A stretch of 64,000 bases of DNA from Candidatus Nomurabacteria bacterium (GTDB lineage: Bacteria > Patescibacteriota > Minisyncoccia > Phycocordibacterales > UBA9973). The stretch lies in assembly GCA_023898605.1 (NCBI GenBank), contig CP060230.1, positions 530,444-594,443 on the forward strand, given 5' to 3'. Below, one piece after another: positions 1 through 64,000 of this stretch (the first letter of the stretch is position 1; the number at the start of each line of letters is the position of its first letter). The position numbers and the translations under genes are program-made. Below the pieces are notes generated by a model. The model did no database searches and was not told the DNA's origin. It was given only the letters and a program-made list of their open reading frames with translations.

Positions 1-2
1 TC

Positions 3-305
3 ATGAATCACCTCACTGACGAAGATCATGACAAGTATCTCTCTGAAGTTAATAGGGTTTTGAAAACAGGAGGACATTTCTTGCTTTTTGTTTTGTCCAA
101 AGAAACTGCAAAATACTTAAACCACTTCCCTTCACAAGAAGAAGGAAATCATTTTGAGTTTCATGACACTCATTATCACTTTTTTACAAAATCAGACCTT
201 GAAAAAATGCTTTCAAAATATTTTGAAATAATAGATTACAAAAGTCTTCCAAGTCTCGGACAAGAAAAAGCAACGTTTCATAGATTTGTTCTGAAAAAAA
301 TATAA
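3..305 (+). CDS. C-terminal fragment of a class I SAM-dependent methyltransferase (5' end outside the window)
   Basis: The translation VLKTGGHFLLFVLSKE fits the MTase post-motif region. The ORF runs off the window start and is followed by a hairpin terminator at 315-337. Confidence 0.45.
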   Translation: MNHLTDEDHDKYLSEVNRVLKTGGHFLLFVLSKETAKYLNHFPSQEEGNHFEFHDTHYHFFTKSDLEKMLSKYFEIIDYKSLPSLGQEKATFHRFVLKKI

Positions 306-340
306 AAAACAAAACCCCGCACACGGCGGGGTTTTTACCA
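305..340. terminator. Bidirectional rho-independent terminator
   Basis: Hairpin CCCCGC-ACAC-GGCGGGG (315-331) with an A-run on the left and a T-run on the right. It would terminate both the + strand MTase gene and the minus-strand ncRNA candidate. Confidence 0.6.
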
Positions 341-790
341 AAACAGGTTTCCAACGGACGGAGAACCTGTAAAAGGTAGCAACCCATCCGCATTACAACT
401 ATGGCGTTTGTTGTCTCTGGCGGGTTGGGCTGCTTATCTTGCGACAAATAAATGTCGCGAATTTTTAAAAGGAAGGTAGAGGTGCGCAATTCTCCGAGCG
501 CACCTCCTCAACTGCGTGTTGAGCTTACCGAAACCAAAGGACCTTTTTGAGCACAATGCGGCTCCTGGACTGCTATGGATGATGTCCGATGTCCAAACCC
601 TATATAATACAGGCATTAACTGGTTCAATGGAGCGGACCTCAAGGATCCTATGCAACTCCTTCCCAAATACCTGCGTGGGGGTTACTGGTCTTCAAGATT
701 AGATAGAATGCTCAAAAATAATAACACCCTACCACCTTCTTGTTTTCGGCCTTTTTACCTCCTTTTGTTCTCAAGAGAACAGTCGACTTG
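336..790 (-). ncRNA. Candidate structured non-coding RNA, possibly RNase P RNA (rnpB-like)
   Basis: This ~450-nt GC-enriched stretch has no convincing ORF; only short overlapping ORFs appear on both strands. A consensus promoter lies upstream on the minus strand and the terminator at 305-340 lies downstream. The minus strand carries GAGGTCCGCTCCATTG (compare CR-I AAGUCCGGGCUCCAUAG). It also carries GGTAAG...GGTGCGC-loop-GCGCACC (compare GGUAAGGGUGAAAGGGUGCGGUAAGAGCGCACC). Confidence 0.35.
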
Positions 791-796
791 TGATAG

Positions 797-825
797 ATTA
801 TATACCACCTATTTACTTTTGTCAA
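797..825 (-). promoter_or_regulatory. Consensus sigma70-type promoter on the minus strand (TTGACA-17-TATAAT)
   Basis: The minus strand reads cTTGACAaaagtaaataggtggtaTATAATc. The -35 is at 820-825 and the -10 at 797-802, with a 17-bp spacer. It points into the ncRNA candidate. Confidence 0.5.
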
Positions 826-854
826 GTATTTATATTTTGGAATAAAAAGACCCG

Positions 855-1256
855 CTAACTCGCGAGTCTTAGTTTTACATACACTAGACTTCTTATCGGA
901 AATCTCCAGCCAAGCATGTTGTTATCTTCACCAGTAAAAAGATGCTGATGTGTGTTTGGCGGGGCCTTTGCCTGATGTATGTTTATGAGAAGTTCGTTGT
1001 TTTCGATAAACAAAAACATTTCTTCCGAAGAAAACTCTTCCCTTTTCGGTTTACACAAGTGTATGTGTCCACCTACTTTTTGAAGACCAACTTCTTCTAG
1101 AAGTTTCATTATCTTTTGCCAGAATTCCTTGGATTCTTTTTTGGTTAAGTTTTTGGGTTTCGCTATGCGTAGATATCCTTTTTTGCAAAAGGTGTACTTG
1201 ACCTCATTCTTTATGAGCAAATCAAGTATGGATTTCCCTTCTCGGTTCATTTTCAA
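855..1256 (-). CDS. Hypothetical protein; the C-terminal half has a weak YcfA/HicA-like motif (KLLEEVGLQKVGGHIHLCKP)
   Basis: 133-aa ORF. Resemblance to the HicA GSHH region is only approximate. Confidence 0.35.
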   Translation of the reverse strand: MKMNREGKSILDLLIKNEVKYTFCKKGYLRIAKPKNLTKKESKEFWQKIMKLLEEVGLQKVGGHIHLCKPKREEFSSEEMFLFIENNELLINIHQAKAPPNTHQHLFTGEDNNMLGWRFPIRSLVYVKLRLAS

Positions 1257-1331
1257 AAAGAGATTGATTCCCTTTTAGTATATATATACATATCCGTAAA
1301 ATCAAACCTTTTATATGGTAAACTTCTACCA

Positions 1332-1466
1332 TGAGAATCATATCTTGGAACCCCGAACAATCTCTCACAAGTTCGAGATTTTACGGGGCGAGAAGTGGTC
1401 ACTATTTTATTCGCAGCTCAATAAAGTGTTAAAATATTTTTATGTTGAGAATCATATCTTGGAACC
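1332..1466 (-). mobile_element. Small GC-hairpin insertion (copy A) with 21-bp direct target duplication at the 5' end of xth
   Basis: TGAGAATCATATCTTGGAACC occurs at 1332-1352 and again at 1446-1466. The 93-bp insert between them carries TTCTCGCCCCGTA on the minus strand, an inner hairpin and TTGTTCGGGG. The module architecture matches copies at 17297-17400 and 60916-61019. Confidence 0.55.
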
Positions 1467-2278
1467 TAAACGGTATAAGGGCTGTACACAAAAAGGGCTT
1501 ATTTCTACCTCTAATAGAAAAATATGACCCAGACATAATATGTCTACAAGAAACAAAGTCAGAAAAAGATCAGATAGATATAGATTTGCCTTCTTATGAA
1601 GAGTTTTGGAATAGTGCAGAAAAACGCGGTTATAGCGGTACTGCTATATTTGTAAAAAAATCTACAAAACTCCCAAAAACCAAAAAAGTTTTGTTCGACA
1701 TACCAGAAAAAATTGAGAAGAAGTACAAATCACTCAAGGACACATACGGAGATCCAAATCGTGAAGGAAGAGTTATTGCTCTAGAAACAGAAAAGTTTTT
1801 TTTAGTAGATGTATATACTCCAAACGCAAAAGACGATCTTTCGCGCGTCTCTCTCCGACACAACAAGTGGGACCCAGCTTTTCTGGAATATGTAAAAAGT
1901 CTCGCAAATCCTTCGACTGGCTCAGGACAGGGAAAGCCAGTTATATTTTGTGGAGACTTGAATGTTGCTCATACTGAGATAGATCTTGCTCGCCCAAAGC
2001 AAAATGTTGGAAAGAAAGGTTATACAAACGAAGAACGAGAAGGTATAGACAATATAATAGATAGCGGTTTTGTCGACGCGTTTAGAATTTTTGAAAAAAG
2101 TGGTGGACACTATACTTGGTGGAGCCACTTTGCAAAAGCACGCGAGAGAAACGTCGGCTGGAGAATAGACTACTTTTTTGTTTCGAAAAACCTTGTGAGT
2201 AAGGTCAAAGACTGCAAGCACCTTACCGACTATATGGGCTCAGACCATTGCCCGATCATGATAGACATCATGATTTAG
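1442..2278 (+). CDS. xth: Exodeoxyribonuclease III (ExoIII/APE1 family AP endonuclease)
   Basis: The N-terminus MLRIISWNLNGIRA...CLQETK and the C-terminal SDHCPI are typical of the Xth family. The gene has 278 aa. Confidence 0.9.
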   Translation: MLRIISWNLNGIRAVHKKGLFLPLIEKYDPDIICLQETKSEKDQIDIDLPSYEEFWNSAEKRGYSGTAIFVKKSTKLPKTKKVLFDIPEKIEKKYKSLKDTYGDPNREGRVIALETEKFFLVDVYTPNAKDDLSRVSLRHNKWDPAFLEYVKSLANPSTGSGQGKPVIFCGDLNVAHTEIDLARPKQNVGKKGYTNEEREGIDNIIDSGFVDAFRIFEKSGGHYTWWSHFAKARERNVGWRIDYFFVSKNLVSKVKDCKHLTDYMGSDHCPIMIDIMI

Positions 2279-2364
2279 GGACATTGCCCGATCATGCTAG
2301 ACATAAATATATAATTTTGCTCGGAACGCCACTTTTAGCCTTATTTATATGTCTTTTTAATACT

Positions 2365-2393
2365 TGACAAATTGTATTACTATGTGCTATAAT
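2365..2393 (+). promoter_or_regulatory. Sigma70 promoter TTGACA-17-TGcTATAAT
   Basis: -35 at 2365-2370, -10 at 2388-2393 with an extended TG. It sits 40 bp upstream of the lipoprotein gene. The 15-mer tgctataatataagg also occurs at 50472-50486 upstream of the ECF sigma gene. Confidence 0.5.
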
Positions 2394-2435
2394 ATAAGGG
2401 ATAAGTTTAAATTCGAACCTTAAAACAAAAGCGAA

Positions 2436-3242
2436 ATGAAAAGAAACATTTTCTTTCTCGCAATCGTCGCCGTTGCGGCGCTTGCATTTTCTTCCTGTGG
2501 TCAGAAAGACTCTGGCACCACATATTACATGTTCACCGACGTTGACACCTGTGTCATGAGACATTATGAACCGGTCCTCGCACCGATCAATCTCTGCTCT
2601 GGTGGTACCAGCAGGTATCAGAAGGTGGTGGATTATACCACTGTCTACGATACCTGTATCACCAGAAAAAACCTCTGGGTTGCGGTTTACGGTAATGGAT
2701 CTGTTGTGGTTTACGACAACAATCGGAACCCACTGCCTGGAAATGGTAGTGTGGACATAACGAATCCCGGAACTCCCGTTCCTGGAATCGGTTTTGTTCC
2801 TCCAAATCCTGGAGTAAGTGCTCCTGGTTCTGGTTCCGGTGGTGGTGGAAATGAAACATGGAACAAGATCTGGCCATGGCTGATAGCTGCTCTCGTAGCT
2901 GTACTGGCTTGGTCATTCATTTCCCTACGTCATCAGAAAAGCCGTGACGCAGAGCAGCGCCGGCGTCATGCAGATAATGCCGAAGCTGAGCGTTTGCGTT
3001 CCGCAAGGATCACCAACGACCAGGCTGAGGAAAATCTTCGCGCTCAAAGAGCGCGAACCCAACAAGAGGCAGACGATCACGTTTCCCAAAGGAAACTGAA
3101 CGCCATCCTCGCAGTGATGGATAAGGTTCAAAAGGATGGTTCTGACGATCGTGTCACTTACCAAAACGGTGATGAGATATATATCATCGAGTCCAGTGCT
3201 CATCCGGCCAAGGATCCTAATGATGAACCCCAAAAAGACTGA
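2436..3242 (+). CDS. Lipoprotein (signal peptide plus lipobox FSSC), Gly/Pro-rich, with one TM segment and a charged C-terminal region
   Basis: N-terminus MKRNIFFLAIVAVAALAFSSCGQ. The middle section has GSGSGGGG low complexity. Confidence 0.6.
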   Translation: MKRNIFFLAIVAVAALAFSSCGQKDSGTTYYMFTDVDTCVMRHYEPVLAPINLCSGGTSRYQKVVDYTTVYDTCITRKNLWVAVYGNGSVVVYDNNRNPLPGNGSVDITNPGTPVPGIGFVPPNPGVSAPGSGSGGGGNETWNKIWPWLIAALVAVLAWSFISLRHQKSRDAEQRRRHADNAEAERLRSARITNDQAEENLRAQRARTQQEADDHVSQRKLNAILAVMDKVQKDGSDDRVTYQNGDEIYIIESSAHPAKDPNDEPQKD

Positions 3243-3382
3243 TCTCCTTCAGAGGATCAAAGCCCCGAGTAAAATCGGGGCTTTCTTTTATTTAAAATAC
3301 GAAAATCAAACATCATTTATTTTGCAGCAACCTTGTAGAGTTAAATTATAAATTATAAATATAATATTATATTTATAATTTT

Positions 3383-3420
3383 ACATTTATTTAACAACAC
3401 GACCGTGTTGTTAAATAAAT
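3383..3420. promoter_or_regulatory. 38-bp near-perfect palindrome (ATTTATTTAACAACACG-AC-CGTGTTGTTAAATAAAT)
   Basis: 18-2-18 inverted repeat immediately 3' of the PaaX-like gene. It is related to the palindrome at 4025-4062 5' of the same gene and to the ACACG/CGTGT palindromes at 8880-8932. Confidence 0.45.
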
Positions 3421-3442
3421 AAAAAAAAAGATTATTTTTTAA

Positions 3443-4024
3443 TTAACTTAGGTCAAACTTTTTCTTCCAATACTCCTCGTTGTCTATTTTTTCAGCTAAA
3501 ATATAATTTACATTATATCCGAAACCAAACTTATTTTTTGATAAAGATATAAACTCTTCTGCATCATAAGGATATATCCATATACTATTTTGAAACTTTT
3601 GAAAACCAAATTTTTTTAAATTAGTTCTAAACAAATCTCTTTTTGATCTGTTATTTTCGTAAACATCAAAAGAAACCAGTCTCCACTTTTTGTCCCATTT
3701 TTTACTGGTATTTTTATTTGGGAAAATCCCCAGTCTTTCTTTTCCACTTTTTGTTATAATAACTTTTATCTTTTCGCCACTATTTATTTTTTGTAAATAA
3801 CCTTTTTGAATGAGTGAATCAAAAACTTTATTATAACTATTCTTTTTTTGAGGAGTTATATCACCGACTCCTATTTTTTGTAGTATAGATTTTTGAGAAA
3901 AAATCGAGTCTTTTTGGTTTGCGTATAAAATTATTGGGTTTTCATATACAAAGTTTAATACTTTTAAAATATTTTTTCCTAACCTTACTTTTTCAAGTTT
4001 CTTTTTTTCTTTTATCTTTTTCAC
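3443..4024 (-). CDS. PaaX-family-like transcriptional regulator (N-terminal wHTH; C-terminal W-D-K-K-W-R-L-V-S-F-D motif)
   Basis: WDKKWRLVSFDVYENNRSKRDLFRTNLKKFGFQKFQNSIWIYP matches the PaaX signature WDGxWRLVxFxIPE..R..R..L...L..LGF..LQ.SVWI.P. The N-terminus looks like a winged helix. Confidence 0.6.
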   Translation of the reverse strand: MKKIKEKKKLEKVRLGKNILKVLNFVYENPIILYANQKDSIFSQKSILQKIGVGDITPQKKNSYNKVFDSLIQKGYLQKINSGEKIKVIITKSGKERLGIFPNKNTSKKWDKKWRLVSFDVYENNRSKRDLFRTNLKKFGFQKFQNSIWIYPYDAEEFISLSKNKFGFGYNVNYILAEKIDNEEYWKKKFDLS

Positions 4025-4062
4025 TATTTAAATAGTAACACGATCGTATTGTTATTTAAATA
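4025..4062. promoter_or_regulatory. Imperfect ~38-bp palindrome (TATTTAAATAGTAACACGATCGTATTGTTATTTAAATA) directly upstream of the PaaX-like gene
   Basis: It has the same half-site family as 3383-3420 and abuts the start codon. Likely an operator. Confidence 0.4.
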
Positions 4063-4091
4063 TGAATAATTATTGACAAAATATCTATACC

Positions 4092-4325
4092 ATGTTATCT
4101 TACTACCGAACTAAACCCTCGTTTTTTATGATGAAGACTTTGAACTTGAAAGAAAAAGAAGCGCCTATTATTGTTTTTACGGCTGCTTTAGCCCTTTTGG
4201 GCTTCATTCTTTTGTTTTTGAATGCGGTCGAAATCTTTTTTAGCAACTGGCGAGTTGATCTCGCTTTGGTGTATGGATCTATTCCGGCCCACGTATTTCA
4301 GATCCTGAATAAAAGGATCGGTTAA
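4092..4325 (+). CDS. Small membrane protein (hypothetical)
   Basis: One TM helix (IIVFTAALALLGFILLFLNAV). The true start may be the internal Met. A terminator hairpin follows at 4343-4368. Confidence 0.35.
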   Translation: MLSYYRTKPSFFMMKTLNLKEKEAPIIVFTAALALLGFILLFLNAVEIFFSNWRVDLALVYGSIPAHVFQILNKRIG

Positions 4326-4424
4326 AAAACATGAAGAACCAGTGCCCCGCTTTTGTAGTGGGGCTTTTTATTTGTCTTGACAGGATATAGAAAAATTTGT
4401 ATTTTTATAAAAAAGGATTGGACT

Positions 4425-4913
4425 ATGAAAAGAAATCCATTACCGCTTTCGGATTTTGTTTTACAAATATTCCGAGAGAAGTTTCAAGAAATCATCGGAC
4501 AGAAAAAAGTTTGCCCGTACAGGATGAAGAGCTTCATTCGAAATCTCGAAAGTCATATTTCCAAAACGAATCATTTTTCTGGAATTATCGAACTTCGATA
4601 TGAAGCGTGTGTAGTACTTGCGACGGAACTACTCTTCTGGCTTGGTCTTACAAAAAGTCTAAATGACATAGAGCAAATATGTCGACTTTCTGATGATCTG
4701 CCAGAGATCAACTCAACAGCCACCGCAATGTACATAAGGTTCATTGTAGAAAATGGTGGTGAGGAGATATCTCACGAACCAAGAGAGGAGGAGATTCCTT
4801 TTTTGGATAAGCCATGGATTATGGCAAACGGAGATATCATATTCCCATCTCATGTAGAGATTACGGATGATGATCTAAACATTTTTACCTTGATTTCGAA
4901 AAAGTCGGCATGA
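4425..4913 (+). CDS. Hypothetical protein
   Basis: The ORF has an AGGA-like RBS upstream of the ATG at 4425. A hairpin terminator (GTCGGCATGACCGAC + T-run) lies at 4905-4925. Confidence 0.45.
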   Translation: MKRNPLPLSDFVLQIFREKFQEIIGQKKVCPYRMKSFIRNLESHISKTNHFSGIIELRYEACVVLATELLFWLGLTKSLNDIEQICRLSDDLPEINSTATAMYIRFIVENGGEEISHEPREEEIPFLDKPWIMANGDIIFPSHVEITDDDLNIFTLISKKSA

Positions 4914-4975
4914 CCGACTTTTTTATTTGCCTGTTTTTGATTATAGGTGTATAAATAACCAAAACAAATTGAAAT

Positions 4976-5497
4976 TTGAAACAAACTAAACCAAAGACTA
5001 TCTTTTTGACTGTTGTCGTATTGATAGTTTCTTTATTTTTTCTTGCGACTTTGAACAGTCACGTTTTTTGGGGAAAGGTAAGCAATTATGGAGTCTTGAT
5101 GACGCTTTTTGTCTCGACTCTGAACCTGTTTCTCGGGTGGCAAGTTGTGTATCCGTCATATCTTTTTAAAAAAGATTTACCAAAAAAGAAGAGGGTTTAT
5201 ATAACAACAATCTTGTCTATAGTTTTGGTTATTTACGGTCTTCAGTACTTGGATTCTGATGAATCAAGAATAGAAGGAGTGATTTTTGCCATAAGAGATC
5301 TCGGCTTCAACCTTTTTGGTATTAGAGCTGATCATTTCTGGCAAAATATTGCTGACGCTGCAAAAGAGGGATTCCCGTTCATAAAATGGGAGTTTATTTT
5401 GTACAAGGCAAATCTTTCTTTTTGGTTTATAAGATACCTAGTTATCGTAAGACCAAAAGTACAGGAAAAAATGAAGAGAAAAAAGAAACAACCATAG
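4976..5497 (+). CDS. Hypothetical integral membrane protein
   Basis: Several hydrophobic helices. Followed by a terminator hairpin at 5499-5520. Confidence 0.45.
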   Translation: MKQTKPKTIFLTVVVLIVSLFFLATLNSHVFWGKVSNYGVLMTLFVSTLNLFLGWQVVYPSYLFKKDLPKKKRVYITTILSIVLVIYGLQYLDSDESRIEGVIFAIRDLGFNLFGIRADHFWQNIADAAKEGFPFIKWEFILYKANLSFWFIRYLVIVRPKVQEKMKRKKKQP

Positions 5498-5548
5498 ACC
5501 CGTAACCTCGGGTCTTTTATTTTGAAAAATCCCCGCTGTTGCAGGGAT

Positions 5549-5968
5549 TTATTTACATATTTCTTTATAGAGAGGATCGTTCTCGTTCTTGTCTACAAGA
5601 TCAAGCCAACCTTCTCCTTTTATCTCAACAGACCATACTCCGATTCTCAGAGAGAACCTATAGACTCTACCTTTCCAGTTGGTGTATAGAAACTCTTCCC
5701 TTTTGGAAAAGTCTCCCACCACTGATAGGTAATCCGATCCAAAAGCACACGGTTTTTCTGTGCTTATGAAAACAGACGAATCGTTTGGAAGCATGAAGTA
5801 GAATATTCCAGTTACTGGATCAAACTCCCAGTGTATAGTTTTTTCTACTTCTAACATCCAAGCATCTTCGGACTCTATTTCCTTGTCGAAAAGATGCCTA
5901 GCGTCTTCTTGTGCTATCGATATGGTGTTGAGAGAAAGAAAAAGTACAAACATACTCAATCCTCTCAT
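5549..5968 (-). CDS. Secreted hypothetical protein (signal peptide MRGLSMFVLFLSLNTISIAQ)
   Basis: N-terminal signal peptide in a 139-aa ORF. Confidence 0.45.
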   Translation of the reverse strand: MRGLSMFVLFLSLNTISIAQEDARHLFDKEIESEDAWMLEVEKTIHWEFDPVTGIFYFMLPNDSSVFISTEKPCAFGSDYLSVVGDFSKREEFLYTNWKGRVYRFSLRIGVWSVEIKGEGWLDLVDKNENDPLYKEICK

Positions 5969-6057
5969 TTGTTAATGTTTTTCTCACATTCTCATAATCA
6001 CCATGTTTAGTCAATAAAAAACACCCTCGAGTACAATCGAGGGTGTTTTTTATTGAC

Positions 6058-6717
6058 TTAGTTTGTACTGTTAGACACTCCACCTTTCGATTCCCCTGGT
6101 AGATTGTTTATGAAGTTGTTTAAGCCACTTTCTACGGCACTGTTTACTTCTCCTGTTTGTGAAACGCCAAGGTAACTCTGGAAACTATTGATTGCCGATA
6201 CTGTTTCTCCACCCATTGTTCCTGTTATCGCGTTTTCTGGCAAGAATCCTCTCATCCAAAGAAGCATTTGAGTTGTAATAACTGGATTACTAGAATTTAC
6301 AGAAACTTCTCCCGCTTGGTCTATAGAGATTACAATATCAGTTCCTGTATCTTCTCCATAATATATTTCGCCACCTATATTACAGCCATCTTCTGGAAAA
6401 AGTCCTGCGGGTGTACCGCTGTATGTTTGAGAAGTTCCATCACTAAAGAAGAACGTAACTGTACATCCGCCACTGTAATCAAATTCTGTAGTTGTGTTTA
6501 CTAGGTATTTTTTTAGTTCATTTTGCCCATTACCCATACCTATATTATCTATATTTTTGTTTATAGGTTTTCTGTTTGCTACATCACCCACCTTCCCAGA
6601 AAAGTAGTTGTCTGGTGAGCCTGTATATTTGTTTATAAAGTATCCAGATATCAAGATTAGAACTATAAGGATTACAAGTCTAAGTGATGAATATCTGGGA
6701 TCTTTGAATAAATTCAT
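6058..6717 (-). CDS. Membrane-anchored hypothetical protein (N-terminal TM, Gly/Thr-rich ectodomain)
   Basis: N-terminal segment LRLVILIVLILISGYFINK. A bidirectional terminator lies downstream at 6024-6056. Confidence 0.45.
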   Translation of the reverse strand: MNLFKDPRYSSLRLVILIVLILISGYFINKYTGSPDNYFSGKVGDVANRKPINKNIDNIGMGNGQNELKKYLVNTTTEFDYSGGCTVTFFFSDGTSQTYSGTPAGLFPEDGCNIGGEIYYGEDTGTDIVISIDQAGEVSVNSSNPVITTQMLLWMRGFLPENAITGTMGGETVSAINSFQSYLGVSQTGEVNSAVESGLNNFINNLPGESKGGVSNSTN

Positions 6718-6888
6718 AATTTTTGATTAATTAATTTTAATAATAGTATTTTAACAAGAAATATATTTTATTTATTTACTCGATGTTTCTTGTGTAACTC
6801 TCCTACTTCCGACTCTTCCAACTCGTCTTTTTTACTTTTTCCTTAAATCATTTGCTCTGCAAATGATCGGGCGACTACAAAAATATTT

Positions 6889-8382
6889 CTATTTTTTATT
6901 ACTGACGCTATGTTTCTGATGTAACCTTGTAATTTCATTCTCCTCCAGAATATCTTTTTGTAGTTTAGCCTTTTCACCCAGAGCTTTTAATTCGTCGTCG
7001 TTCATTTTTTCAAACCCTTCGATGCGTTTCACAAGATAATCTATATCGTTTTTGTTTGGATCATCTAGAACTTCTTCTAGAAGTGCATGAAGTATCCAAC
7101 CCATGCGAGGTCCGGGATTCATGCCAAGTTCTTTTATCATGTACTCGCCATCTATTTTTAGCTGTTTCACGCTTATTGGATCACGAAGAACTTCTTCTAT
7201 CATTGCATGGTATTTTCTCAGTCTATAAGGAGCTTCTGTCTTGGCCATACCCACCCTGTCGCACTCGCGTACTTTCATGAGGTCCCATATATTTTCTACC
7301 CCTACGTTTTTGACTATTCTTCTTACAGCAGAAAGAGATATTTTTTCTGTATCTGAAAAGAACATATGGTATCTAACCATTTTCGTTACTTTTTCTGTCA
7401 GATCCTTTGGAAATTTGAGATTTTCCATTATTTTATTTGCCATTCTTGCACCTACAACTTCGTGCCCGTAGAAAGTCGGTTTTCTTCCCCAACCTTTTGG
7501 TTGCCTTTTTGTTCTAGGTTTTCCTATATCGTGAAACAGTGCAGAAAGTCTTATATCAAGAGGCCAGTTTTTTTGACTAGCATGAGACAGTGCCTCAACA
7601 AGGTGTCTAAATACATCGTATTTGTGAGCACCTCCCTGCTCGCAATCCACACCCTCCAGTAGTTCTGGAACTATGTGTTCCAAAAGGTTAGTTTTTTCTA
7701 GAAGCATTATACCCACTTCTGGCTTATCGGACATTATGATTTTTGTAAATTCGTCCCTTATTCTCTCTTTAGAAATGTCCTTTATTGTCCCTGAAAGATC
7801 TATAATCGCATCAAATGTTTCTTGTGAAACAGTAAAACCAAGTTCCGTAGAAAACCTTATAGCCCTTACTATACGAAGAGCGTCTTCAGAAAAACGCTCT
7901 TTTGCACCCCCAACTGTCCTTATTGTCTTGTCTTTTATATCTTCTTGTCCTTTATAAAGGTCAATTAGTTGTCCTTTAGAAATATCATCTGGACTTTCTA
8001 TGTCCGGAGAATATGCAATTGCGTTGATTGTGAAATCTCTTCTAGAAAGATCGTCTTCTAGCTTGTCAGAAAAAGAAACATTGTCTGGGTGCCTTTTGTC
8101 TGTGTACTTCCCTTCTAGTCTATAAGGAGTGACTTCCACCATTTCATAAGTTTCATCATCTTTTGGTATAAAAACAGAAACTGTCCCAAAGTTATTTTCG
8201 TAAACTGTTTTTTCAAAACAAGACGTTATATCTTCTGGTTTTGCATTTGTAGTTATGTCCCAGTCTTTTGGCACCCTATCTATAAGTAGATCTCTCACAC
8301 ATCCACCAACTAGATATGCTTCAAAACCCTTATTTTTTAAGGTTTTTATGACTTCTATTACATATGTTGGTACTTTATTCAT
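6889..8382 (-). CDS. cca: CCA tRNA nucleotidyltransferase / poly(A) polymerase family with HD domain
   Basis: GGCVRDLL nucleotidyltransferase head, an HDIGK HD motif, and a 497-aa length. Confidence 0.85.
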   Translation of the reverse strand: MNKVPTYVIEVIKTLKNKGFEAYLVGGCVRDLLIDRVPKDWDITTNAKPEDITSCFEKTVYENNFGTVSVFIPKDDETYEMVEVTPYRLEGKYTDKRHPDNVSFSDKLEDDLSRRDFTINAIAYSPDIESPDDISKGQLIDLYKGQEDIKDKTIRTVGGAKERFSEDALRIVRAIRFSTELGFTVSQETFDAIIDLSGTIKDISKERIRDEFTKIIMSDKPEVGIMLLEKTNLLEHIVPELLEGVDCEQGGAHKYDVFRHLVEALSHASQKNWPLDIRLSALFHDIGKPRTKRQPKGWGRKPTFYGHEVVGARMANKIMENLKFPKDLTEKVTKMVRYHMFFSDTEKISLSAVRRIVKNVGVENIWDLMKVRECDRVGMAKTEAPYRLRKYHAMIEEVLRDPISVKQLKIDGEYMIKELGMNPGPRMGWILHALLEEVLDDPNKNDIDYLVKRIEGFEKMNDDELKALGEKAKLQKDILEENEITRLHQKHSVSNKK

Positions 8383-8422
8383 TTTTTGTTTTTTCTTGAT
8401 TTCAAGAAAGAGGTTTTATGTG

Positions 8423-8493
8423 TGCGGCTAAGGAGAATCGAACTCCTGTCTCATCCTTGGCAAGGATGCATTCTACCACTAAACCATAGCCGC
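8423..8493 (-). tRNA. tRNA-Gly (anticodon GCC)
   Basis: The reverse complement GCGGCTA..TTGCCAA..GGTTCGATTCTCC..TAGCCGCA folds as a cloverleaf. Its anticodon loop TTGCCAA gives GCC. Length 71 nt, with no encoded CCA. Confidence 0.8.
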
Positions 8494-8616
8494 GGTTTAT
8501 AATATTTTTTCGAAAGTTATTTCGATAAGTTGGATTATAGTATTTATGTATTATATTTGCAATCGGTGTATATTTATTTTGAAATTTGTGTCATAATCTA
8601 GTCCAGCCATATATAG

Positions 8617-8688
8617 GCTCCTGTGGTGAAATGGATATCACGACGGTCTTCGGAACCGTTATTGGGGGTTCGAGTCCCTCCGGGAGCG
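8617..8688 (+). tRNA. tRNA-Arg (anticodon TCG)
   Basis: Acceptor GCTCCTG/CGGGAGC, anticodon stem ACGGT/ACCGT with loop CTTCGGA, and T-arm GGGGG-TTCGAGT-CCCTC. Confidence 0.7.
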
Positions 8689-8879
8689 CAAAAAGACAAA
8701 GACTATATTTTGTCCTTTAGAATGTCCCTTAGAGTAAAAGACAAAATACACAATTTCTATATAAAATATGGGGATAATTGTGTTCATAATGTTGGTAAAG
8801 GACATTTTTTAACGGACATTTAAAAGACATTTCTAAAAAACCTTTATTTTATAATGTTTTTTAAAGGACACTATAATAT

Positions 8880-8932
8880 GTTTCACGTGAAACCTATTTT
8901 TATTGATAAAAATTGTTACACGTGTAACAATT
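8880..8932. promoter_or_regulatory. Two perfect palindromes with CACGTG cores upstream of yraN-like gene
   Basis: A 14-bp palindrome GTTTCACGTGAAAC at 8880-8893 and a 22-bp palindrome AATTGTTACACGTGTAACAATT at 8911-8932. They belong to the same ACACG/CGTGT half-site family as the palindromes at the PaaX-like gene. Confidence 0.45.
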
Positions 8933-8942
8933 TATATTAATA

Positions 8943-9353
8943 ATGCCAAAAGTATTCACTTCAAAATCTCAAGTTAAGGGTAAAATGGGAGAAAATATAG
9001 CCAAAAAGTACTTTATAAATAAGGGTTTTTCTGAAATAGAAGATAATTTTATGACAAAAAGGGGAGAAATAGATCTAATAATGAAAGAGAGTGTTTCTCA
9101 TGAAACAAGTAAAATTCATTTTATAGAAGTAAAATCCTCATTTTGTGATCTTTCTATGGGTTTCACGGGAAACAATTTTAGACCAGAGGAGAATATGACA
9201 CCTAAAAAGGTTGGTAGTCTAAAGGTAACAATAGAGGAGTATATTGTTAGAAATAATATAGAAGGGGAGTGGGTTTTTGACTTGGCTTTAGTTTATATAG
9301 ACAAAGATAATAAGCTGGCGAAAGTTGATGTTTTGGAAAATATAATATTGTAG
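8943..9353 (+). CDS. YraN/UPF0102-family PD-(D/E)xK endonuclease-like protein
   Basis: The pattern GENIAKKYFINKGF..GEIDLI....IHFIEVKSS and the C-terminal region follow YraN. The true start may be the internal Met (MGENIAKKY). Confidence 0.55.
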   Translation: MPKVFTSKSQVKGKMGENIAKKYFINKGFSEIEDNFMTKRGEIDLIMKESVSHETSKIHFIEVKSSFCDLSMGFTGNNFRPEENMTPKKVGSLKVTIEEYIVRNNIEGEWVFDLALVYIDKDNKLAKVDVLENIIL

Positions 9354-9367
9354 TATTATTTATTTCA

Positions 9368-9973
9368 ATGGAAAAATTATTTAATGAAAACAAAATGAGA
9401 GAAATTAAATACTCTTCAATAGAAAAAGAACCAAAGTGGTTTGTACAGGGTTCTTATGTTTTAGATAAAATTTTTAACAAAAATACAGCTAGTGATATTG
9501 ATATTTTTATAAAAAAAGGAGATAAAGAGCCCGTATTAGATGCAGGTCTTAAAAAACATATTGTAGAAATGCCTGAAGATGCTTATTTCCCACCAGTATT
9601 TGGATCCTATAATACAGATAAATATATTATGACTGAAAATGGGATATTTTTCCCAGATGGTTTTCCTCAAAAACCAGAAGAATTAATCTTTTTGTTAGAC
9701 GAGAGAGTTTTAGATATTGTTGATGTTTTAAGAGGTTTTAAGATACGAGATAAATATGATATTAGGATCAGTGAAAACCTTGACAATACTTGGACAAAAA
9801 CACTTGTAAGAGATCTTGATAGTTCAAAAATAGATAAAGGTCTTTTTGACGGCCTTGAAGATTTTATAGAATATGTTGAGTTTGTAATTGATGAAAATAT
9901 TTCTAAAGAAAATATAATTTTTGTGAAAAATGAAATAGAAAAAAGAGTCGGAAAAGATTTTTTTAAGAAATAA
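9368..9973 (+). CDS. Hypothetical protein with a minimal nucleotidyltransferase-like motif (GS-x16-DIDIF)
   Basis: QGSYVLDKIFNKNTASDIDIFI fits a Pol-beta-type NTase hG[GS]...DhD pattern only loosely. Confidence 0.35.
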   Translation: MEKLFNENKMREIKYSSIEKEPKWFVQGSYVLDKIFNKNTASDIDIFIKKGDKEPVLDAGLKKHIVEMPEDAYFPPVFGSYNTDKYIMTENGIFFPDGFPQKPEELIFLLDERVLDIVDVLRGFKIRDKYDIRISENLDNTWTKTLVRDLDSSKIDKGLFDGLEDFIEYVEFVIDENISKENIIFVKNEIEKRVGKDFFKK

Positions 9974-9991
9974 TTTTTAACTAACAAAAAG

Positions 9992-10166
9992 CTGTTTTAC
10001 TTGCCCAATATAGAAATTTCTTTGTCGGGGCACTGGGATTCCCCTTCGGGCCGGGGTTTTTCCATCGAATTTTCGATATGATAAAACCCTTCGAATCCCA
10101 GGCGTAAAACAAGCAGTTGTTTTACTTGCCCAATATAGAAATTTCTTTGTCGGGGCACTGGGATTC
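9992..10166. repeat. 49-bp direct repeat: tRNA-Pro 3' end plus downstream flank duplicated 125 bp away (att-like)
   Basis: TGTTTTACTTGCCCAATATAGAAATTTCTTTGTCGGGGCACTGGGATTC occurs at 9993-10041 and 10118-10166. The second copy continues into the tRNA-Pro T-arm and body; the first diverges. Confidence 0.6.
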
Positions 10167-10222
10167 GAACCCAGAGTCGCTCGCTCCCAAAGCGAGTATG
10201 TTAGCCGTTACACCATGCCCCG
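10150..10222 (-). tRNA. tRNA-Pro (anticodon TGG)
   Basis: The reverse complement CGGGGCA..CTCGC-TTTGGGA-GCGAG..GGGTTCGAATCCCAG-TGCCCCG-A is 73 nt. Confidence 0.8.
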
Positions 10223-10240
10223 ATATCTTTTGTAATTGTG

Positions 10241-10311
10241 TGCGGGTGAGGGGAATCGAACCCCTGTCTACTGCTTGGAAGGCAGTCATTCTACCACTAA
10301 ACTACACCCGC
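10241..10311 (-). tRNA. tRNA-Gly (anticodon TCC)
   Basis: The reverse complement GCGGGTG..ACTGC-CTTCCAA-GCAGT..GGGGTTCGATTCCCCT-CACCCGC-A is 71 nt. Confidence 0.8.
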
Positions 10312-10415
10312 ATGACTTTCGTGGAGTAGAACTATTCTATGATTTTATTGGCTTTTTTGCAAGTTTTTGTTTTACTGGTAAAATTAATATATTGTAATTA
10401 ATTTTTAATAAATAT

Positions 10416-10781
10416 ATGTTCAAAAGAATGTTTGAAGTATTTGGTGGAAACAAAGAAGAAGATAAAACAATACCTCATGATGTAAATCTAGAAACTGCGC
10501 ATGTTGGTCCAAATGAAACACAAGTAGTTTATAAGATTGGAGAAAATCAAAATGAAAATAGATTAATGGAAGAAAAATATGAAGACTTTGTAGAGGTTGA
10601 TCACGAGGCTGAAAATAAATCCATGAACCCCACCTTGGGTCATAGAAATTTTTTGGATGGTGTTTACAAGAATGAAAAAAGTGAAAAAAGCATGGATGCC
10701 AAAAACTCAAAAAAGAGAGGCGTTAGACAATCTGACTATAGAAAAGAGATGAATAAGATGAATCCAGAAGATATCCTTTAG
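10416..10781 (+). CDS. Hypothetical charged protein
   Basis: 121-aa ORF followed by the bidirectional terminator at 10803-10836. Confidence 0.4.
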   Translation: MFKRMFEVFGGNKEEDKTIPHDVNLETAHVGPNETQVVYKIGENQNENRLMEEKYEDFVEVDHEAENKSMNPTLGHRNFLDGVYKNEKSEKSMDAKNSKKRGVRQSDYRKEMNKMNPEDIL

Positions 10782-10802
10782 ACTTTATTTATATAAACAA
10801 AC

Positions 10803-10836
10803 AAAAAACCCGCTTTTGCGGGCTTTTGTTTTTGTA
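10803..10836. terminator. Bidirectional rho-independent terminator
   Basis: AAAAAACCCGCTTTTGCGGGCTTTTGTTTTT lies between convergent genes. Confidence 0.6.
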
Positions 10837-10846
10837 ATTGTGACGC

Positions 10847-11161
10847 TTAAGCGTCTTTTTTCTTGTCCAGAGACTCTATTTTGAGAGCTTTGAAACCCCA
10901 ATAAACAACAGCGGCTATTATGATGAAGTCTATAAGTGTTGAGACAAATGCTCCCCACATAATACTTGCATCTCCCACTACAATCATCTTATCAGCCAAA
11001 TTGACTCTACCCATAAGGAGGCCAATTAGGGGATTTATGATGTTTTCTACTAGAGCTGAAACGAGTTTTGAAACAGCACCACCGAGAATAAAACCGATAG
11101 CGAGCCCAACAACTCCCTGTTCTCTTATAAAATCCATGAAACCTTTTATTCCTTGGTTCAT
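10847..11161 (-). CDS. mscL: Large-conductance mechanosensitive channel MscL
   Basis: The N-terminal F.DFIREQGVVGLAIGFILGGA and the overall 104-aa two-TM layout match MscL. Confidence 0.8.
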   Translation of the reverse strand: MNQGIKGFMDFIREQGVVGLAIGFILGGAVSKLVSALVENIINPLIGLLMGRVNLADKMIVVGDASIMWGAFVSTLIDFIIIAAVVYWGFKALKIESLDKKKDA

Positions 11162-11180
11162 AAACTAGATTTTAGCATAT

Positions 11181-12185
11181 TTATGATTGATTTTCTTTAG
11201 CGTATTCGCGCAAATCAACAACTTCGTCAGTTTCGTCCACTATTTCTCCTACAAGTACCTCTAGAACGTCCTCTAGGGTCACTATGCCAGCTGTTCCACC
11301 AAATTCGTCTCTAACTACTGCCAGGTGTGTCCTATTCTTCTTGAAGATCGTCAGAAGCGCGTCTACTCTTGTTTTTTCACTAACAAAAAGAGGCTTGTCT
11401 GCTATGTCTACAGCACGTAGGTATTTGTTGTCTCGAGCAAGTTCTATAAGGGCTAGTTTTGTCTGTATAACACCTACGACGTTGTCTAGATCTTTGTCTA
11501 TAACAGGTAGCCTAGAATAAGCTTTTTCATAAAGGCTTTTGCTTAGATCTTCTAGCTTTGCGTCTTTTTCTACATAATCAACAACAGTTCTGGGTGTCAT
11601 GATGTCTCTAGCTGTTTTGTCGTTCATGGTAAAAACTCTACCGATCATCTCTCTCTCGTCTTTCTCGATAGAACCCTCAAGTTCACCGAGCTCCGAAAGA
11701 AGCCTCAACTCTTCTTCTGAAGTTATTTTTTTGTGGCGTATGAATTTTTTGGTGATTTTTTCTATAAGAAACGTTACTGGTCTAAACACACTTGTCAGAA
11801 ACAGAACAGGTCTAGATACAAATAGTGCTATTGGTTCTGCAAAGTTGTCTCCTAGGGTTTTTGGGATTATTTCTCCTAGTAAGATTATAAGTATTGTCAA
11901 AATGGCACTTATAATTCCCAAAAGTTCGTCTCCAAAAATTTTTGTTGCAACGTGACCTATAAAGATACTACCAACAATATTGTTTACATTGTTTAGTAGA
12001 ACAATTGTGGTGATGCTTCTAGAAGGGTGTTTTTTTATTTCGAGTAGGGCAGAGGAGCCGAACTTTCCTTGTTTTTTTAGTATATTTGCCTTAGAAAGAC
12101 TGACCCCAAACAAAGAAGTCTCAACCAAGGAGAATATAAATGACAAAAGAATAACCAGAAGTCCGAGAAATATTAAACTAGACAT
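11181..12185 (-). CDS. CNNM/CorC-HlyC family protein (DUF21 TM domain, CBS pair, CorC C-terminal domain)
   Basis: N-terminal multi-TM region, a CBS-like middle, and a conserved C-terminal transporter-associated region. Confidence 0.75.
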
Positions 12186-12258
12186 ATATGAGGACTATTA
12201 TAGCAGAAATTTGCAAAAATGCTTTTGGGGGTGTAAAAATAGAAAAAACCGCTTGAAA

Positions 12259-13173
12259 ATGAAAAAAATAAAAGATTTTTTAGGACTTGTTACAAGGATT
12301 GCAATTGTCCTACTCAGTACATTTTTTCTTTTTTGGACCATCTTTGCGATTGTTGGAATTTTTGAAAAAAATAAAAATCCAATACCGGAAGACAGCTTTA
12401 CAGTTATTCCACCAGTAATTCTGAATACCTATTACAGTAGCGGCGACATTGAGACAGATCATATTATTAATGTTTTTGCAGGATGTGAAGAACTTACTCG
12501 AGAGGAAAAGTTATCTATTTTCTTGGAGGACACCATTTTTGAATGTAAATCTGCACTAGAAAGAGCTGTTGTTTTTTCTTGGAAAAATGAAACAAAAAAT
12601 AGACTGGATCTTTTTTCAAAAATGTCATTGCCTGAGTTTGATAGATATCTTTATGAGCATAACATAAGCTTGGATAGATTTTCTGTTGTCGCATCGGATA
12701 GTGTCGATGCTGATCTCTGGAAAGAAATGGTTTGGGGGGTTTACAATAAGTCTCCTGGATCAAAGTTCTCTTTCAAGAAAAAAGGGGAAGGAAACATGAT
12801 GCTTCGTATTGGAGCAGACGCATTCTACAACCCTTTGTCTAAAAGGATATCCTTCAAAAAAATCTGCAAAAAAGGAGATGACGGAATATTCAGACCGGAT
12901 ATCGATATTTTCTTTGGTGAAATAGCACATTCATTACAGTTTTATTATCAGCCCTGCAGGTCAATTTCTCGAGCAACGGGCGGTATATTTAGATCATTTT
13001 TATTCTGGCCAGTAGATAATTCTATTGGAGCCAGGAGAAGTGTATCTGATCTGTATTGTTTGGAATACTCTAGAGAAAATTCCCTAGAGCATGAAGCACA
13101 CACATGCCTGAGAAAATGCTTTGATTCGTATCTAGAAGTTTTTTATTCCAGACCGGAGGATATAGTTTATTAG
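12259..13173 (+). CDS. Hypothetical membrane-anchored protein
   Basis: The ORF track start at 11980 overlaps the upstream gene. ATG 12259 (MKKIKDFLGLVTRIAIVLL, TM) is the plausible start. A terminator lies at 13172-13198. Confidence 0.5.
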   Translation: MKKIKDFLGLVTRIAIVLLSTFFLFWTIFAIVGIFEKNKNPIPEDSFTVIPPVILNTYYSSGDIETDHIINVFAGCEELTREEKLSIFLEDTIFECKSALERAVVFSWKNETKNRLDLFSKMSLPEFDRYLYEHNISLDRFSVVASDSVDADLWKEMVWGVYNKSPGSKFSFKKKGEGNMMLRIGADAFYNPLSKRISFKKICKKGDDGIFRPDIDIFFGEIAHSLQFYYQPCRSISRATGGIFRSFLFWPVDNSIGARRSVSDLYCLEYSRENSLEHEAHTCLRKCFDSYLEVFYSRPEDIVY

Positions 13174-13363
13174 GCCGAGCATTGCCCGGCCTTTTTTATT
13201 TTATATAAAACGAAAACACCTCGCTAAAAGCGAGGTGTTTTCGTAAATAGGAATACGGGGGACTATTTTTCCTTCGGCCATTACTTGTTGCAACAAGTAA
13301 GGCTCAGGATTTGTTAGTTGTTACTACTTAACTGCGTTCTACCTAAGGCAGACAGGCCTTAAT

Positions 13364-13636
13364 TTATTTGACCGCATCTTTTAGAGCTTTTGCTGCTCTA
13401 AACTTAGGAACACGTGTTGCAGGAACTTGAACCGCTTCTCCAGTTTTTGGATTTCTTGCAGTTCTAGCTGCTCTGTCTTTTACAGAGAAGATTCCTAGAC
13501 CAGCTATAGAAACTTCTTCGCCTCTTTTTAGAGTAGAAACGATAGAATCTATTATTCCGTCTACTACGCCCTCTGCAGCAACTTTTGTTGTACCCATTTT
13601 TTGGTGTACCATTTCAACAATTGCTTGTTTGTTCAT
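13364..13636 (-). CDS. hup: DNA-binding protein HU
   Basis: Canonical 90-aa HU sequence: MNKQAIVE....GFGTFSV..R.AR.GRNP.TGE.. Confidence 0.9.
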   Translation of the reverse strand: MNKQAIVEMVHQKMGTTKVAAEGVVDGIIDSIVSTLKRGEEVSIAGLGIFSVKDRAARTARNPKTGEAVQVPATRVPKFRAAKALKDAVK

Positions 13637-13835
13637 AGTTTTTATATAAGAAACAGGTTTTCTACTAGTCGAAAACGAGCTTCATTATTAGGCTGATAAT
13701 ACTAAGCTTAGCTTTCAAATATGCTTGATAGCTATAAACTATTATACAGCAAGGCTATTTTTTGGCAAAATATTGACAAAATTGTTACATGTTTTTTAAA
13801 CAAATAAAAAATCCGCCGTTTTGGCGGACTTTTGA

Positions 13836-14180
13836 TTATTCTAACCACTTTTTGTCTAAATAATACTCTACACTTTCTTTGTCCATATCTCCTTTTATGT
13901 ACTCAAGTGCAAGACTTTTGTCTTTTTCCCTAAGAGATTCTATTTCGCTAAAAATTTTTTCAAAATCCTCTCTACTTGTTTCATTTCCTTCTAGCCACCC
14001 TTTGTCTAGATAAGACTGTATATCTTCTTTTGACATCTCTTCTCTAGCATAGCTAAGCAATAAGTCTTGTGCTTTTTCGCTCATAGCACCTACTTTTTTG
14101 AGAATTTTTTCAAAATCCTCTCTACTAATTCTATCTTCTTTTGTTTCAGGTGTATTTGCACCAGGAAATCCTTCATTCAT
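13836..14180 (-). CDS. Hypothetical protein with internal tandem duplication (two REDFEKI...YLDK.WLE modules)
   Basis: Residues ~20-66 and ~68-114 are clear repeats. Confidence 0.5.
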   Translation of the reverse strand: MNEGFPGANTPETKEDRISREDFEKILKKVGAMSEKAQDLLLSYAREEMSKEDIQSYLDKGWLEGNETSREDFEKIFSEIESLREKDKSLALEYIKGDMDKESVEYYLDKKWLE

Positions 14181-14261
14181 AGTTTTTTACTTTAGTTAGA
14201 TTGTTAATGTTTTTATTTTATCACTGATTTTTATCTTGCAAACCCGGTAGTGAGCCTTTGT

Positions 14262-14528
14262 TTAAGACAAAATATTTTTAAAGTAATCTTTTAGTCTTCT
14301 TTTAAACATTCTCCTGCCCGTGCTAGTTTTTAGATATTTTTCTCTTCTTTTTGCGTCACTTTCAAGAATACAGGCCTCATAATATATGATTTTCCACGGC
14401 ATATATCTTTTGGTTGAAATATTTTGTCCAGCGTTATGTTCTGCAACTCTATCTTTTAAGTTTTTTGTATAACCAAAATACAACTCATTAGAATGTTTTT
14501 TGCTTTGCAAGCAATAAACATAGAACAT
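14262..14528 (-). CDS. GIY-YIG nuclease-domain protein (UPF0213-like)
   Basis: The MFYVYCLQS...LYFGYTKNL..R..EHN pattern matches GIY-YIG. Confidence 0.7.
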   Translation of the reverse strand: MFYVYCLQSKKHSNELYFGYTKNLKDRVAEHNAGQNISTKRYMPWKIIYYEACILESDAKRREKYLKTSTGRRMFKRRLKDYFKNILS

Positions 14529-14545
14529 AACAAAACAAAGATCTA

Positions 14546-16102
14546 CTACCGGGCAAACTCTATCACCCTAGTTTCTCTTATAACCATAACTTTGATTTCT
14601 CCAGGATATCGGAGTTCTTGCTCTATCTTGAGTGCAATATCTCTCGCCATTTCTTTGGCATCGAGATCAGTTACTTCTCCTGGTGTTACGAAAACTCGAA
14701 CCTCTCTACCAGCAGAAAGGGCATATGTTTTTTCTACTCCAGAGAAAGAGTTTGCGATATTTTCTATATCTTCTAGTCTCTTTAGATATTGTTCGACACT
14801 ATCTCTTCTTGCTCCTGGTCTTCCTCCAGATATAGCGTCGGCTGTCTGAACAATTCTAGCTTCTAGTGATTCATAAGGGTATTCATCGTGGTGGCTTCTC
14901 ATCGCAATAACTATTCTAGGATCAGCACCAAACTTTTCTAGTATTCTTATACCTATTTCTACGTGTGTACCTTGAACTTCATGATCCAGAGCTTTTCCTA
15001 TGTCGTGAACAAGAGCACCGGCCTTGGCAACATACGGATCTAGTCCCAACTCTTCGGCAATCATTCCAGCAATGTGTGACATTTCTACCGAGTGTTGCAA
15101 CACATTTTGACCATAACTAGTTCTGAAATATAGTCTTCCCAAAACCGCAACAAGTCTAGGATCAAAGTTTAGTATCCCACACTCATAAACTGCTTCTTCA
15201 CCTTTTTGCTTGATGATTTTGTTTATGTCATTCTTGGCTTTTTCGATTTCTTCTTCTATTTTTGCAGGTTGAATTCTTCCGTCTAGAATCAAGTTTTCTA
15301 GAGCGACTCTGGCGATTTGCCGTCTAACTGGGTCAAAAGAAGATATAACTATTGTTCCTGGTGTGTCGTCTACGATAAGTTCTACACCGGCTGCTTTTTC
15401 AAACGCTCTTATGTTTCTACCTTCTTTTCCTATAATTTTTCCTTTTATTTCGTCTGAAGGTATTGTTACAGAAGTCGTCATCATTTCAGAGTTTGTTGCA
15501 CTAGCTAATCTCTGAATTGTTGTAGTCAAAATCTCTCGAGCTTTTTTCTCAAGTTTTTCTTCACCGTCTCTTTCGAGTTTTTGAAGTTTGACTAGTATGT
15601 CTTCCTCGTTGTTTTTTCTTATCTCTTCGAGGATTTTATTTTCCGCGTCTTCTTTTGTTAAACCAGAAATTTTTTCTAGTTCAGTCTTCTTTTTGTTCTC
15701 GATTTCTTCTACTTCTTTCTTTTTGTTCTCGATTTCTTCCGATTTTTGTTTTATTTGTTCAGATTCTTCGTCCAAGTCTTTTTGTCTTTGGTCTAGGAAT
15801 TCTTCCTTTTTGATAAATCTCTCTTCGGTCTTTTTGAATTCCAATTCTTTTTCTTTTTCTAGACCTTTGAGTTCTTCTATCTTTTCTTCTTCTTTCTTTT
15901 TTGCGTCGTCGAGTATTTTTCGAGCCTCTTCTTTGGCTGAGATCATCATCTTTTTGATCTCGAGCTCCATGGAACCTTTCTTTCCCAAAGAAACTATAAG
16001 TCTCAAGTAGTACCCGAGCGCGAGCCCGACAAGCATTCCCAATGCTCCGAGCGCAATTGCAAATGTGCTCATACTTTTTCTGTAAGAGCAAAATCTGCCC
16101 AA
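14546..16102 (-). CDS. rny: Ribonuclease Y (N-terminal TM, coiled coil, KH and HD domains)
   Basis: KH (GKIIGKEGRNIRAFE) and HD (HDIGKA..H) motifs. A repetitive EEIENKKK coiled-coil region causes tandem DNA repeats at ~15690-15760. The start may be an internal Met. Confidence 0.9.
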   Translation of the reverse strand: MGRFCSYRKSMSTFAIALGALGMLVGLALGYYLRLIVSLGKKGSMELEIKKMMISAKEEARKILDDAKKKEEEKIEELKGLEKEKELEFKKTEERFIKKEEFLDQRQKDLDEESEQIKQKSEEIENKKKEVEEIENKKKTELEKISGLTKEDAENKILEEIRKNNEEDILVKLQKLERDGEEKLEKKAREILTTTIQRLASATNSEMMTTSVTIPSDEIKGKIIGKEGRNIRAFEKAAGVELIVDDTPGTIVISSFDPVRRQIARVALENLILDGRIQPAKIEEEIEKAKNDINKIIKQKGEEAVYECGILNFDPRLVAVLGRLYFRTSYGQNVLQHSVEMSHIAGMIAEELGLDPYVAKAGALVHDIGKALDHEVQGTHVEIGIRILEKFGADPRIVIAMRSHHDEYPYESLEARIVQTADAISGGRPGARRDSVEQYLKRLEDIENIANSFSGVEKTYALSAGREVRVFVTPGEVTDLDAKEMARDIALKIEQELRYPGEIKVMVIRETRVIEFAR

Positions 16103-16319
16103 GATATATTTATTTTTTCGTTAGTTTTTCAGAGGATTCAATGTTTTTTAGGTTTGAATTTGTTTGATTTTCAGAGTTTCGGCGGTTTTGACAGAATTTG
16201 CCCTTCTTTTGGTTACTTATTAATCTACAAAATACATACTAACATTTATTTTTGTATAGTGCCAGAATCTGGCTTGCCATAAGTTATTTTTGTGTTAGTT
16301 TAATAAAAAACCCGTACAT

Positions 16320-16679
16320 ATGCCCATAAAACTAAAAAAACTCTTTTCCAAAAAAAAGAAACTTCTCGGGGAAAATCATCGTGATTTTGGGAAAAATATT
16401 GTCTTGGATGAGAGTGGTTTTGTCAAAAGAGAAACCTTCTCCAGTCTGATATCAGAAGTTTCTTCCTTCTTGGAAAGAAGTTCGAAATATCTCAAGGAAG
16501 AAGAGATACTCGCCTTCAAAAAGTTTCTCGAGTTTTTGAAGAAAAACGAGAAAAAAGCTCCAGGCAATAAAAAGGTAGAGGAAAAACGGAACAAAAATAA
16601 TCCGGCAGTGCAGAGGCACCATCGTGGATTTGATGACCGCGATTCAAATTTTCTCCAGAAAATTCCTGAATTTTTCTGA
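16320..16679 (+). CDS. Hypothetical Lys-rich protein
   Basis: The ORF is followed by the bidirectional terminator at 16683-16714. Confidence 0.35.
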   Translation: MPIKLKKLFSKKKKLLGENHRDFGKNIVLDESGFVKRETFSSLISEVSSFLERSSKYLKEEEILAFKKFLEFLKKNEKKAPGNKKVEEKRNKNNPAVQRHHRGFDDRDSNFLQKIPEFF

Positions 16680-16682
16680 CAA

Positions 16683-16714
16683 AAACCCGCACTCTTTGGT
16701 GCGGGCTTTTTCTA
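16683..16714. terminator. Bidirectional terminator (CCCGCAC-TCTTTG-GTGCGGG + T-run)
   Basis: A-run, hairpin, then T-run between convergent genes. Confidence 0.6.
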
Positions 16715-17296
16715 TGACTTTGCTTTTGTGATTATGTCGTCGATGAGTCCGTATTTTTTTGCTTCGTCAGCCTCCATATAGTTGTCTCTATCGGTGTCTT
16801 TTTCTACTTTGTCTATTTTTTGGCCTGTGTTTTTAGAAATTATTTCGTTTAGAACTTTTTTCCATTTGAGTATCTCTCTTGCTTGGATTTCTACATCTGA
16901 AGCTTGTCCTTGTGTGCCACCAAGTGGTTGGTGGATCATGATTCTAGAGTTTGGAAGAGCAAATCTTTTGCCTTTTGCTCCGCCAGAAAGTAGAACTGCA
17001 CCCATAGAAGCCGCCATACCTACACATATAGTAGATACATCTGGTTTTATGTATTGCATTGTGTCGTATATGGCCATACCAGCTGTTACTGAACCTCCTG
17101 GTGAGTTGATATATAGCTGTATGTCTTTCTTTGGATCTTCGTGAGCTAGAAATATAAGTTGTGCGATTACAAGGTTAGAAGTGTAATCGTTTACTTCATC
17201 GTTTAGAAAAACGATTCTTTCCTTGAGTAGGCGAGAGTATATGTCGTAAGCTCTTTCTCCAAATTGTGATTTTTCTAGTACGGTAGGTATCAACAT
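16712..17296 (-). CDS. clpP: ATP-dependent Clp protease proteolytic subunit
   Basis: Catalytic-triad context ([12 protein letters not shown]) in a 194-aa ORF. Confidence 0.9.
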
Positions 17297-17400
17297 AAGA
17301 TAAAAATTGATTAAGTTTATAAAAGTCTTTATTTGTTAAATCAGCACTTCTCGCCCCGTACTAAAAATGAAGCAACGAGCGCTTTTTAGTATTGGGGGGA
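17297..17400 (+). mobile_element. GC-hairpin element copy B (degenerate; no clean flanking duplication)
   Basis: Sits in the clpP-tig intergenic region. A ~52-nt AT-rich segment is followed by CTTCTCGCCCCGTA, an inner hairpin (ctaaaaa...tttttag) and TATTGGGGGG. Confidence 0.4.
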
Positions 17401-17460
17401 CTGTTGAGATTAACATATGTTTTTACTAATTAGTTTTGTATTTTCGAATAATAACAATTT

Positions 17461-18564
17461 TTATTCCTTTCCACCAGCTTCTCCTTCTAGGATTTTTATA
17501 ACTTCTTCGTTTCTAGATGTTTCTTCTACGTAGTTTCTGACCCTTATTTTGTCAGCTCCAGGATACATACCCATAAGAGCGTCTACTTCTTTGTCTATTT
17601 TTGCATCATCTATTTTTATTTTTTCCTCTTTTGCAATTTCTGAGAAAACCATTTGTAGTTCAACTCTTTTCTTTGCGCTTTCTTTCATTTCTTCGCGGAG
17701 TGCTTCTGGTGTTTTGTTTATTTGTTTTAGATAATCTTCTGTTTTCATGCCAGAACCTTTGATTCTTGCATCTAGTTCAAACATCATGATATCTATTTCG
17801 TTTTCTATCAATATTTCTGGAAGAGATACTTTTGATTTTTCTCTTATTTCATCAAGTATTTTCATTCTCCTTTCGTTTTTTTGAGCAGCCTTCTTTTCTT
17901 CTTCTAGATTTTCTTTGATTTTTTTCTTTAGATCATCTATAGATTCGAAGTTTCCAACACTTTTTGCGAAGTCATCGTTCAATTCTGGTATATCTTCTGG
18001 TTTTATGTCATGAGAGTGTGGATGTGAGTGGTCGTGTTCGTCGTTTCCATGTTCTCTTGCGTGTGCGTTTTGTTCTGCTTTCATGTTTTGAAGTTCTTTT
18101 ATAACATTCTCAACATCTTCGTCTTTTACTTGAGAAGGTGCTTCTTCTTTTACACCACTCGCAATTTTTTTGTAATCCGGAAGAGATATTTCTGGCATAA
18201 GAAAAGTAACTATTTTGAATTCAACAGGTGAACCGCTCGCTACTTTTGTAAGAGATATTTCTGGTTGTCCGATAGGGGATAGGTTATTTTCTGTTATTGT
18301 TTCTATATATCTATCTAGTATGAGATCTTTTGCAGTTTCTTCTATTAGTTTCAGATCACCTACTTGGTTTTTGACCATATCAAGAGGCGCGTTTCCTTTT
18401 CTGAAACCTTTGATCTCTATATTTTCAGCCAGTTTTTTGAGACTTTTTTCTTTTTCTGTTTCTATAAGCTCTACTGGTATTTCTCCCAAAATCTCTATTT
18501 TGCTGTCTTTTTTCTCTCCTAGTTTTATTTTTATTTTATCCATAACACAGCACACTTTATACAA
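17461..18564 (-). CDS. tig: Trigger factor (short form)
   Basis: The N-terminal GFRKGNAP motif and gene order next to clpP fit tig. The likely start is Met8 (MDKIKIK). Only 367 aa, so the PPIase region appears reduced. Confidence 0.65.
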   Translation of the reverse strand: MYKVCCVMDKIKIKLGEKKDSKIEILGEIPVELIETEKEKSLKKLAENIEIKGFRKGNAPLDMVKNQVGDLKLIEETAKDLILDRYIETITENNLSPIGQPEISLTKVASGSPVEFKIVTFLMPEISLPDYKKIASGVKEEAPSQVKDEDVENVIKELQNMKAEQNAHAREHGNDEHDHSHPHSHDIKPEDIPELNDDFAKSVGNFESIDDLKKKIKENLEEEKKAAQKNERRMKILDEIREKSKVSLPEILIENEIDIMMFELDARIKGSGMKTEDYLKQINKTPEALREEMKESAKKRVELQMVFSEIAKEEKIKIDDAKIDKEVDALMGMYPGADKIRVRNYVEETSRNEEVIKILEGEAGGKE

Positions 18565-18624
18565 AATATAGGCTTATGTCAAAAAAAATCCGCCGATATC
18601 GGCGGATTTTTTCAAAAGATGTTT

Positions 18625-18990
18625 TTACAAGTCTGCGTCTAGATTTTCTAGATCCAAAGAATTTAGATCTTGTTCTATAGAGCTAACGTCGTCAGAAGTG
18701 TTTGTTATTTCTGGAACTTCTAGATCATCTACCATGTTTACTTCTGTAAATGTTTCTACAACATCATTTTGTGTTGGCGCTATTGTTTGATTTTTGCTTG
18801 AAAGAATAAATATTCCACCTGCAATAAGTATTATGATTATTATCACAATACCCCAAGGACTACCCTTGTGTTCTTTTGCCATAGACATACTACTCTCTGG
18901 CATAGACTCGTTTTGACTTGGCATCTCGTTTTGAGACATATTTTCTCCTTCGTTCATAGGAGTTTGATTCATCATGTTTTCACCTTCCAT
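18625..18990 (-). CDS. Hypothetical single-pass membrane protein
   Basis: TM segment WGIVIIIIILIAGGIFIL. The terminator at 18588-18612 lies downstream. Confidence 0.45.
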   Translation of the reverse strand: MEGENMMNQTPMNEGENMSQNEMPSQNESMPESSMSMAKEHKGSPWGIVIIIIILIAGGIFILSSKNQTIAPTQNDVVETFTEVNMVDDLEVPEITNTSDDVSSIEQDLNSLDLENLDADL

Positions 18991-19002
18991 ATTTTGTTTT
19001 TA

Positions 19003-19668
19003 TTAGTTTTGTTCTTGTGAATAAGGTTTTAGAGCGTCGACTACTGCTCTTAGGCTTTCGTGTACTTTCTTGAGTGATTCTTTTGTTTCTTCTGCTGCAG
19101 CCTTGATAGATGCGGGATCTTTTTCATCGTCTGAGATAAGGTCTTTTAGACCATCAACTGAAACTTTTGCATCGGCGATAGAAGTTTTTATGTCTTCTAC
19201 TAGAGTTTCTATATCAGATACATCTTCTCCAGAAGATTTTATCTTTTCTACTCTAGATTCTACTCTGGTTAGGATTCTTTCTAGGTTTGTTATGGCGTTT
19301 TGGAATCTTTCTGAAACAAGTCCTCTCATGAAGTGTCCTTCTTCTCCATCTCTTTCTAGAACACCTTCACCGTTTGGACCTCTGAATCCATGTCTTTCCA
19401 TCATGTGTTCACCATCTTCACCATCTTCTCTGTCTTCGTTAAGCGGTCTAACGAATCCGGGCACTGCTCTTGGTCTTATAAATCCAGGAACGATTGCTGG
19501 AGTTTCCTCCTCATCTTTGTCCTCGATATCTACAGAAGAATCGTCTACTACTGTTTCTGTGCTGTCGTCTATAGACTCATCTTCGTCTTCGGCTCTTGCA
19601 CTTGTTGCTACAAAACTGATTCCAAGAACCAACATAAGAATCAGGATGTATGATAATTTCTTTTTCAT
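19003..19668 (-). CDS. Secreted acidic hypothetical protein
   Basis: Signal peptide MKKKLSYILILMLVLGISFVATSARA. Confidence 0.5.
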   Translation of the reverse strand: MKKKLSYILILMLVLGISFVATSARAEDEDESIDDSTETVVDDSSVDIEDKDEEETPAIVPGFIRPRAVPGFVRPLNEDREDGEDGEHMMERHGFRGPNGEGVLERDGEEGHFMRGLVSERFQNAITNLERILTRVESRVEKIKSSGEDVSDIETLVEDIKTSIADAKVSVDGLKDLISDDEKDPASIKAAAEETKESLKKVHESLRAVVDALKPYSQEQN

Positions 19669-19695
19669 AAATTTGTTTGATTATTTGTCTTAAAA

Positions 19696-19730
19696 TACTA
19701 AGAAGGTGCATGATATGCACCTTCTTAGTA
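19696..19730 (-). terminator. Perfect 15-bp-arm hairpin, probable ppa terminator
   Basis: TACTAAGAAGGTGCATGATATGCACCTTCTTAGTA, with a TTTT run on the minus strand side. Confidence 0.45.
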
Positions 19731-19769
19731 TAACATAGTGACTATATATCAATATTTATTGTACACAGT

Positions 19770-20300
19770 CTATTTTCCAAATTTTTCCTTGTATAGATCA
19801 ACAGATCTATTTACTGCTTCTAGTGCGGCATTTTTGTCACCCCAACCAGTTACTTCTACAACTTTGTCTTGGATTTTTTTGTAAGTTGTGAAGAAGTGTT
19901 CGATTTCTTTCAATGTGTGTTTATTTACATGAGAGAGATCTGTAACCTCGTCCCACCTTGGATCTTTTGCTGGAACAGCGATTATTTTTGCATCACTGTC
20001 TCCATCGTCTAGCATATTCATGATTCCGACAGGTCTTGCTCTAACTAGTATAGATGGAGCAAGTGGATATGTTGTTAGAAGCACAACATCGAGTGCATCG
20101 CCGTCGTCCCAGTATGTTTGTGGTGCAAAACCATAATCAAAAGGGTAGTCTTGTGCAGTGTGCATTGCTCTATCTAGAGCAATAAGTCCAGTTTCTTTGT
20201 CTATTTCGTATTTGTTTTTTGATCCTTTTGGTATTTCTACAATAACGTTTATTACTTCTGGAGATTTTTCTCCGATACTAAGTTCGTGTAGTAAATTCAT
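19770..20300 (-). CDS. ppa: Inorganic pyrophosphatase (family I)
   Basis: DGDALDVVLL and the ~176-aa length. Confidence 0.9.
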   Translation of the reverse strand: MNLLHELSIGEKSPEVINVIVEIPKGSKNKYEIDKETGLIALDRAMHTAQDYPFDYGFAPQTYWDDGDALDVVLLTTYPLAPSILVRARPVGIMNMLDDGDSDAKIIAVPAKDPRWDEVTDLSHVNKHTLKEIEHFFTTYKKIQDKVVEVTGWGDKNAALEAVNRSVDLYKEKFGK

Positions 20301-20303
20301 ATA

Positions 20304-21563
20304 TTATTCTGCTTCTTCTTCTGTTACTTCTTCTGCGACCTCATTTGTTTCTTCGTTGTTTTCTACTACTTCTTCTACCACTTCCTCTGTTTCTTCGTTT
20401 TGAACTTCACTTTCTTCTTCTGTTATTTCGTCTATGTCAGCTCCTTTTATATCTATCTTCCAGCCAGTTAGTTTTGCTGCGAGACGAACGTTTTGACCAC
20501 CTTTTCCTATTGCAAGAGATAGTTGGTCACCCGTTACTTCAACAAAAGCTTGTTTTTCTTCTTCGTTTATCTCAACATCTAGAACTTTTGCAGGTGATAG
20601 AGAGTTGGCGATGTATCTACCCATGTCTTCTGACCAAGGTATGATATCTATTTTTTCGTTTCCAAGCTCACTCATAACAGTAGAAACTCTTATACCTTTT
20701 TGTCCAACACATGATCCAACTGGGTCTATGTGCTCGTCTTCTGAATAAACAGCCATTTTTGTTCTTGATCCAGCTTCTCTTGCAATTGCCTTGATCTCGA
20801 CTGTTCCAGCTGTTATTTCTGGTACTTCAATTTCGAAAAGTCTTTCGATAAATCTAGGGTGAGTTCTAGATAGTCTAAGGTTTATACCTCTTGGACCGTC
20901 TTCTACTTCATATAGATAAGCCTTTAGCCTATCTCCTCTTCTATAGTGTTCTCCGTTTGGTTGTTCTTCTGGTGGGATTATACCTGTAGCACGTCCAAGA
21001 TCTAGGATAACCATACCCCTGTCTATCTTTTGGACTATTCCACTCACGATTTCTCCCTCTCTTTCTCCAAATTCTTCGTGAACAGCGTCTTTTTCAGCTT
21101 CTCTTATCTTTTGGATAATAACTTGCTTTGCTGTTTGGGCTGCAATACGACCAAAATCTGTTTTTGTTTCTAGTGGAAATACTAGCTCATCGCCAAGACT
21201 TGCATCAGCCTTTATTATTTTTGCGTCTTCTAGCATTATATGATGTTCTTCGTTGTATCTAGGCAGTACGTCTTCTCCCTCTTCTCCTTCTACTACCTCA
21301 TCCTCTTCTCCTTCTTCTAGTATTCGTACTGTTGATTCGTCTACTACTATTTTTACTTGTTCAAATGTCATTTCGCCAGTCTCTGTGTCAAAGTTGGCTC
21401 TGACTATCTGGCCCTTTTTTCCGTATTCTTTCTTGTAAGCGGCAGCAAGTGCTTGGTTTATCGCTTCCAAGATCTTTTCTTTTGGTATTTTTCTTTCTTC
21501 TTCTAGTTGCTCTAGTGCTGAAGAAAGTACTTTTAGATCTAACATATTTAATTTTATATTCAA
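20304..21563 (-). CDS. nusA: Transcription termination/antitermination factor NusA with acidic C-terminal tail
   Basis: N-terminal domain, S1 and KH domains (GKGGQNVRLA). Confidence 0.9.
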   Translation of the reverse strand: MNIKLNMLDLKVLSSALEQLEEERKIPKEKILEAINQALAAAYKKEYGKKGQIVRANFDTETGEMTFEQVKIVVDESTVRILEEGEEDEVVEGEEGEDVLPRYNEEHHIMLEDAKIIKADASLGDELVFPLETKTDFGRIAAQTAKQVIIQKIREAEKDAVHEEFGEREGEIVSGIVQKIDRGMVILDLGRATGIIPPEEQPNGEHYRRGDRLKAYLYEVEDGPRGINLRLSRTHPRFIERLFEIEVPEITAGTVEIKAIAREAGSRTKMAVYSEDEHIDPVGSCVGQKGIRVSTVMSELGNEKIDIIPWSEDMGRYIANSLSPAKVLDVEINEEEKQAFVEVTGDQLSLAIGKGGQNVRLAAKLTGWKIDIKGADIDEITEEESEVQNEETEEVVEEVVENNEETNEVAEEVTEEEAE

Positions 21564-21688
21564 TTTTTACTAAAAATCACTCGCTTTCGGCGAGTGTTTA
21601 CGACACAACCATTATACACAAAAAATAGATTTCCACAAGATATTTTATATATAAAGTCATATTTATCATGATATAATCATGACAAGAA

Positions 21689-22057
21689 ATGGAAAATATT
21701 CCTGATTACAATCTAGAAGTAAAAGACAAAGTTTTTGGCGGAGGATCTTCTTCTAAAGAAACTGTTTCTATTCCTGAAGAAGGAGCTTCGAATCCTACAC
21801 CCACCATAACTCCAAATGTAGAAGACCACCATCCGCACATGAAGAAAAGACATGTCTTTATTATTGCACTAGCTCTGGTTTTGATAGCAGGAGTTGCTGT
21901 TTTGTATTCTAAGTTCGGTGATTTTTCCAAAAAACAAGACGGACTATCAGACGCTCAAAAACAAGCAATAATAAATGATCTAAACCAAGAAACTGGACCA
22001 GTTACTTTTACTCAAGAAGAAAAGAAGCAAATATTAGATAGTGTAAGTACTCAATAA
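21689..22057 (+). CDS. Hypothetical membrane-anchored protein
   Basis: Single TM helix VFIIALALVLIAGVAVLY. Confidence 0.4.
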   Translation: MENIPDYNLEVKDKVFGGGSSSKETVSIPEEGASNPTPTITPNVEDHHPHMKKRHVFIIALALVLIAGVAVLYSKFGDFSKKQDGLSDAQKQAIINDLNQETGPVTFTQEEKKQILDSVSTQ

Positions 22058-22058
22058 T

Positions 22059-24140
22059 ATGATAAAAAGTTTTAGCAAAATAATTCTTATATTCTCAATA
22101 CTATTTTTGTTTGGATTTAGTAAGTCTTTTGCTGGGACAGGGGACAATGTTACCGGTTGGGCGTGGTCTTCCAACATAGGTTGGATATCTTTCAACTGTG
22201 TTACAGATAGCTCTTGTGATGCCGGGACACTTTTTGATGATCCTGGAGCAGATGGGACACTCGAAGGTCCTGGCGGAGACACTATTCCAGGAACAGAAGA
22301 CACAGGAGGAACAGATGCTGGAACAGGATTTATAGAAAATTCTTGGAGGATGCTTGTTAATAAAACTATAGAGTCTTTCGATACTGCTTTTGTTTCACCT
22401 ACATATAAAATATACAAAAAACTCTCTTATCTTATAAAAGATACTCTTTCTCCAGAGACTATATACGCAGATGATCTAGATGGGATTTCTCCTCCTGGAG
22501 TTGATTATGGAGTAAACATAGATCCTCTGACAGGAAGTATGTCTGGTTATGCATGGAGTGAAAATATAGGTTGGATTTCTTTCAACGAATCTTCAGGATG
22601 CCCCGGAGAAGGTATTTGTAGTCCTAGTATGGACCTTGGAACTGGCGCACTAAAAGGTTGGGCAAAGGCAATAAACGGAAACACATCTGACGACGGTTGG
22701 GATGGGTGGATCTCTCTTTCTTGTAAGAACCACGATTTGGTTATTTGTTTTCCAAGCTACAAGGTTAAGTTTGATCTTGGAACAGGTGCAACAAGCGGTA
22801 CAGATAGATGGGCATGGGGAAGCGATGTTATAGGATGGGTATATTTTGGAGATGTTGTTGTTGATCTACCTCAGCCAACACTTTCTCTCGTTGCTACTCC
22901 AAATATTGTTTCTGCTGGCGGATCTACTTCACTTTCTTGGACATCTACAAGTACTACTTCTTGTAGCGCATCTTCTTCTGACGCACTTTGGACCGGTACA
23001 AAACCTACAAACTCTATAGCACCGGAGTCAGTTATACCTTCTGGCGATATCGTCCTTACAGATGAGTTTGGAGATATACACTATTACACAAAATATGTGA
23101 TGGATTGCGATACAACAACAGGTGAACCGATTTCTTCAGAAGAATATGTAGAAGTTATATACGAAGATGGTGTTTCAGCTGGAAGTTTGGTTCTACAAGC
23201 ATCTCCAACAATTGCTTCTGGTGACAACGGATACAAAGTAAAACTTACTTGGTATTCTCCTACAGCTACAACACTCACATCTTGTGTTGCAAACTCTTAC
23301 TCTATAGCAACTGGAACAGACGTCCCTCTAACTGGAACTGGCTGGACAGGACCACAAACATCACTAACAGCTACAAACTCTTACACCGCAAGTACTCCGG
23401 GTGAAACTATATTTGTTCCAGAAAATCCGACAAAATACTCTATAACTTGTGAAGATGTTCTTGCTAGCGAAAGCGTAACTGCAACAACCGTTGTACCTAG
23501 AGTTCTAGCGGTGCCGAGTGTAGATATATTTGCATCGAGTCCGTCTGGAACACCTGGATCATACAACGTTGATCTTTCTTGGGAACCACTAAACGTGACT
23601 TCATGTACTGCTTCTAACGAAGATGGAATATCTGGTTGGTCTGGACCAAAGTCTGCGCTACCTGGTCTCAATACTCAAAGTGACGTTAGTCTTTCTGACG
23701 GAGGGACAACTTATACCATTACTTGCTCTGGTGCTTATGGTTCTGCGAGTGATTCTGTAACAGTGTTCCCGCCTTCTGATCCTGGAGATGACGGAGATAC
23801 TTCATGTACAGATTGTTTCCCAGCTGATGGACCTGCTGTTGCGCTAACATATGCTGATTTTATTCCTGGAGTATTGGTTCCTGGATCTGTGACACTTATC
23901 TGGAAAACACAAGACGTTGTTTCTTGCGAAGCTTCTTCTACTGATACTCTCTGGACTGGGCCAAAAGCTGCAACTCCAGATGGAATATATACAGAGGTAG
24001 GGGTGCTCTATACATCACCGTTTGAAGATTACACAATTACATGTATAGGCGACGACGACTCAACAGTTTCTGACACGCTTAAGCTCAACGATTCTTCACC
24101 GAAAAACCCAATTGTAAGACCGACTTGGATAGAGTTTTAA
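22059..24140 (+). CDS. Large secreted repeat protein (G(W/Y)AWS.NIGWISFN repeats, then four ~90-aa LSW..SC.AS..W.GPK modules)
   Basis: Signal peptide. GWAWSSNIGWISFNC, GYAWSENIGWISFNE and WAWGSDVIGWVYFGD. Repeated LSWTSTS..SCSAS / LTWYSP..SCVAN / LSWEPLNVTSCTAS / LIWKTQDVVSCEAS modules. Confidence 0.65.
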   Translation: MIKSFSKIILIFSILFLFGFSKSFAGTGDNVTGWAWSSNIGWISFNCVTDSSCDAGTLFDDPGADGTLEGPGGDTIPGTEDTGGTDAGTGFIENSWRMLVNKTIESFDTAFVSPTYKIYKKLSYLIKDTLSPETIYADDLDGISPPGVDYGVNIDPLTGSMSGYAWSENIGWISFNESSGCPGEGICSPSMDLGTGALKGWAKAINGNTSDDGWDGWISLSCKNHDLVICFPSYKVKFDLGTGATSGTDRWAWGSDVIGWVYFGDVVVDLPQPTLSLVATPNIVSAGGSTSLSWTSTSTTSCSASSSDALWTGTKPTNSIAPESVIPSGDIVLTDEFGDIHYYTKYVMDCDTTTGEPISSEEYVEVIYEDGVSAGSLVLQASPTIASGDNGYKVKLTWYSPTATTLTSCVANSYSIATGTDVPLTGTGWTGPQTSLTATNSYTASTPGETIFVPENPTKYSITCEDVLASESVTATTVVPRVLAVPSVDIFASSPSGTPGSYNVDLSWEPLNVTSCTASNEDGISGWSGPKSALPGLNTQSDVSLSDGGTTYTITCSGAYGSASDSVTVFPPSDPGDDGDTSCTDCFPADGPAVALTYADFIPGVLVPGSVTLIWKTQDVVSCEASSTDTLWTGPKAATPDGIYTEVGVLYTSPFEDYTITCIGDDDSTVSDTLKLNDSSPKNPIVRPTWIEF

Positions 24141-24160
24141 TGATATAATTTCGATATAAA

Positions 24161-24883
24161 ATGAAAACAAATCTAGAAACAAAAATAAAAACACTGATAC
24201 TTTCTGCAATATTTATATCTGCTATTGGTGTTGTTGGCGCAGAAGATTTCGGTGTTTGGAACTATCCAGCCTGTGGCGGTGGAGAATGTAACACTCCAGG
24301 ACTTGTAAATGAGTCTGTTACATCACAAGGAAAAGAAGGTGATCTATATGTAGTGGCTGACGAGGATATTCCTTCTTCTTCTGGTGAAATTTATGCAGAC
24401 AGAATCGGTATATGGGGAGACTCTTTCTTGTTTGGTAGTCTAGATATAGGTGATGGAACAGAACCGTCTTCTCTTAGTGTTTTGGGAGACGTAACCCTTC
24501 ATGACAAAAGATCAGCAAACCCTCTAAATGCAGGAGTAACATATCCAGCTGACATATGTGTAGATTCAGATGGTAAAACTGTTATATGTACTGGTGATAC
24601 TGATACTGGTTTTGACCCAGAAACTTTTTCTATGCATGACTATACAACTATAGTTGAGACCGGGCTTGTAGAGGGAAACAATGTTGTTGCAACTTGTCCA
24701 GCTAGTCATCCGAATCTTATAGGTGGCGGAGGATATTGTTCATCGACAGGACTCGGAACAAGTGAGACAGTCATGAAAAGTATCCCTTATAAGAATACCG
24801 GTAGTCCAACATATAACGCATGGATGACAGACTGCGAAAACACAAATGACACTACAACTTCGTATGCAATATGTTCAATATAA
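24161..24883 (+). CDS. Secreted Cys-containing protein, paralog 1 of 3 (C..HP..IGGGGYC ... YAICSI)
   Basis: Signal/TM N-terminus and shared C-terminal motifs with the next two genes. Confidence 0.55.
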   Translation: MKTNLETKIKTLILSAIFISAIGVVGAEDFGVWNYPACGGGECNTPGLVNESVTSQGKEGDLYVVADEDIPSSSGEIYADRIGIWGDSFLFGSLDIGDGTEPSSLSVLGDVTLHDKRSANPLNAGVTYPADICVDSDGKTVICTGDTDTGFDPETFSMHDYTTIVETGLVEGNNVVATCPASHPNLIGGGGYCSSTGLGTSETVMKSIPYKNTGSPTYNAWMTDCENTNDTTTSYAICSI

Positions 24884-24885
24884 AT

Positions 24886-25596
24886 ATGAAAAATAACCTA
24901 AAGAAAAACATAAAAATAATCTCTATTGCCCTTGTTGCCGCTTTGGGTTATTCTCTATTTGCTAGTGCGTGGTCTATACCTACAGGATATCCTCCATACA
25001 GTAACAAATCTAATCCTATAAATAGTCTAAACTCTGATCAGTATAAATATGCGAACCTTTCTATTTTCGACGACACAACAACAGCTGCGATAGAGGGTTC
25101 ACTAGTTGCCGATAGATTTGAAATATTTGGTTCAGATTTTGGACCAAGCGTATTTTTCGATGCAGTAAATATAGGTCATCCAGCAATAACAACAAGTCTT
25201 GATGCGTCACTCTATATAAAAGAAAATGCTAGTATGTCTGTAACTTCACTAGACGAGGGTGTTCTAGGGGTAAACACAGACGGAGTTATGGTCACAAGAC
25301 CAAACGAGGTTGGAGATCCAGTGTTTTATAGTGCGGGTTCGACAATGACAGTAGTTTATAAAGATTTTGATACAAATAACCCGTATATGGTTTGTCCGGT
25401 AGATTATCCATATATAATCGGTGGTGGAGGATACTGTACTGGGGACGGGCTAACATCTGAAAAAATACAAAAATCAATCCCAGACTCTTTGGGCGGAAAT
25501 GTAGACGGTATAGATCATTTAGAGTACACAAACTGGGGGTTTGGATGTAAGGGTATAGGTGACAATGGTCGTATATATGCGATATGTTCAAAATAG
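24886..25596 (+). CDS. Secreted Cys-containing protein, paralog 2 of 3
   Basis: CPVDYPYIIGGGGYCTGDGL ... YAICSK. The start is taken at MKNNLKK. Confidence 0.55.
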   Translation: MKNNLKKNIKIISIALVAALGYSLFASAWSIPTGYPPYSNKSNPINSLNSDQYKYANLSIFDDTTTAAIEGSLVADRFEIFGSDFGPSVFFDAVNIGHPAITTSLDASLYIKENASMSVTSLDEGVLGVNTDGVMVTRPNEVGDPVFYSAGSTMTVVYKDFDTNNPYMVCPVDYPYIIGGGGYCTGDGLTSEKIQKSIPDSLGGNVDGIDHLEYTNWGFGCKGIGDNGRIYAICSK

Positions 25597-25598
25597 TT

Positions 25599-26327
25599 AT
25601 GAATAAAATAAACAATAAAAAAGAAATATTGAGTTTGGTAGCAGTGACTTTTGTTATTGCGATTGTTGCTGGTATAGGATCATTTGTTTCTGCATGGTCA
25701 GAACCGGGAAGTGGTTGTAACCCTCCTTCTTGTGATACTGTTTCACCGATAGACGTGAAAAATATTTCTAATAATAAATCAGGAAGAATTTTTATCCAAG
25801 ACAACACTGCAACTGGTGGAGTAGAAGAAGGTCAGGTTTCAGCTGACAGAATATATACATGGGAAGATGGATCCGTTATAAAAGGCGACACTCTTATAGG
25901 TGTGGCTGGTATAACTGGAGTTACTCCAAATTTGTTTGTAAAAAAAGATTTAGTTTTTGATCCTTATAATGAATATAATAGCCCTGGAGTATTTCCAAAA
26001 AATCTTTGTATAAATAGTACCGGAGAGATTGTCACATGTGATGCAATCCCAGAAGGTGAGGATCCGTTCTACTCATATTCTAGAGATATAACTATAGTTC
26101 ACCCCACAAGTGCACTAACCTCTGATGACAGGACAGCATATTGTCCAGCAACACACCCATATGTGATTGGTGGAGGTGGAGAGTGTTATCCAGACGGACT
26201 ATTTGATCAAAAAGGAATAAAAAGACTCGAACCTATAAAAAGTGGCGCAGCTTACTACAATGCATTCAAGATAGAATGTAGAGCCACAACATCGGAAATA
26301 GAAGTTTACGCAATCTGTTCAAAATAA
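25599..26327 (+). CDS. Secreted Cys-containing protein, paralog 3 of 3
   Basis: CPATHPYVIGGGGECYPDGL ... YAICSK. The start is taken at MNKINNKK. Confidence 0.55.
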   Translation: MNKINNKKEILSLVAVTFVIAIVAGIGSFVSAWSEPGSGCNPPSCDTVSPIDVKNISNNKSGRIFIQDNTATGGVEEGQVSADRIYTWEDGSVIKGDTLIGVAGITGVTPNLFVKKDLVFDPYNEYNSPGVFPKNLCINSTGEIVTCDAIPEGEDPFYSYSRDITIVHPTSALTSDDRTAYCPATHPYVIGGGGECYPDGLFDQKGIKRLEPIKSGAAYYNAFKIECRATTSEIEVYAICSK

Positions 26328-26332
26328 TTATA

Positions 26333-26366
26333 AAAAAAAGAGTCCCCGAGTAGTCGGGGACTTTTA
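26333..26366. terminator. Bidirectional terminator (AGTCCCCGAGTAGTCGGGGACT + T-run)
   Basis: Lies between convergent genes. Confidence 0.6.
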
Positions 26367-27692
26367 GTTTGCGATCATGAATCTGGCTGACTGACCATTT
26401 TCTGTTCGGATGAAGTATATCCCGGGCAGGTAATCAGATGTATTCAAGGTTCCTGAACTAACTTTTTCTAAAAGTTTTCCTTCTAGTGTATAGATAGTTC
26501 CAATCCCCATTAACCCACTGATTTCAAGATGATCATTTGCCGGGTTTGGATAAAGATACAATAAATTTGCATCCTTTTGATCTTCAACAGACGTAAAAGT
26601 ATTGTAAGTATCTTTCAATACCCAGATATCTCCCAACTCGTAGGAGTATTCTTGGACTTCTTCGTCAGTTGCACAGCGTAAGCCGCCTCCGAAAGTTTGC
26701 TTTGCAACAAGCCACGTATATCCTTTTGTAAAGATAACATGACAATTGCCTCCACCTCCAATCTTTGCACCCCTTTGGTCGATGAATTCGGTCCAGTCTT
26801 TGACATTGTTTGAGAACAATATCTCAGACAGCTCGTCACCGTTTCCAGGATCTTCGGTGGTTATGTAAAGAGTTTCTCCATCGGGACTATTGTATAAGTC
26901 TTCGATATCACCGAAACTTCCAAGCATGTCTTCCGAATAGTTTACATACCACCCGGCATTTGACTGTTGGTATACACCGCCACCGCTCATTCCAGCTGCA
27001 ACTGTTAGTTTACCTTGGAAGAGTTTCATGTCGAGGATCTCGATATACTCGAGAGGCCAGCCTTCCCACTCTTCACTTGCTGAAAGATCTACAAACTCTT
27101 GCGAGATGAGATCAAACTTCAGAAATGATTCGTAGTGATGGTTTTCACCGCCGATGAAAAGGTAGTCACCTTTTTGTTCGAGACACCTTACCAACGTTCC
27201 ATAAGGAAGAATGGTTGTAGTGTCTACTCCGTCCCAGAGTAATATTCTGGACCTAAATCCAAAAGTATTATCATAAGGGAGTTCTTGAACAAACAAGCAA
27301 TAACCTCTCTCTTCGTCAGCAAAGCCAAACGAAATGAAACCTTCGATACCAAATACCAAAGCCCTTGTTCCGAGAGTGAAAACTCCACCTTCTCCGAAGG
27401 TGTATTTCTCACCCTGAAAATCCAGGATCCCGTGAGTACCGTCTTTGACGGACCCCGAAAGGATGTCGTCGCCATCGAGCACAAACGCGCCATCTACAGG
27501 CATACCATTAACGTTGGTGATGTTTTTGCCGAAGCAAACAACACTGCCATCATCTTGTGTATATTGACCGTAAATGTAGGCATCGTCGTTGATCATGCCG
27601 ACAAGATTCATGTAACCCTGCACCGTTGGTGCTTGTGGGTATGCGATCGCTACTACCAGCAGCGAAAGCATCAAAAAGATGAGTTTTTTCAT
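26364..27692 (-). CDS. Secreted protein with Bacteroidetes-type T9SS C-terminal sorting domain
   Basis: Signal peptide MKKLIFLMLSLLVVAIAYPQ. The C-terminus LYPNPANDHLEISG...IYTLEGKLL....LPGIYFIRTENGQSARFMIAN matches the Por/T9SS CTD consensus. Local GC is visibly higher than the flanks. Confidence 0.65.
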   Translation of the reverse strand: MKKLIFLMLSLLVVAIAYPQAPTVQGYMNLVGMINDDAYIYGQYTQDDGSVVCFGKNITNVNGMPVDGAFVLDGDDILSGSVKDGTHGILDFQGEKYTFGEGGVFTLGTRALVFGIEGFISFGFADEERGYCLFVQELPYDNTFGFRSRILLWDGVDTTTILPYGTLVRCLEQKGDYLFIGGENHHYESFLKFDLISQEFVDLSASEEWEGWPLEYIEILDMKLFQGKLTVAAGMSGGGVYQQSNAGWYVNYSEDMLGSFGDIEDLYNSPDGETLYITTEDPGNGDELSEILFSNNVKDWTEFIDQRGAKIGGGGNCHVIFTKGYTWLVAKQTFGGGLRCATDEEVQEYSYELGDIWVLKDTYNTFTSVEDQKDANLLYLYPNPANDHLEISGLMGIGTIYTLEGKLLEKVSSGTLNTSDYLPGIYFIRTENGQSARFMIAN

Positions 27693-27834
27693 TGCTGATA
27701 GTTTTGTTTAACAAAGTTCTTCTGACTCTATAAAACTATTTTTTACTCCAAATGTCAAGCAAATTAAGGATTATTTTCCACAACACCACAAAATAAGGCA
27801 AAAAAAGGCCTTTTTGTGGTAAAATTAGCCGGTA

Positions 27835-28125
27835 ATGAATGAAATAGACTATTTCAACACATACAGGATGACCAACCCAGCTCAGTTTATAGAAAGGTTA
27901 GACCTAACAAATCTAGACAATATATATCTATCTCCGACAGTGATTTGGCCAGCATTTTTGCTTTTGGTTTGCTTTGTCGGCGTTATTTCTGTGGCGATAC
28001 TGTTTCACTGGTTTATGTATTCTAGGAGTAAGTTTTGGCCACTTGTGTTTTCTGGAGTGTATTTGTTTGGAGTTCTGACTTCTCTTGGATTTTTGTTAAG
28101 TGTTTTGAATAGATTTTTTATATGA
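27835..28125 (+). CDS. Small membrane protein (hypothetical)
   Basis: Two TM helices. Confidence 0.4.
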   Translation: MNEIDYFNTYRMTNPAQFIERLDLTNLDNIYLSPTVIWPAFLLLVCFVGVISVAILFHWFMYSRSKFWPLVFSGVYLFGVLTSLGFLLSVLNRFFI

Positions 28126-28652
28126 GAAAAATATTTTTTGAAAAAGAAGAAAGGGTGATCAAAACAGTAAGAAGAAGCCTGATAATTTTCTCTTTTCAGG
28201 TGTTTGGTTTTGTTTTGCTTATGATTTTGCCACTTCTAGTTGCGTATTTCTTCAAAATGTACCTTTCTTCTTATGTAACTATAGGTACAGAGTCTGATCT
28301 TATAGGTTTGTGGAGAATATTTCTCGGTATATGGTTTTTGTTTTTATGGGTGGGACTTTCTCTCAAGTTTACAAACTACTTTTTGGACATATGGATAGTC
28401 ACTGACAAGAGAATAATAGATGTAGATCAAAAAGCGCTCTTCAATAGAAGAGTTGTATATATGAATCTAGATAGAATCCAAGATGTAAGTGTAGAAACAA
28501 AGGGTCTTCTAAGAACAATTTTCAAAGTTGGAGATGTTCATGTCCAAACAGCGGGTGCAGAAACAAACTTTGTCATAAAAGATGCGAGATCTCCGAGCTC
28601 TGTCAAAGAAGCTATTTTGAAAGCAAGCGCAGAGTTTGGTAAAAATGAATAA
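28122..28652 (+). CDS. Membrane protein with bacterial PH-like (YdbS/YdbT-type) domain
   Basis: Two N-terminal TM helices, then a ~100-aa domain (IWIVTDKRIIDVD....VHVQTAG). Confidence 0.45.
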   Translation: MRKIFFEKEERVIKTVRRSLIIFSFQVFGFVLLMILPLLVAYFFKMYLSSYVTIGTESDLIGLWRIFLGIWFLFLWVGLSLKFTNYFLDIWIVTDKRIIDVDQKALFNRRVVYMNLDRIQDVSVETKGLLRTIFKVGDVHVQTAGAETNFVIKDARSPSSVKEAILKASAEFGKNE

Positions 28653-28703
28653 AACTGGAAATATTGTAGCGAAGATTTAATTTTATCGTGTTATAATTTA
28701 GCC

Positions 28704-30455
28704 ATGCGCATAAAAGATGCAGACCTAAAAAGATTCATACTAGATTCAGGACTTCTTTCTGAGAAAGATCTAAAAGCCGCCGAGGGAATCGCAAAAGAAA
28801 AAGAAATAACTCTGAATGAAGCACTTCTAACTCAAGGCAAAATCTCCGAAAATAATCTAAGAAGGATGCAAGCATATGTTTTGGGTATACCTTTTGTTTC
28901 TCTTGTTGGTCAAAAGGTTGATTTCAAGATTCTTTCTATGATTCCGGAGCCGATTGCTAGAAAGAACAACATAATCGCCTACAAAAAATCTGGCGAAGAA
29001 CTAGAAGTGGCTATGCTAGACACAGATGAGCTTCCAGTTATCGACTTTGTTAGGAAAAAGACTGGCCTAAAGATTGTTCCCAGGCTTAGTGATGAAGCAT
29101 CTATCAAGGACGCACTTTTGCAATACAAAAAATCTCTAAAGGCAGAGTTCGACGACATCATCCAAAAAGAAGCGATGTCACTAAAAGCAATCAAAGAAGA
29201 CGCTGGTGACGATGTTTCAGAAAAAGATTTGAAAGAAATGGCGGAAGATCTACCTATCGTCAAAATCGTCGACACGCTCATTTCTCACGCGATTTTGCAA
29301 GGAGCGTCTGACATACACATAGAACCAGGAGAATACGAGCTCGTTGTTAGATATAGAATAGACGGTATCCTTCACGATGCAATGAAACTTCCAAAAGAGT
29401 CTGCTGCAGGTATAACTGCAAGAATAAAAGTTCTTTCGAACTTGAAACTAGACGAGAAGAGACTTCCGCAAGACGGAAGATTCAAGATAAACACTGATGA
29501 CCAAAAAGTTTCTTTCCGTGTATCTACACTTCCTACTTACTTTGGAGAGAAAACCGTTATGCGTCTTTTGAGAGAGTCTAGTAAGGGATTTACTCTAGAG
29601 GGTCTTGGATTCCATGGACTTGGTCTTGAGAGAATACACGAAGGTATGAAGCAACACACAGGGATGCTTCTTGCTGCCGGTCCAACTGGTTCTGGTAAAA
29701 CCACAACACTATATACAATGCTCGACATGCTAAACACTCCCGACGTAAACATTTCGACAGTAGAAGACCCTATCGAGTATCAGATGCCGAGAATCAACCA
29801 AACTCAAGTAAAGTCTGAAATTGGTATGACATTTGCAAACGGACTTCGTGCGCTTTTGAGACAAGACCCAGACATAATCATGGTGGGTGAGATTCGAGAT
29901 GGAGAAACAGCTTCTTTGGGTATCAACGCATCTTTGACAGGACACCTTGTGCTTTCAACTATCCACACAAACTCTGCTGCTGGTGCCGTGCCGAGACTTA
30001 TAGACATGGGAGCGGAGTCTTTTTTGATCGTTTCTACTCTAAAAACTGTTATTGCTCAGAGACTTGTTAGAAGACTTTGCCAAGACAAAGAAAAATATAT
30101 ACCTTCAAAAGAAGAACTTGCTGCAGTTTCGAAAATAGCAAATCTAGATAGGATTCTAGAGGTTCTAAAAGAAGAAAAGATAGTTGGTGAAAAAGATGAT
30201 TGGACAACTATACCGTTTTATAGAGCCAAAGAGTCTGGCGAGTGCCCAGATGGATATAGTGGCCGAGTCGGAATACACGAAATACTTAAAATAAGCCCAG
30301 CTATAAAAGAAATAATAATAAAAGACGGGTCACCTGACGAGATAGAAGCCAAGGCAAAAGAAGAGGGCATGATAACAATGTTAGAAGACGGTGTAGTCAA
30401 AGCTGCTCAAGGTATAACTTCTCTAGAAGAAGTTCTAAGAGTTGTTTCAGAATAA
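28704..30455 (+). CDS. pilB: Type IV pilus assembly ATPase PilB/GspE family
   Basis: Walker A GPTGSGKTTT and the GspE N-terminal domain. Confidence 0.9.
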   Translation: MRIKDADLKRFILDSGLLSEKDLKAAEGIAKEKEITLNEALLTQGKISENNLRRMQAYVLGIPFVSLVGQKVDFKILSMIPEPIARKNNIIAYKKSGEELEVAMLDTDELPVIDFVRKKTGLKIVPRLSDEASIKDALLQYKKSLKAEFDDIIQKEAMSLKAIKEDAGDDVSEKDLKEMAEDLPIVKIVDTLISHAILQGASDIHIEPGEYELVVRYRIDGILHDAMKLPKESAAGITARIKVLSNLKLDEKRLPQDGRFKINTDDQKVSFRVSTLPTYFGEKTVMRLLRESSKGFTLEGLGFHGLGLERIHEGMKQHTGMLLAAGPTGSGKTTTLYTMLDMLNTPDVNISTVEDPIEYQMPRINQTQVKSEIGMTFANGLRALLRQDPDIIMVGEIRDGETASLGINASLTGHLVLSTIHTNSAAGAVPRLIDMGAESFLIVSTLKTVIAQRLVRRLCQDKEKYIPSKEELAAVSKIANLDRILEVLKEEKIVGEKDDWTTIPFYRAKESGECPDGYSGRVGIHEILKISPAIKEIIIKDGSPDEIEAKAKEEGMITMLEDGVVKAAQGITSLEEVLRVVSE

Positions 30456-31677
30456 AAATATGAATTTTAATTACGAAGGAATCACAAAAGATAAAGGAAG
30501 AGTAAAAGGGACAATAGAGTCTCCAGATAAGTTCAATGCCGCAAAAGATCTCCGAGAGAAGGGAATAACAGTGCTTTCTCTTGAACCAAAATCTGAAAAG
30601 AAGGGGTCTTCTATCCTAGACCTTCTTCCTTTTGGAAAAATAAAACTAGCTGAAAAAATACTTTTCACCAGAAACCTTTCTGGGATGATTTCTGCCGGAC
30701 TTTCTCTGTCTAGAGCACTTCAGGTTTTAGAAAAGCAAACAGAAAATAAAAAAATGAGAGAAGTTTTGAGATTTCTTATAGATGAAATAGATAAGGGAGG
30801 TACACTTTCTGACGGTATGGCAAAAAATCCAAAAGTTTTCTCAGCGATTTTTGTCTCTATGGTTAGAGCAGGTGAAGAGTCTGGAGCACTTTCCAATGCA
30901 CTAAAAGAAGTTGGACTAAACCTTCAGAAGGCTTATGACCTAAACAAAAAAGTAAAAGGTGCGATGACGTATCCATCTATTATTTTGGGGGCAATAGTTT
31001 TGGTTGGAGTTTTGATGATGATATTTGTTGTACCCTCTATTACAAAAACTTTCGTCGAGCTTGGAATTGATCTTCCCACATCAACACAGTTCATCATATT
31101 TATGAGTGAACTCTTCCAAAACTACGCGATATTTGTGTTTATGGGATTGGGTCTAGTTGTTTTTGGAGTTATGTATTTTGTAAAAAGAACACCAAAACTT
31201 AAAAAGATTTTTCATAAAATCATATTGAAGATACCTGTCATAGGTCTTATCGCAAGACAGGTCAATTCCGCCAGAACAACCAGAACCATGTCCTCTCTTC
31301 TTTCTGCTGGTGTTTCTGTTACAAAAGCTTTGGAGATTACAAAAGAGGTTCTTCAAAATACAGAGTTTAAAAACGTTATAGACGAATCAATTGCTTCTGT
31401 TCAGAAGGGTGTAGCTTTGTCAGAAGTTTTCAAAAAGTATCCAAAACTTTATCCCGTCATGGTTAGTGAAATGATGGAAGTTGGAGAAGAAACAGGAAAC
31501 TTTGCTTCTATGCTTATGGACATAGCTGTTTTCTACGAAGAAGAAGTAGATGCCAAGACAAAAAACCTTTCAACAATTATCGAACCTGTTCTTATGATAT
31601 TTATTGGTGGAGCTGTGGGGTTCTTTGCACTATCTATGATAACTCCTATGTATTCCATTTTGGACACAATCGGTTAA
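30442..31677 (+). CDS. pilC: Type IV pilus assembly platform protein PilC/GspF family
   Basis: Two GspF repeats and multi-TM topology. The likely start is MNFNYEG. Confidence 0.85.
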   Translation: MFQNKNMNFNYEGITKDKGRVKGTIESPDKFNAAKDLREKGITVLSLEPKSEKKGSSILDLLPFGKIKLAEKILFTRNLSGMISAGLSLSRALQVLEKQTENKKMREVLRFLIDEIDKGGTLSDGMAKNPKVFSAIFVSMVRAGEESGALSNALKEVGLNLQKAYDLNKKVKGAMTYPSIILGAIVLVGVLMMIFVVPSITKTFVELGIDLPTSTQFIIFMSELFQNYAIFVFMGLGLVVFGVMYFVKRTPKLKKIFHKIILKIPVIGLIARQVNSARTTRTMSSLLSAGVSVTKALEITKEVLQNTEFKNVIDESIASVQKGVALSEVFKKYPKLYPVMVSEMMEVGEETGNFASMLMDIAVFYEEEVDAKTKNLSTIIEPVLMIFIGGAVGFFALSMITPMYSILDTIG

Positions 31678-31687
31678 AATTAGAATA

Positions 31688-33499
31688 ATGGTTTTTAACC
31701 AAAAAAATAAAAAGTTTTATAGCAAAGGAACGACTTTGATTGAAACGCTTATTGCCGTCGCTTTTTTTGTTGGTGTTTCGACTGCAATCTACGGTGTGTA
31801 TGGAAAAATACTAGAACTTACTCGCGTTGCTAGAATGCGAGATATTATCGCGACTACAGCAAATGAATATATAGAAATAATCAGAAATCTTCCTTATGCC
31901 GATGTTGGTGTAGAGGGTGGAGTTCCAGACGGGGTCATACCCTACCAGCAAAATATAACCAGAAATGGTTACACTATGAGAATACAGACTTTTATAGAAA
32001 ATGTTGATCAAGATTTTGACGGAACTGTTGGTGGTACTCCAAACGACGACATGCCAGCTGACGCAAAACTTGTCGAGATAAGGGTTCAGTGTATAGAATG
32101 TGATACTTATTACAATACGATGGCTTTTACAGCACTTATTTCTCCTAAAAATATGGAGTTTGATACAAACAGTGGAGCGCTTTACGTGTATGTCATAGAT
32201 GCCAATGGTGACCCTCTCCCAAATATAGATTTAGATATAGATAATGCTTCAGAGTCTATAAGTATAAACGATCAAACTGGGGCCGATGGTGTGTACAAGG
32301 TTATAGGTGCACCATCTGGAACAAGAAAATATAGAATACAGGCCACGAAATCCGGGTATACTTTCGACAGTACGTATCTAAAGTCAAACCTTGGCGGCTC
32401 TACTCCGGTTCTTCCACACGCCTCTGTAATTGATCAAGAAATTACATCTATAACAATGGTTGTAGACAGGGTCAGTAACATACAGTTTTCATCTGTTGAT
32501 GAAGACTGCAACGCTATTGGTGCTTTTGACTTTCAACTTACGGGTGAAAAACTTTTGGGTACTAATCCGACATATTTGAAATATAATCAATCTCTCGTTA
32601 CAAACGCCTCTGGGATAAAAAATCTTTCAAATGTTGAGTGGGACACATATTCTGTTACTTCTATAGACTCTGTATATGACCTTATAGGATCAAACCCTCT
32701 TCTCGAGTTTTCTGTCTCACCAAACTCTACTCAAAGTATGCAATTGGTAGTAGCACCAAAAGATCAGCCTACACTACTAGTTAGTGTAAAAGATGGAAGT
32801 ACTGGCCTTGCACTTTCTGACGTAACGGTAGATATAGACGACGGTGCGGGTTATACGGACAGTGCTATAACTGGTAAGGGATCAAAGAGTCAGACAGACT
32901 GGTCTGGTTCTTCTGGTGTGGCTACCTCTGTTCCAGATGGAGTAGATTACTTTTCTTCAGACAGCAACTTGGAACTTAGAAGTCCAGAAGGTGATATGAA
33001 ACTAAGATATCAAGGTGGAGTGTATCTATCTTCTGGTTATCTTATTTCTTCTACTTATGATACTGGTTCCGCAAGTAATTTTAGTGAAATAACATGGAAC
33101 CCATATACTCAGCCAGCTGAAGCTGGGGCGGCAAGTAGTGTTAGATTCCAGATAGCTACAAACAATGACTATACAACTTGGAATTTCTTGGGACCAGATG
33201 GAACAAACGCCACTTACTATACATATGGAGATCAAGCGATCTCTTCCGTACACAACGGGGATAGATATTTGAGATATAAAGTTTATCTATCTACTGACAA
33301 TACTGCTTATACGCCGACAGTTTCTGATATAGGTTTTACATATACAACTAACTGTACACCTCCTGGACAAGTAGTCTTCCAAAGTATTCCAACTGGAAAT
33401 TACACGATAACTTCATCCAAGACTGACTATAATACTGACATATTATCTTTTACAGTTGGTTCGACGTGGCAACAAGCAGAAGTAACACTTACAGAATAA
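31688..33499 (+). CDS. Giant prepilin-type protein (N-terminal GTTLIETLIAVAF methylation motif)
   Basis: Class III signal-like N-terminus, then a ~570-aa extracellular region. Confidence 0.6.
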   Translation: MVFNQKNKKFYSKGTTLIETLIAVAFFVGVSTAIYGVYGKILELTRVARMRDIIATTANEYIEIIRNLPYADVGVEGGVPDGVIPYQQNITRNGYTMRIQTFIENVDQDFDGTVGGTPNDDMPADAKLVEIRVQCIECDTYYNTMAFTALISPKNMEFDTNSGALYVYVIDANGDPLPNIDLDIDNASESISINDQTGADGVYKVIGAPSGTRKYRIQATKSGYTFDSTYLKSNLGGSTPVLPHASVIDQEITSITMVVDRVSNIQFSSVDEDCNAIGAFDFQLTGEKLLGTNPTYLKYNQSLVTNASGIKNLSNVEWDTYSVTSIDSVYDLIGSNPLLEFSVSPNSTQSMQLVVAPKDQPTLLVSVKDGSTGLALSDVTVDIDDGAGYTDSAITGKGSKSQTDWSGSSGVATSVPDGVDYFSSDSNLELRSPEGDMKLRYQGGVYLSSGYLISSTYDTGSASNFSEITWNPYTQPAEAGAASSVRFQIATNNDYTTWNFLGPDGTNATYYTYGDQAISSVHNGDRYLRYKVYLSTDNTAYTPTVSDIGFTYTTNCTPPGQVVFQSIPTGNYTITSSKTDYNTDILSFTVGSTWQQAEVTLTE

Positions 33500-33500
33500 T

Positions 33501-34115
33501 ATGAAAAGAGTTCACAATAAAAATTTACAAAAAGGTTTTACGTTGGCAGAAACAATTGTGACCTTGGCGGTTGTAGGTCTTATTGTTGCCAGTGTTGCGG
33601 CTTTCCAAGCAAACGTTTTCTCTTTCACTAGAACATTTAATGCTGGGCTTAGTGCGGCAGATCATGCAAGAAGGGTACTCAAGCCTATTTCCAACGAACT
33701 TCGCGCAGCAGAAACTTCTGAAGTTGGTAATTATGCTATTTCAGAAGGAACAGCCACTTCGGTTACTTTCTTCTCAGATATAGATTCTGATGATGTTGCA
33801 GAAATGGTCAGATATTATCTGGATGGTACTGATATAAAAAAAGAAGTTACTGAACCAGCTGAAAACCCATATGATTATAACAGTGGAACAACAGAGACAA
33901 TTACTATAATAAGAGGTGTGACAAATAGTGATATATTTTATTATTATGATACAGATTATGACGGAACAACTAGCGCGCTTACTTTTCCTATAACTGTTAC
34001 AGATGCGAGACTTATAAAAATAAGCTTAACAATAGACGAAGATCCTCAGAAAGATCCACCACCATTATCAATAGTTACAGAGGTTTCTTTTAGAAACTTG
34101 AAAGATAATTATTAA
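33501..34115 (+). CDS. Prepilin-type (pseudopilin) protein (GFTLAETIVTLAVVGLIV)
   Basis: Canonical G-F-T-L-x-E N-terminus. Confidence 0.6.
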   Translation: MKRVHNKNLQKGFTLAETIVTLAVVGLIVASVAAFQANVFSFTRTFNAGLSAADHARRVLKPISNELRAAETSEVGNYAISEGTATSVTFFSDIDSDDVAEMVRYYLDGTDIKKEVTEPAENPYDYNSGTTETITIIRGVTNSDIFYYYDTDYDGTTSALTFPITVTDARLIKISLTIDEDPQKDPPPLSIVTEVSFRNLKDNY

Positions 34116-34120
34116 TCTTT

Positions 34121-35602
34121 ATGAAATTGATTAACTCAAAAAATAAAAAAGGATCTCTTCTCTTAGGCGTTGTATTTTTTTCTGCTATTTCTATATCGCT
34201 TGTCACTGCTTTTATAGGGTGGTCAGTTTCTCTTTCTAGGGTTTCAAATACTGTTCTAGACAAAGAACAAGCTTTTCAAATAGCCGACGCAGGAATCGAT
34301 TATTATAGATGGCACTTAGCCCATGACCCAGATGATTTTCAAGATGGTACAGGTACATCTGGACCATATGTTCATGTTTTTTATAACAGAAACGATATAG
34401 CAATAGGCGAGTTTAGTTTAGATATAACTGCTCCCTCAGAAGGGTCAAATCTTGTAACAATAACTTCTACTGGTTCTATATATGATAATCCAGATGCAAC
34501 AAGATCAATTCAGGCAAAACTCGCTATACCTTCTTTTGCGCAGTGGGCTGTTGTTTCCAATGATAATTTGAAGTTTGATGAGGGGACAGAAGTTTATGGT
34601 CCGATTCATTCAAATCAGGGAGTTAGAATGGATGGTATTGCATATAACATAGTAACTAGTTCCGTTTCTGATTATGATGACCCAGACCATGATGGTGATA
34701 ATGAATTCGCTGTACACACTCATGTAAAACCACCACCAGAAACAGGTACATATGATGATGCCCTAGGTTCTGTTGCTGCAGAGACACCCCCGGCAACTAT
34801 GGCAGACAGAACAGATGTTTTTTCTGCTGGTAGAGAATTCCCTACAACAACCGCAGATTTTGTTGGCATGAGTGGAGATTTTTCAGAAATGAAAACAGCT
34901 TCTCAGACGAACGGCTCATATCTATCTTCTAGTGGTGCATATGGATATAGAATACAGTTAAAAACTGACGGAACGTATGATTTATATAGAGTTGCAAAAC
35001 TGGTACAGCAAAGCGGGTCTTGTATTGATCCAGGAAACCAAGATGGTTGGGATTTGTGGAGCATAAAAACAACTGGAGGTGAAACGTTTATTGATAATTA
35101 TGACGTGCCAGCTGATGGAATAATCTTTGTTGAAGATGATGTTTGGGTTAGCGGGCAAGTAGATAGATATAGAGTAACTATAGTCGCGGCAACTTTTCCA
35201 GACGTGCCATCAGATAGAAAAAATATAATTATAAATAACGATCTTACTTATACAAATTATGACGGACAAGACGCAATAGGTTTGATAGCTCAAGACAATA
35301 TAAACATAGGACTTAGATCAGCTGACCACCTAAGGATAGACGGAGCTCTTATTGCACAAAATGGAAGAATAGGTAGATATTATTATTCTGATCAGTGTAC
35401 TTCGTATTATGCTCGTGACGAGCTTACACTTTTTGGTGCTATTGCCACATATGGAGCTCATGAGTTTTATTATGATGACGGATCTGGTTATGCCGCCATA
35501 TCTATAAATTACGACTCAAACCTTCTTTATGGACCGCCTCCATATTTTCCTCTTGCAGATGAGGCCTATTCCACAGTTTCTTGGAAAGAAGTCGCAAATT
35601 AG
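34121..35602 (+). CDS. Pilus-associated protein with N-terminal hydrophobic anchor (PilX/minor pilin-like)
   Basis: N-terminal TM and operon context only. Confidence 0.4.
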   Translation: MKLINSKNKKGSLLLGVVFFSAISISLVTAFIGWSVSLSRVSNTVLDKEQAFQIADAGIDYYRWHLAHDPDDFQDGTGTSGPYVHVFYNRNDIAIGEFSLDITAPSEGSNLVTITSTGSIYDNPDATRSIQAKLAIPSFAQWAVVSNDNLKFDEGTEVYGPIHSNQGVRMDGIAYNIVTSSVSDYDDPDHDGDNEFAVHTHVKPPPETGTYDDALGSVAAETPPATMADRTDVFSAGREFPTTTADFVGMSGDFSEMKTASQTNGSYLSSSGAYGYRIQLKTDGTYDLYRVAKLVQQSGSCIDPGNQDGWDLWSIKTTGGETFIDNYDVPADGIIFVEDDVWVSGQVDRYRVTIVAATFPDVPSDRKNIIINNDLTYTNYDGQDAIGLIAQDNINIGLRSADHLRIDGALIAQNGRIGRYYYSDQCTSYYARDELTLFGAIATYGAHEFYYDDGSGYAAISINYDSNLLYGPPPYFPLADEAYSTVSWKEVAN

Positions 35603-35628
35603 TGTCTCGTTTTGTGTATAATTAGTAC

Positions 35629-36381
35629 ATGAAAACAGAAAAAATCCTCGTAGTTGCCAACTGGAAAGCAAATCCTGAGTCAAAAAAAGAAGCTGAAAAA
35701 TTAGCCAAAGGTCTATCAAAAAACTGGAAATCTAGAGATTCTAAAAACAAAGATTATGTTATTTGTCCTCCAGCTATATTTCTAGATGTTGTGGCAAAAA
35801 ATCTCCCTAGAGGTGCTGCTTTGGGTGTACAAGACCTATATTTCGACAAGTCTGGTGCGCACACTGCAATGATTACACCGCCAATGGCAAAAAGTATAGG
35901 TGCTAATTATAGTATTGTTGGTCACTCAGAAATGAGGGCCTCTATCGATACACATGAATCTATAAACAAAAAAGTTAATTTTATAATCTCATCTTCTATG
36001 ACGCCTATTTTATGTATAGGAGAAAATGATCGAGATGAAAACGGATTTTATTTGAAAGAAGTTTCTGACCAAATAACTAGTGCGCTATATGGTATTTCGA
36101 AGAAAAGTCTTTCTTCTCTCATCATCGCATATGAGCCAGTTTGGGCTATAGGTAGTGGCGCAAAAAGAGAGGCAACACCGAAAGAGTGCCAAGAAATGGT
36201 TATCTTTATAAGAAAAATAATTAGAGATCTTTATGATGCTGATTCTTCAAAAAAAGTAAAAATAATATATGGTGGTTCAGTAAATGAAGAAAACTCCGCA
36301 TCTTACATAGAAGATGGTATGGCAGAAGGATTTTTAGTTGGAAGAGTTAGTCTTGATCCAAAAAGATTTTTGAGTTTGTAA
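35629..36381 (+). CDS. tpiA: Triosephosphate isomerase
   Basis: ANWKAN, VGHSE.R and YEPVWAIGSG motifs. Confidence 0.85.
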   Translation: MKTEKILVVANWKANPESKKEAEKLAKGLSKNWKSRDSKNKDYVICPPAIFLDVVAKNLPRGAALGVQDLYFDKSGAHTAMITPPMAKSIGANYSIVGHSEMRASIDTHESINKKVNFIISSSMTPILCIGENDRDENGFYLKEVSDQITSALYGISKKSLSSLIIAYEPVWAIGSGAKREATPKECQEMVIFIRKIIRDLYDADSSKKVKIIYGGSVNEENSASYIEDGMAEGFLVGRVSLDPKRFLSL

Positions 36382-36384
36382 AAT

Positions 36385-37527
36385 ATGAACTTTATCTCAA
36401 AAGTAAAAAACCTAAAAGGAAAAGTGGTAATACTTAGAGCGGATTTCAATGTGCCGATAAAGAACGGTCTAATAGTAGATACGTCTAGAATCGATGCAAA
36501 CATAGAAACTATAAATTTTCTCAAAGAAAAAGGTGCAAAGGTTTTTATAATTTCTCATCTTGGCAAAGATGGAAACGAGACATTGAAGCCAGTTTTTGAG
36601 TATTTGAAAAAAATATATGAGATTACTTTTTATGAGAAGATTCCAGAAAATAAAAAAGATATAACAGGATTGGTACTGCTTGAAAATGTTAGATCTTTTG
36701 ATGGAGAAATGACAAACAGTTTAGAGTTTGCAAAAAATCTTTCAAAATTGGCGGATATTTTTGTAAATGATGCTTTTTCTGTTTCTCATAGAAAGCAATC
36801 TTCTGTATACGCTATAACGCATTTCTTACCTTCGTATTTTGGACTTCATTTTGAAAAGGAAATGACAAGTTTGTCCGCAGTTTTCAAACCAGAAAGACCG
36901 TTTACTTTTATTATAGGCGGAGCCAAGTTTGATACGAAACTTCCTATTATAAAAAAGTTCTTGAAAATAGCCGATAGTGTTTTTGTCGGAGGTGCACTCG
37001 CGAACAGATTTTTAGAACTCAAAGGTTTGTCTATAGGAGAATCATTTTCTGACAGGGGAGATTATGGTTTGGAAGAAATAATAAACAATAAAAAGATTGT
37101 TTTACCAGAAGATGTTGTTGTAAAAGAAAAAAACGGAACAAGCTCACTCGTTTCAGTTTCCGGAGTTTCTTCTAATGGAGAAATTGTAGATATAGGAGAG
37201 ACAACAGTTCAAGCTATGAAAGATTTATTAGAAAAAAGTAAGTCTATTTTATGGAATGGACCTTTTGGAAAATATGAAGAAGGTTTTGATAAGGCGACTA
37301 TAGAAATCTTAAATTTTTTGAAAGACAAAAAAGACAAAAAAATAATAATAGGTGGAGGTGATACCGTGGCTGTAATTTCAAAACTAGGAATAAAAAACGA
37401 ATTCTATTTTGTTTCTATGGCTGGTGGAGCAATGATAGACTACCTATCTGGCGGGACACTTCCTGGTATCGATGCAGTCAAAAAATCTAATAAAAGATTT
37501 TTTATAAAAAAACTTTTTATTCGTTAA
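36385..37527 (+). CDS. pgk: Phosphoglycerate kinase
   Basis: RADFNVP N-terminal motif and a GGGD...GGGA C-terminal nucleotide-binding region. Confidence 0.8.
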   Translation: MNFISKVKNLKGKVVILRADFNVPIKNGLIVDTSRIDANIETINFLKEKGAKVFIISHLGKDGNETLKPVFEYLKKIYEITFYEKIPENKKDITGLVLLENVRSFDGEMTNSLEFAKNLSKLADIFVNDAFSVSHRKQSSVYAITHFLPSYFGLHFEKEMTSLSAVFKPERPFTFIIGGAKFDTKLPIIKKFLKIADSVFVGGALANRFLELKGLSIGESFSDRGDYGLEEIINNKKIVLPEDVVVKEKNGTSSLVSVSGVSSNGEIVDIGETTVQAMKDLLEKSKSILWNGPFGKYEEGFDKATIEILNFLKDKKDKKIIIGGGDTVAVISKLGIKNEFYFVSMAGGAMIDYLSGGTLPGIDAVKKSNKRFFIKKLFIR

Positions 37528-37943
37528 GAGATAGAATTTATTTTCTCAGCAATAGGCGCCAAATCTTCTGGTGATTTTTTAGTATGATGCCAAGGTTTTA
37601 GGCCGTCAGTTTCAAACCTTGGGATTATGTGTAGGTGGTAGTGCATGATTTCTTGCCCTGAATCTTTTCCATTGTTTTGAACTATATTTATCCCAGTTGC
37701 ATCAACGGCTTTCATTATTTTTTGTGACAAGTTTTTTGCGACGGGAAGTATTTTGGAAAGAGTTTCTTCTGGTGTTTCAAATATGTTCTCAAAATGTTTT
37801 TTTGGCACAACAAGAGCATGGCCATCGTTTATGGGTTCTATTACCAAAAATGAAACCAGGTCGTTGTCTTCATATATCTTGAAAGACGGGTATTCTCCGC
37901 TTATTATTTTGCAAAATACGCAATTATCATTGTTTTCCATATT
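37524..37943 (-). CDS. HIT-family hydrolase
   Basis: The HIT motif HYHLHIIP and CVFCKI. The start is taken at MENNDN; the ORF track extends further upstream. Confidence 0.75.
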   Translation of the reverse strand, partial: NMENNDNCVFCKIISGEYPSFKIYEDNDLVSFLVIEPINDGHALVVPKKHFENIFETPEETLSKILPVAKNLSQKIMKAVDATGINIVQNNGKDSGQEIMHYHLHIIPRFETDGLKPWHHTKKSPEDLAPIAEKINSIS

Positions 37944-38010
37944 TTTATTATAGTACAAATATGTTTTTTTGATAATTTTGCCAATTTTGAGAAATGATAT
38001 AATTGTACTT

Positions 38011-39648
38011 ATGTCACTAGACTTTATAAAAGATCTCCTGAAAAAGAGAGGTATAGTAAACAAAACTGAAATAGAGAAATTTCTAAACCCCTCTTATGAA
38101 GATAGGCATGACCCTTTTCTGATGAAAGATATGAAAAAGGCGGTAGAAAGGATAAAAAAAGCCATAGATAAAGACGAAAAAATAACAATATACTCTGATT
38201 ACGATTGTGATGGCATACCCGGGGCGGTTGTGTTTTCTGATTTTTTAGAAAAAATAGGTTTTTCCAATTTTGAAGTTTATATACCAGATAGACATGACGA
38301 AGGCTATGGACTAAATATGTCAGCAGTAGAGTCTATTTTAAAAAACGGAACAAAACTTCTTGTAACAATAGATCTCGGTATTACTGCAATAGAAGAAGCA
38401 CTTTTACTAAAAGAGAAAGGGGTTGATCTCATCATAACCGACCACCATGAACCCAAGGAAGTTTTACCAGAGTGTTTCGCGATACTAAACCCAAAGACTG
38501 ATGATTACCCAGAAAAGATGCTTTGTGGAAGTGGCGTTTGTTACAAGTTTGTAGAAGGATTTTTATCCAAATATGGAACTGAATATTCTGTCCCTAATGG
38601 TTGGGAAAAGTGGCTTTTGGATATGGTTTCTCTTGCGACGCTTTCTGATATGGTTCCTCTTTTGGGGGAAAATAGAGTTTTTGCAAAATACGGCCTATTG
38701 GTTTTTAGAAAAACAAAAAGACCAGGATTAAACGCACTTCTTTCTGAACTTTCTATCGACAAAAGATTCATAAGTGAAGACGATATAACGTTTATGATAA
38801 CTCCTAGGATCAATGCCGCTTCTAGACTAGATGATCCAATGATTGCTTTTAGACTTCTTTCAACCAAGGATGCAAAAGAGGCGATGCTTCTAGCAAAAAA
38901 ACTAAGTGAAATAAATGATACAAGAAAAAAACTCGTAGCCCAGACAGTAAAAGAAGCAAAAAAAAGATTGGCAAAAAGAGAAACAGGTAAAGTTATCGTT
39001 ATAGGAGACCCAACTTGGAGGCCTGGAATACTAGGACTTGTTGCTTCGAAGATTTCTGAAGAATATGGCAAGAGCACTTTTGTATGGGGAGAAGACGGAG
39101 GAGGTGAAATAAAGGGTTCTTGCAGGTCTTTTGGTGATGAAGATGTATTTACACTAATGGACAAAACAAAAGATTCTTTTGTTTCTTTTGGCGGACATAA
39201 GGGCGCAGGAGGATTTTCTGTAAGCAAAGACAAGATACATTTTTTAGAAGAAGAACTTTCTAAAAACTCAAAAAGAGGTGAAAACGAAACCGGTGAAGTA
39301 GAAAGTATTTTTGACACAACCCTCTCTCTTATAGATGTTTCTAGAGAAAGCGCAGAAATGCTTAGAAAAATGTCTCCGTTTGGTTTTGGTAATCCAAAGC
39401 CCATAATAAAGTTTGAAGAACTAAACTTAAAAAATCTTCGCAAGTTTGGTAAAGACAAATCCCACCTAGAACTTATTGTTTCTGATAAAAGCGGAGGTCA
39501 AGATAGAAAGGTTATTTATTTCTTTGCCAAGGATGACGATGTGGCAGCGCTAGAAGAAATAGATATATTTTCTCTCAAAGCTCATATTGACGAATCTTAT
39601 TACGGAGGGTCTTATGAACTGAGACTTAGGTACGTGTCTATTGACTAG
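38011..39648 (+). CDS. recJ: Single-stranded-DNA-specific exonuclease RecJ (DHH + DHHA1)
   Basis: DYDCDG, DHH (ITDHHEP) and GGHKGAGG motifs. The start is uncertain; the ORF opens at 37969. Confidence 0.8.
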   Translation: MSLDFIKDLLKKRGIVNKTEIEKFLNPSYEDRHDPFLMKDMKKAVERIKKAIDKDEKITIYSDYDCDGIPGAVVFSDFLEKIGFSNFEVYIPDRHDEGYGLNMSAVESILKNGTKLLVTIDLGITAIEEALLLKEKGVDLIITDHHEPKEVLPECFAILNPKTDDYPEKMLCGSGVCYKFVEGFLSKYGTEYSVPNGWEKWLLDMVSLATLSDMVPLLGENRVFAKYGLLVFRKTKRPGLNALLSELSIDKRFISEDDITFMITPRINAASRLDDPMIAFRLLSTKDAKEAMLLAKKLSEINDTRKKLVAQTVKEAKKRLAKRETGKVIVIGDPTWRPGILGLVASKISEEYGKSTFVWGEDGGGEIKGSCRSFGDEDVFTLMDKTKDSFVSFGGHKGAGGFSVSKDKIHFLEEELSKNSKRGENETGEVESIFDTTLSLIDVSRESAEMLRKMSPFGFGNPKPIIKFEELNLKNLRKFGKDKSHLELIVSDKSGGQDRKVIYFFAKDDDVAALEEIDIFSLKAHIDESYYGGSYELRLRYVSID

Positions 39649-39716
39649 AGTTTTGTTGTGTTCTTTTGATAGAGATTTTTGTGACAATCTTTTTGGTTTT
39701 TAGTACTATTTAGAAC

Positions 39717-40442
39717 ATGCAGGTTATCGATATATATACAGACGGATCTTCTCGAGGTAATCCTGGAAGGGGTGGCTGGGGGAGCATTGTTTGTATAAAG
39801 CCAAAAAACAAAGATGGAAATACAGACAAGATTGTTGAACTCGGAGGTTTTGAAGAAGCAACAACAAATAACAGAATGGAACTAACGGCAATAAAAGAAT
39901 CTCTTTCTCATATAGAAAAAAGAAAAATAGAAGGAGAAATAAATATTTTTACTGATTCAAGTTACGCACTCAACGGACTTTCTGGCTGGATGTATGGCTG
40001 GGAAAAAAATGGCTGGAAAACAAGCACGGGCGAAGATGTTTTGAACAAAGACATATGGCAAGAATTACTTGGGCTTTTTCTTAGAATAAAAAGAAAAAAC
40101 GGTATAAATATGAACAAGGTCAAAGGACATAGCGGTGTTCTTTTGAACGAAAGAGCGGATGATATTGCTACAATGTATGCCGACAAAGAACATGTCTTTT
40201 TGTTTACTGGTTCAAGAAGCCAGTACGAAGCCCTTTATAAAAACGAGTTAAAAGAGAAAAAAACAAAAACCCCAAATTTCAAAGCATACTCTTATGTATC
40301 TTTGGTCGGAGGAAAAGTTTTTATAGATAAAAGTTGGGAAGACTGCAAAAAAAGAGTTTCGGGAAAAAGCGGAGTACTATATAAAAAGTCCAGAAACGAA
40401 GAAGACGAAAAAAGAATAATTGAAGAGTTTCGAAAATCCTGA
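39717..40442 (+). CDS. rnhA: Ribonuclease HI with C-terminal extension
   Basis: IYTDGSSRGNPGRGGWG, TNNRMEL and HSGVLLNERADDIA. Confidence 0.8.
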   Translation: MQVIDIYTDGSSRGNPGRGGWGSIVCIKPKNKDGNTDKIVELGGFEEATTNNRMELTAIKESLSHIEKRKIEGEINIFTDSSYALNGLSGWMYGWEKNGWKTSTGEDVLNKDIWQELLGLFLRIKRKNGINMNKVKGHSGVLLNERADDIATMYADKEHVFLFTGSRSQYEALYKNELKEKKTKTPNFKAYSYVSLVGGKVFIDKSWEDCKKRVSGKSGVLYKKSRNEEDEKRIIEEFRKS

Positions 40443-41938
40443 TGAAAGATAGATATTTTTATCCTATATCTTTTGGTTTTATATTTGGAGTCTTTTGGGC
40501 TCCAATTTTTTTGAAAATAGATTGGTTTGATAAAGGTTTTTTATATTTTGTTTTTTCTTCATTTTTGTTTTTTGTAATTCTTAAAACATTTAGTTTCAAA
40601 AACTTATCTATTGGTATTTTTATAATAGCTTTTTGTTCCGGAGGAGGGTATTTTTTATATAGAGATGGAATAAAGTCAGAAGATTTATCTTTTTATGTTG
40701 GAAAAGATTTTTATGTAGAAGGAGAAGTTTCTAGTTATCCCGAAGAAACCACTAGAAAGAAAAAGTTTATTCTAAAATCCAGTGAGTATAGAACAAAGTT
40801 TTTAGTTTATGTAGAAAAAGATCAAGAGTTAGATTATAAAAATGAAGTTTTTATCGGAGGACAAATAGCTTTGCCAGAAAATTTTTTCAACGATTTTGGT
40901 AGAGAGTTTGATTACATAAGTTATCTCAAGAAAGATGGCATAAACTACATAATATATGCTGACGAGGTACAGATTTTAGAAAATGAAAAAGTATCTTTAG
41001 TTGGTTTTCTTTATAAAATTAGACAAAAAGTTACTTATAACATGGAAAGATTTGTAAAATCTCCAGAGAAAGGTCTTTTGTCTGGGATTATGATAGGTGA
41101 AAAAGGTGGAATACCTGACGATTTAGAAAAAGATTTCATTCTTGTTGGACTCATACACATAGTCGCTTTGTCAGGATACAACGTTAGTATTGTTGCGCTT
41201 GGTGTTGAAAAATTTTTCAACCTTATTTTTTCAAAAAGATTTGCGTTATCACTCGCGATGATTTCTATTGTGTTGTTTGTTTTGATGACCGGTTCTAGTC
41301 AGACATCTATAAGAGCTGGAATTATGGCAATTTTGGCACTTCTTGCGCTTTCTTCTGGATTTGAATATTCGATTACAAGAGGAATCTTTTGGGCTGCATT
41401 TTTGATGCTAGTTATAAAACCAAACCTTTTGTCTTCTGATATATCTTTTCAGCTTTCTTTTTTGGCAACTCTCGGAGTTGTATATATATCTCCTCTTATT
41501 CAAAAAGTCCTCAAAAGAAAAAAACTTGGTTTTTTTCTTACAATACTTACAACAACTCTCGCTGCCCAGATCGCAGTTTCGCCTTTTATTCTTTATAAAA
41601 TGGGGACATTTTCAGTTGTTTCTCTTCCTATAAATTTATTAGTTTTGCCCGTTATACCTTTTATTATGATTTTTGGAGGGATATTGGCATTTTTAGGTTT
41701 TCTACCGGTATTGGCTGAACCGATTGCCTTTCTGGGAGAAAAACTACTTTCTTATATTATTTTTCTTACAAAATATTTTGCCGATTTATCATTTGCGACT
41801 TTGTACATAGAAAAAATACCGGTTTTTTTGCTTGTCTTTTATTACATAGCTATAATTTTTTGGATTTTGAGAAACAGCACTAGTTTAGAAGTAGTGTTGC
41901 GAGACCTAAGAAAGAAAGAAAACCAAGAACATCTGTAG
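40442..41938 (+). CDS. ComEC/Rec2-like competence membrane protein (no MBL domain)
   Basis: A DUF4131-like N-terminus and a multi-TM competence domain. The MBL-type ComEC C-domain is a separate gene at 49379-50260. Confidence 0.55.
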   Translation: MKDRYFYPISFGFIFGVFWAPIFLKIDWFDKGFLYFVFSSFLFFVILKTFSFKNLSIGIFIIAFCSGGGYFLYRDGIKSEDLSFYVGKDFYVEGEVSSYPEETTRKKKFILKSSEYRTKFLVYVEKDQELDYKNEVFIGGQIALPENFFNDFGREFDYISYLKKDGINYIIYADEVQILENEKVSLVGFLYKIRQKVTYNMERFVKSPEKGLLSGIMIGEKGGIPDDLEKDFILVGLIHIVALSGYNVSIVALGVEKFFNLIFSKRFALSLAMISIVLFVLMTGSSQTSIRAGIMAILALLALSSGFEYSITRGIFWAAFLMLVIKPNLLSSDISFQLSFLATLGVVYISPLIQKVLKRKKLGFFLTILTTTLAAQIAVSPFILYKMGTFSVVSLPINLLVLPVIPFIMIFGGILAFLGFLPVLAEPIAFLGEKLLSYIIFLTKYFADLSFATLYIEKIPVFLLVFYYIAIIFWILRNSTSLEVVLRDLRKKENQEHL

Positions 41939-43139
41939 CTGTTGTTATAAAAATTGTTGCAGATGTTGCTGGGTCTTTTCCGATTTTTTTCATTATTAGA
42001 GGTATGATTGTTCCAAAGAAGGCTGCGACTACAAGATTGATTATCATCGCTAGGCCAAGAATTATTCCTATTCTGTAATCTTGATGTAGGAAAAATAGAA
42101 TTATAGAAACCACTACACCGTTTAGTATTCCGTTTAGTACAGAAGCGGTTACTTCGTGCTTTATTGCAGGAAGCGCATTTGAAAAGTTTATTTGTCCCAA
42201 TGCTATGGCTCTAACCATAACAGCGAGAGTTTGAGTTCCTGCGTTTCCTCCCATACCAGCAACTATTGGCATATAAACTGCAAGAAGAACATATGATTTT
42301 ATAGTTTCTTCAAAAAGCCCAACTATACTCGCTGCCAAAAATGCAGTACCAAGGTTTATAAGAAGCCACTTGTATCTAGATTTAAATTTTTTGAAACCAC
42401 TATCATAAACGTTTTCTTCGTCAGAAACACCAGCAAAGTCATAAAGTGACTCATCTTCGTGCTCGTGGAAAAGTCTTAGTACGTCGTCCGAATATATAAT
42501 ACCTAGAACTTTTCCTTCTTCTCCTAAAACTACTGCCTTGTCGTGAGGGTGTTTTCTGAAAAGACTTCTGACTTCTTCGTGCCCAGCGTCAGCCTTGATA
42601 GAAAGAATTCTTTTAGAGTACTTTTTAGCGGGCTCTCCAGGAGAGGCAAATCCCAACTTGTGACCAGGGATATAACCTGTAACAAGTGAGTTTCTAGTTA
42701 GAAGTATTGCAGGGAGTCTACCTGTTCTTTTTTCGTGTACTTTGCATTCGTTTGCCACATCACCTATTTTTGAGTTTTCGTCTATTTGTATATAGTCGAT
42801 GTTCATTATTCCTCCCGCTGTTTCAGACGGGAATTCTAGAAGTGTCTCTATAGATTTTTTTAAATCGGTTTCGAGAGATTCTATTATTGTTTTTTGCCTA
42901 GCTTTTGAAAGTATCTGAAGTACATCTGTTGCGTCGTCTGGATCTAGGTGGCTTATAAAGCCTAATATTTCTTCGTTGGATAGATCTTTTAAGATCTGGA
43001 AAAGAAGGTGTTTTGTTAGTATAAGAGATATTTCTGCTTGTTCGTTATGTGGAAGTGACAAGAAAACCTCTTTTCTTGGTTTATTCCCAAACCTAAGCTC
43101 ATGGAGTACTTCGTCGAACGGATCTTTTCTTTTGCTCAT
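41880..43139 (-). CDS. mgtE: Magnesium transporter MgtE
   Basis: MgtE N domain, CBS pair, and five C-terminal TM helices with MGGNAGTQ. Confidence 0.8.
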   Translation of the reverse strand: MSKRKDPFDEVLHELRFGNKPRKEVFLSLPHNEQAEISLILTKHLLFQILKDLSNEEILGFISHLDPDDATDVLQILSKARQKTIIESLETDLKKSIETLLEFPSETAGGIMNIDYIQIDENSKIGDVANECKVHEKRTGRLPAILLTRNSLVTGYIPGHKLGFASPGEPAKKYSKRILSIKADAGHEEVRSLFRKHPHDKAVVLGEEGKVLGIIYSDDVLRLFHEHEDESLYDFAGVSDEENVYDSGFKKFKSRYKWLLINLGTAFLAASIVGLFEETIKSYVLLAVYMPIVAGMGGNAGTQTLAVMVRAIALGQINFSNALPAIKHEVTASVLNGILNGVVVSIILFFLHQDYRIGIILGLAMIINLVVAAFFGTIIPLIMKKIGKDPATSATIFITTATDVLGFLSFLGLATLLLN

Positions 43140-43231
43140 AAGTAATATTATATTCTGAAAAAAGCTTCTAGTATAGTCTTCTGATGTAAAGAATCTTTGA
43201 CATTTGTCCCGAAAAATAATATATTTTTCTT

Positions 43232-43435
43232 GTGAAAGAAAAAGTAAAAAACAGAGTTCACGAAGAAAGAACCGCCTCTGGTATTACGCAAGAAGATCTT
43301 GCCGAAGGTGTTGGTGTTTCTAGACAAACAATTATTGCCATAGAAAAGGGAAACTACACTCCATCTGTTTTACTTGCATTAAAAATTGCAAATTTTTTTC
43401 AGAAACCTTTGGAAAAAATTTTTTGGTATAAATAA
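43232..43435 (+). CDS. XRE-family HTH transcriptional regulator
   Basis: LAEGVGVSRQTIIAIEKGNYTPSVLLALKIANFF. Confidence 0.8.
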   Translation: MKEKVKNRVHEERTASGITQEDLAEGVGVSRQTIIAIEKGNYTPSVLLALKIANFFQKPLEKIFWYK

Positions 43436-43438
43436 TAT

Positions 43439-43810
43439 ATGCATAAATACATAACAAAAAAAGAATTAGTATACGGAATATTGCTCGTGCTTCTAATAGT
43501 TTGTTTGATCAATCCACTTGATCTATATATGTTGGACATGTTCCACATGATGCTACTTGGAGCACTCGTTGCAGTGGTCGCGCTTTTTGCTGGTTTTGTT
43601 GTACATGAAAAGATAACAGATGAAAGAGAGTTGATACACAGGGATAGCGCCGGAAGAGTTGGTTTTACTATAGGTATATCTTTTATAACTTTTAGAATTC
43701 TTATGCAGAGTATTACTGGAAATCCATTAGATTACTGGCTACCACTTACGCTACTCGCGATGATACTCGGGAAGATACTTTCTAGGGCGTGGTCGAGAAA
43801 ATATAGATAA
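43439..43810 (+). CDS. Membrane protein co-transcribed with the XRE regulator
   Basis: Four TM helices. Starts 4 bp after the XRE stop. Confidence 0.5.
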   Translation: MHKYITKKELVYGILLVLLIVCLINPLDLYMLDMFHMMLLGALVAVVALFAGFVVHEKITDERELIHRDSAGRVGFTIGISFITFRILMQSITGNPLDYWLPLTLLAMILGKILSRAWSRKYR

Positions 43811-43889
43811 TTTTATAATGTAAAGAATACTTTACATTATAAATCATAACTGATATTATATTTTTGTAAAAATAATTTTTAAAAAACAT

Positions 43890-44387
43890 ATGTCAAACAA
43901 AAACATAATAATTGTAATATTGATTTTAGTAGCAGGATCACTTTTGATTTCTTTTTCCAACAAGAAAGATCAAGTGTCAGAAGTTGCAGATTCTTTTGTA
44001 GAAGAAAATGCGAGTCAGGATTCTATGGTTTTTGACCACGAAGGAGAAATGATGGAAGAAGGAGAAAATATGGTTTCAGAGGGAACTTATGAAGCTTATG
44101 ATCCAGCAAAACTTGCATTGGCTGAAGATGGAAAAGTAGTTCTATTCTTTCATGCGCCGTGGTGTCCTACTTGTTCGCTTCTAAACAAGGACATAGAGGC
44201 AAATCTTTCTAGTATTCCAGAGGGGGTTCATATATTAAAAGTAGATTACGATACTTCTTCAGAACTTAAACAAAAATACGGAGTAACTTACCAGCATACG
44301 CTTGTTCTGGTAGATAAAGACGGAAATATGATAGAAAAATGGTCAGGAGGAGATACGTTAGAAACCATACTAGAAAAAATAATATAA
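43890..44387 (+). CDS. Secreted thioredoxin-like protein (WCPTC)
   Basis: The HAPWCPTC active site with an N-terminal TM/signal. Confidence 0.7.
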   Translation: MSNKNIIIVILILVAGSLLISFSNKKDQVSEVADSFVEENASQDSMVFDHEGEMMEEGENMVSEGTYEAYDPAKLALAEDGKVVLFFHAPWCPTCSLLNKDIEANLSSIPEGVHILKVDYDTSSELKQKYGVTYQHTLVLVDKDGNMIEKWSGGDTLETILEKII

Positions 44388-44454
44388 AAATATTTTCCAC
44401 AAAAAGAATGTAAAGAGTACTTTACATTCTTTTTCTTTCGTATATACTTTTTAT

Positions 44455-46266
44455 ATGACAATATTTCTTATATCATTTTTGGCGGGAGCGCTTACGGTTT
44501 TGGCGCCGTGCATTTTGCCACTTTTGCCAGTTATTATAGGAGGATCTATCACCTCTGGAGAAGGGGAAAGAAAACCTTATACAATAATTACCTCTCTTAT
44601 TCTTTCGATCGTACTTTTTACACTTATCTTGAAGTGGAGCACTGCTCTTATAGGAGTGCCAGCCGAACTTTGGTCATATATTTCAGGAAGTATTTTGGTG
44701 CTTTTGGGTCTATTTATGTTTTTCCCCGGGCTTTGGGAAAAACTACCTTTTGTTTCCAAAATGAACATAGGAGGAAACAAGCTTGTAGGAAAAGGATTTC
44801 AAAAGAAAAATTTTTGGGGAGATGTGCTTATAGGAGCAGCACTCGGTCCAGTTTTTTCTTCATGTTCACCTACATATTTTGTGATACTTGCAACTGTATT
44901 GCCAGAGAGTTTCATAAGAGGACTATTTGCTCTTTTTGCATATTCTTTGGGTCTTGGAATTGTGCTACTTCTCATTTCTATAATAGGTCAAAGATTTGTC
45001 TCAAAGCTTGATATTTTGGCTAATCCAAGAGGTTGGTTCAAGAGGGGGATCGGCGTGTTGTTTGTGATTGTAGGTATATTTGTATTTTCTGGATTAGACA
45101 AGGTTGTACAAACTCGTCTCATAGAAGGTGGAGTTTATGGTAATCTTTCATCTTTTGAAAACAAACTCATAGATCAAACCATAAACAATGAAAAAGAAAG
45201 TACTGATATAGAAAAAACACAAGAAGAAATTATTTTTGGAGAAAATCTAACAGAAGAGTCACTCGGTAGATTTGAAGAAAAATCTAAAAAATACGATAGA
45301 TATGTCGAGATAGTAAATCCGTCTGGTTTTGTAAATACAGATGGACAAAGTATAAGCATCTCAGATTATATTGGAAAAAAAGTTATTCTTATCGACTTTA
45401 TGACTTATAGTTGTATCAACTGCATAAGAACGTTTCCTTATGTAAACGAGTGGTATGACAAATATGAAGATGACGGGCTAATTGTTATAGGTATTCATAC
45501 ACCAGAGTTTGCTTTTGAGAAAGATATAAACAACGTAACAGAAGCTTTGAATGACTATGGAATAAAGTTTCCAGTAGTTTTGGATAACGATTATTCTACT
45601 TGGCGCGCATGGGAAAACTCTTTCTGGCCGAGAAAGTATTTGATCGACATAGATGGTTTTGTGGTATATGACCACGCGGGCGAGGGCGCATATGAAGAAA
45701 CAGAACAAAAAATAATAGATCTTCTAGAAGAGAGAGCAACTGTACTTGGAGAAAGTCTAAGTATAAATGAAACACTAGTAAGTTCTGAAAAATCTACAAT
45801 TTCTGGACAAAGCCCAGAAACATATTTCGGATCAAGAAGAAATTCTGCATATGTAGATACAAACCTTGGTTCATGCTTGGTATTACTTGGTTGTAGTTTT
45901 GATTATGATGCAAATAATATTTCCCAGAACAAATTTGCTCTTTTTGGAGATTGGCAAGTTTTTCCTGAGTATCTTGAATCAAAATCGACAAATTCTGGTT
46001 TTGGATTCAAGTTTTATTCCAAAAAGGTATTTTTAGTCGCCGGACCAAGCACAACAACATCTGTTGCGAAAGTTTACATAGATGGAAACATAATTTCTGA
46101 CATTGATAAGGGTAAAGATGTAGTTTCTGGAGGTACATTGACCATAGATTCACAAAGATTATATGAAGTTGTTGATCTTTCTAGTGGTCCAGCTATACAT
46201 ACACTAGAAATCAAGACTACTTCAGGTGGAAATCTAGATATTTATACACTTACTTTTGGTGTGTAA
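44455..46266 (+). CDS. CcdA/DsbD-type thiol-disulfide transporter fused to a TlpA/redoxin-like domain
   Basis: N-terminal LAPCILPLLP DsbD motif with multiple TM helices. The C-terminal domain has CINC in a redoxin context. Confidence 0.65.
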   Translation: MTIFLISFLAGALTVLAPCILPLLPVIIGGSITSGEGERKPYTIITSLILSIVLFTLILKWSTALIGVPAELWSYISGSILVLLGLFMFFPGLWEKLPFVSKMNIGGNKLVGKGFQKKNFWGDVLIGAALGPVFSSCSPTYFVILATVLPESFIRGLFALFAYSLGLGIVLLLISIIGQRFVSKLDILANPRGWFKRGIGVLFVIVGIFVFSGLDKVVQTRLIEGGVYGNLSSFENKLIDQTINNEKESTDIEKTQEEIIFGENLTEESLGRFEEKSKKYDRYVEIVNPSGFVNTDGQSISISDYIGKKVILIDFMTYSCINCIRTFPYVNEWYDKYEDDGLIVIGIHTPEFAFEKDINNVTEALNDYGIKFPVVLDNDYSTWRAWENSFWPRKYLIDIDGFVVYDHAGEGAYEETEQKIIDLLEERATVLGESLSINETLVSSEKSTISGQSPETYFGSRRNSAYVDTNLGSCLVLLGCSFDYDANNISQNKFALFGDWQVFPEYLESKSTNSGFGFKFYSKKVFLVAGPSTTTSVAKVYIDGNIISDIDKGKDVVSGGTLTIDSQRLYEVVDLSSGPAIHTLEIKTTSGGNLDIYTLTFGV

Positions 46267-46345
46267 AAACTATGCATATATTAGAGAACTGATTGATATA
46301 ATAGTATTATCGGGTCGTTTATAAAAAAATAATCTTTCTTTAAGT

Positions 46346-46492
46346 ATGACAATGGATGAACTAAAAGAGTCTTGTTCTTGTGGCAGTGAAAAGCCGTCCG
46401 GCAACTGTTGCAATAGCGAGCACCCCTGCCCGTGTGGTGGTGGAAAACCAGTATCTTCCTGTTGTATAAAGGGAAGTGCGTCCCAAGAATAA
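46346..46492 (+). CDS. 48-aa Cys-rich peptide (MTMDELKESCSCGSEKPSGNCCNSEHPCPCGGGKPVSSCCIKGSASQE), metallothionein-like
   Basis: This uninterrupted ORF is below the 60-aa track cutoff. It has 9 Cys in 48 residues arranged as C.C / CC / C.C / CC pairs. Confidence 0.4.
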   Translation: MTMDELKESCSCGSEKPSGNCCNSEHPCPCGGGKPVSSCCIKGSASQE

Positions 46493-46541
46493 ATTATTAG
46501 AAATTAATTTAGAATCAAAAAAGATTCTTTAATATTATCAA

Positions 46542-47108
46542 ATGAAAAAAACTTTAGTACCAATTGTCTCTGTAGTGGCAATTGTCCTATCTTTCTCTTA
46601 TATCTTTTCAACAGATAAATTTATAGGAGGAATCGAGCCAGGAAATATAATGGCTCTTGTAAGAACAGCTGATCCTTGTAAAACAGGACAAAACGATGAC
46701 TATCTTCACCCTGAAAGATTTCTCAGAGCCAATGGTTCTGTCAGATGTAAAAATGGTGTTGTTATATTTGATCACCATATAACACCCAAGTTCATTAAAA
46801 CAATAATACCTTATGTTTATGAACAGACAGGCGTTAGAATTGATCTAAATGACATTGATTTTTATATCACTCTACCTGAAACAGGAGAACAAGTTGTTTA
46901 TCAAGATATATTCAACTGGACAGAAAATGGCCAAAGAGCTATTTTCAACACAAACGAACTTTTGTGGAAACAGTGGAGACCTTACCTAGAAGGAGATAGA
47001 ACACACGATTTTGGTGTTTCTATGATCCACAGACCAACTGGAACAGATGTTAGTATCGTTTTCGGAAACCACGACACTATGACACTTTACTTTGTCGGTC
47101 TACAATAA
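46542..47108 (+). CDS. Secreted hypothetical protein, paralog of the next gene (DYLHPERF...VIFDHHITPKFI family)
   Basis: Signal/TM N-terminus. About 65% identical over 150 aa to 47200-47970. Confidence 0.5.
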   Translation: MKKTLVPIVSVVAIVLSFSYIFSTDKFIGGIEPGNIMALVRTADPCKTGQNDDYLHPERFLRANGSVRCKNGVVIFDHHITPKFIKTIIPYVYEQTGVRIDLNDIDFYITLPETGEQVVYQDIFNWTENGQRAIFNTNELLWKQWRPYLEGDRTHDFGVSMIHRPTGTDVSIVFGNHDTMTLYFVGLQ

Positions 47109-47199
47109 TTTAATTCTTGAGGATTTTACAAAAAGAGGCCACACGGCCTCTTTTTGTATGGGTTTGGTATTTATTTATTTTTCTGTTTATAATTGATAT

Positions 47200-47970
47200 A
47201 TGGACAATATAGAAAATACTCAAAATAACTTTGAACCAAATTACGAAGTAGTACAAGAAATACAACAAAACGATAAAAAAGACTTCTTAAAGATATCTAT
47301 AATAGCCCTTCTTGCTTTAGTTTTGTTCCTGCTTGTATTTTTATTTGCTAGCGGATTCTTTGGCGGCAAAAAATATACAAATAATCTTTTTCCAAATCCA
47401 AATACCTTAGAAAATTTTTGGAATCAAAACTCTGAAGATGATACCGAAAACCAAAATACGGATACAGGTAGTGATGTTTATAATCCAGGTTATGGCATAG
47501 ACACGACTCCAAGCGAAAGCACAAGCAAAGATTGTAATGGTGGTAAGAACGACGATTACCTACACCCAGAAAGATTTATCAATCCAGACGGCACTCTCAA
47601 GTGCGCGGACGGTGTAGTTATATTTGATCACCAGATAACGCCAAAATTTATCCGTACTATCATCCCATATGTAAAAGCCGAGACTGGTTACGACATAGAT
47701 CTAAACTTAGTGGATTTCTACATAACACTACCCGCTACCGGCGAAGAAGTTGTATATAAAGATATATTTAATTGGTATGTAGATGGAAAAAGAACAATAT
47801 TTAACACCAACGAGCTTCTTTGGGAGAAGTGGGGGAGTTATATTGGAAATAGTCATACATATGACTTTGGCGTAAAGATGATCCACCGCCCAACCGGAGC
47901 AGATATAAGTATCATCTTCAAAGATCACACCACTATGACCTTATATTTTGATGGTTTAAATGGGAATTAG
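47200..47970 (+). CDS. Membrane-anchored hypothetical protein, paralog of the previous gene, with a longer N-terminal linker
   Basis: A TM helix, a low-complexity linker, then the conserved C-terminal domain. Confidence 0.5.
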   Translation: MDNIENTQNNFEPNYEVVQEIQQNDKKDFLKISIIALLALVLFLLVFLFASGFFGGKKYTNNLFPNPNTLENFWNQNSEDDTENQNTDTGSDVYNPGYGIDTTPSESTSKDCNGGKNDDYLHPERFINPDGTLKCADGVVIFDHQITPKFIRTIIPYVKAETGYDIDLNLVDFYITLPATGEEVVYKDIFNWYVDGKRTIFNTNELLWEKWGSYIGNSHTYDFGVKMIHRPTGADISIIFKDHTTMTLYFDGLNGN

Positions 47971-48207
47971 AATATGAAGTTAAGAAGTATATTTAAATTA
48001 CTATTGATAACAACTACTATACTCATAGCCTGTTTATTTATTGTCTTCTTTGTTCCAGTGAAGGTACAGATAAAAGAAGAGTTTGCTCAGTGTCTAGTTC
48101 CTCCTTGTGGTTCAGAAAAAGTAATAGAGTTTACTACTATCAGGGATTTTATACAATCTTATGCTGATTATAAATAATAAAAAGCTCGGAGTGATCCGAG
48201 CTTTTTA

Positions 48208-48711
48208 TTAATGAGTGGTTTTCACGTTTGGCCACGCTGGTTCCATGAGTGTTCCAGTGGCATCATAAAAACGTAAGTAATATTCTGTTCCATTTGGTAC
48301 AAGTTCATTCAAGTTGGTTGATTTACTAGTCAAATCTTGTACTTCCAGAATAGTCGCGCCGCTGACAGGGTCTTCTATTATAAGAGTGATTGGTTTTTGG
48401 TATCCGGCATAAACATCACTAAATTTTGTACTTTTTTCGATTTCGTTTATTTGAAATGACCAACCACTATCTGAAGGTGAGATAACCCCAGTACTTTCGT
48501 TTGCACTAGCGTTTGAAACAGAAGTGTTACTTACTTCTGTTTCAGTGGTAGGGGTTTCAGGAATAGGAAAATCTAACGGAATCGAATACGTGTTATTTTT
48601 TGAGTTTTGTGAACCCCTCCTTGTGAGAATTAAAATAGCTACACATATAATTGCCAAACTGAGAATTACGATAATTATCACTAACCAGTCTTTTTTATTT
48701 ATTGTTTTCAT
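48208..48711 (-). CDS. Membrane-anchored hypothetical protein
   Basis: N-terminal TM and a Ser/Thr-rich linker. Confidence 0.4.
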   Translation of the reverse strand: MKTINKKDWLVIIIVILSLAIICVAILILTRRGSQNSKNNTYSIPLDFPIPETPTTETEVSNTSVSNASANESTGVISPSDSGWSFQINEIEKSTKFSDVYAGYQKPITLIIEDPVSGATILEVQDLTSKSTNLNELVPNGTEYYLRFYDATGTLMEPAWPNVKTTH

Positions 48712-48714
48712 TTT

Positions 48715-49296
48715 TTATATGAGTTTTGAAAAATTATTTTCAATAACTTCCCAGTTTAAATTTTCGAAAAAGTCCTCGATATATTGCTTCTTACCGCTTG
48801 GCTGATAGTCGGCCACGAAAGAGTGTTCCCACATGTCTATAGCAAGTATCATGTCAGCACCACCAAGTTGTCCCAAGTGTTGCTCGTCCACCCAGCTTGC
48901 TAGAAACTTGTCTTCTTTTTTGTCGTACCAAAGTACAGCCCAACCAACACCACGAGTCATAGCAAGGGATGTAAATTCTTTTACAAATTTTTCATAAGAA
49001 CCAAAAAGTTCCATTAATCTTTTCCCAAGAGTACTTTCTGGATCAAGTGCCCTTGGTCCGCCTTGAAGAGAAGAGAAGTATATCTCATGATTTCTCATGC
49101 CGTTGTATTCGAAACTGAATCTTCTGAAGAGTTCTGCTGTTATATAAGGATCTTTTTCGCTATCAAGCTTGGACATCATATCTATTATACCGTTAGCATT
49201 TTTGACATAACCGTTATATAGACCTATGTGTTCTTCTATTGTTTTTTCGGAAATTCCTTTTAGTTTTGGGATATTAAACTCTTTGGGACTAAACAT
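48715..49296 (-). CDS. sodA: Fe/Mn superoxide dismutase
   Basis: DMWEH with full N- and C-terminal SOD domains. 193 aa. Confidence 0.9.
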   Translation of the reverse strand: MFSPKEFNIPKLKGISEKTIEEHIGLYNGYVKNANGIIDMMSKLDSEKDPYITAELFRRFSFEYNGMRNHEIYFSSLQGGPRALDPESTLGKRLMELFGSYEKFVKEFTSLAMTRGVGWAVLWYDKKEDKFLASWVDEQHLGQLGGADMILAIDMWEHSFVADYQPSGKKQYIEDFFENLNWEVIENNFSKLI

Positions 49297-49378
49297 GTTT
49301 TTGTGGTGTTAATTCTAATACTTCAATTCTAACATATAAAGCTTGTATGTAGCCTCTTTAGATTTTATTATCTAAATA

Positions 49379-50260
49379 ATGACTAATCTTACAAAAGAAA
49401 CTAAATCAGCACTTATTTTCCTCGCGTTTCTTGGGGCAGTAATATATTTTGTTTATTTTTATGTTTTTTCTACAACAAAAACAAACGCAGAAAGTTCTGA
49501 CATATTGGAGATATCTTTTTTGGACATAGGGCAGGGTGATGCAATATATATAGAGGCTCCAAACGGAAATCAGATGCTTGTCGATGTTGGACCTTCTTCT
49601 AACATTGCCTCTCCACTCAAAAAAGTTATACCAGCTTTTGATGATTATATAGACGTTGTTGTTCTTACAAATCCAGACGCAGATCATATTGCCGGACTTT
49701 CTTATATTTTAGATAACTACAATGTTGGTTTAGTTGTAGAGCCCGGAACAAAGTCTGACACCAAAACATACAAAGATTTGAGAGAAAAGATAAACGAAAA
49801 GCATGTGAAGTATATAGTTGCAAATAGTTCAACAGATATTATTTTGGACAAAGAAAGTGGAGTCTATTTCGACGTTATCTTCCCAGACAGAGATGTTTCT
49901 TATTGGGAAAGAAACGATGGATCTTTGGTTGGAGTTTTGAAGTATAAAGATGTCGATGTTTTGTTTACGGGAGATGCAACTCTAAAGACAGAAGATATTT
50001 TTTTGAAAAACGAGAATTTAGAAGGTGTCGATATACTGAAAGTCGGACACCATGGATCTAGGACTTCTACGGGAGTGTCCCTTCTTCGTGAAATAACTCC
50101 AGAAATTGCCGTTATTTCTTCTGGTAAAAACAATCGATACGGGCACCCGCACCAAGAAGTTATAGATAGATTAAACGATTTTGAAGTAGAAACTTTACTT
50201 ACTGCTAAACTTGGCACTATTACAATTTTGTCGGATGGACATACTTTGGATATAAAATAA
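49379..50260 (+). CDS. ComEC-C-type metallo-beta-lactamase fold hydrolase with N-terminal TM
   Basis: LDIGQGDA, HPDADHIAG, GDA and VGHHGS motifs. Confidence 0.7.
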   Translation: MTNLTKETKSALIFLAFLGAVIYFVYFYVFSTTKTNAESSDILEISFLDIGQGDAIYIEAPNGNQMLVDVGPSSNIASPLKKVIPAFDDYIDVVVLTNPDADHIAGLSYILDNYNVGLVVEPGTKSDTKTYKDLREKINEKHVKYIVANSSTDIILDKESGVYFDVIFPDRDVSYWERNDGSLVGVLKYKDVDVLFTGDATLKTEDIFLKNENLEGVDILKVGHHGSRTSTGVSLLREITPEIAVISSGKNNRYGHPHQEVIDRLNDFEVETLLTAKLGTITILSDGHTLDIK

Positions 50261-50471
50261 AAGAAAAAAGCGTCTTACCTTCTAAAGACGCTTTTTTCTT
50301 TTATCTCGGGATAGGAGACCGAGAAACTAGTAATATTTTAAACCTGTCCGCCGGTGTCGCAAGAGTCGATTTCTCGACTGGCAGATTGCCTTTTTCGGCG
50401 TACACTTTATAAGACACAACAGATTTATAAATCTTACACTTTTTACAAAAATAACTTTTTACCCTATAAAA

Positions 50472-50487
50472 TGCTATAATATAAGGA
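50472..50487 (+). promoter_or_regulatory. Extended -10 promoter element (TGCTATAAT) upstream of the ECF sigma gene
   Basis: TGcTATAAT at 50472-50480. It is identical over 15 nt to the -10 region at 2385-2399. Confidence 0.4.
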
Positions 50488-50521
50488 CTTTTAGGGATAA
50501 TGTAAGATTTTCCCCTTATAA

Positions 50522-51046
50522 GTGTCTTTTGTTATGGAGGAGGACTACACAATACAAACATTTGAGTCTATATTTGAGGACTACTCCGATAGTATCTTTA
50601 GGCACTTTGTCTTCAAAATAAGTGATAGAGATCGGTCCAAAGAACTAACTCAAGAAGTATTCATGAGACTCTGGAAGACTATGTCTTCTGGAGAAGCTAT
50701 AGATAATCCAAAGAGCTTTCTTTATAAAATCGCTCACAATCTATATGTAAACGAATACCGAGATAGAAAAAACCATAGATCCCTAGAGGAATCTATGGAA
50801 CAAGGTTTCGACGTAGAAGGAGAAACCGAGCAAGATATATTTGATAACATTTCTACCGAAGAAGTAATCAAGCTGTTCGAAGAACTAAAGCCTTCATATA
50901 GGGAAGTTCTGACCATGAAACTTGTTGATGAATATTCGGTCAAGGAAATTTCTGAAATTTTAGGAGAGACAGAAAACTCTGTTTCCGTAAGACTTCACAG
51001 GGCGATTCAAAAGATAAAAACAATATTAGAAAATCATGACATTTAA
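50522..51046 (+). CDS. ECF-type sigma-70 family RNA polymerase sigma factor
   Basis: Region 2 (FRHFVFKISDRDRSKELTQEVFMRLW) and region 4 HTH (YSVKEISEILGETENSVSVRLHRA). Confidence 0.8.
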   Translation: MSFVMEEDYTIQTFESIFEDYSDSIFRHFVFKISDRDRSKELTQEVFMRLWKTMSSGEAIDNPKSFLYKIAHNLYVNEYRDRKNHRSLEESMEQGFDVEGETEQDIFDNISTEEVIKLFEELKPSYREVLTMKLVDEYSVKEISEILGETENSVSVRLHRAIQKIKTILENHDI

Positions 51047-52199
51047 AGACCAAAAAAACCAAATAAAGCTTTCATCTGATGAAAAAAATCAGATGTATTG
51101 GTCTATCAGACTAAGAAATCAAATTCTTTCTTCAAAAAGAAGGAGTGTTTCTAGTTTCTCATTTTTTGCCGCACACCCGATGTTTAGAATTGTAGGTGCA
51201 GTTGTTTTGGTTTTCTTCACTCTTGGAGGAACAGTTTCTGCTTTTGCAGAACAGGCTATTCCCGGAGAGACTTTTTATAATGTAAAAACAAATGTTAACG
51301 AAAGAGTTGTAAATGCATTTAAACTAACAACAGAAGCAAAAACTGCTCACGAAACACAACTTATCGAAAGAAGATTTGAAGAAGTAAAAAAGGTTCTAGA
51401 AAAAGAAAGTATTTCAAATGATCAAAAGGCAGAACTCGTTTCTAGTCTTCAGGATGATGTAAAGAAGCACAAAGATAGAGTAGTCAAAAATGTATCTATC
51501 TTGAGAGAAGAAGGAAAAAGCGGCAAGGCTCTAACCCTTCTATCTGAAGCTGAAAAGGTTATCGAAGTAAAATCAAACTCTATTTCTTCTGACGGAGAAA
51601 ATAGTGATGATCAAAACATCGTAGAAATAGTAGATGGATTCAAGAAATCTATGGCAGAAGTAAGTACTGAAGCTGTAGAGGAATCAAACAATATAGTTTC
51701 TGAAATCAAAACAGGAGACAGCATAAAAATAGAAGAAGACCTGTCCGCGATTCAAGAGAAACTCTCTTCTACATTTTCAGATTTTTCTAGACTATATTAC
51801 TTGCCAAAGACACAAAGCTCGATAGATCCAGAGTTCGAAGAGTCTATTGATCTTCTTTTCGAGGAAGCGAGAGATCTTGCAAATAAGGCTGACGAGTTAT
51901 ATCAAGACTCAGAAATAAACGATGCTATAGATATGTACAAGCAAGCGTTTGATATCATAAGCAAAGCTTTGATTTCTCTAGAAACAGAAATGGACAATAT
52001 AAATTCAAAACCAAAAGCTCCAAAAGAGGAAATAGAAGAGGTTGTTGGAGAAGAAGAGGTGATAGAAGAAACTCCAGTTGAGATAGTAGAACCAGCAGTA
52101 GACGAAAAGCCAGAAGAAAATAATATAACCGAAATACCAAAAGAAGCTTCTGTTATAAACTCACAAACAGTCGATACAAGAAACGCTTCTATAAATTAA
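51036..52199 (+). CDS. Putative anti-sigma factor / membrane protein (single TM, coiled-coil ectodomain)
   Basis: Overlaps the sigma gene stop. N-terminal cytoplasmic segment, then a TM helix. The assignment is by context only. Confidence 0.4.
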   Translation: MTFKDQKNQIKLSSDEKNQMYWSIRLRNQILSSKRRSVSSFSFFAAHPMFRIVGAVVLVFFTLGGTVSAFAEQAIPGETFYNVKTNVNERVVNAFKLTTEAKTAHETQLIERRFEEVKKVLEKESISNDQKAELVSSLQDDVKKHKDRVVKNVSILREEGKSGKALTLLSEAEKVIEVKSNSISSDGENSDDQNIVEIVDGFKKSMAEVSTEAVEESNNIVSEIKTGDSIKIEEDLSAIQEKLSSTFSDFSRLYYLPKTQSSIDPEFEESIDLLFEEARDLANKADELYQDSEINDAIDMYKQAFDIISKALISLETEMDNINSKPKAPKEEIEEVVGEEEVIEETPVEIVEPAVDEKPEENNITEIPKEASVINSQTVDTRNASIN

Positions 52200-52225
52200 A
52201 AAATCCGAGTATCTAACTCGGATTT

Positions 52226-52468
52226 TTATATAAGACCTGCTTTCTTTAGTGTATTGTAGGCGCCATTTTTGTTTATAGTTTTGATCGCCTTTGTTGAAAT
52301 ATTGAGTGTCAGAGTTTTTCCTATTTCAGGAACAAAAATCCTCTTTTTTTGAAGGTTTGCATACTTCCTCTTTTTTCCAGTTGGATTGAATTTAGTAGCA
52401 CGAACTCTGTTTGAGTATCCGCCAGCTACTTTTGAGGACTTTTCAGTTATTGGACATTTCTTTGCCAT
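52226..52468 (-). CDS. rpmB: 50S ribosomal protein L28
   Basis: MAKKCPITEKSSKVAGGYSNRV..TKFNPTGKKR is the L28 pattern. The ORF track has an upstream extension. Confidence 0.7.
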   Translation of the reverse strand: MAKKCPITEKSSKVAGGYSNRVRATKFNPTGKKRKYANLQKKRIFVPEIGKTLTLNISTKAIKTINKNGAYNTLKKAGLI

Positions 52469-52528
52469 ACGAGGGATTATGTTATCATAAGTACTGATAC
52501 AAGGCAATAGCCTGTAGTTTTATGGATT

Positions 52529-53131
52529 ATGGAGTCAATTTTTCTTATAGCAATAATTATATTTTCTGTAGTTATACATGAAGTCGCCCATGGATATGTG
52601 GCTTATAAACTCGGTGATATGACCGCGTATTATCAGGGGAGACTGACTCTCAATCCTATAAAACATCTAGATATGTTTGGCTCTATTATTTTGCCGGCAC
52701 TCCTTGTTATTAGCGGGACAGGTTTTTTGTTTGGTTGGGCAAAGCCGGTTCCTTATAATCCAAACAACATAAGAGGTAAAAAGGGTGCACTTTTTCTTGT
52801 TTCTGCTGCAGGTATATTTGTGAATCTTACAGTGGCGGTTGTTTTTGCGCTTGTTTTAAAACTTTTTGCAATAATTGGATTAGCCTCTATCGCCATAACA
52901 TATATATTTTCTTCCATTATAATGATCAACATTATTTTGGCAGTTTTCAACCTTATGCCTATTCCTCCACTTGATGGGTCTAAAATACTAGCTTCATTTT
53001 TCGGAGCTAGAGGAGAAATGATTCTTTATAAGTTTGAAAAGTATTCTTTTTTATTGGTTATTGCTTTCGTTATTTTCTTGTGGCCTTTTATTTCTTCTTT
53101 TGTGAGCATAATATTTGATTTTCTTGTATAA
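52529..53131 (+). CDS. Site-2 protease family (M50) membrane metalloprotease
   Basis: HEVAHG HExxH motif within a TM helix. Multi-TM, 200 aa. Confidence 0.7.
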   Translation: MESIFLIAIIIFSVVIHEVAHGYVAYKLGDMTAYYQGRLTLNPIKHLDMFGSIILPALLVISGTGFLFGWAKPVPYNPNNIRGKKGALFLVSAAGIFVNLTVAVVFALVLKLFAIIGLASIAITYIFSSIIMINIILAVFNLMPIPPLDGSKILASFFGARGEMILYKFEKYSFLLVIAFVIFLWPFISSFVSIIFDFLV

Positions 53132-53149
53132 TTTTAGATATAGGAACTT

Positions 53150-54910
53150 ATGTATATTTTTTCTAGAAAAAACTTACTAAAAATTTTTATTCTGACTTGT
53201 TTTATAGCACTGCCTTTTTCGAAAGTTTTTGCAGCAGAAATATACGATGATTACAGGTATGCAGTGATACTGGAAGATAGTAGTCGTATAAATATGAAAA
53301 CCGACTACGGTGTAAATGTTTACAATAGCTCTGTTACCGGTTATGCATGGAGTGAAAATTATGGATGGATAAACTTCGATCCTTCTGGTGATGAGGGTGT
53401 AGAAAACAACAACGGAACACTTCTTGGCTACGCCTGGGGAGAAAATTTAGGATGGATAAACTTTGCTCCAACAAATGGTGGAGTAACAATAGATTCTGAC
53501 GGATATTGGCACGGTTATGCATGGAGCGAGAAAGTTGGATGGATTGCTTTCAACTGTAGCGAATCAACACTCTGTGACACATACAAAGTTAGATCACAGT
53601 GGACATCTAACGGTGCATCTGGCGGCGGCGGAGGTTCATCTGGTGGCGGATCTTCTACTACAACAGAAGAGCCGCCCGTAATACCTCCTACTGTAGAGAA
53701 TCCACCAGTAGATTCTGGAGATACTACTCCTATAAACAACAATGATAATCCTGGAAACGATGGAGACATCTCTAGCCCAGATATAGATACTCCCGTACCA
53801 CCAATTCCTCCTATAGAGGAACCAGATATTCCTCTTCCTACTGAGGACAATGTTCCAGATAACTTCAATCCTTTTTCGGACGCAGTTTTGAGTAGCATTT
53901 CTATACTTGAAGATATAATAATCTCCACACTTTCGCTTGCTGAAAACATAGTGTCTTCTCCAGAAGGAGATACAACTGTAAAAATAGTAACAACTCTAGG
54001 TATTATCTTTGCAGGTATTTCTTCTATGATATCTGTAATGTTTGCCAACCCTCTATCTATATCTGAGATAGTTTTGATACCAGTTAGACTTTGGTCACTT
54101 CTTTTGACTGCTCTTGGTATAAGAAAGAAAAACAAACCTTGGGGTGTTGTATATGATGCTGTAACAAAGCAACCACTAGACCCGGTTTACGTTACTCTTT
54201 TTGACGAGATGAATAGCGAAGTTGGGAGCACTATAACTGATATTGACGGTAGATACGGATTCTTTGTTAGTCGTGGTAGATACAGAGTAGTACCTGGTAA
54301 AACTCACTATAGTTTTCCGTCTAGTCTTATGGCCGGCAAAGACAAAGACGAACTTTATAACGATATATATCACGGAGAAATTTTTGAAATCACAAGTGAT
54401 GAATCTATTATTACAAAAAACATTCCTATGGATCCAGTTGGTTTTGACTGGAATGAATATGCAAAGAGTCAAAAAAATCTGAATCTATTCTACTCTAGAA
54501 TGGATAAATTCTTGGCAGTATTTTCAGACGTGTTGTTTGTTCTAGGTTTTGCTATTTCTATAATTGCTACAACCGTTTCTCCTGTTTTGTATAACATAAT
54601 CATAATGTCTCTATACGTAGTCATGCTATTTTTGAAAGAAACTGTTTTGAGACCAAAACCACAAGGAAGAATAATTTTTGGAGGTGAACCACTTGCTTTT
54701 GCTATTGTAAAAGTTTATGACGCAAACACCGGCATGATGATTGGTAAAAAACCTACAAATAAAAATGGAGCATTCTATCTACTAGTAGGAAAGGGAACAT
54801 ATTACTTAACTATCGACAAAAAACTAGATGACGGTACTTATCAAGAAGTACACAAAACAAGCAGTTTTGAGGCAAAAACTGGTTATATAGACCAAAAAAT
54901 ATCTTTTTAA
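53150..54910 (+). CDS. Surface/membrane protein with three GYAWSEN.GWI.F repeats, a Gly/Ser/Pro-rich linker, TM segments and a carboxypeptidase-regulatory-like beta-sandwich domain
   Basis: GYAWSENYGWINFDPS, GYAWGENLGWINFAPT and GYAWSEKVGWIAFNCS. DGRYGF and KNGAFYLLVGKGTYYLTI motifs lie near the C-terminus. Confidence 0.6.
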   Translation: MYIFSRKNLLKIFILTCFIALPFSKVFAAEIYDDYRYAVILEDSSRINMKTDYGVNVYNSSVTGYAWSENYGWINFDPSGDEGVENNNGTLLGYAWGENLGWINFAPTNGGVTIDSDGYWHGYAWSEKVGWIAFNCSESTLCDTYKVRSQWTSNGASGGGGGSSGGGSSTTTEEPPVIPPTVENPPVDSGDTTPINNNDNPGNDGDISSPDIDTPVPPIPPIEEPDIPLPTEDNVPDNFNPFSDAVLSSISILEDIIISTLSLAENIVSSPEGDTTVKIVTTLGIIFAGISSMISVMFANPLSISEIVLIPVRLWSLLLTALGIRKKNKPWGVVYDAVTKQPLDPVYVTLFDEMNSEVGSTITDIDGRYGFFVSRGRYRVVPGKTHYSFPSSLMAGKDKDELYNDIYHGEIFEITSDESIITKNIPMDPVGFDWNEYAKSQKNLNLFYSRMDKFLAVFSDVLFVLGFAISIIATTVSPVLYNIIIMSLYVVMLFLKETVLRPKPQGRIIFGGEPLAFAIVKVYDANTGMMIGKKPTNKNGAFYLLVGKGTYYLTIDKKLDDGTYQEVHKTSSFEAKTGYIDQKISF

Positions 54911-54970
54911 GAACTTAACTGTTAAAAACTAATTTTTCTGTTATTTTGACACTAATTTTGGTGTTACAAT

Positions 54971-56875
54971 ATGTGTATGTTTAGAAGAGCAAAGATTTTT
55001 GTAACGCTACTTATGATAGGGTTCTTTTGTTTTGCTGTGTACTCTTCTTATGCAACTCCTCCTTCTTCAAAATATACTGCAGGGGAAACTCTAAACCCAA
55101 CTTGTTCTCCGGGAGATACAAATTGTAGCGTCGTACCTCTAAGCATAGGAGACGAAATAGGTTCTTCTACAAGTGGCTCTATACTTTTTGCGGATTCTTC
55201 TGGTAATCTTGCTCAAGATAACTCTAAACTTTTCTGGGATGATACAAATAACAGATTTGGTATCGGAACAACTACTCCAAGTTTTGAGATATCAGTTGTC
55301 GACGCTACTTCTGATGGAGTTATAAATATAGATGCATATGCTGGTAAAAAACCAGTCTTTGGTGGTAGATCAGTAAACGGTACAACCGCTTCGCCAAGTA
55401 ATACACTTCAAAACGATATAATCGCAGAGTTTGCAGGTGCTGGTTATGGAGACACTGGATTTTCTGCTTCTTCTACTGGCTCAATTAGAATGATCGCCGC
55501 AGAAGACTTCGATGATTCTTCTTTTGGAACAAATATCTCTTTTAGAACAACAAACATAGGTTCTACATCACTTACTGCCAAGGCAATAATTACATCAGAA
55601 GGTTTATTTGGTATAGGAACAGAATCTCCGAGCGCGGTTCTGGATTTTGGCGGCTTATTTTCTCCAAGTACTACGTTTCAAACTATTCGTACAAACAACA
55701 CAATCCAACCGACAACTAGCATCTCAAACATATTTGCTATAAATAACAACATGAACATAGCCGGCTCTGCTTCGGGGATAACTTTGACAAACCTTATCGC
55801 CAACAGATCGACTATAAACACTTCTGGTTCTTGGACTGGCACTGTTGGAAGTATGTATAACTTTTATGCAAACAACGGAACAAATTCTTCTTCTGGCTCA
55901 CCAACTATAAACACTTACTACGGCTTCTATACAGAAGACCTGACTATAGGTACAAGCAACTTTGGTTTTGTTGGAGAAGTTTCTTCTGGTGGAAACAAGT
56001 GGAACCTATATATGTCTGGAACTGCTGACAATTATTTGGCGGGGGATACTGGTATCGGGGATTCGACACCGGACTATCTTCTAGATGTAGAAAATGCATC
56101 GGTAGACACCGACTTGTTTTCTCTGCGAGACTCTGACGGTGCTTGTCTACACAATCCAGAGTCTGGAGCCGAAACAGTAAGTTGTTCTTCTGATGAAAGA
56201 CTAAAGACAAATATAGAAGATGCAGACTCCGTACTTTCTTCTCTCCGAAAATACAGGATAAGAGAATATGATGTTATTGCTTCGGGTGATCACCTTGTGG
56301 GAATTATTGCGCAAGAAGCTCTCAAAACTCATCCAGAAATAGTAAATCTTGGTCCAGACGGATACTATACTGTTGACCTCCCAAACTCTTGGACACTAGT
56401 AAAAGCAATACAAGAATTGGATCAAGAAATCACAGATATCAATTCTTTCGACATAGAAACAAAAGGAAGTTTTTATAACACTTTGGTTTCTTGGCTTGGT
56501 GATAGAGCAAATGGTATTGCAGAAATATTTTCAAAGAAACTTGTTACAGAAGAACTTTGTCTGGAAGATGTTTGTATCGACAAGAATGACCTAAAGAATC
56601 TCCTAGAAAAAAATAGTGGAAGTAACACTGTTATATACGTAGGCGGAGGATCATCTTCTGGTGGTAATGAAGAAGAGAGCGATGTAGAAGATGGCGAAGG
56701 AGAAGTTTTGGGTGAAGAAATAGACAATATAGAGGAAGAGGCAGTAGAAGATGGAGCAGTAGAAGACGAAGTCATAGAGGAAGAGCCTATAGAAGAAGTT
56801 ATAGAGGAGTTACCGGTAGTAGAGGAGGAAATACCAGTAGAGTTCGAAGAGCCAACCTCTCCAGAAGGTGAATAA
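54971..56875 (+). CDS. Tail-fibre-like secreted protein with C-terminal peptidase S74 intramolecular-chaperone autoprocessing domain and acidic tail
   Basis: SDERLKTNIEDADSVLSSLRKYRIREYDV ... GIIAQEALKTHPEIV matches the S74/endosialidase chaperone domain motifs. N-terminal signal/TM. Confidence 0.55.
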   Translation: MCMFRRAKIFVTLLMIGFFCFAVYSSYATPPSSKYTAGETLNPTCSPGDTNCSVVPLSIGDEIGSSTSGSILFADSSGNLAQDNSKLFWDDTNNRFGIGTTTPSFEISVVDATSDGVINIDAYAGKKPVFGGRSVNGTTASPSNTLQNDIIAEFAGAGYGDTGFSASSTGSIRMIAAEDFDDSSFGTNISFRTTNIGSTSLTAKAIITSEGLFGIGTESPSAVLDFGGLFSPSTTFQTIRTNNTIQPTTSISNIFAINNNMNIAGSASGITLTNLIANRSTINTSGSWTGTVGSMYNFYANNGTNSSSGSPTINTYYGFYTEDLTIGTSNFGFVGEVSSGGNKWNLYMSGTADNYLAGDTGIGDSTPDYLLDVENASVDTDLFSLRDSDGACLHNPESGAETVSCSSDERLKTNIEDADSVLSSLRKYRIREYDVIASGDHLVGIIAQEALKTHPEIVNLGPDGYYTVDLPNSWTLVKAIQELDQEITDINSFDIETKGSFYNTLVSWLGDRANGIAEIFSKKLVTEELCLEDVCIDKNDLKNLLEKNSGSNTVIYVGGGSSSGGNEEESDVEDGEGEVLGEEIDNIEEEAVEDGAVEDEVIEEEPIEEVIEELPVVEEEIPVEFEEPTSPEGE

Positions 56876-56969
56876 GCCTTATTCTTTCAGGTTTTGCTTG
56901 CAAAAAATATAGATATATAGTAGAGTATCTCGGACGTGGCTTTAAGTGGTCCCGTTTTTTAGATTAAAT

Positions 56970-57389
56970 ATGCCGACAATAAATCAGCTAATAAAAAAGA
57001 ACAGAAAATCAAAGACTAAGAAGTCAAAATCTCCTACACTAAGTAGGGGTTTTAACCACATCAAAAACAAGCCAGTTTTCTACCCAGCACCATTCAAAAG
57101 AGGTGTTTGTTCAAAAGTTACAACAACTACTCCTAAAAAGCCTAACTCAGCGCTTCGAAAAATCGCCAGAGTAAGACTAACAAATGGACAAGAAGTTACA
57201 GCTTATATTCCAGGAGAAGGACACAACCTACAAGAACACTCAGTTGTTGCTATAAGAGGAGGTAGAGTAAAAGACCTTATCGGTGTGAGATATCACGTAG
57301 TTAGAGGTGTATTTGACACAACAGGTATAGAAAAGAGAAGAAAAGGAAGAAGCCGATACGGTGCTAAAAGACCTAAGAAAGACAAATAA
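56970..57389 (+). CDS. rpsL: 30S ribosomal protein S12
   Basis: PTINQLIKK...KSPAL...[10 protein letters not shown]. The start is at ATG 56970. Confidence 0.9.
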
Positions 57390-57402
57390 TATTTAGATAG
57401 AT

Positions 57403-57873
57403 ATGAGAAGAAAAGTTACAAATAGAAACAAGCCAAGACCAGACGCAGTTTATGCTTCAGAAAAACTTTCTAAGCTTATAAACAGTGTTATGTGGGACGG
57501 TAAGAAATCTCTTGCAGAAGGAATAGTTTATCGTGCGCTTGATATCATAAAAGAAAAAACTGGTAATCCAAACCCTATCGAAGTGTTTGATCTAGCTCTA
57601 AAGAACGCTGGACCGCTTACTCAAGTTAGATCTAGAAGAGTCGGAGGTGCTAACTATCAGGTTCCTGTAGAGGTTAGACCAGAAGCAAGACAAGCTTTTG
57701 CTATAAGATGGATACTAGAAGGAGCAAGAAGCAAAAAAGGTATGCCTATGGAACAAAAGCTAGCTGAAGAAATCTTGCAAGCTTCAAACAACGAAGGATT
57801 TGCTGTAAAGAAGAAAGAAGATACTCACAGAATGGCAGAAGCAAACAAAGCATTTGCTCACTTCGCTTGGTAA
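57403..57873 (+). CDS. rpsG: 30S ribosomal protein S7
   Basis: A 156-aa S7 sequence followed by the terminator at 57896-57922. Confidence 0.9.
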
Positions 57874-57969
57874 TAAACTAAAAAGTCAAAAAATAAAAAC
57901 CTCCCTGTTGGGAGGTTTTTATTTGCAAAATTTTGGTGTTGGGTGTAGATTTACAAAAAAAGAACCAAA

Positions 57970-58563
57970 ATGGGAGAATTCAAAATTTATAAGAATGGGC
58001 ACCCTGTCCCTTCAGAGAGTCTCCTTATAAAAGAAATAAAGAGAGACCCGCCAGTGAGAATTGAAAAAGAGAGAAAAAGTTTGGTGCAAATCGTTGCCGA
58101 CGAAAGCCATAACCTTTCAAACTCTTTTTTAAAAGAAGCTTTTTCCCCTCCAGAAAACCCAGAGAATTTTTTGATCAAAAAGGAAGGTCTGGTCGTTATA
58201 GACCACTCTTCTTTTGGAGAGGGAGTAAATCAAATATTCTCTTTTCTAAGCAGTAATTCGGTAAAAGACGGATCTTTGGTTCTCATAACATATGGTTTAC
58301 CATCAAACATGAGAAAAAAAGATATTTTACCAATAAGGGAACTTATCTATCAAAAGGTTTCGTTTGCTGTTGTCGTAGGAGAAGACATATCTGTCGAAAG
58401 GAGATTCAATAAATTGAACTCTATTGTTCACGCCAACACTCTAGAGGAAGCCGTTTTTTTCCTCAAGAACATGGACAAGGACAAGATAGGATGGTTTCTT
58501 CCATGGAAAAGAAACGGGGATTTTGAAAGCATTTTTCTCAAGGATGCACTACGCGCGGTTTAA
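57970..58563 (+). CDS. Hypothetical protein inserted between rpsG and fusA
   Basis: 197-aa ORF of unrecognised family. It has its own upstream terminator and a downstream hairpin (CGCGCGGTTTAAACCGCGC). Confidence 0.45.
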   Translation: MGEFKIYKNGHPVPSESLLIKEIKRDPPVRIEKERKSLVQIVADESHNLSNSFLKEAFSPPENPENFLIKKEGLVVIDHSSFGEGVNQIFSFLSSNSVKDGSLVLITYGLPSNMRKKDILPIRELIYQKVSFAVVVGEDISVERRFNKLNSIVHANTLEEAVFFLKNMDKDKIGWFLPWKRNGDFESIFLKDALRAV

Positions 58564-58655
58564 ACCGCGCTTTTTATTTGCCAAAACTAACTTTTTGGCG
58601 TAATATAGCCTTGACTTAGGAAAGGGTCATTTTTTATTTAGTAGGTTTTTATTCA

Positions 58656-58785
58656 CGGATCCCGTACGAAATAGCGGACGCGATCATGCAAATAAAAATC
58701 AAGGTCAATTTATTATTTTAATTGGAAATTAGGATAAAACCCGCACTATAGGTAAGGGTCCGCGTCCTATTTCGTAACGGGATGG
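58656..58785 (+). promoter_or_regulatory. Long-range inverted repeat (~23-bp arms, ~75-bp spacer) in the fusA leader; the right arm covers the fusA start codon
   Basis: TCCCGTACGAAATAGCGGACGCG (58660-58682) pairs with CGCGTCCTATTTCGTAACGGGA (58761-58782) with two single-nt bulges. The ATG is at 58782. Confidence 0.45.
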
Positions 58786-60938
58786 AAAGAGATTATCCAC
58801 TAGAAAAAGTAAGGAACTTTGGGATTATTGCCCACATCGACGCCGGAAAAACTACTACTTCCGAGCGTGTTTTGTACTACACCGGTGTTTCTCACAAGAT
58901 TGGTGAGGTTCACGAAGGTGAAGCTACAATGGACTGGATGGAACAAGAAAGAGAGAGAGGTATTACTATTACCTCTGCTGCTACTACTTGTTTCTGGACA
59001 CCTACATACGTAGGCGACAAAGAAGACAAAAAAAGCAAATTTAGGTTCAACATAATCGACACACCTGGACACATCGACTTCACAGTTGAGGTGAAAAGAT
59101 CTATGAGAGTTTTGGACGGAGCAGTTGTTGTGTTTGACGGTGTTGCTGGTGTAGAGCCACAATCAGAAACAAACTGGAGATATGCCGACGAAGCCAACGT
59201 GCCAAGAGTTTGTTTTATAAACAAATTAGACAGAACAGGTGCTTCTTTTGAGAAGTCATATCAATCTATTATAGATAGACTTTCAAAGAGTGCAGTTAGA
59301 ATGCAGCTTCCTATCGGACTAGAAGATCAGCACGAAGGTGCAGTAGATCTTCTTACAAGAAAAAGCTACAGATTCTCAGGAAAAATGGGAGACGAAATCA
59401 TAGAAGGTGATGTCCCAGAAAACATGAAAGAAGAAGTTGAGAAATACCGAAATGAACTTGTAGAGTCTATCGTTTCAAACGATGAGACTATGATGAACGA
59501 CTATCTAGAAGGCAAAGAGCCAGAACTAGCTGTTCTAAAAGCAACACTTAGAAAGGCAGTTATCGCAAACAAGATCTTTCCTGTTTATTGCGGTAGTGCC
59601 CTAAAGAACAAAGGTGTTCAACTAGTTCTAGACGCAGTTGTTGACTTTCTTCCTTCTCCTCTAGATGTTCCTCCTGTAAAAGGAATTGATCCTGAAACAG
59701 AAGAGGTAGTAGAGAGAAAGACAGAAGACGGAGAACCTCTTTCTGCACTTGCTTTCAAAGTTGCTACAGATCCATTTGTAGGACAACTTATATTCTTCAG
59801 AGTTTACTCTGGAACCCTTTCCGCTGGTAGCTATGTCTACAACCCTAGAACTGGTTCAAAAGAAAGAATCGGTAGAATCTTGCGTATGCACGCAAACCAA
59901 AGAGAAGAAGTAAAGAAAGTTTACGCTGGAGAAATCGCAGCAGCTGTTGGACTAAAAGATACTATTACATCTGACACACTCTGTGACGAAGAACACCCAA
60001 TCGAACTAGATAGAATCGTGTTCCCAGAACCAGTTATCTCTCTTAGAATCGAACCAAAGACAAAATCTGATCAAGAGAAACTCGGTATGTCACTTTCTAG
60101 ACTTGCTCAAGAAGACCCAACATTTAGAGTTTCAACTGACTCTGAAACAAACGAAACAATCATCGCTGGTATGGGAGAACTTCACCTAGACATAATCGTA
60201 GACAGACTAAAGAGAGAGTTCTCAGTAGAAACAGTTGTCGGTAAACCTCAAGTTGCTTATAGAGAAACAATTACAGGTGACGCTGATGTAGAAGGAAAAT
60301 ACATCAAACAATCTGGAGGTAGAGGTAACTACGGTCACGTAAAGATCAAAGTAAAACCACTAGATCAGAAGATGACAAAGGAAGATATAGAAAAACTACC
60401 GAAGAACGTAAAGAGAGAAGACCACTTCGAATTCATCAACAACATCAAGGGAGGTGTTATTCCACAAGAATACATTCCTGCTTGTGAAAAAGGATTTAGA
60501 GAAGGTCTAGACAGAGGAATACTTGCAGGATTCAAGATGGTAGATGTTTCTGTTGATCTATATGACGGTAGTTATCACGAAGTTGACTCAAACGAAATGG
60601 CGTTCAAGATCGCTGCTTCTATGGCTATTCAAGAAGCTTGTCAAAAAGCTAGACCAGTTATCCTAGAGCCTATGATGAAGGTAGAAGTTGTAACTCCTGA
60701 CCAGTTCATGGGAGACGTTTCTGGAAACCTTTCTTCTAAGCGTGGTCTTATCGAAGGTATGGAAGATAGAGGTATGAACAAAGTTGTAAAAGCTGTTGTT
60801 CCTCTTTCTGAAATGTTCGGATTCATGACAACACTTAGATCTATGACTGAAGGTAGAGCATCATTCAACATGGAATTCCTAAGATATGATATTGTTCCAC
60901 AAAACGTTGCGGATGAAATAATCAAATCACGTAAATAA
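58782..60938 (+). CDS. fusA: Elongation factor G
   Basis: G domain [10 protein letters not shown] and DTPGHIDF. 718 aa. Confidence 0.9.
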
Positions 60939-61041
60939 TTGAAATTAGAAAAGGCTAGATAATCAATTCTCGCCCCGTACAAAGAACCGCATGAATTCAT
61001 GCGGTTCTTTTGTTCTGGGGTTCCACAAAACGTTGCGGATG
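60894..61041 (+). mobile_element. GC-hairpin element copy C with 22-bp direct duplication of the fusA 3' end
   Basis: GTTCCACAAAACGTTGCGGATG occurs at 60894-60915 and 61020-61041. The 104-bp insert carries TTCTCGCCCCGTAC (60967-60980), a perfect inner hairpin (60981-61010) and TGTTCTGGGG. The insert also supplies the current fusA stop. Confidence 0.55.
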
Positions 61042-61097
61042 CCTGTTCGCCTTGGGTGGGAAATCATAAAATCTAGAAAATAATATAAAAATAAATC

Positions 61098-61126
61098 AAA
61101 AAAACCGCGCCTTGCGGTTTTTTTGA
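61098..61126. terminator. Bidirectional terminator (AACCGCGCCTTGCGGTT + T-run)
   Basis: A-run, hairpin, then T-run. Confidence 0.55.
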
Positions 61127-61163
61127 TTTGGTGTAATCTTTTGTTTAAATAAAAAGTACAATT

Positions 61164-61595
61164 TTGTCAAAAAGAAAAAAGCATCCGAATAAAAAAGAAT
61201 TGGACAAAATTCTTATTGACCTTATAACGTGGCCCACAAAGCCATCTGCTAGGTTACTGGAACATCTTCGTTTTGTATTGATTACTGGAAATGTTTTTGA
61301 TCTCCCTTTTCATACACAAGGATCTGGCGCCTCTGTTGATATAGAAAGACAACACCTTATCCTTGTTTTTAGGGATCTTGTAGAAGGTACCAGTACAAAA
61401 TTTGAGGGTAATCAGGAGTATTTGAAGTATGTGCGCTTGTATATGCGCACAAAAGACAAATATCTTCTAAGTTATTACGAGGAAATATTGAAGTTCCTTA
61501 TTTGCATTGGGGCTGATAGAAATAAGTATTGTAACAAAAGGGTTATAAGTAAAATAAACATTTCCATTAAAAACATCGAAGAAAATGTTTTGTAA
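61164..61595 (+). CDS. Hypothetical protein
   Basis: 143-aa ORF followed by a hairpin terminator (AGCTACCCAGGGGTAGCT + T-run). Confidence 0.4.
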   Translation: MSKRKKHPNKKELDKILIDLITWPTKPSARLLEHLRFVLITGNVFDLPFHTQGSGASVDIERQHLILVFRDLVEGTSTKFEGNQEYLKYVRLYMRTKDKYLLSYYEEILKFLICIGADRNKYCNKRVISKINISIKNIEENVL

Positions 61596-61657
61596 AGCTA
61601 CCCAGGGGTAGCTTTTTTATTTGTGCAATTTTGTTTTTAGTGTAGTATGATTTCAAA

Positions 61658-62359
61658 ATGAACAAAGACATGAAAACAGCTATAGTAGTCGGTGCGACTG
61701 GCGAGATCGGCGGAGCTATAGCTTCGCTCCTTGTAGAAAAAGACTTCCATGTGATTTGCTTTGGCCGAGACAAGACAAAACTCTCAAGTCTAAAGAAAGA
61801 TCTAGGAGAAAACGTCTCAACTTTCTCAGTTGATCTTCGTGACACTGAAAATTTGGAAATGATGATCTCTGACATCAAACTTCAATACAAGAAAATTGAT
61901 CTTGTTGTAGGAGCAGCAGGTTTCTTTGAGTGGGACAACGAGTCCCCGAGTTTGCTCTCTGCGATATCAAAGATTTCCGAAGCTAACTTCGACTCAAAGG
62001 CGAGGTTTTACGACTCTTTCAAAGAAGTTTTCAAACCAAAAGGGGTGGTTTTCAAATTTGTCGGATCTCACATTGCCGACGAAAAACTTTTTTCTGACTC
62101 TGATATCGAAAAGTTCGGTGAAGTAGCTTATGCTTACGCTATGAAAAACCTACGCAAGTGGGTTGCCCAAAAAAAGAGAGAAGATATCGACAATACCATT
62201 TTGATATCTGAACCAGGGTTGATAGATACAGCTATGGCCAGAAGAAAGTTCACCAAAGAAAGACTCGGTTATGAACCTGATTGGCAGAGAGAATCTCTAA
62301 AACCGGAAGATTATGCAAATATCTTCTGGAAAGAAGATCTCGAAGAAATTTTCCAATAA
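61658..62359 (+). CDS. Short-chain dehydrogenase/reductase-like NAD(P)-binding protein
   Basis: N-terminal VVGATGEIGGAIA Rossmann motif. 233 aa. Confidence 0.55.
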   Translation: MNKDMKTAIVVGATGEIGGAIASLLVEKDFHVICFGRDKTKLSSLKKDLGENVSTFSVDLRDTENLEMMISDIKLQYKKIDLVVGAAGFFEWDNESPSLLSAISKISEANFDSKARFYDSFKEVFKPKGVVFKFVGSHIADEKLFSDSDIEKFGEVAYAYAMKNLRKWVAQKKREDIDNTILISEPGLIDTAMARRKFTKERLGYEPDWQRESLKPEDYANIFWKEDLEEIFQ

Positions 62360-62411
62360 ACCGGTTAGCTCCCGGTTTTTTCTTTTTTGAGCATTTTTAG
62401 GCTTTTTCCTC

Positions 62412-62440
62412 TTGACTTATCGACTCTATTTCGCTAATAT
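62412..62440 (+). promoter_or_regulatory. Sigma70 promoter for tuf (TTGACT-17-TAATAT) followed by a structured ~145-nt leader
   Basis: -35 at 62412-62417 and -10 at 62435-62440. The leader contains CGTATTCCGCGA...TCGCGAAATACG and CGCGAATTACGCG hairpins. Confidence 0.45.
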
Positions 62441-62585
62441 GTTCTAGCGCGAATTACGCGTTTTTTTACTAGTCGTATATTACTAATCAATTAACTAAAT
62501 CGTTCTTTTCGTCGTCGTATTCCGCGAGTACTGAGTTCTCGTATGTTCGCGAAATACGTAGACGTTATAAGACTAAAATAAATTT

Positions 62586-63779
62586 ATGGCAGATTTTGAC
62601 AGATCAAAACCTCACGTAAACGTAGGTACAATTGGTCACGTTGACCACGGTAAGACAACTCTTACTGCGGCTATTTTGCACGTTCTATCTAGAGCAGGTG
62701 GAGAATACGGTGCAGCTATTAAAGGTGTCGATCAAATCGACAAGGCGCCAGAAGAAAAAGCGAGAGGAATAACAATTTCTCTTTCTCACAACGAATACTG
62801 GACACCAACAAGACACTACGCTCACATTGACGCGCCAGGTCACGCTGACTACATCAAGAACATGATTACAGGTGCAGCTCAGATGGACGGTGCTGTTATC
62901 GTAGTTGCAGCAACAGACGGTGTTATGCCACAAACAAGAGAACACATCCTTCTTGCAAAACAAGTTGGTGTGCCTAAGATAATCGTTTTCCTAAACAAGT
63001 GTGACATGGTAGATGACAAAGATCTTCTAGACCTTGTTGAAGAAGAGGTAAGAGAGCTTCTAGAGAAGCAAGGATTCGACAAAGACTGTCCTGTTATAAG
63101 AGGATCAGGTCTTAAGGCTCTTGAATCAGCTTCAAACGATGACGAATGGGCTAAGAAAGTTATGGAACTTATCGAAGCTCTAGATACTTACATTCCACTT
63201 CCAGAAAGAGAAGTAGACAAACCATTCCTTATGCCTATCGAAGACATATTCTCTATCGAAGGTAGAGGTACTGTTGTTACAGGTAGAATCGAAAGAGGTA
63301 AGGTTGTAGTTGGAGAAGAAGTAGAAATCGTTGGTATCAAAGAAACATCAAAGACTACAGTTACTGGAGTTGAAATGTTCAACAAGCAACTAAAAGAAGG
63401 TCTTGCTGGAGACAACGCAGGTATCCTTATAAGAGGTATCAAGAAAGACGACATAACAAGAGGACAAGTTCTTGCAAAGCCAAGTTCTGTAAATCCTCAC
63501 ACAGAATTTGAATGTGAAGTTTACATTCTTAAAAAAGAAGAAGGTGGACGACACACTCCATTTATGAACGGTTACAAGCCTCAGTTCTACGTAAGAACTA
63601 CAGACGTTACAGGAGAAGTTACTCTTCCAGAAGGAACAGAAATGGTTATGCCTGGTGACACTGTAAAACTAAAAGCAAAACTAGTTGTACCAGTTGCTCT
63701 AGAAGAACAACAAAGATTTGCGATAAGAGAAGGTGGAAAGACTGTTGGTGCCGGTGTTGTTACAAAGGTCATCGCCTAA
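62586..63779 (+). CDS. tuf: Elongation factor Tu
   Basis: [18 protein letters not shown] and NKCD. 397 aa. Confidence 0.95.
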
Positions 63780-63815
63780 CACTAACCTAATCATTATCAA
63801 ATTATTTAGCTCTTT

Positions 63816-64000
63816 ATGACTGAAAGCACGACAAAAACAAAAAAAACTAAAGCATCGAAATCCGAAGCTGTTTCTAAGCTTAGGATACAGGTTCGTGCCT
63901 ATGAAAATAAGGTACTAGATGTTTCTGTAAAGCAAATCATAGATACAGCTCGTAGATATGATGCTACTGTTAGAGGACCAGTTCCACTACCTACAGAAAT
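63816..64000 (+). CDS. rpsJ: 30S ribosomal protein S10 (3' end beyond the window)
   Basis: RIQVRAYENKVLDVSVKQIIDTARRYDATVRGPVPLPT. Its position directly after tuf fits S10. Confidence 0.8.
   Translation, partial: MTESTTKTKKTKASKSEAVSKLRIQVRAYENKVLDVSVKQIIDTARRYDATVRGPVPLPTE

Follow-up and report, generated by a model that had tools for sequence, protein, structure and literature searches.

The 3' end of fusA in a Candidatus Nomurabacteria genome raises a simple question: what does it mean that the last codons of the gene for EF-G are found twice, on either side of a GC-rich hairpin, and does the protein still carry its own C-terminus? We addressed this question in a stretch of 64,000 nucleotides containing the locus (hereafter the window). 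A sequence-only reading had described the hairpin as copy C of an insertion flanked by a 22-bp duplication of the fusA 3' end.

Organization of the fusA 3' end

The 22-mer GTTCCACAAAACGTTGCGGATG does occur at 60894-60915 and again at 61020-61041. No third site was found in the window with up to 3 mismatches, and no shuffled sequence gave a match. The content of the interval was also described correctly: an AT-rich arm, TTCTCGCCCCGTAC, a perfect 30-nt palindrome AAAGAACCGCATGAATTCATGCGGTTCTTT and then TGTTCTGGGG. The reading frames through the two repeats agree as well with those reported.

According to the ORF list and its translation, fusA (EF-G, 718 aa) extends from 58782 to 60938 on the + strand and is intact, with a canonical C-terminus; its product is 100% identical to one Candidatus Nomurabacteria EF-G. 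We call X1 the gene-end copy that is contiguous with the gene. In copy C, it comprises the last 14 codons and the stop (60895-60938, +), starts 72 nt upstream of the box defined below, and its initial 21-22 nt (60894/5-60915) are the first copy of the repeat. An AT-rich arm of 28 nt (60939-60966, +), which differs among copies A, B and C, leads from the fusA stop to the core (60967-61020, +). The latter consists of a box, TTCTCGCCCCGTA, then a long hairpin whose 3' arm carries two bulged T, and a closing GGGG. It scores 38.1 bits with a covariance model (E = 1e-7), and the hairpin region folds at -31.1 kcal/mol (z = -7.4). Being followed by TTCCACAAAA, the core lacks a T-run and was not called as an intrinsic terminator by the terminator scan.

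Immediately 3' of GGGG, the 21-22 nt are repeated as the head of X2, the second gene end (61021-61041, +). Since the G at 61020 doubles as the last G of the GGGG, the unambiguous repeat is 21 nt long. A 19-nt GC-rich indel, GCCTGTTCGCCTTGGGTGG, can then be read from the sequence (61041-61059, +). It shifts the frame of the second fusA end and is also present in three other assemblies of the same species. Past this indel, the second end reads GAAATCATAAAATCTAGAAAATAA, that is EIIKSRK and a stop again: the X2 tail (61060-61083, +; GAA ATC ATA AAA TCT AGA AAA TAA) shows 5 differences from 60915-60938, all synonymous. It is followed by a terminator-like hairpin flanked by A and T runs (61093-61129); no other lies between fusA and the next ORF. 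Although this hairpin was scored on the minus strand by the scan, its A/T runs on both sides make it symmetric, and we assign it no strand. The order is thus fusA, X1 (EIIKSRK-stop), arm, core, X2 (22 nt, 19-nt indel and recoded EIIKSRK-stop), terminator, and EF-G is unchanged. The repeat is the head of a longer duplication: two fusA ends are present, the second being silently recoded.

This organization modifies several conclusions of the sequence-only reading. The C-terminal residues of EF-G had been thought to be replaced by the insertion; the 120 closest orthologues nevertheless share the same 14-residue ending or close variants of it, and three relatives with an empty site end in the same way. 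An alignment of EF-G C-termini had been proposed as a check; the present ending is that of the orthologues, which is the outcome that had been named in advance as speaking against the replacement. The supposed ancestral ending, NVADACSPWVGNHKI, is an artefact of the frameshifting 19-nt indel, behind which lie the recoded EIIKSRK-stop and the terminator. The insert had also been credited with the terminator; the sole terminator-like hairpin lies after X2, and the hairpin of the element itself has no T-run. As for the stop codon, its provision by the insert holds under one of the two readings that survive, in which the last 7 codons and the stop arrived with the element, and not under the other. 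Finally, a simple 22-bp target-site duplication had to be abandoned: the homology runs past 22 nt, and the family described below contradicts it as well, since the duplicated segment there measures 20-71 nt, has in most cases diverged, and starts at a constant 71±2 nt from the box.

Copies A and B in the window

That the hairpin belongs to a recurrent element, associated at copy C with a duplicated fusA 3' end, was confirmed. Both a pattern search (0.02 matches expected) and the covariance model, scored at every position, found box and hairpin at three sites of the window, 1351-1394 (-), 17348-17397 (+) and 60967-61020 (+), so that copies A, B and C are real. The three hairpins differ from one another.

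The core of copy A (1351-1394, -; 22.3 bits) lies beside xth, encoding exodeoxyribonuclease III (ORF 1442-2278, +, beginning MLRIISWN). X1 is here the antisense of the first xth codons, contiguous with the gene (1446-1464, -), and X2 is an identical 19 nt located right after GGGG (1332-1350, -). On the + strand, this X2 begins a 33-aa ORF (1331-1432, MRIISWNPEQ...) that runs into the core. Copy B (core 17348-17397, +; 41.5 bits) is adjacent to clpP (ORF 16712-17296, -, beginning MLIPTVLE). Its X1 (17278-17296, +), located 70 nt upstream of the box, corresponds to the clpP start in antisense, and its X2 (17398-17416, +) is a diverged clpP start, ATGTTAATCTCAACAGTCC on the - strand, encoding MLISTV where the gene has MLIPTV. 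A target preference for GGTTCCA, suggested from copies A and C, is not seen in the family, whose consensus at the junction is merely (T)(R)|T(S).

A family of hairpin elements in Patescibacteria

Our initial scan pattern was too loose, most of the listed matches being chance occurrences in high-GC genomes. The family to which copy C belongs was sampled in about 100 copies, all from Patescibacteria-like low-GC contigs (Nomurabacteria, Saccharibacteria, Parcubacteria or similar). Its core, 32-62 nt long, reads (A)CCAC-TTCTCGCCCCGTA, a stem with two bulged T, then GGGG, with the consensus CCCCGTA...TAC(T)GGGG|T; positions -30 to -6 have no consensus. The stem is supported by covariation: 95.7% of cells are paired, double changes are found in 6 of 13 pairs, and none of 500 shuffles scored as high. 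The two strands are not equivalent, the sense strand folding better in 72 of 99 cores and the antisense strand in 9. A short variant of the core followed by a T-run looks terminator-like (L213 and L252).

The geometry is strikingly constant. X2 follows GGGG directly and X1 is attached to the gene body. The distance from the start of X1 to the box is 68-73 nt in 93 of the 94 anchored copies, with a mode of 71, and in every case the duplicated part and the non-duplicated left arm sum to about 71 nt. With few exceptions, a gene body or a tRNA lies left of X1. Elements at gene starts are antisense to the gene, those at 3' ends sense. Several sites recur in distant hosts: the G|T of a Val codon in fusA, the starts of xth, tsaD, uvrB and typA, and the tRNA D-loop. 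Tandem arrays also exist, of 2-3 units at most, in which only the rightmost copy has the native flank. We rejected a CRISPR array as an explanation, given that the hairpins of the window differ, that the "spacers" are homologous to the adjacent gene and that arrays are so short.

Divergence between X1 and X2

We compared X1 and X2 in 61 pairs covering 661 codons. Differences at codon positions 1, 2 and 3 number 97, 71 and 271, third positions thus holding 62% of them, and 221 codon changes are synonymous versus 102 non-synonymous. X2 keeps an open frame in 59 pairs and contains an in-frame stop in 2. Individual loci can be extreme, with 10 synonymous and 0 non-synonymous changes in L023 and, as counted by eye, about 18 and 0 in L224. 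These data show that X1 and X2 usually differ as orthologues do, and the codon-position bias rules out neutral decay of a copy made in situ.

Runs of perfect identity between X1 and X2 begin exactly at the junction, with lengths of 20-22, 30-35 or 62-65 nt, consistent with a break at this position. In five copies, including C, identity is perfect over 20-22 nt and then drops abruptly. On average, identity per 10 nt is 0.80 and 0.73 over the first 20 nt versus 0.70 and 0.69 over the next 20, and in many copies a mismatch falls within the first 5 nt.

Close relatives and the native side of the insert

The presence of the element is patchy among close relatives. Empty fusA sites are found only in relatives whose EF-G is 84-86% identical to that of the window; these are the nearest fusA relatives, and at this distance they do not fix the insert boundaries. 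Similarly, for the recent copy L174, the TypA relative is 96% identical in protein and its DNA is too diverged to fix the insert boundaries.

Which of the two gene ends is native? At copy C, the X2 tail codons TCT AGA match those of relative L001 and the sole terminator follows X2, both pointing to a native X2. Against this, the X1 tail and the arm, whose first ~16 nt are similar to the native fusA downstream region, resemble the sequence of the closest empty relative, L248, which fits a native X1. Elsewhere in the family, native-looking terminators follow X2. In L133 and L152, they straddle the 71-nt mark, and a unit made of the core and the following 71 nt is for that reason unlikely.

Comparison of hosts gave 94-100% identity for the cores and just 53-69% for the 36 nt left of the box, and a core can be 100% identical between hosts whose flanking gene is 65-80% identical. 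Either the core is far more constrained, or it moves without the 71 nt. Different targets within one genome have in common the core and about 28 nt left of the box and do not share X1 (L005, L017 and L100). A few duplications are long and near-identical and include non-coding flank (L174, 55/55; L141, 52; L243, 57; L100, 49), the one in L220 being near-identical across all of the about 71 nt. These five look like target duplication in situ.

Searches for an enzyme, longer forms and earlier descriptions

A Pfam search of 30 ORFs of the window returned no transposase, integrase or reverse transcriptase; the only CRISPR-related match in the window was a protein with a Cas2-like/PaaX_M domain at 3443-4024. 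We looked for an autonomous, ORF-bearing version by seeking the partner of X2 up to 6 kb upstream of every core, and it was always about 71 nt away or undetectable. A search for boxes lacking the closing GGGG gave chance matches only, and a scan of viral contigs for the 16-mer gave 4 chance matches and one short variant. Rfam, run over the whole window at gathering thresholds, reported 4 tRNAs and nothing else, and at E<=10 every match within 60850-61150 was far below its gathering score. In the literature on Patescibacteria, mobile elements, MITEs, integrons and gene-end duplication, we found no description of the element.

A possible mechanism and its rivals

Altogether, the hairpin with its spare gene end looks like an undescribed miniature mobile element. 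We tentatively propose that copy C is a member of a Patescibacteria-wide family of small non-coding modules, located at the termini of conserved genes, that carry or create a spare gene terminus and are moved by a putative hairpin-acting enzyme. We take these statements together, as one reading that we place a little below an even chance. The unit, about 71 nt with a working gene terminus plus the hairpin, would be a mobile module or derive from one. Entry into the gene would take place at R|T, a few codons short of the gene terminus, and the unit would supply its own stop (or start), so that the gene would remain intact and the displaced native terminus would stay behind the hairpin. A candidate trans-acting enzyme, recognizing the folded strand, could make two cuts, one where the hairpin ends on its 3' side (GGGG|T) and the other about 71 nt 5' of the box. 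The outcome would be the same as that of prophage e14 in icd, obtained in about 126 nt and without a gene of its own. At copy C, where X2 is frameshifted, excision would kill fusA. This and several other observations count against such a module: none of the 30 window ORFs scanned is a transposase or integrase, no long ORF-bearing version was found, and one would also wonder how a unit of ~70% identity would locate the homologous target position. The contrast in identity between core and left flank, the long near-identical duplications and the likeness to L248 weigh on the same side. A bolder version, which we consider improbable, is that the element represents a new class of miniature mobile element and homes by homology to its own cargo: a single-stranded unit of 126 nt, excised by an enzyme measuring about 71 nt from the hairpin, would re-insert precisely before the homologous stretch even in distant genomes, with a recoded rescue terminus and with the hairpin and the following sequence possibly acting as guide.

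The observations just listed can be accommodated differently, if only the hairpin core and a short variable left arm had inserted just outside the gene, the 38-66 nt to their left being duplicated in situ. The left break would be made about 71 nt from the box, X1 and the arm would be native, X2 would be the spare, and the later differences between the two would come from allelic replacement, through recombination with diverged relatives. The near-identical duplications that include non-coding flank (L174, L141, L243, L100 and L220) are what one would expect here, as are the constant total of about 71 nt for duplicated part and arm, the sharing of core and about 28 nt, and not of X1, by copies of one genome (L005, L017 and L100), the identical cores in hosts with differing arms, and the resemblance of the copy C X1 tail and arm to the native L248 fusA end. 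The codon pattern is the main obstacle, since a spare end should decay neutrally, yet third positions hold 62% of the differences and the X2 frame is open in 59 of 61 pairs, and recombination at about 70% identity is implausible as a general source of this pattern. Moreover, one would expect the gene body to lie right of the core in as many harmless insertions as it lies left, yet the former arrangement is almost absent, and we know of no transposase that yields duplications this long with a fixed outer boundary. We consider this explanation unlikely, though one to be taken seriously.

The strong conservation of the core could instead reflect a function for the host, as a hairpin for RNA stability, termination or processing or as a DNA site bound by a protein. 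Its vertical inheritance would then go back to early Patescibacteria, and the spare ends would be by-products of recombination in its vicinity rather than of mobility. Cores that are 100% conserved between hosts whose flanking gene is 65-80% identical, a covariation indicative of a selected structure, a position always just outside gene termini and the terminator-like short variant with a T-run (L213 and L252) would all agree with it. On the other hand, the element is antisense at gene starts and sense at 3' ends, and one RNA function cannot serve both. The patchy presence among close relatives also argues against a host element, the tandem arrays and the very recent duplications are left unaccounted for, and the fixed 71-nt geometry is unexplained. 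We thus judge a host element to be quite improbable. Even less probable, in our opinion, is a guide-like system in which the hairpin would serve as scaffold and about 20 nt of the X2 head as a guide to the gene end, with placement about 50 nt downstream of the match and just outside the gene, in the manner of CRISPR-associated transposons and Tn7 at conserved genes. This idea draws on the matched 20-22 nt, which in A, C and the tRNA copies stop 49-51 nt short of the box, on the five copies, C among them, with a perfect 20-22 nt and an abrupt drop, on L130 and L139, where, genome by genome, X1 and X2 vary in concert over their first ~20 nt, and on targets that are ends of conserved genes and tRNAs. 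However, the first 20 nt are on average barely more alike than the next 20, and this averaged profile gives no support to a strict 20-nt guide block. Many copies are mismatched in their first 5 nt, X2 continues as a full gene-end homologue that a guide would not need, no effector gene is seen close to the copies that we read, and a sense-strand RNA would be absent at gene starts unless antisense transcription occurs there.

Implications

If the mobile module that we favour is real, a gene-less element of 126 nt inhabits the most conserved essential genes of highly reduced genomes by means of its own copy of their terminus. This would imply an as yet undescribed enzyme activity, in which a ruler anchored at the hairpin sets a cut at a distance of about 71 nt. 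The element would also mark DNA exchange between Patescibacteria lineages, every displaced gene end being a dated sample of a foreign or former allele. Should it in addition home to its targets, it would invade fusA, uvrB, tsaD and tRNAs harmlessly and be a natural analogue of a home-and-rescue gene drive. Even as a host hairpin, it would represent a widespread and strongly constrained structured family that is missing from Rfam. For annotation, it accounts for short pseudo-ORFs and duplicated gene ends beside housekeeping genes and tRNAs in Patescibacteria, and it calls for caution, as a seemingly altered C-terminus may be no alteration at all.

Comparison with known systems

A parallel can be drawn with casposons, whose Cas1 integrase targets the 3' end of the EF-2 gene or tRNA genes (PMC6614799). 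The 3'-distal EF-2/EF-G or tRNA target is common to both systems, and so is a duplication of the target, which casposons produce by staggered integration (PMC6614799). Our element has no inverted terminal repeats and no duplication of ~14-15 bp, and Cas1 was not seen. Casposons, by comparison, are large and carry inverted repeats, Cas1 and a polymerase. They also form tandem insertions at one site, with duplications of about 14-15 bp that are identical at birth.

IS200/IS605 (HUH) elements rely on two hairpins, one per end, and their insertion, 3' of a fixed tetra- or pentanucleotide, duplicates nothing. Like them and their miniature derivatives, our element has seamless junctions, no inverted repeats and a subterminal hairpin on one strand, and it would be cleaved at a set distance from this hairpin. 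Unlike them, it has a single hairpin, a ruler-like left boundary with a weak T-R consensus and a gene end that is always duplicated, and no TnpA (Y1) was found in the window. MITEs and small palindromic repeats such as Correia, RUP, REP/BIME and Rickettsia palindromic elements offer another comparison. They are short, non-coding, hairpin-forming, multi-copy, non-autonomous and found at gene borders, and the same can be said of our element, with its core of 32-62 nt, its 3 copies in the window and its about 100 copies in public contigs; copies of one genome at different sites share sequence, as in L005, L017 and L100. MITEs, though, are bounded by terminal inverted repeats and duplicate a short target of constant length (2-10 bp). 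Here we observed neither terminal inverted repeats nor an identical duplication of fixed length: there is one conserved end (GGGG and box), the duplicated segment of 20-71 nt has usually diverged synonymously, and the copy number is low (3 in 64 kb).

The core itself is reminiscent of integron attC sites. In both, structure is conserved over sequence, in an imperfect hairpin with extrahelical bases on one strand and a variable terminal part, and both form small arrays; a G/T exchange point at the 3' base and a strand-specific function would also be common to the two. The two bulged T on the 3' arm, the covarying stems and the length of 32-62 nt correspond to such a hairpin. The element differs from attC in having no R/L box consensus (RYYYAAC/GTTRRRY), in its units, which are 71-nt gene ends and not ORF cassettes, and in its location in or next to housekeeping genes. 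No integron integrase (intI) was present among the 30 window ORFs scanned, and no attI was seen.

A last comparison concerns integrative elements that enter a gene end and bring a replacement for it. Phage 21 in icd and tRNA-gene islands are of this type. So are e14 in icd and Rac in ttcA (PMC6379469). Those prophages or islands measure 15-40 kb, bring their own integrase and share identity over a defined att core, whereas our element is non-coding, measures about 126 nt, has a hairpin instead of arm sites and a fixed 71-nt geometry, and requires almost no identity at the junction (T, then S). On the module reading, the likeness is otherwise close. The gene is left intact, with its terminal codons (3' end) or first codons (5' end) coming from the element; the displaced native end persists beyond the element as a pseudo-copy (163 bp for icd'); the two copies differ by silent or conservative changes; housekeeping genes and tRNAs are the targets, and tandem insertions occur. 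Copy C shows such an arrangement of gene ends, with EIIKSRK-stop in X1 and a recoded EIIKSRK-stop in X2, and the family likewise.

Two termini of fusA

The 22-mer GTTCCACAAAACGTTGCGGATG occurs inside the 3' end of fusA, the EF-G gene, at 60894-60915 and again at 61020-61041. Both sites announced by the sequence-only reading are confirmed: no third one exists in the window at up to 3 mismatches, and none of the shuffles yielded a 22-mer match. Between the two copies lie, in order, the fusA end, a 28-nt AT-rich arm, TTCTCGCCCCGTAC, a perfect 30-nt palindrome and TGTTCTGGGG, the hairpin having a folding energy of -31.1 kcal/mol (z = -7.4). The observation is real and more interesting than first thought, for another reason: what shows up as a 22-bp repeat is a small part of a plan common to a whole family, in which a hairpin core and a constant 71-nt offset go with a spare gene terminus that has diverged synonymously.

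It had been claimed that an insertion replaced the C-terminus of EF-G, and that orthologues ending like the first copy would speak against this. Such is indeed the ending that we found. The fusA frame running through the first 22-mer gives the ending of the orthologues, exactly or as close variants, in the best 120 EF-G homologues (80-86% identity), and the relatives' loci L248, L001 and L002, in which the fusA site is free of the element, show the same ending with a terminator straight after. The window belongs to a Candidatus Nomurabacteria genome (Patescibacteria/CPR), and its EF-G is also 100% identical to a Candidatus Nomurabacteria EF-G on a 619-kb contig. Since orthologues and element-free relatives share its ending, EF-G is unaltered.

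Beyond the second 22-mer, a 19-nt GC-rich indel (GCCTGTTCGCCTTGGGTGG, 61041-61059) separates the 22-nt identity block from a recoded fusA tail and frameshifts the spare end. The alternative ending ...ADACSPWVGNHKI of the sequence-only reading is a product of this frameshift. The tail itself, GAA ATC ATA AAA TCT AGA AAA TAA at 61060-61083, encodes EIIKSRK* and differs from 60915-60938 at five positions, all synonymous; it is followed by a hairpin at 61093-61129, the sole terminator-like one in the stretch from fusA to the following ORF. Two fusA termini are thus present, and the insertion idea survives in this form, with synonymous recoding and without any change to EF-G. The arrangement is identical in other assemblies of the same species wherever the contig reaches, including the 19-nt indel in three of them, and is therefore fixed there. 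With its second end frameshifted, precise excision could not remove it.

The str operon is interrupted here by a 197-aa ORF without Pfam match between rpsG and fusA (57970-58563), and by a 143-aa ORF without match and a short-chain dehydrogenase (61164-62359) between fusA and tuf (62586-63779). L001 and L002 carry other genes at those places.

Copies at gene starts

A pattern search, together with a covariance model scored at every position, found the conserved box with its hairpin three times in the window. The cores (box plus hairpin closing in GGGG) lie at 1351-1394 on the minus strand (copy A), and at 17348-17397 (copy B) and 60967-61020 (copy C, at fusA) on the plus strand. In the orientation of the element, the sequence to the left of the arm in A and B corresponds, in antisense, to the initial codons of a gene, namely xth (1442..2278, starting MLRIISWN) for A and clpP (16712..17296, starting MLIPTVLE) for B. 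A second copy of the gene start directly follows GGGG in both cases; that of xth is identical over 19 nt, and that of clpP has diverged and encodes MLISTV.

Two kilobases from copy A, a 193-aa protein (3443-4024, minus strand) contains a PaaX central Cas2-like domain (PaaX_M, E = 1.9e-18) with a weak CRISPR_Cas2 match; neither a CRISPR array nor another cas gene was seen. Other repeats of the window include coding repeats of ~87 nt (GGTTATGCATGGAGTGAAAAT...GGATGGAT, GYAWSENxGWI-type) in two large ORFs (22155-22586 and 53339-53556), and two tandem copies of ~150 nt, 74-75% identical, at 13839-14140 on the minus-strand side of ORF 13836-14180, which has no significant Pfam match. Three neighbouring ORFs of 240-247 aa at 24161-26327, with similar junction sequences spaced 713-731 nt, look like tandem paralogues.

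A widespread family

Scanning one genome per species with a first pattern gave many chance matches in high-GC genomes, along with genuine copies from Nomurabacteria, Saccharibacteria, Parcubacteria and further Patescibacteria. A tighter pattern gave at least 120 matches on metagenome contigs, and both scans combined provide at least about 100 distinct copies. We call X1 the gene-end segment joined to the gene body, left of the core, and X2 the second gene-end copy. In 93 of the 94 copies in which both could be anchored, the start of X1 lies 68-73 nt from the box (mode 71), and X2 begins immediately after GGGG. The conserved positions are A(C/G)CAC-TTCTCGCCCCGTA ... T(A/T)C(T/C)GGGG; the 25 nt preceding the box have no consensus across copies, and that of the junction is no more than (T)(R)|T(S).

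Both the length (32-62 nt) and the sequence of the hairpin vary, with pairing kept by compensatory changes: 95.7% of the cells of the alignment are paired, with double changes in 6 of 13 pairs, and none of 500 shuffles scored as high. Two T are bulged on its 3' arm. The fold is better on the sense strand for 72 of 99 cores and on the antisense strand for 9 (G-T pairs, 56 vs 12), and so it is a single strand on which the structure is read. Because at gene starts the folded strand is antisense to the gene, this suggests single-stranded DNA rather than RNA as the form read. No Rfam family matches, and we found no published description in a limited literature search, so that one may exist elsewhere; the arrangement occurs widely among Patescibacteria and is uncatalogued.

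In other members of the family, two or three units, each made of gene end, arm and core, stand in tandem: L023 (6380-6800, minus strand), L224 (4600-5300), L141 (3150-3650, minus strand) and L135 (1300-1800). L023 has three successive fusA ends encoding nearly the same 13 residues with differing codons, and the two units of L141 have a common arm and unlike hairpins. A short core variant, TTCTCGCCCCGTAGGATTTATTTT(C/T)TGCGGGG followed by a T-run, is terminator-like and has no detectable duplicated gene end (L213, about 4325, minus strand; L252, 1249, an IMG/VR contig classed as viral). Viral contigs otherwise gave chance matches. In locus L005, the sequence beyond X2 (4529-4620; GATTTCTCTACGAACTACGAATTTTG, TACGAA repeats) recurs 2.35 kb upstream and may be a shared upstream regulatory motif.

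Targets

According to an ORF test, X1 has a gene body on its left in 53 of 82 copies; 37 of these lie at the start of a gene and 16 at a 3' end. In ~13 of the 29 others that place is taken by a tRNA gene, whose D-loop (GGA|TAG) is the point of entry; another four are internal to arrays, and most of the rest show, by eye, a gene start or a contig edge at that place. The mirror layout, with the gene body to the right of the core, is almost absent. Among the recurrent targets, named mostly by eye from the encoded termini (TypA being separately confirmed), the 3' end of fusA is entered at two positions, in each case following the G of a Val codon. The gene starts belong to xth, clpP, tsaD, uvrB, typA and lepA-like genes, and the other 3' ends to ychF, a sodA-like gene and the gene for the H+-pyrophosphatase; tRNA genes are entered at the 5' end.

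The window has another type of duplication associated with a hairpin, at tRNA-Pro (10149-10222), spanning 9983-10166 on the minus strand. A 59-nt stretch, made of the last 17 nt of the gene and the following 42 nt, occurs twice at a spacing of 125 nt, the two copies being 95% identical. The 66-nt insert between them contains a different hairpin (GGGTTTT...AAAAACCC) as well as part of a T-arm-like sequence. Its period and gene-body-first layout are those of copy C, but the core differs.

Divergence of the two gene ends

Over 61 pairs (661 codons), X1 and X2 differ at 97, 71 and 271 first, second and third codon positions, with 221 synonymous vs 102 non-synonymous codon differences, and only 2 of the 61 X2 have an in-frame stop. 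L023 has 10 synonymous differences and L224 about 18 (counted by eye), vs 0 non-synonymous in each. Differences so synonymous and orthologue-like are not those expected of a spare copy decaying in place. Both ends must have evolved as working ends, in separate lineages or alternately. Identity runs, perfect from the junction on, end after 20-22 (copy C among them), 30-35 or 62-65 nt, and fit a break made at the junction.

Which part would move

The evidence on the moving part pulls two ways. At copy C, too, it is split: the codons of the X2 tail are those of the relative L001 and the terminator is on the X2 side, and the X1 tail with the first ~16 nt of the arm resembles the native end of fusA in L248, the closest relative. 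We lean, tentatively, towards a module of X1, arm and core carrying a replacement terminus. Native-looking terminators follow X2 and straddle the 71-nt mark in L133 and L152, the arrays L023, L224, L141 and L135 have a native flank at the rightmost copy only, and arms are specific to the target family; the gene-body-on-left rule would follow naturally. On the other hand, one could assume that the core alone inserts, with a long duplication made in situ. Near-identical duplications do span non-coding flank (L174, 55/55; L141, 52; L243, 57; L100, 49; L220, about 71), and the duplicated part and the unduplicated left arm always total about 71 nt. Where one genome has copies at separate targets, these have in common the core and the ~28 nt on its left, not X1, and between hosts cores are 94-100% identical, the flanking gene 65-80% and the 36 nt left of the box 53-69%. 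We nevertheless consider core-only insertion the less likely of the two.

Both sets of observations could be accommodated by a single scheme. A putative hairpin-bound enzyme would cut at two points, GGGG|T and a site some 71 nt 5' of the box, and the excised unit of X1, arm and core would re-enter in front of homologous sequence. Within one lineage, re-entry would look like a long target duplication; into another lineage, it would leave a recoded pair of gene ends. A strict guide-like block is unsupported on average (X1/X2 identity per 10 nt: 0.80, 0.73, 0.70, 0.69). No long or ORF-bearing version was found around the cores, nor any recombinase among the 30 window ORFs scanned.

Comparison with known systems

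A parallel can be drawn with integron attC sites, which the hairpin resembles in its one-strand bulged bases, variable tip and G/T exchange at the base, and with IS200/IS605 elements, through a seamless single-strand logic. Defining features of each of these, as of casposons, were checked for and are lacking in the element. Prophages that enter a gene end and supply its terminal codons are the closest functional analogues. To illustrate this, e14 supplies the terminal codons of icd and leaves a pseudo-end, icd', of 163 bp, and Rac enters the 5' end of ttcA (PMC6379469). A casposon targets the 3'-distal part of the EF-2 gene (PMC6614799), and that gene end is thus a favoured landing site.
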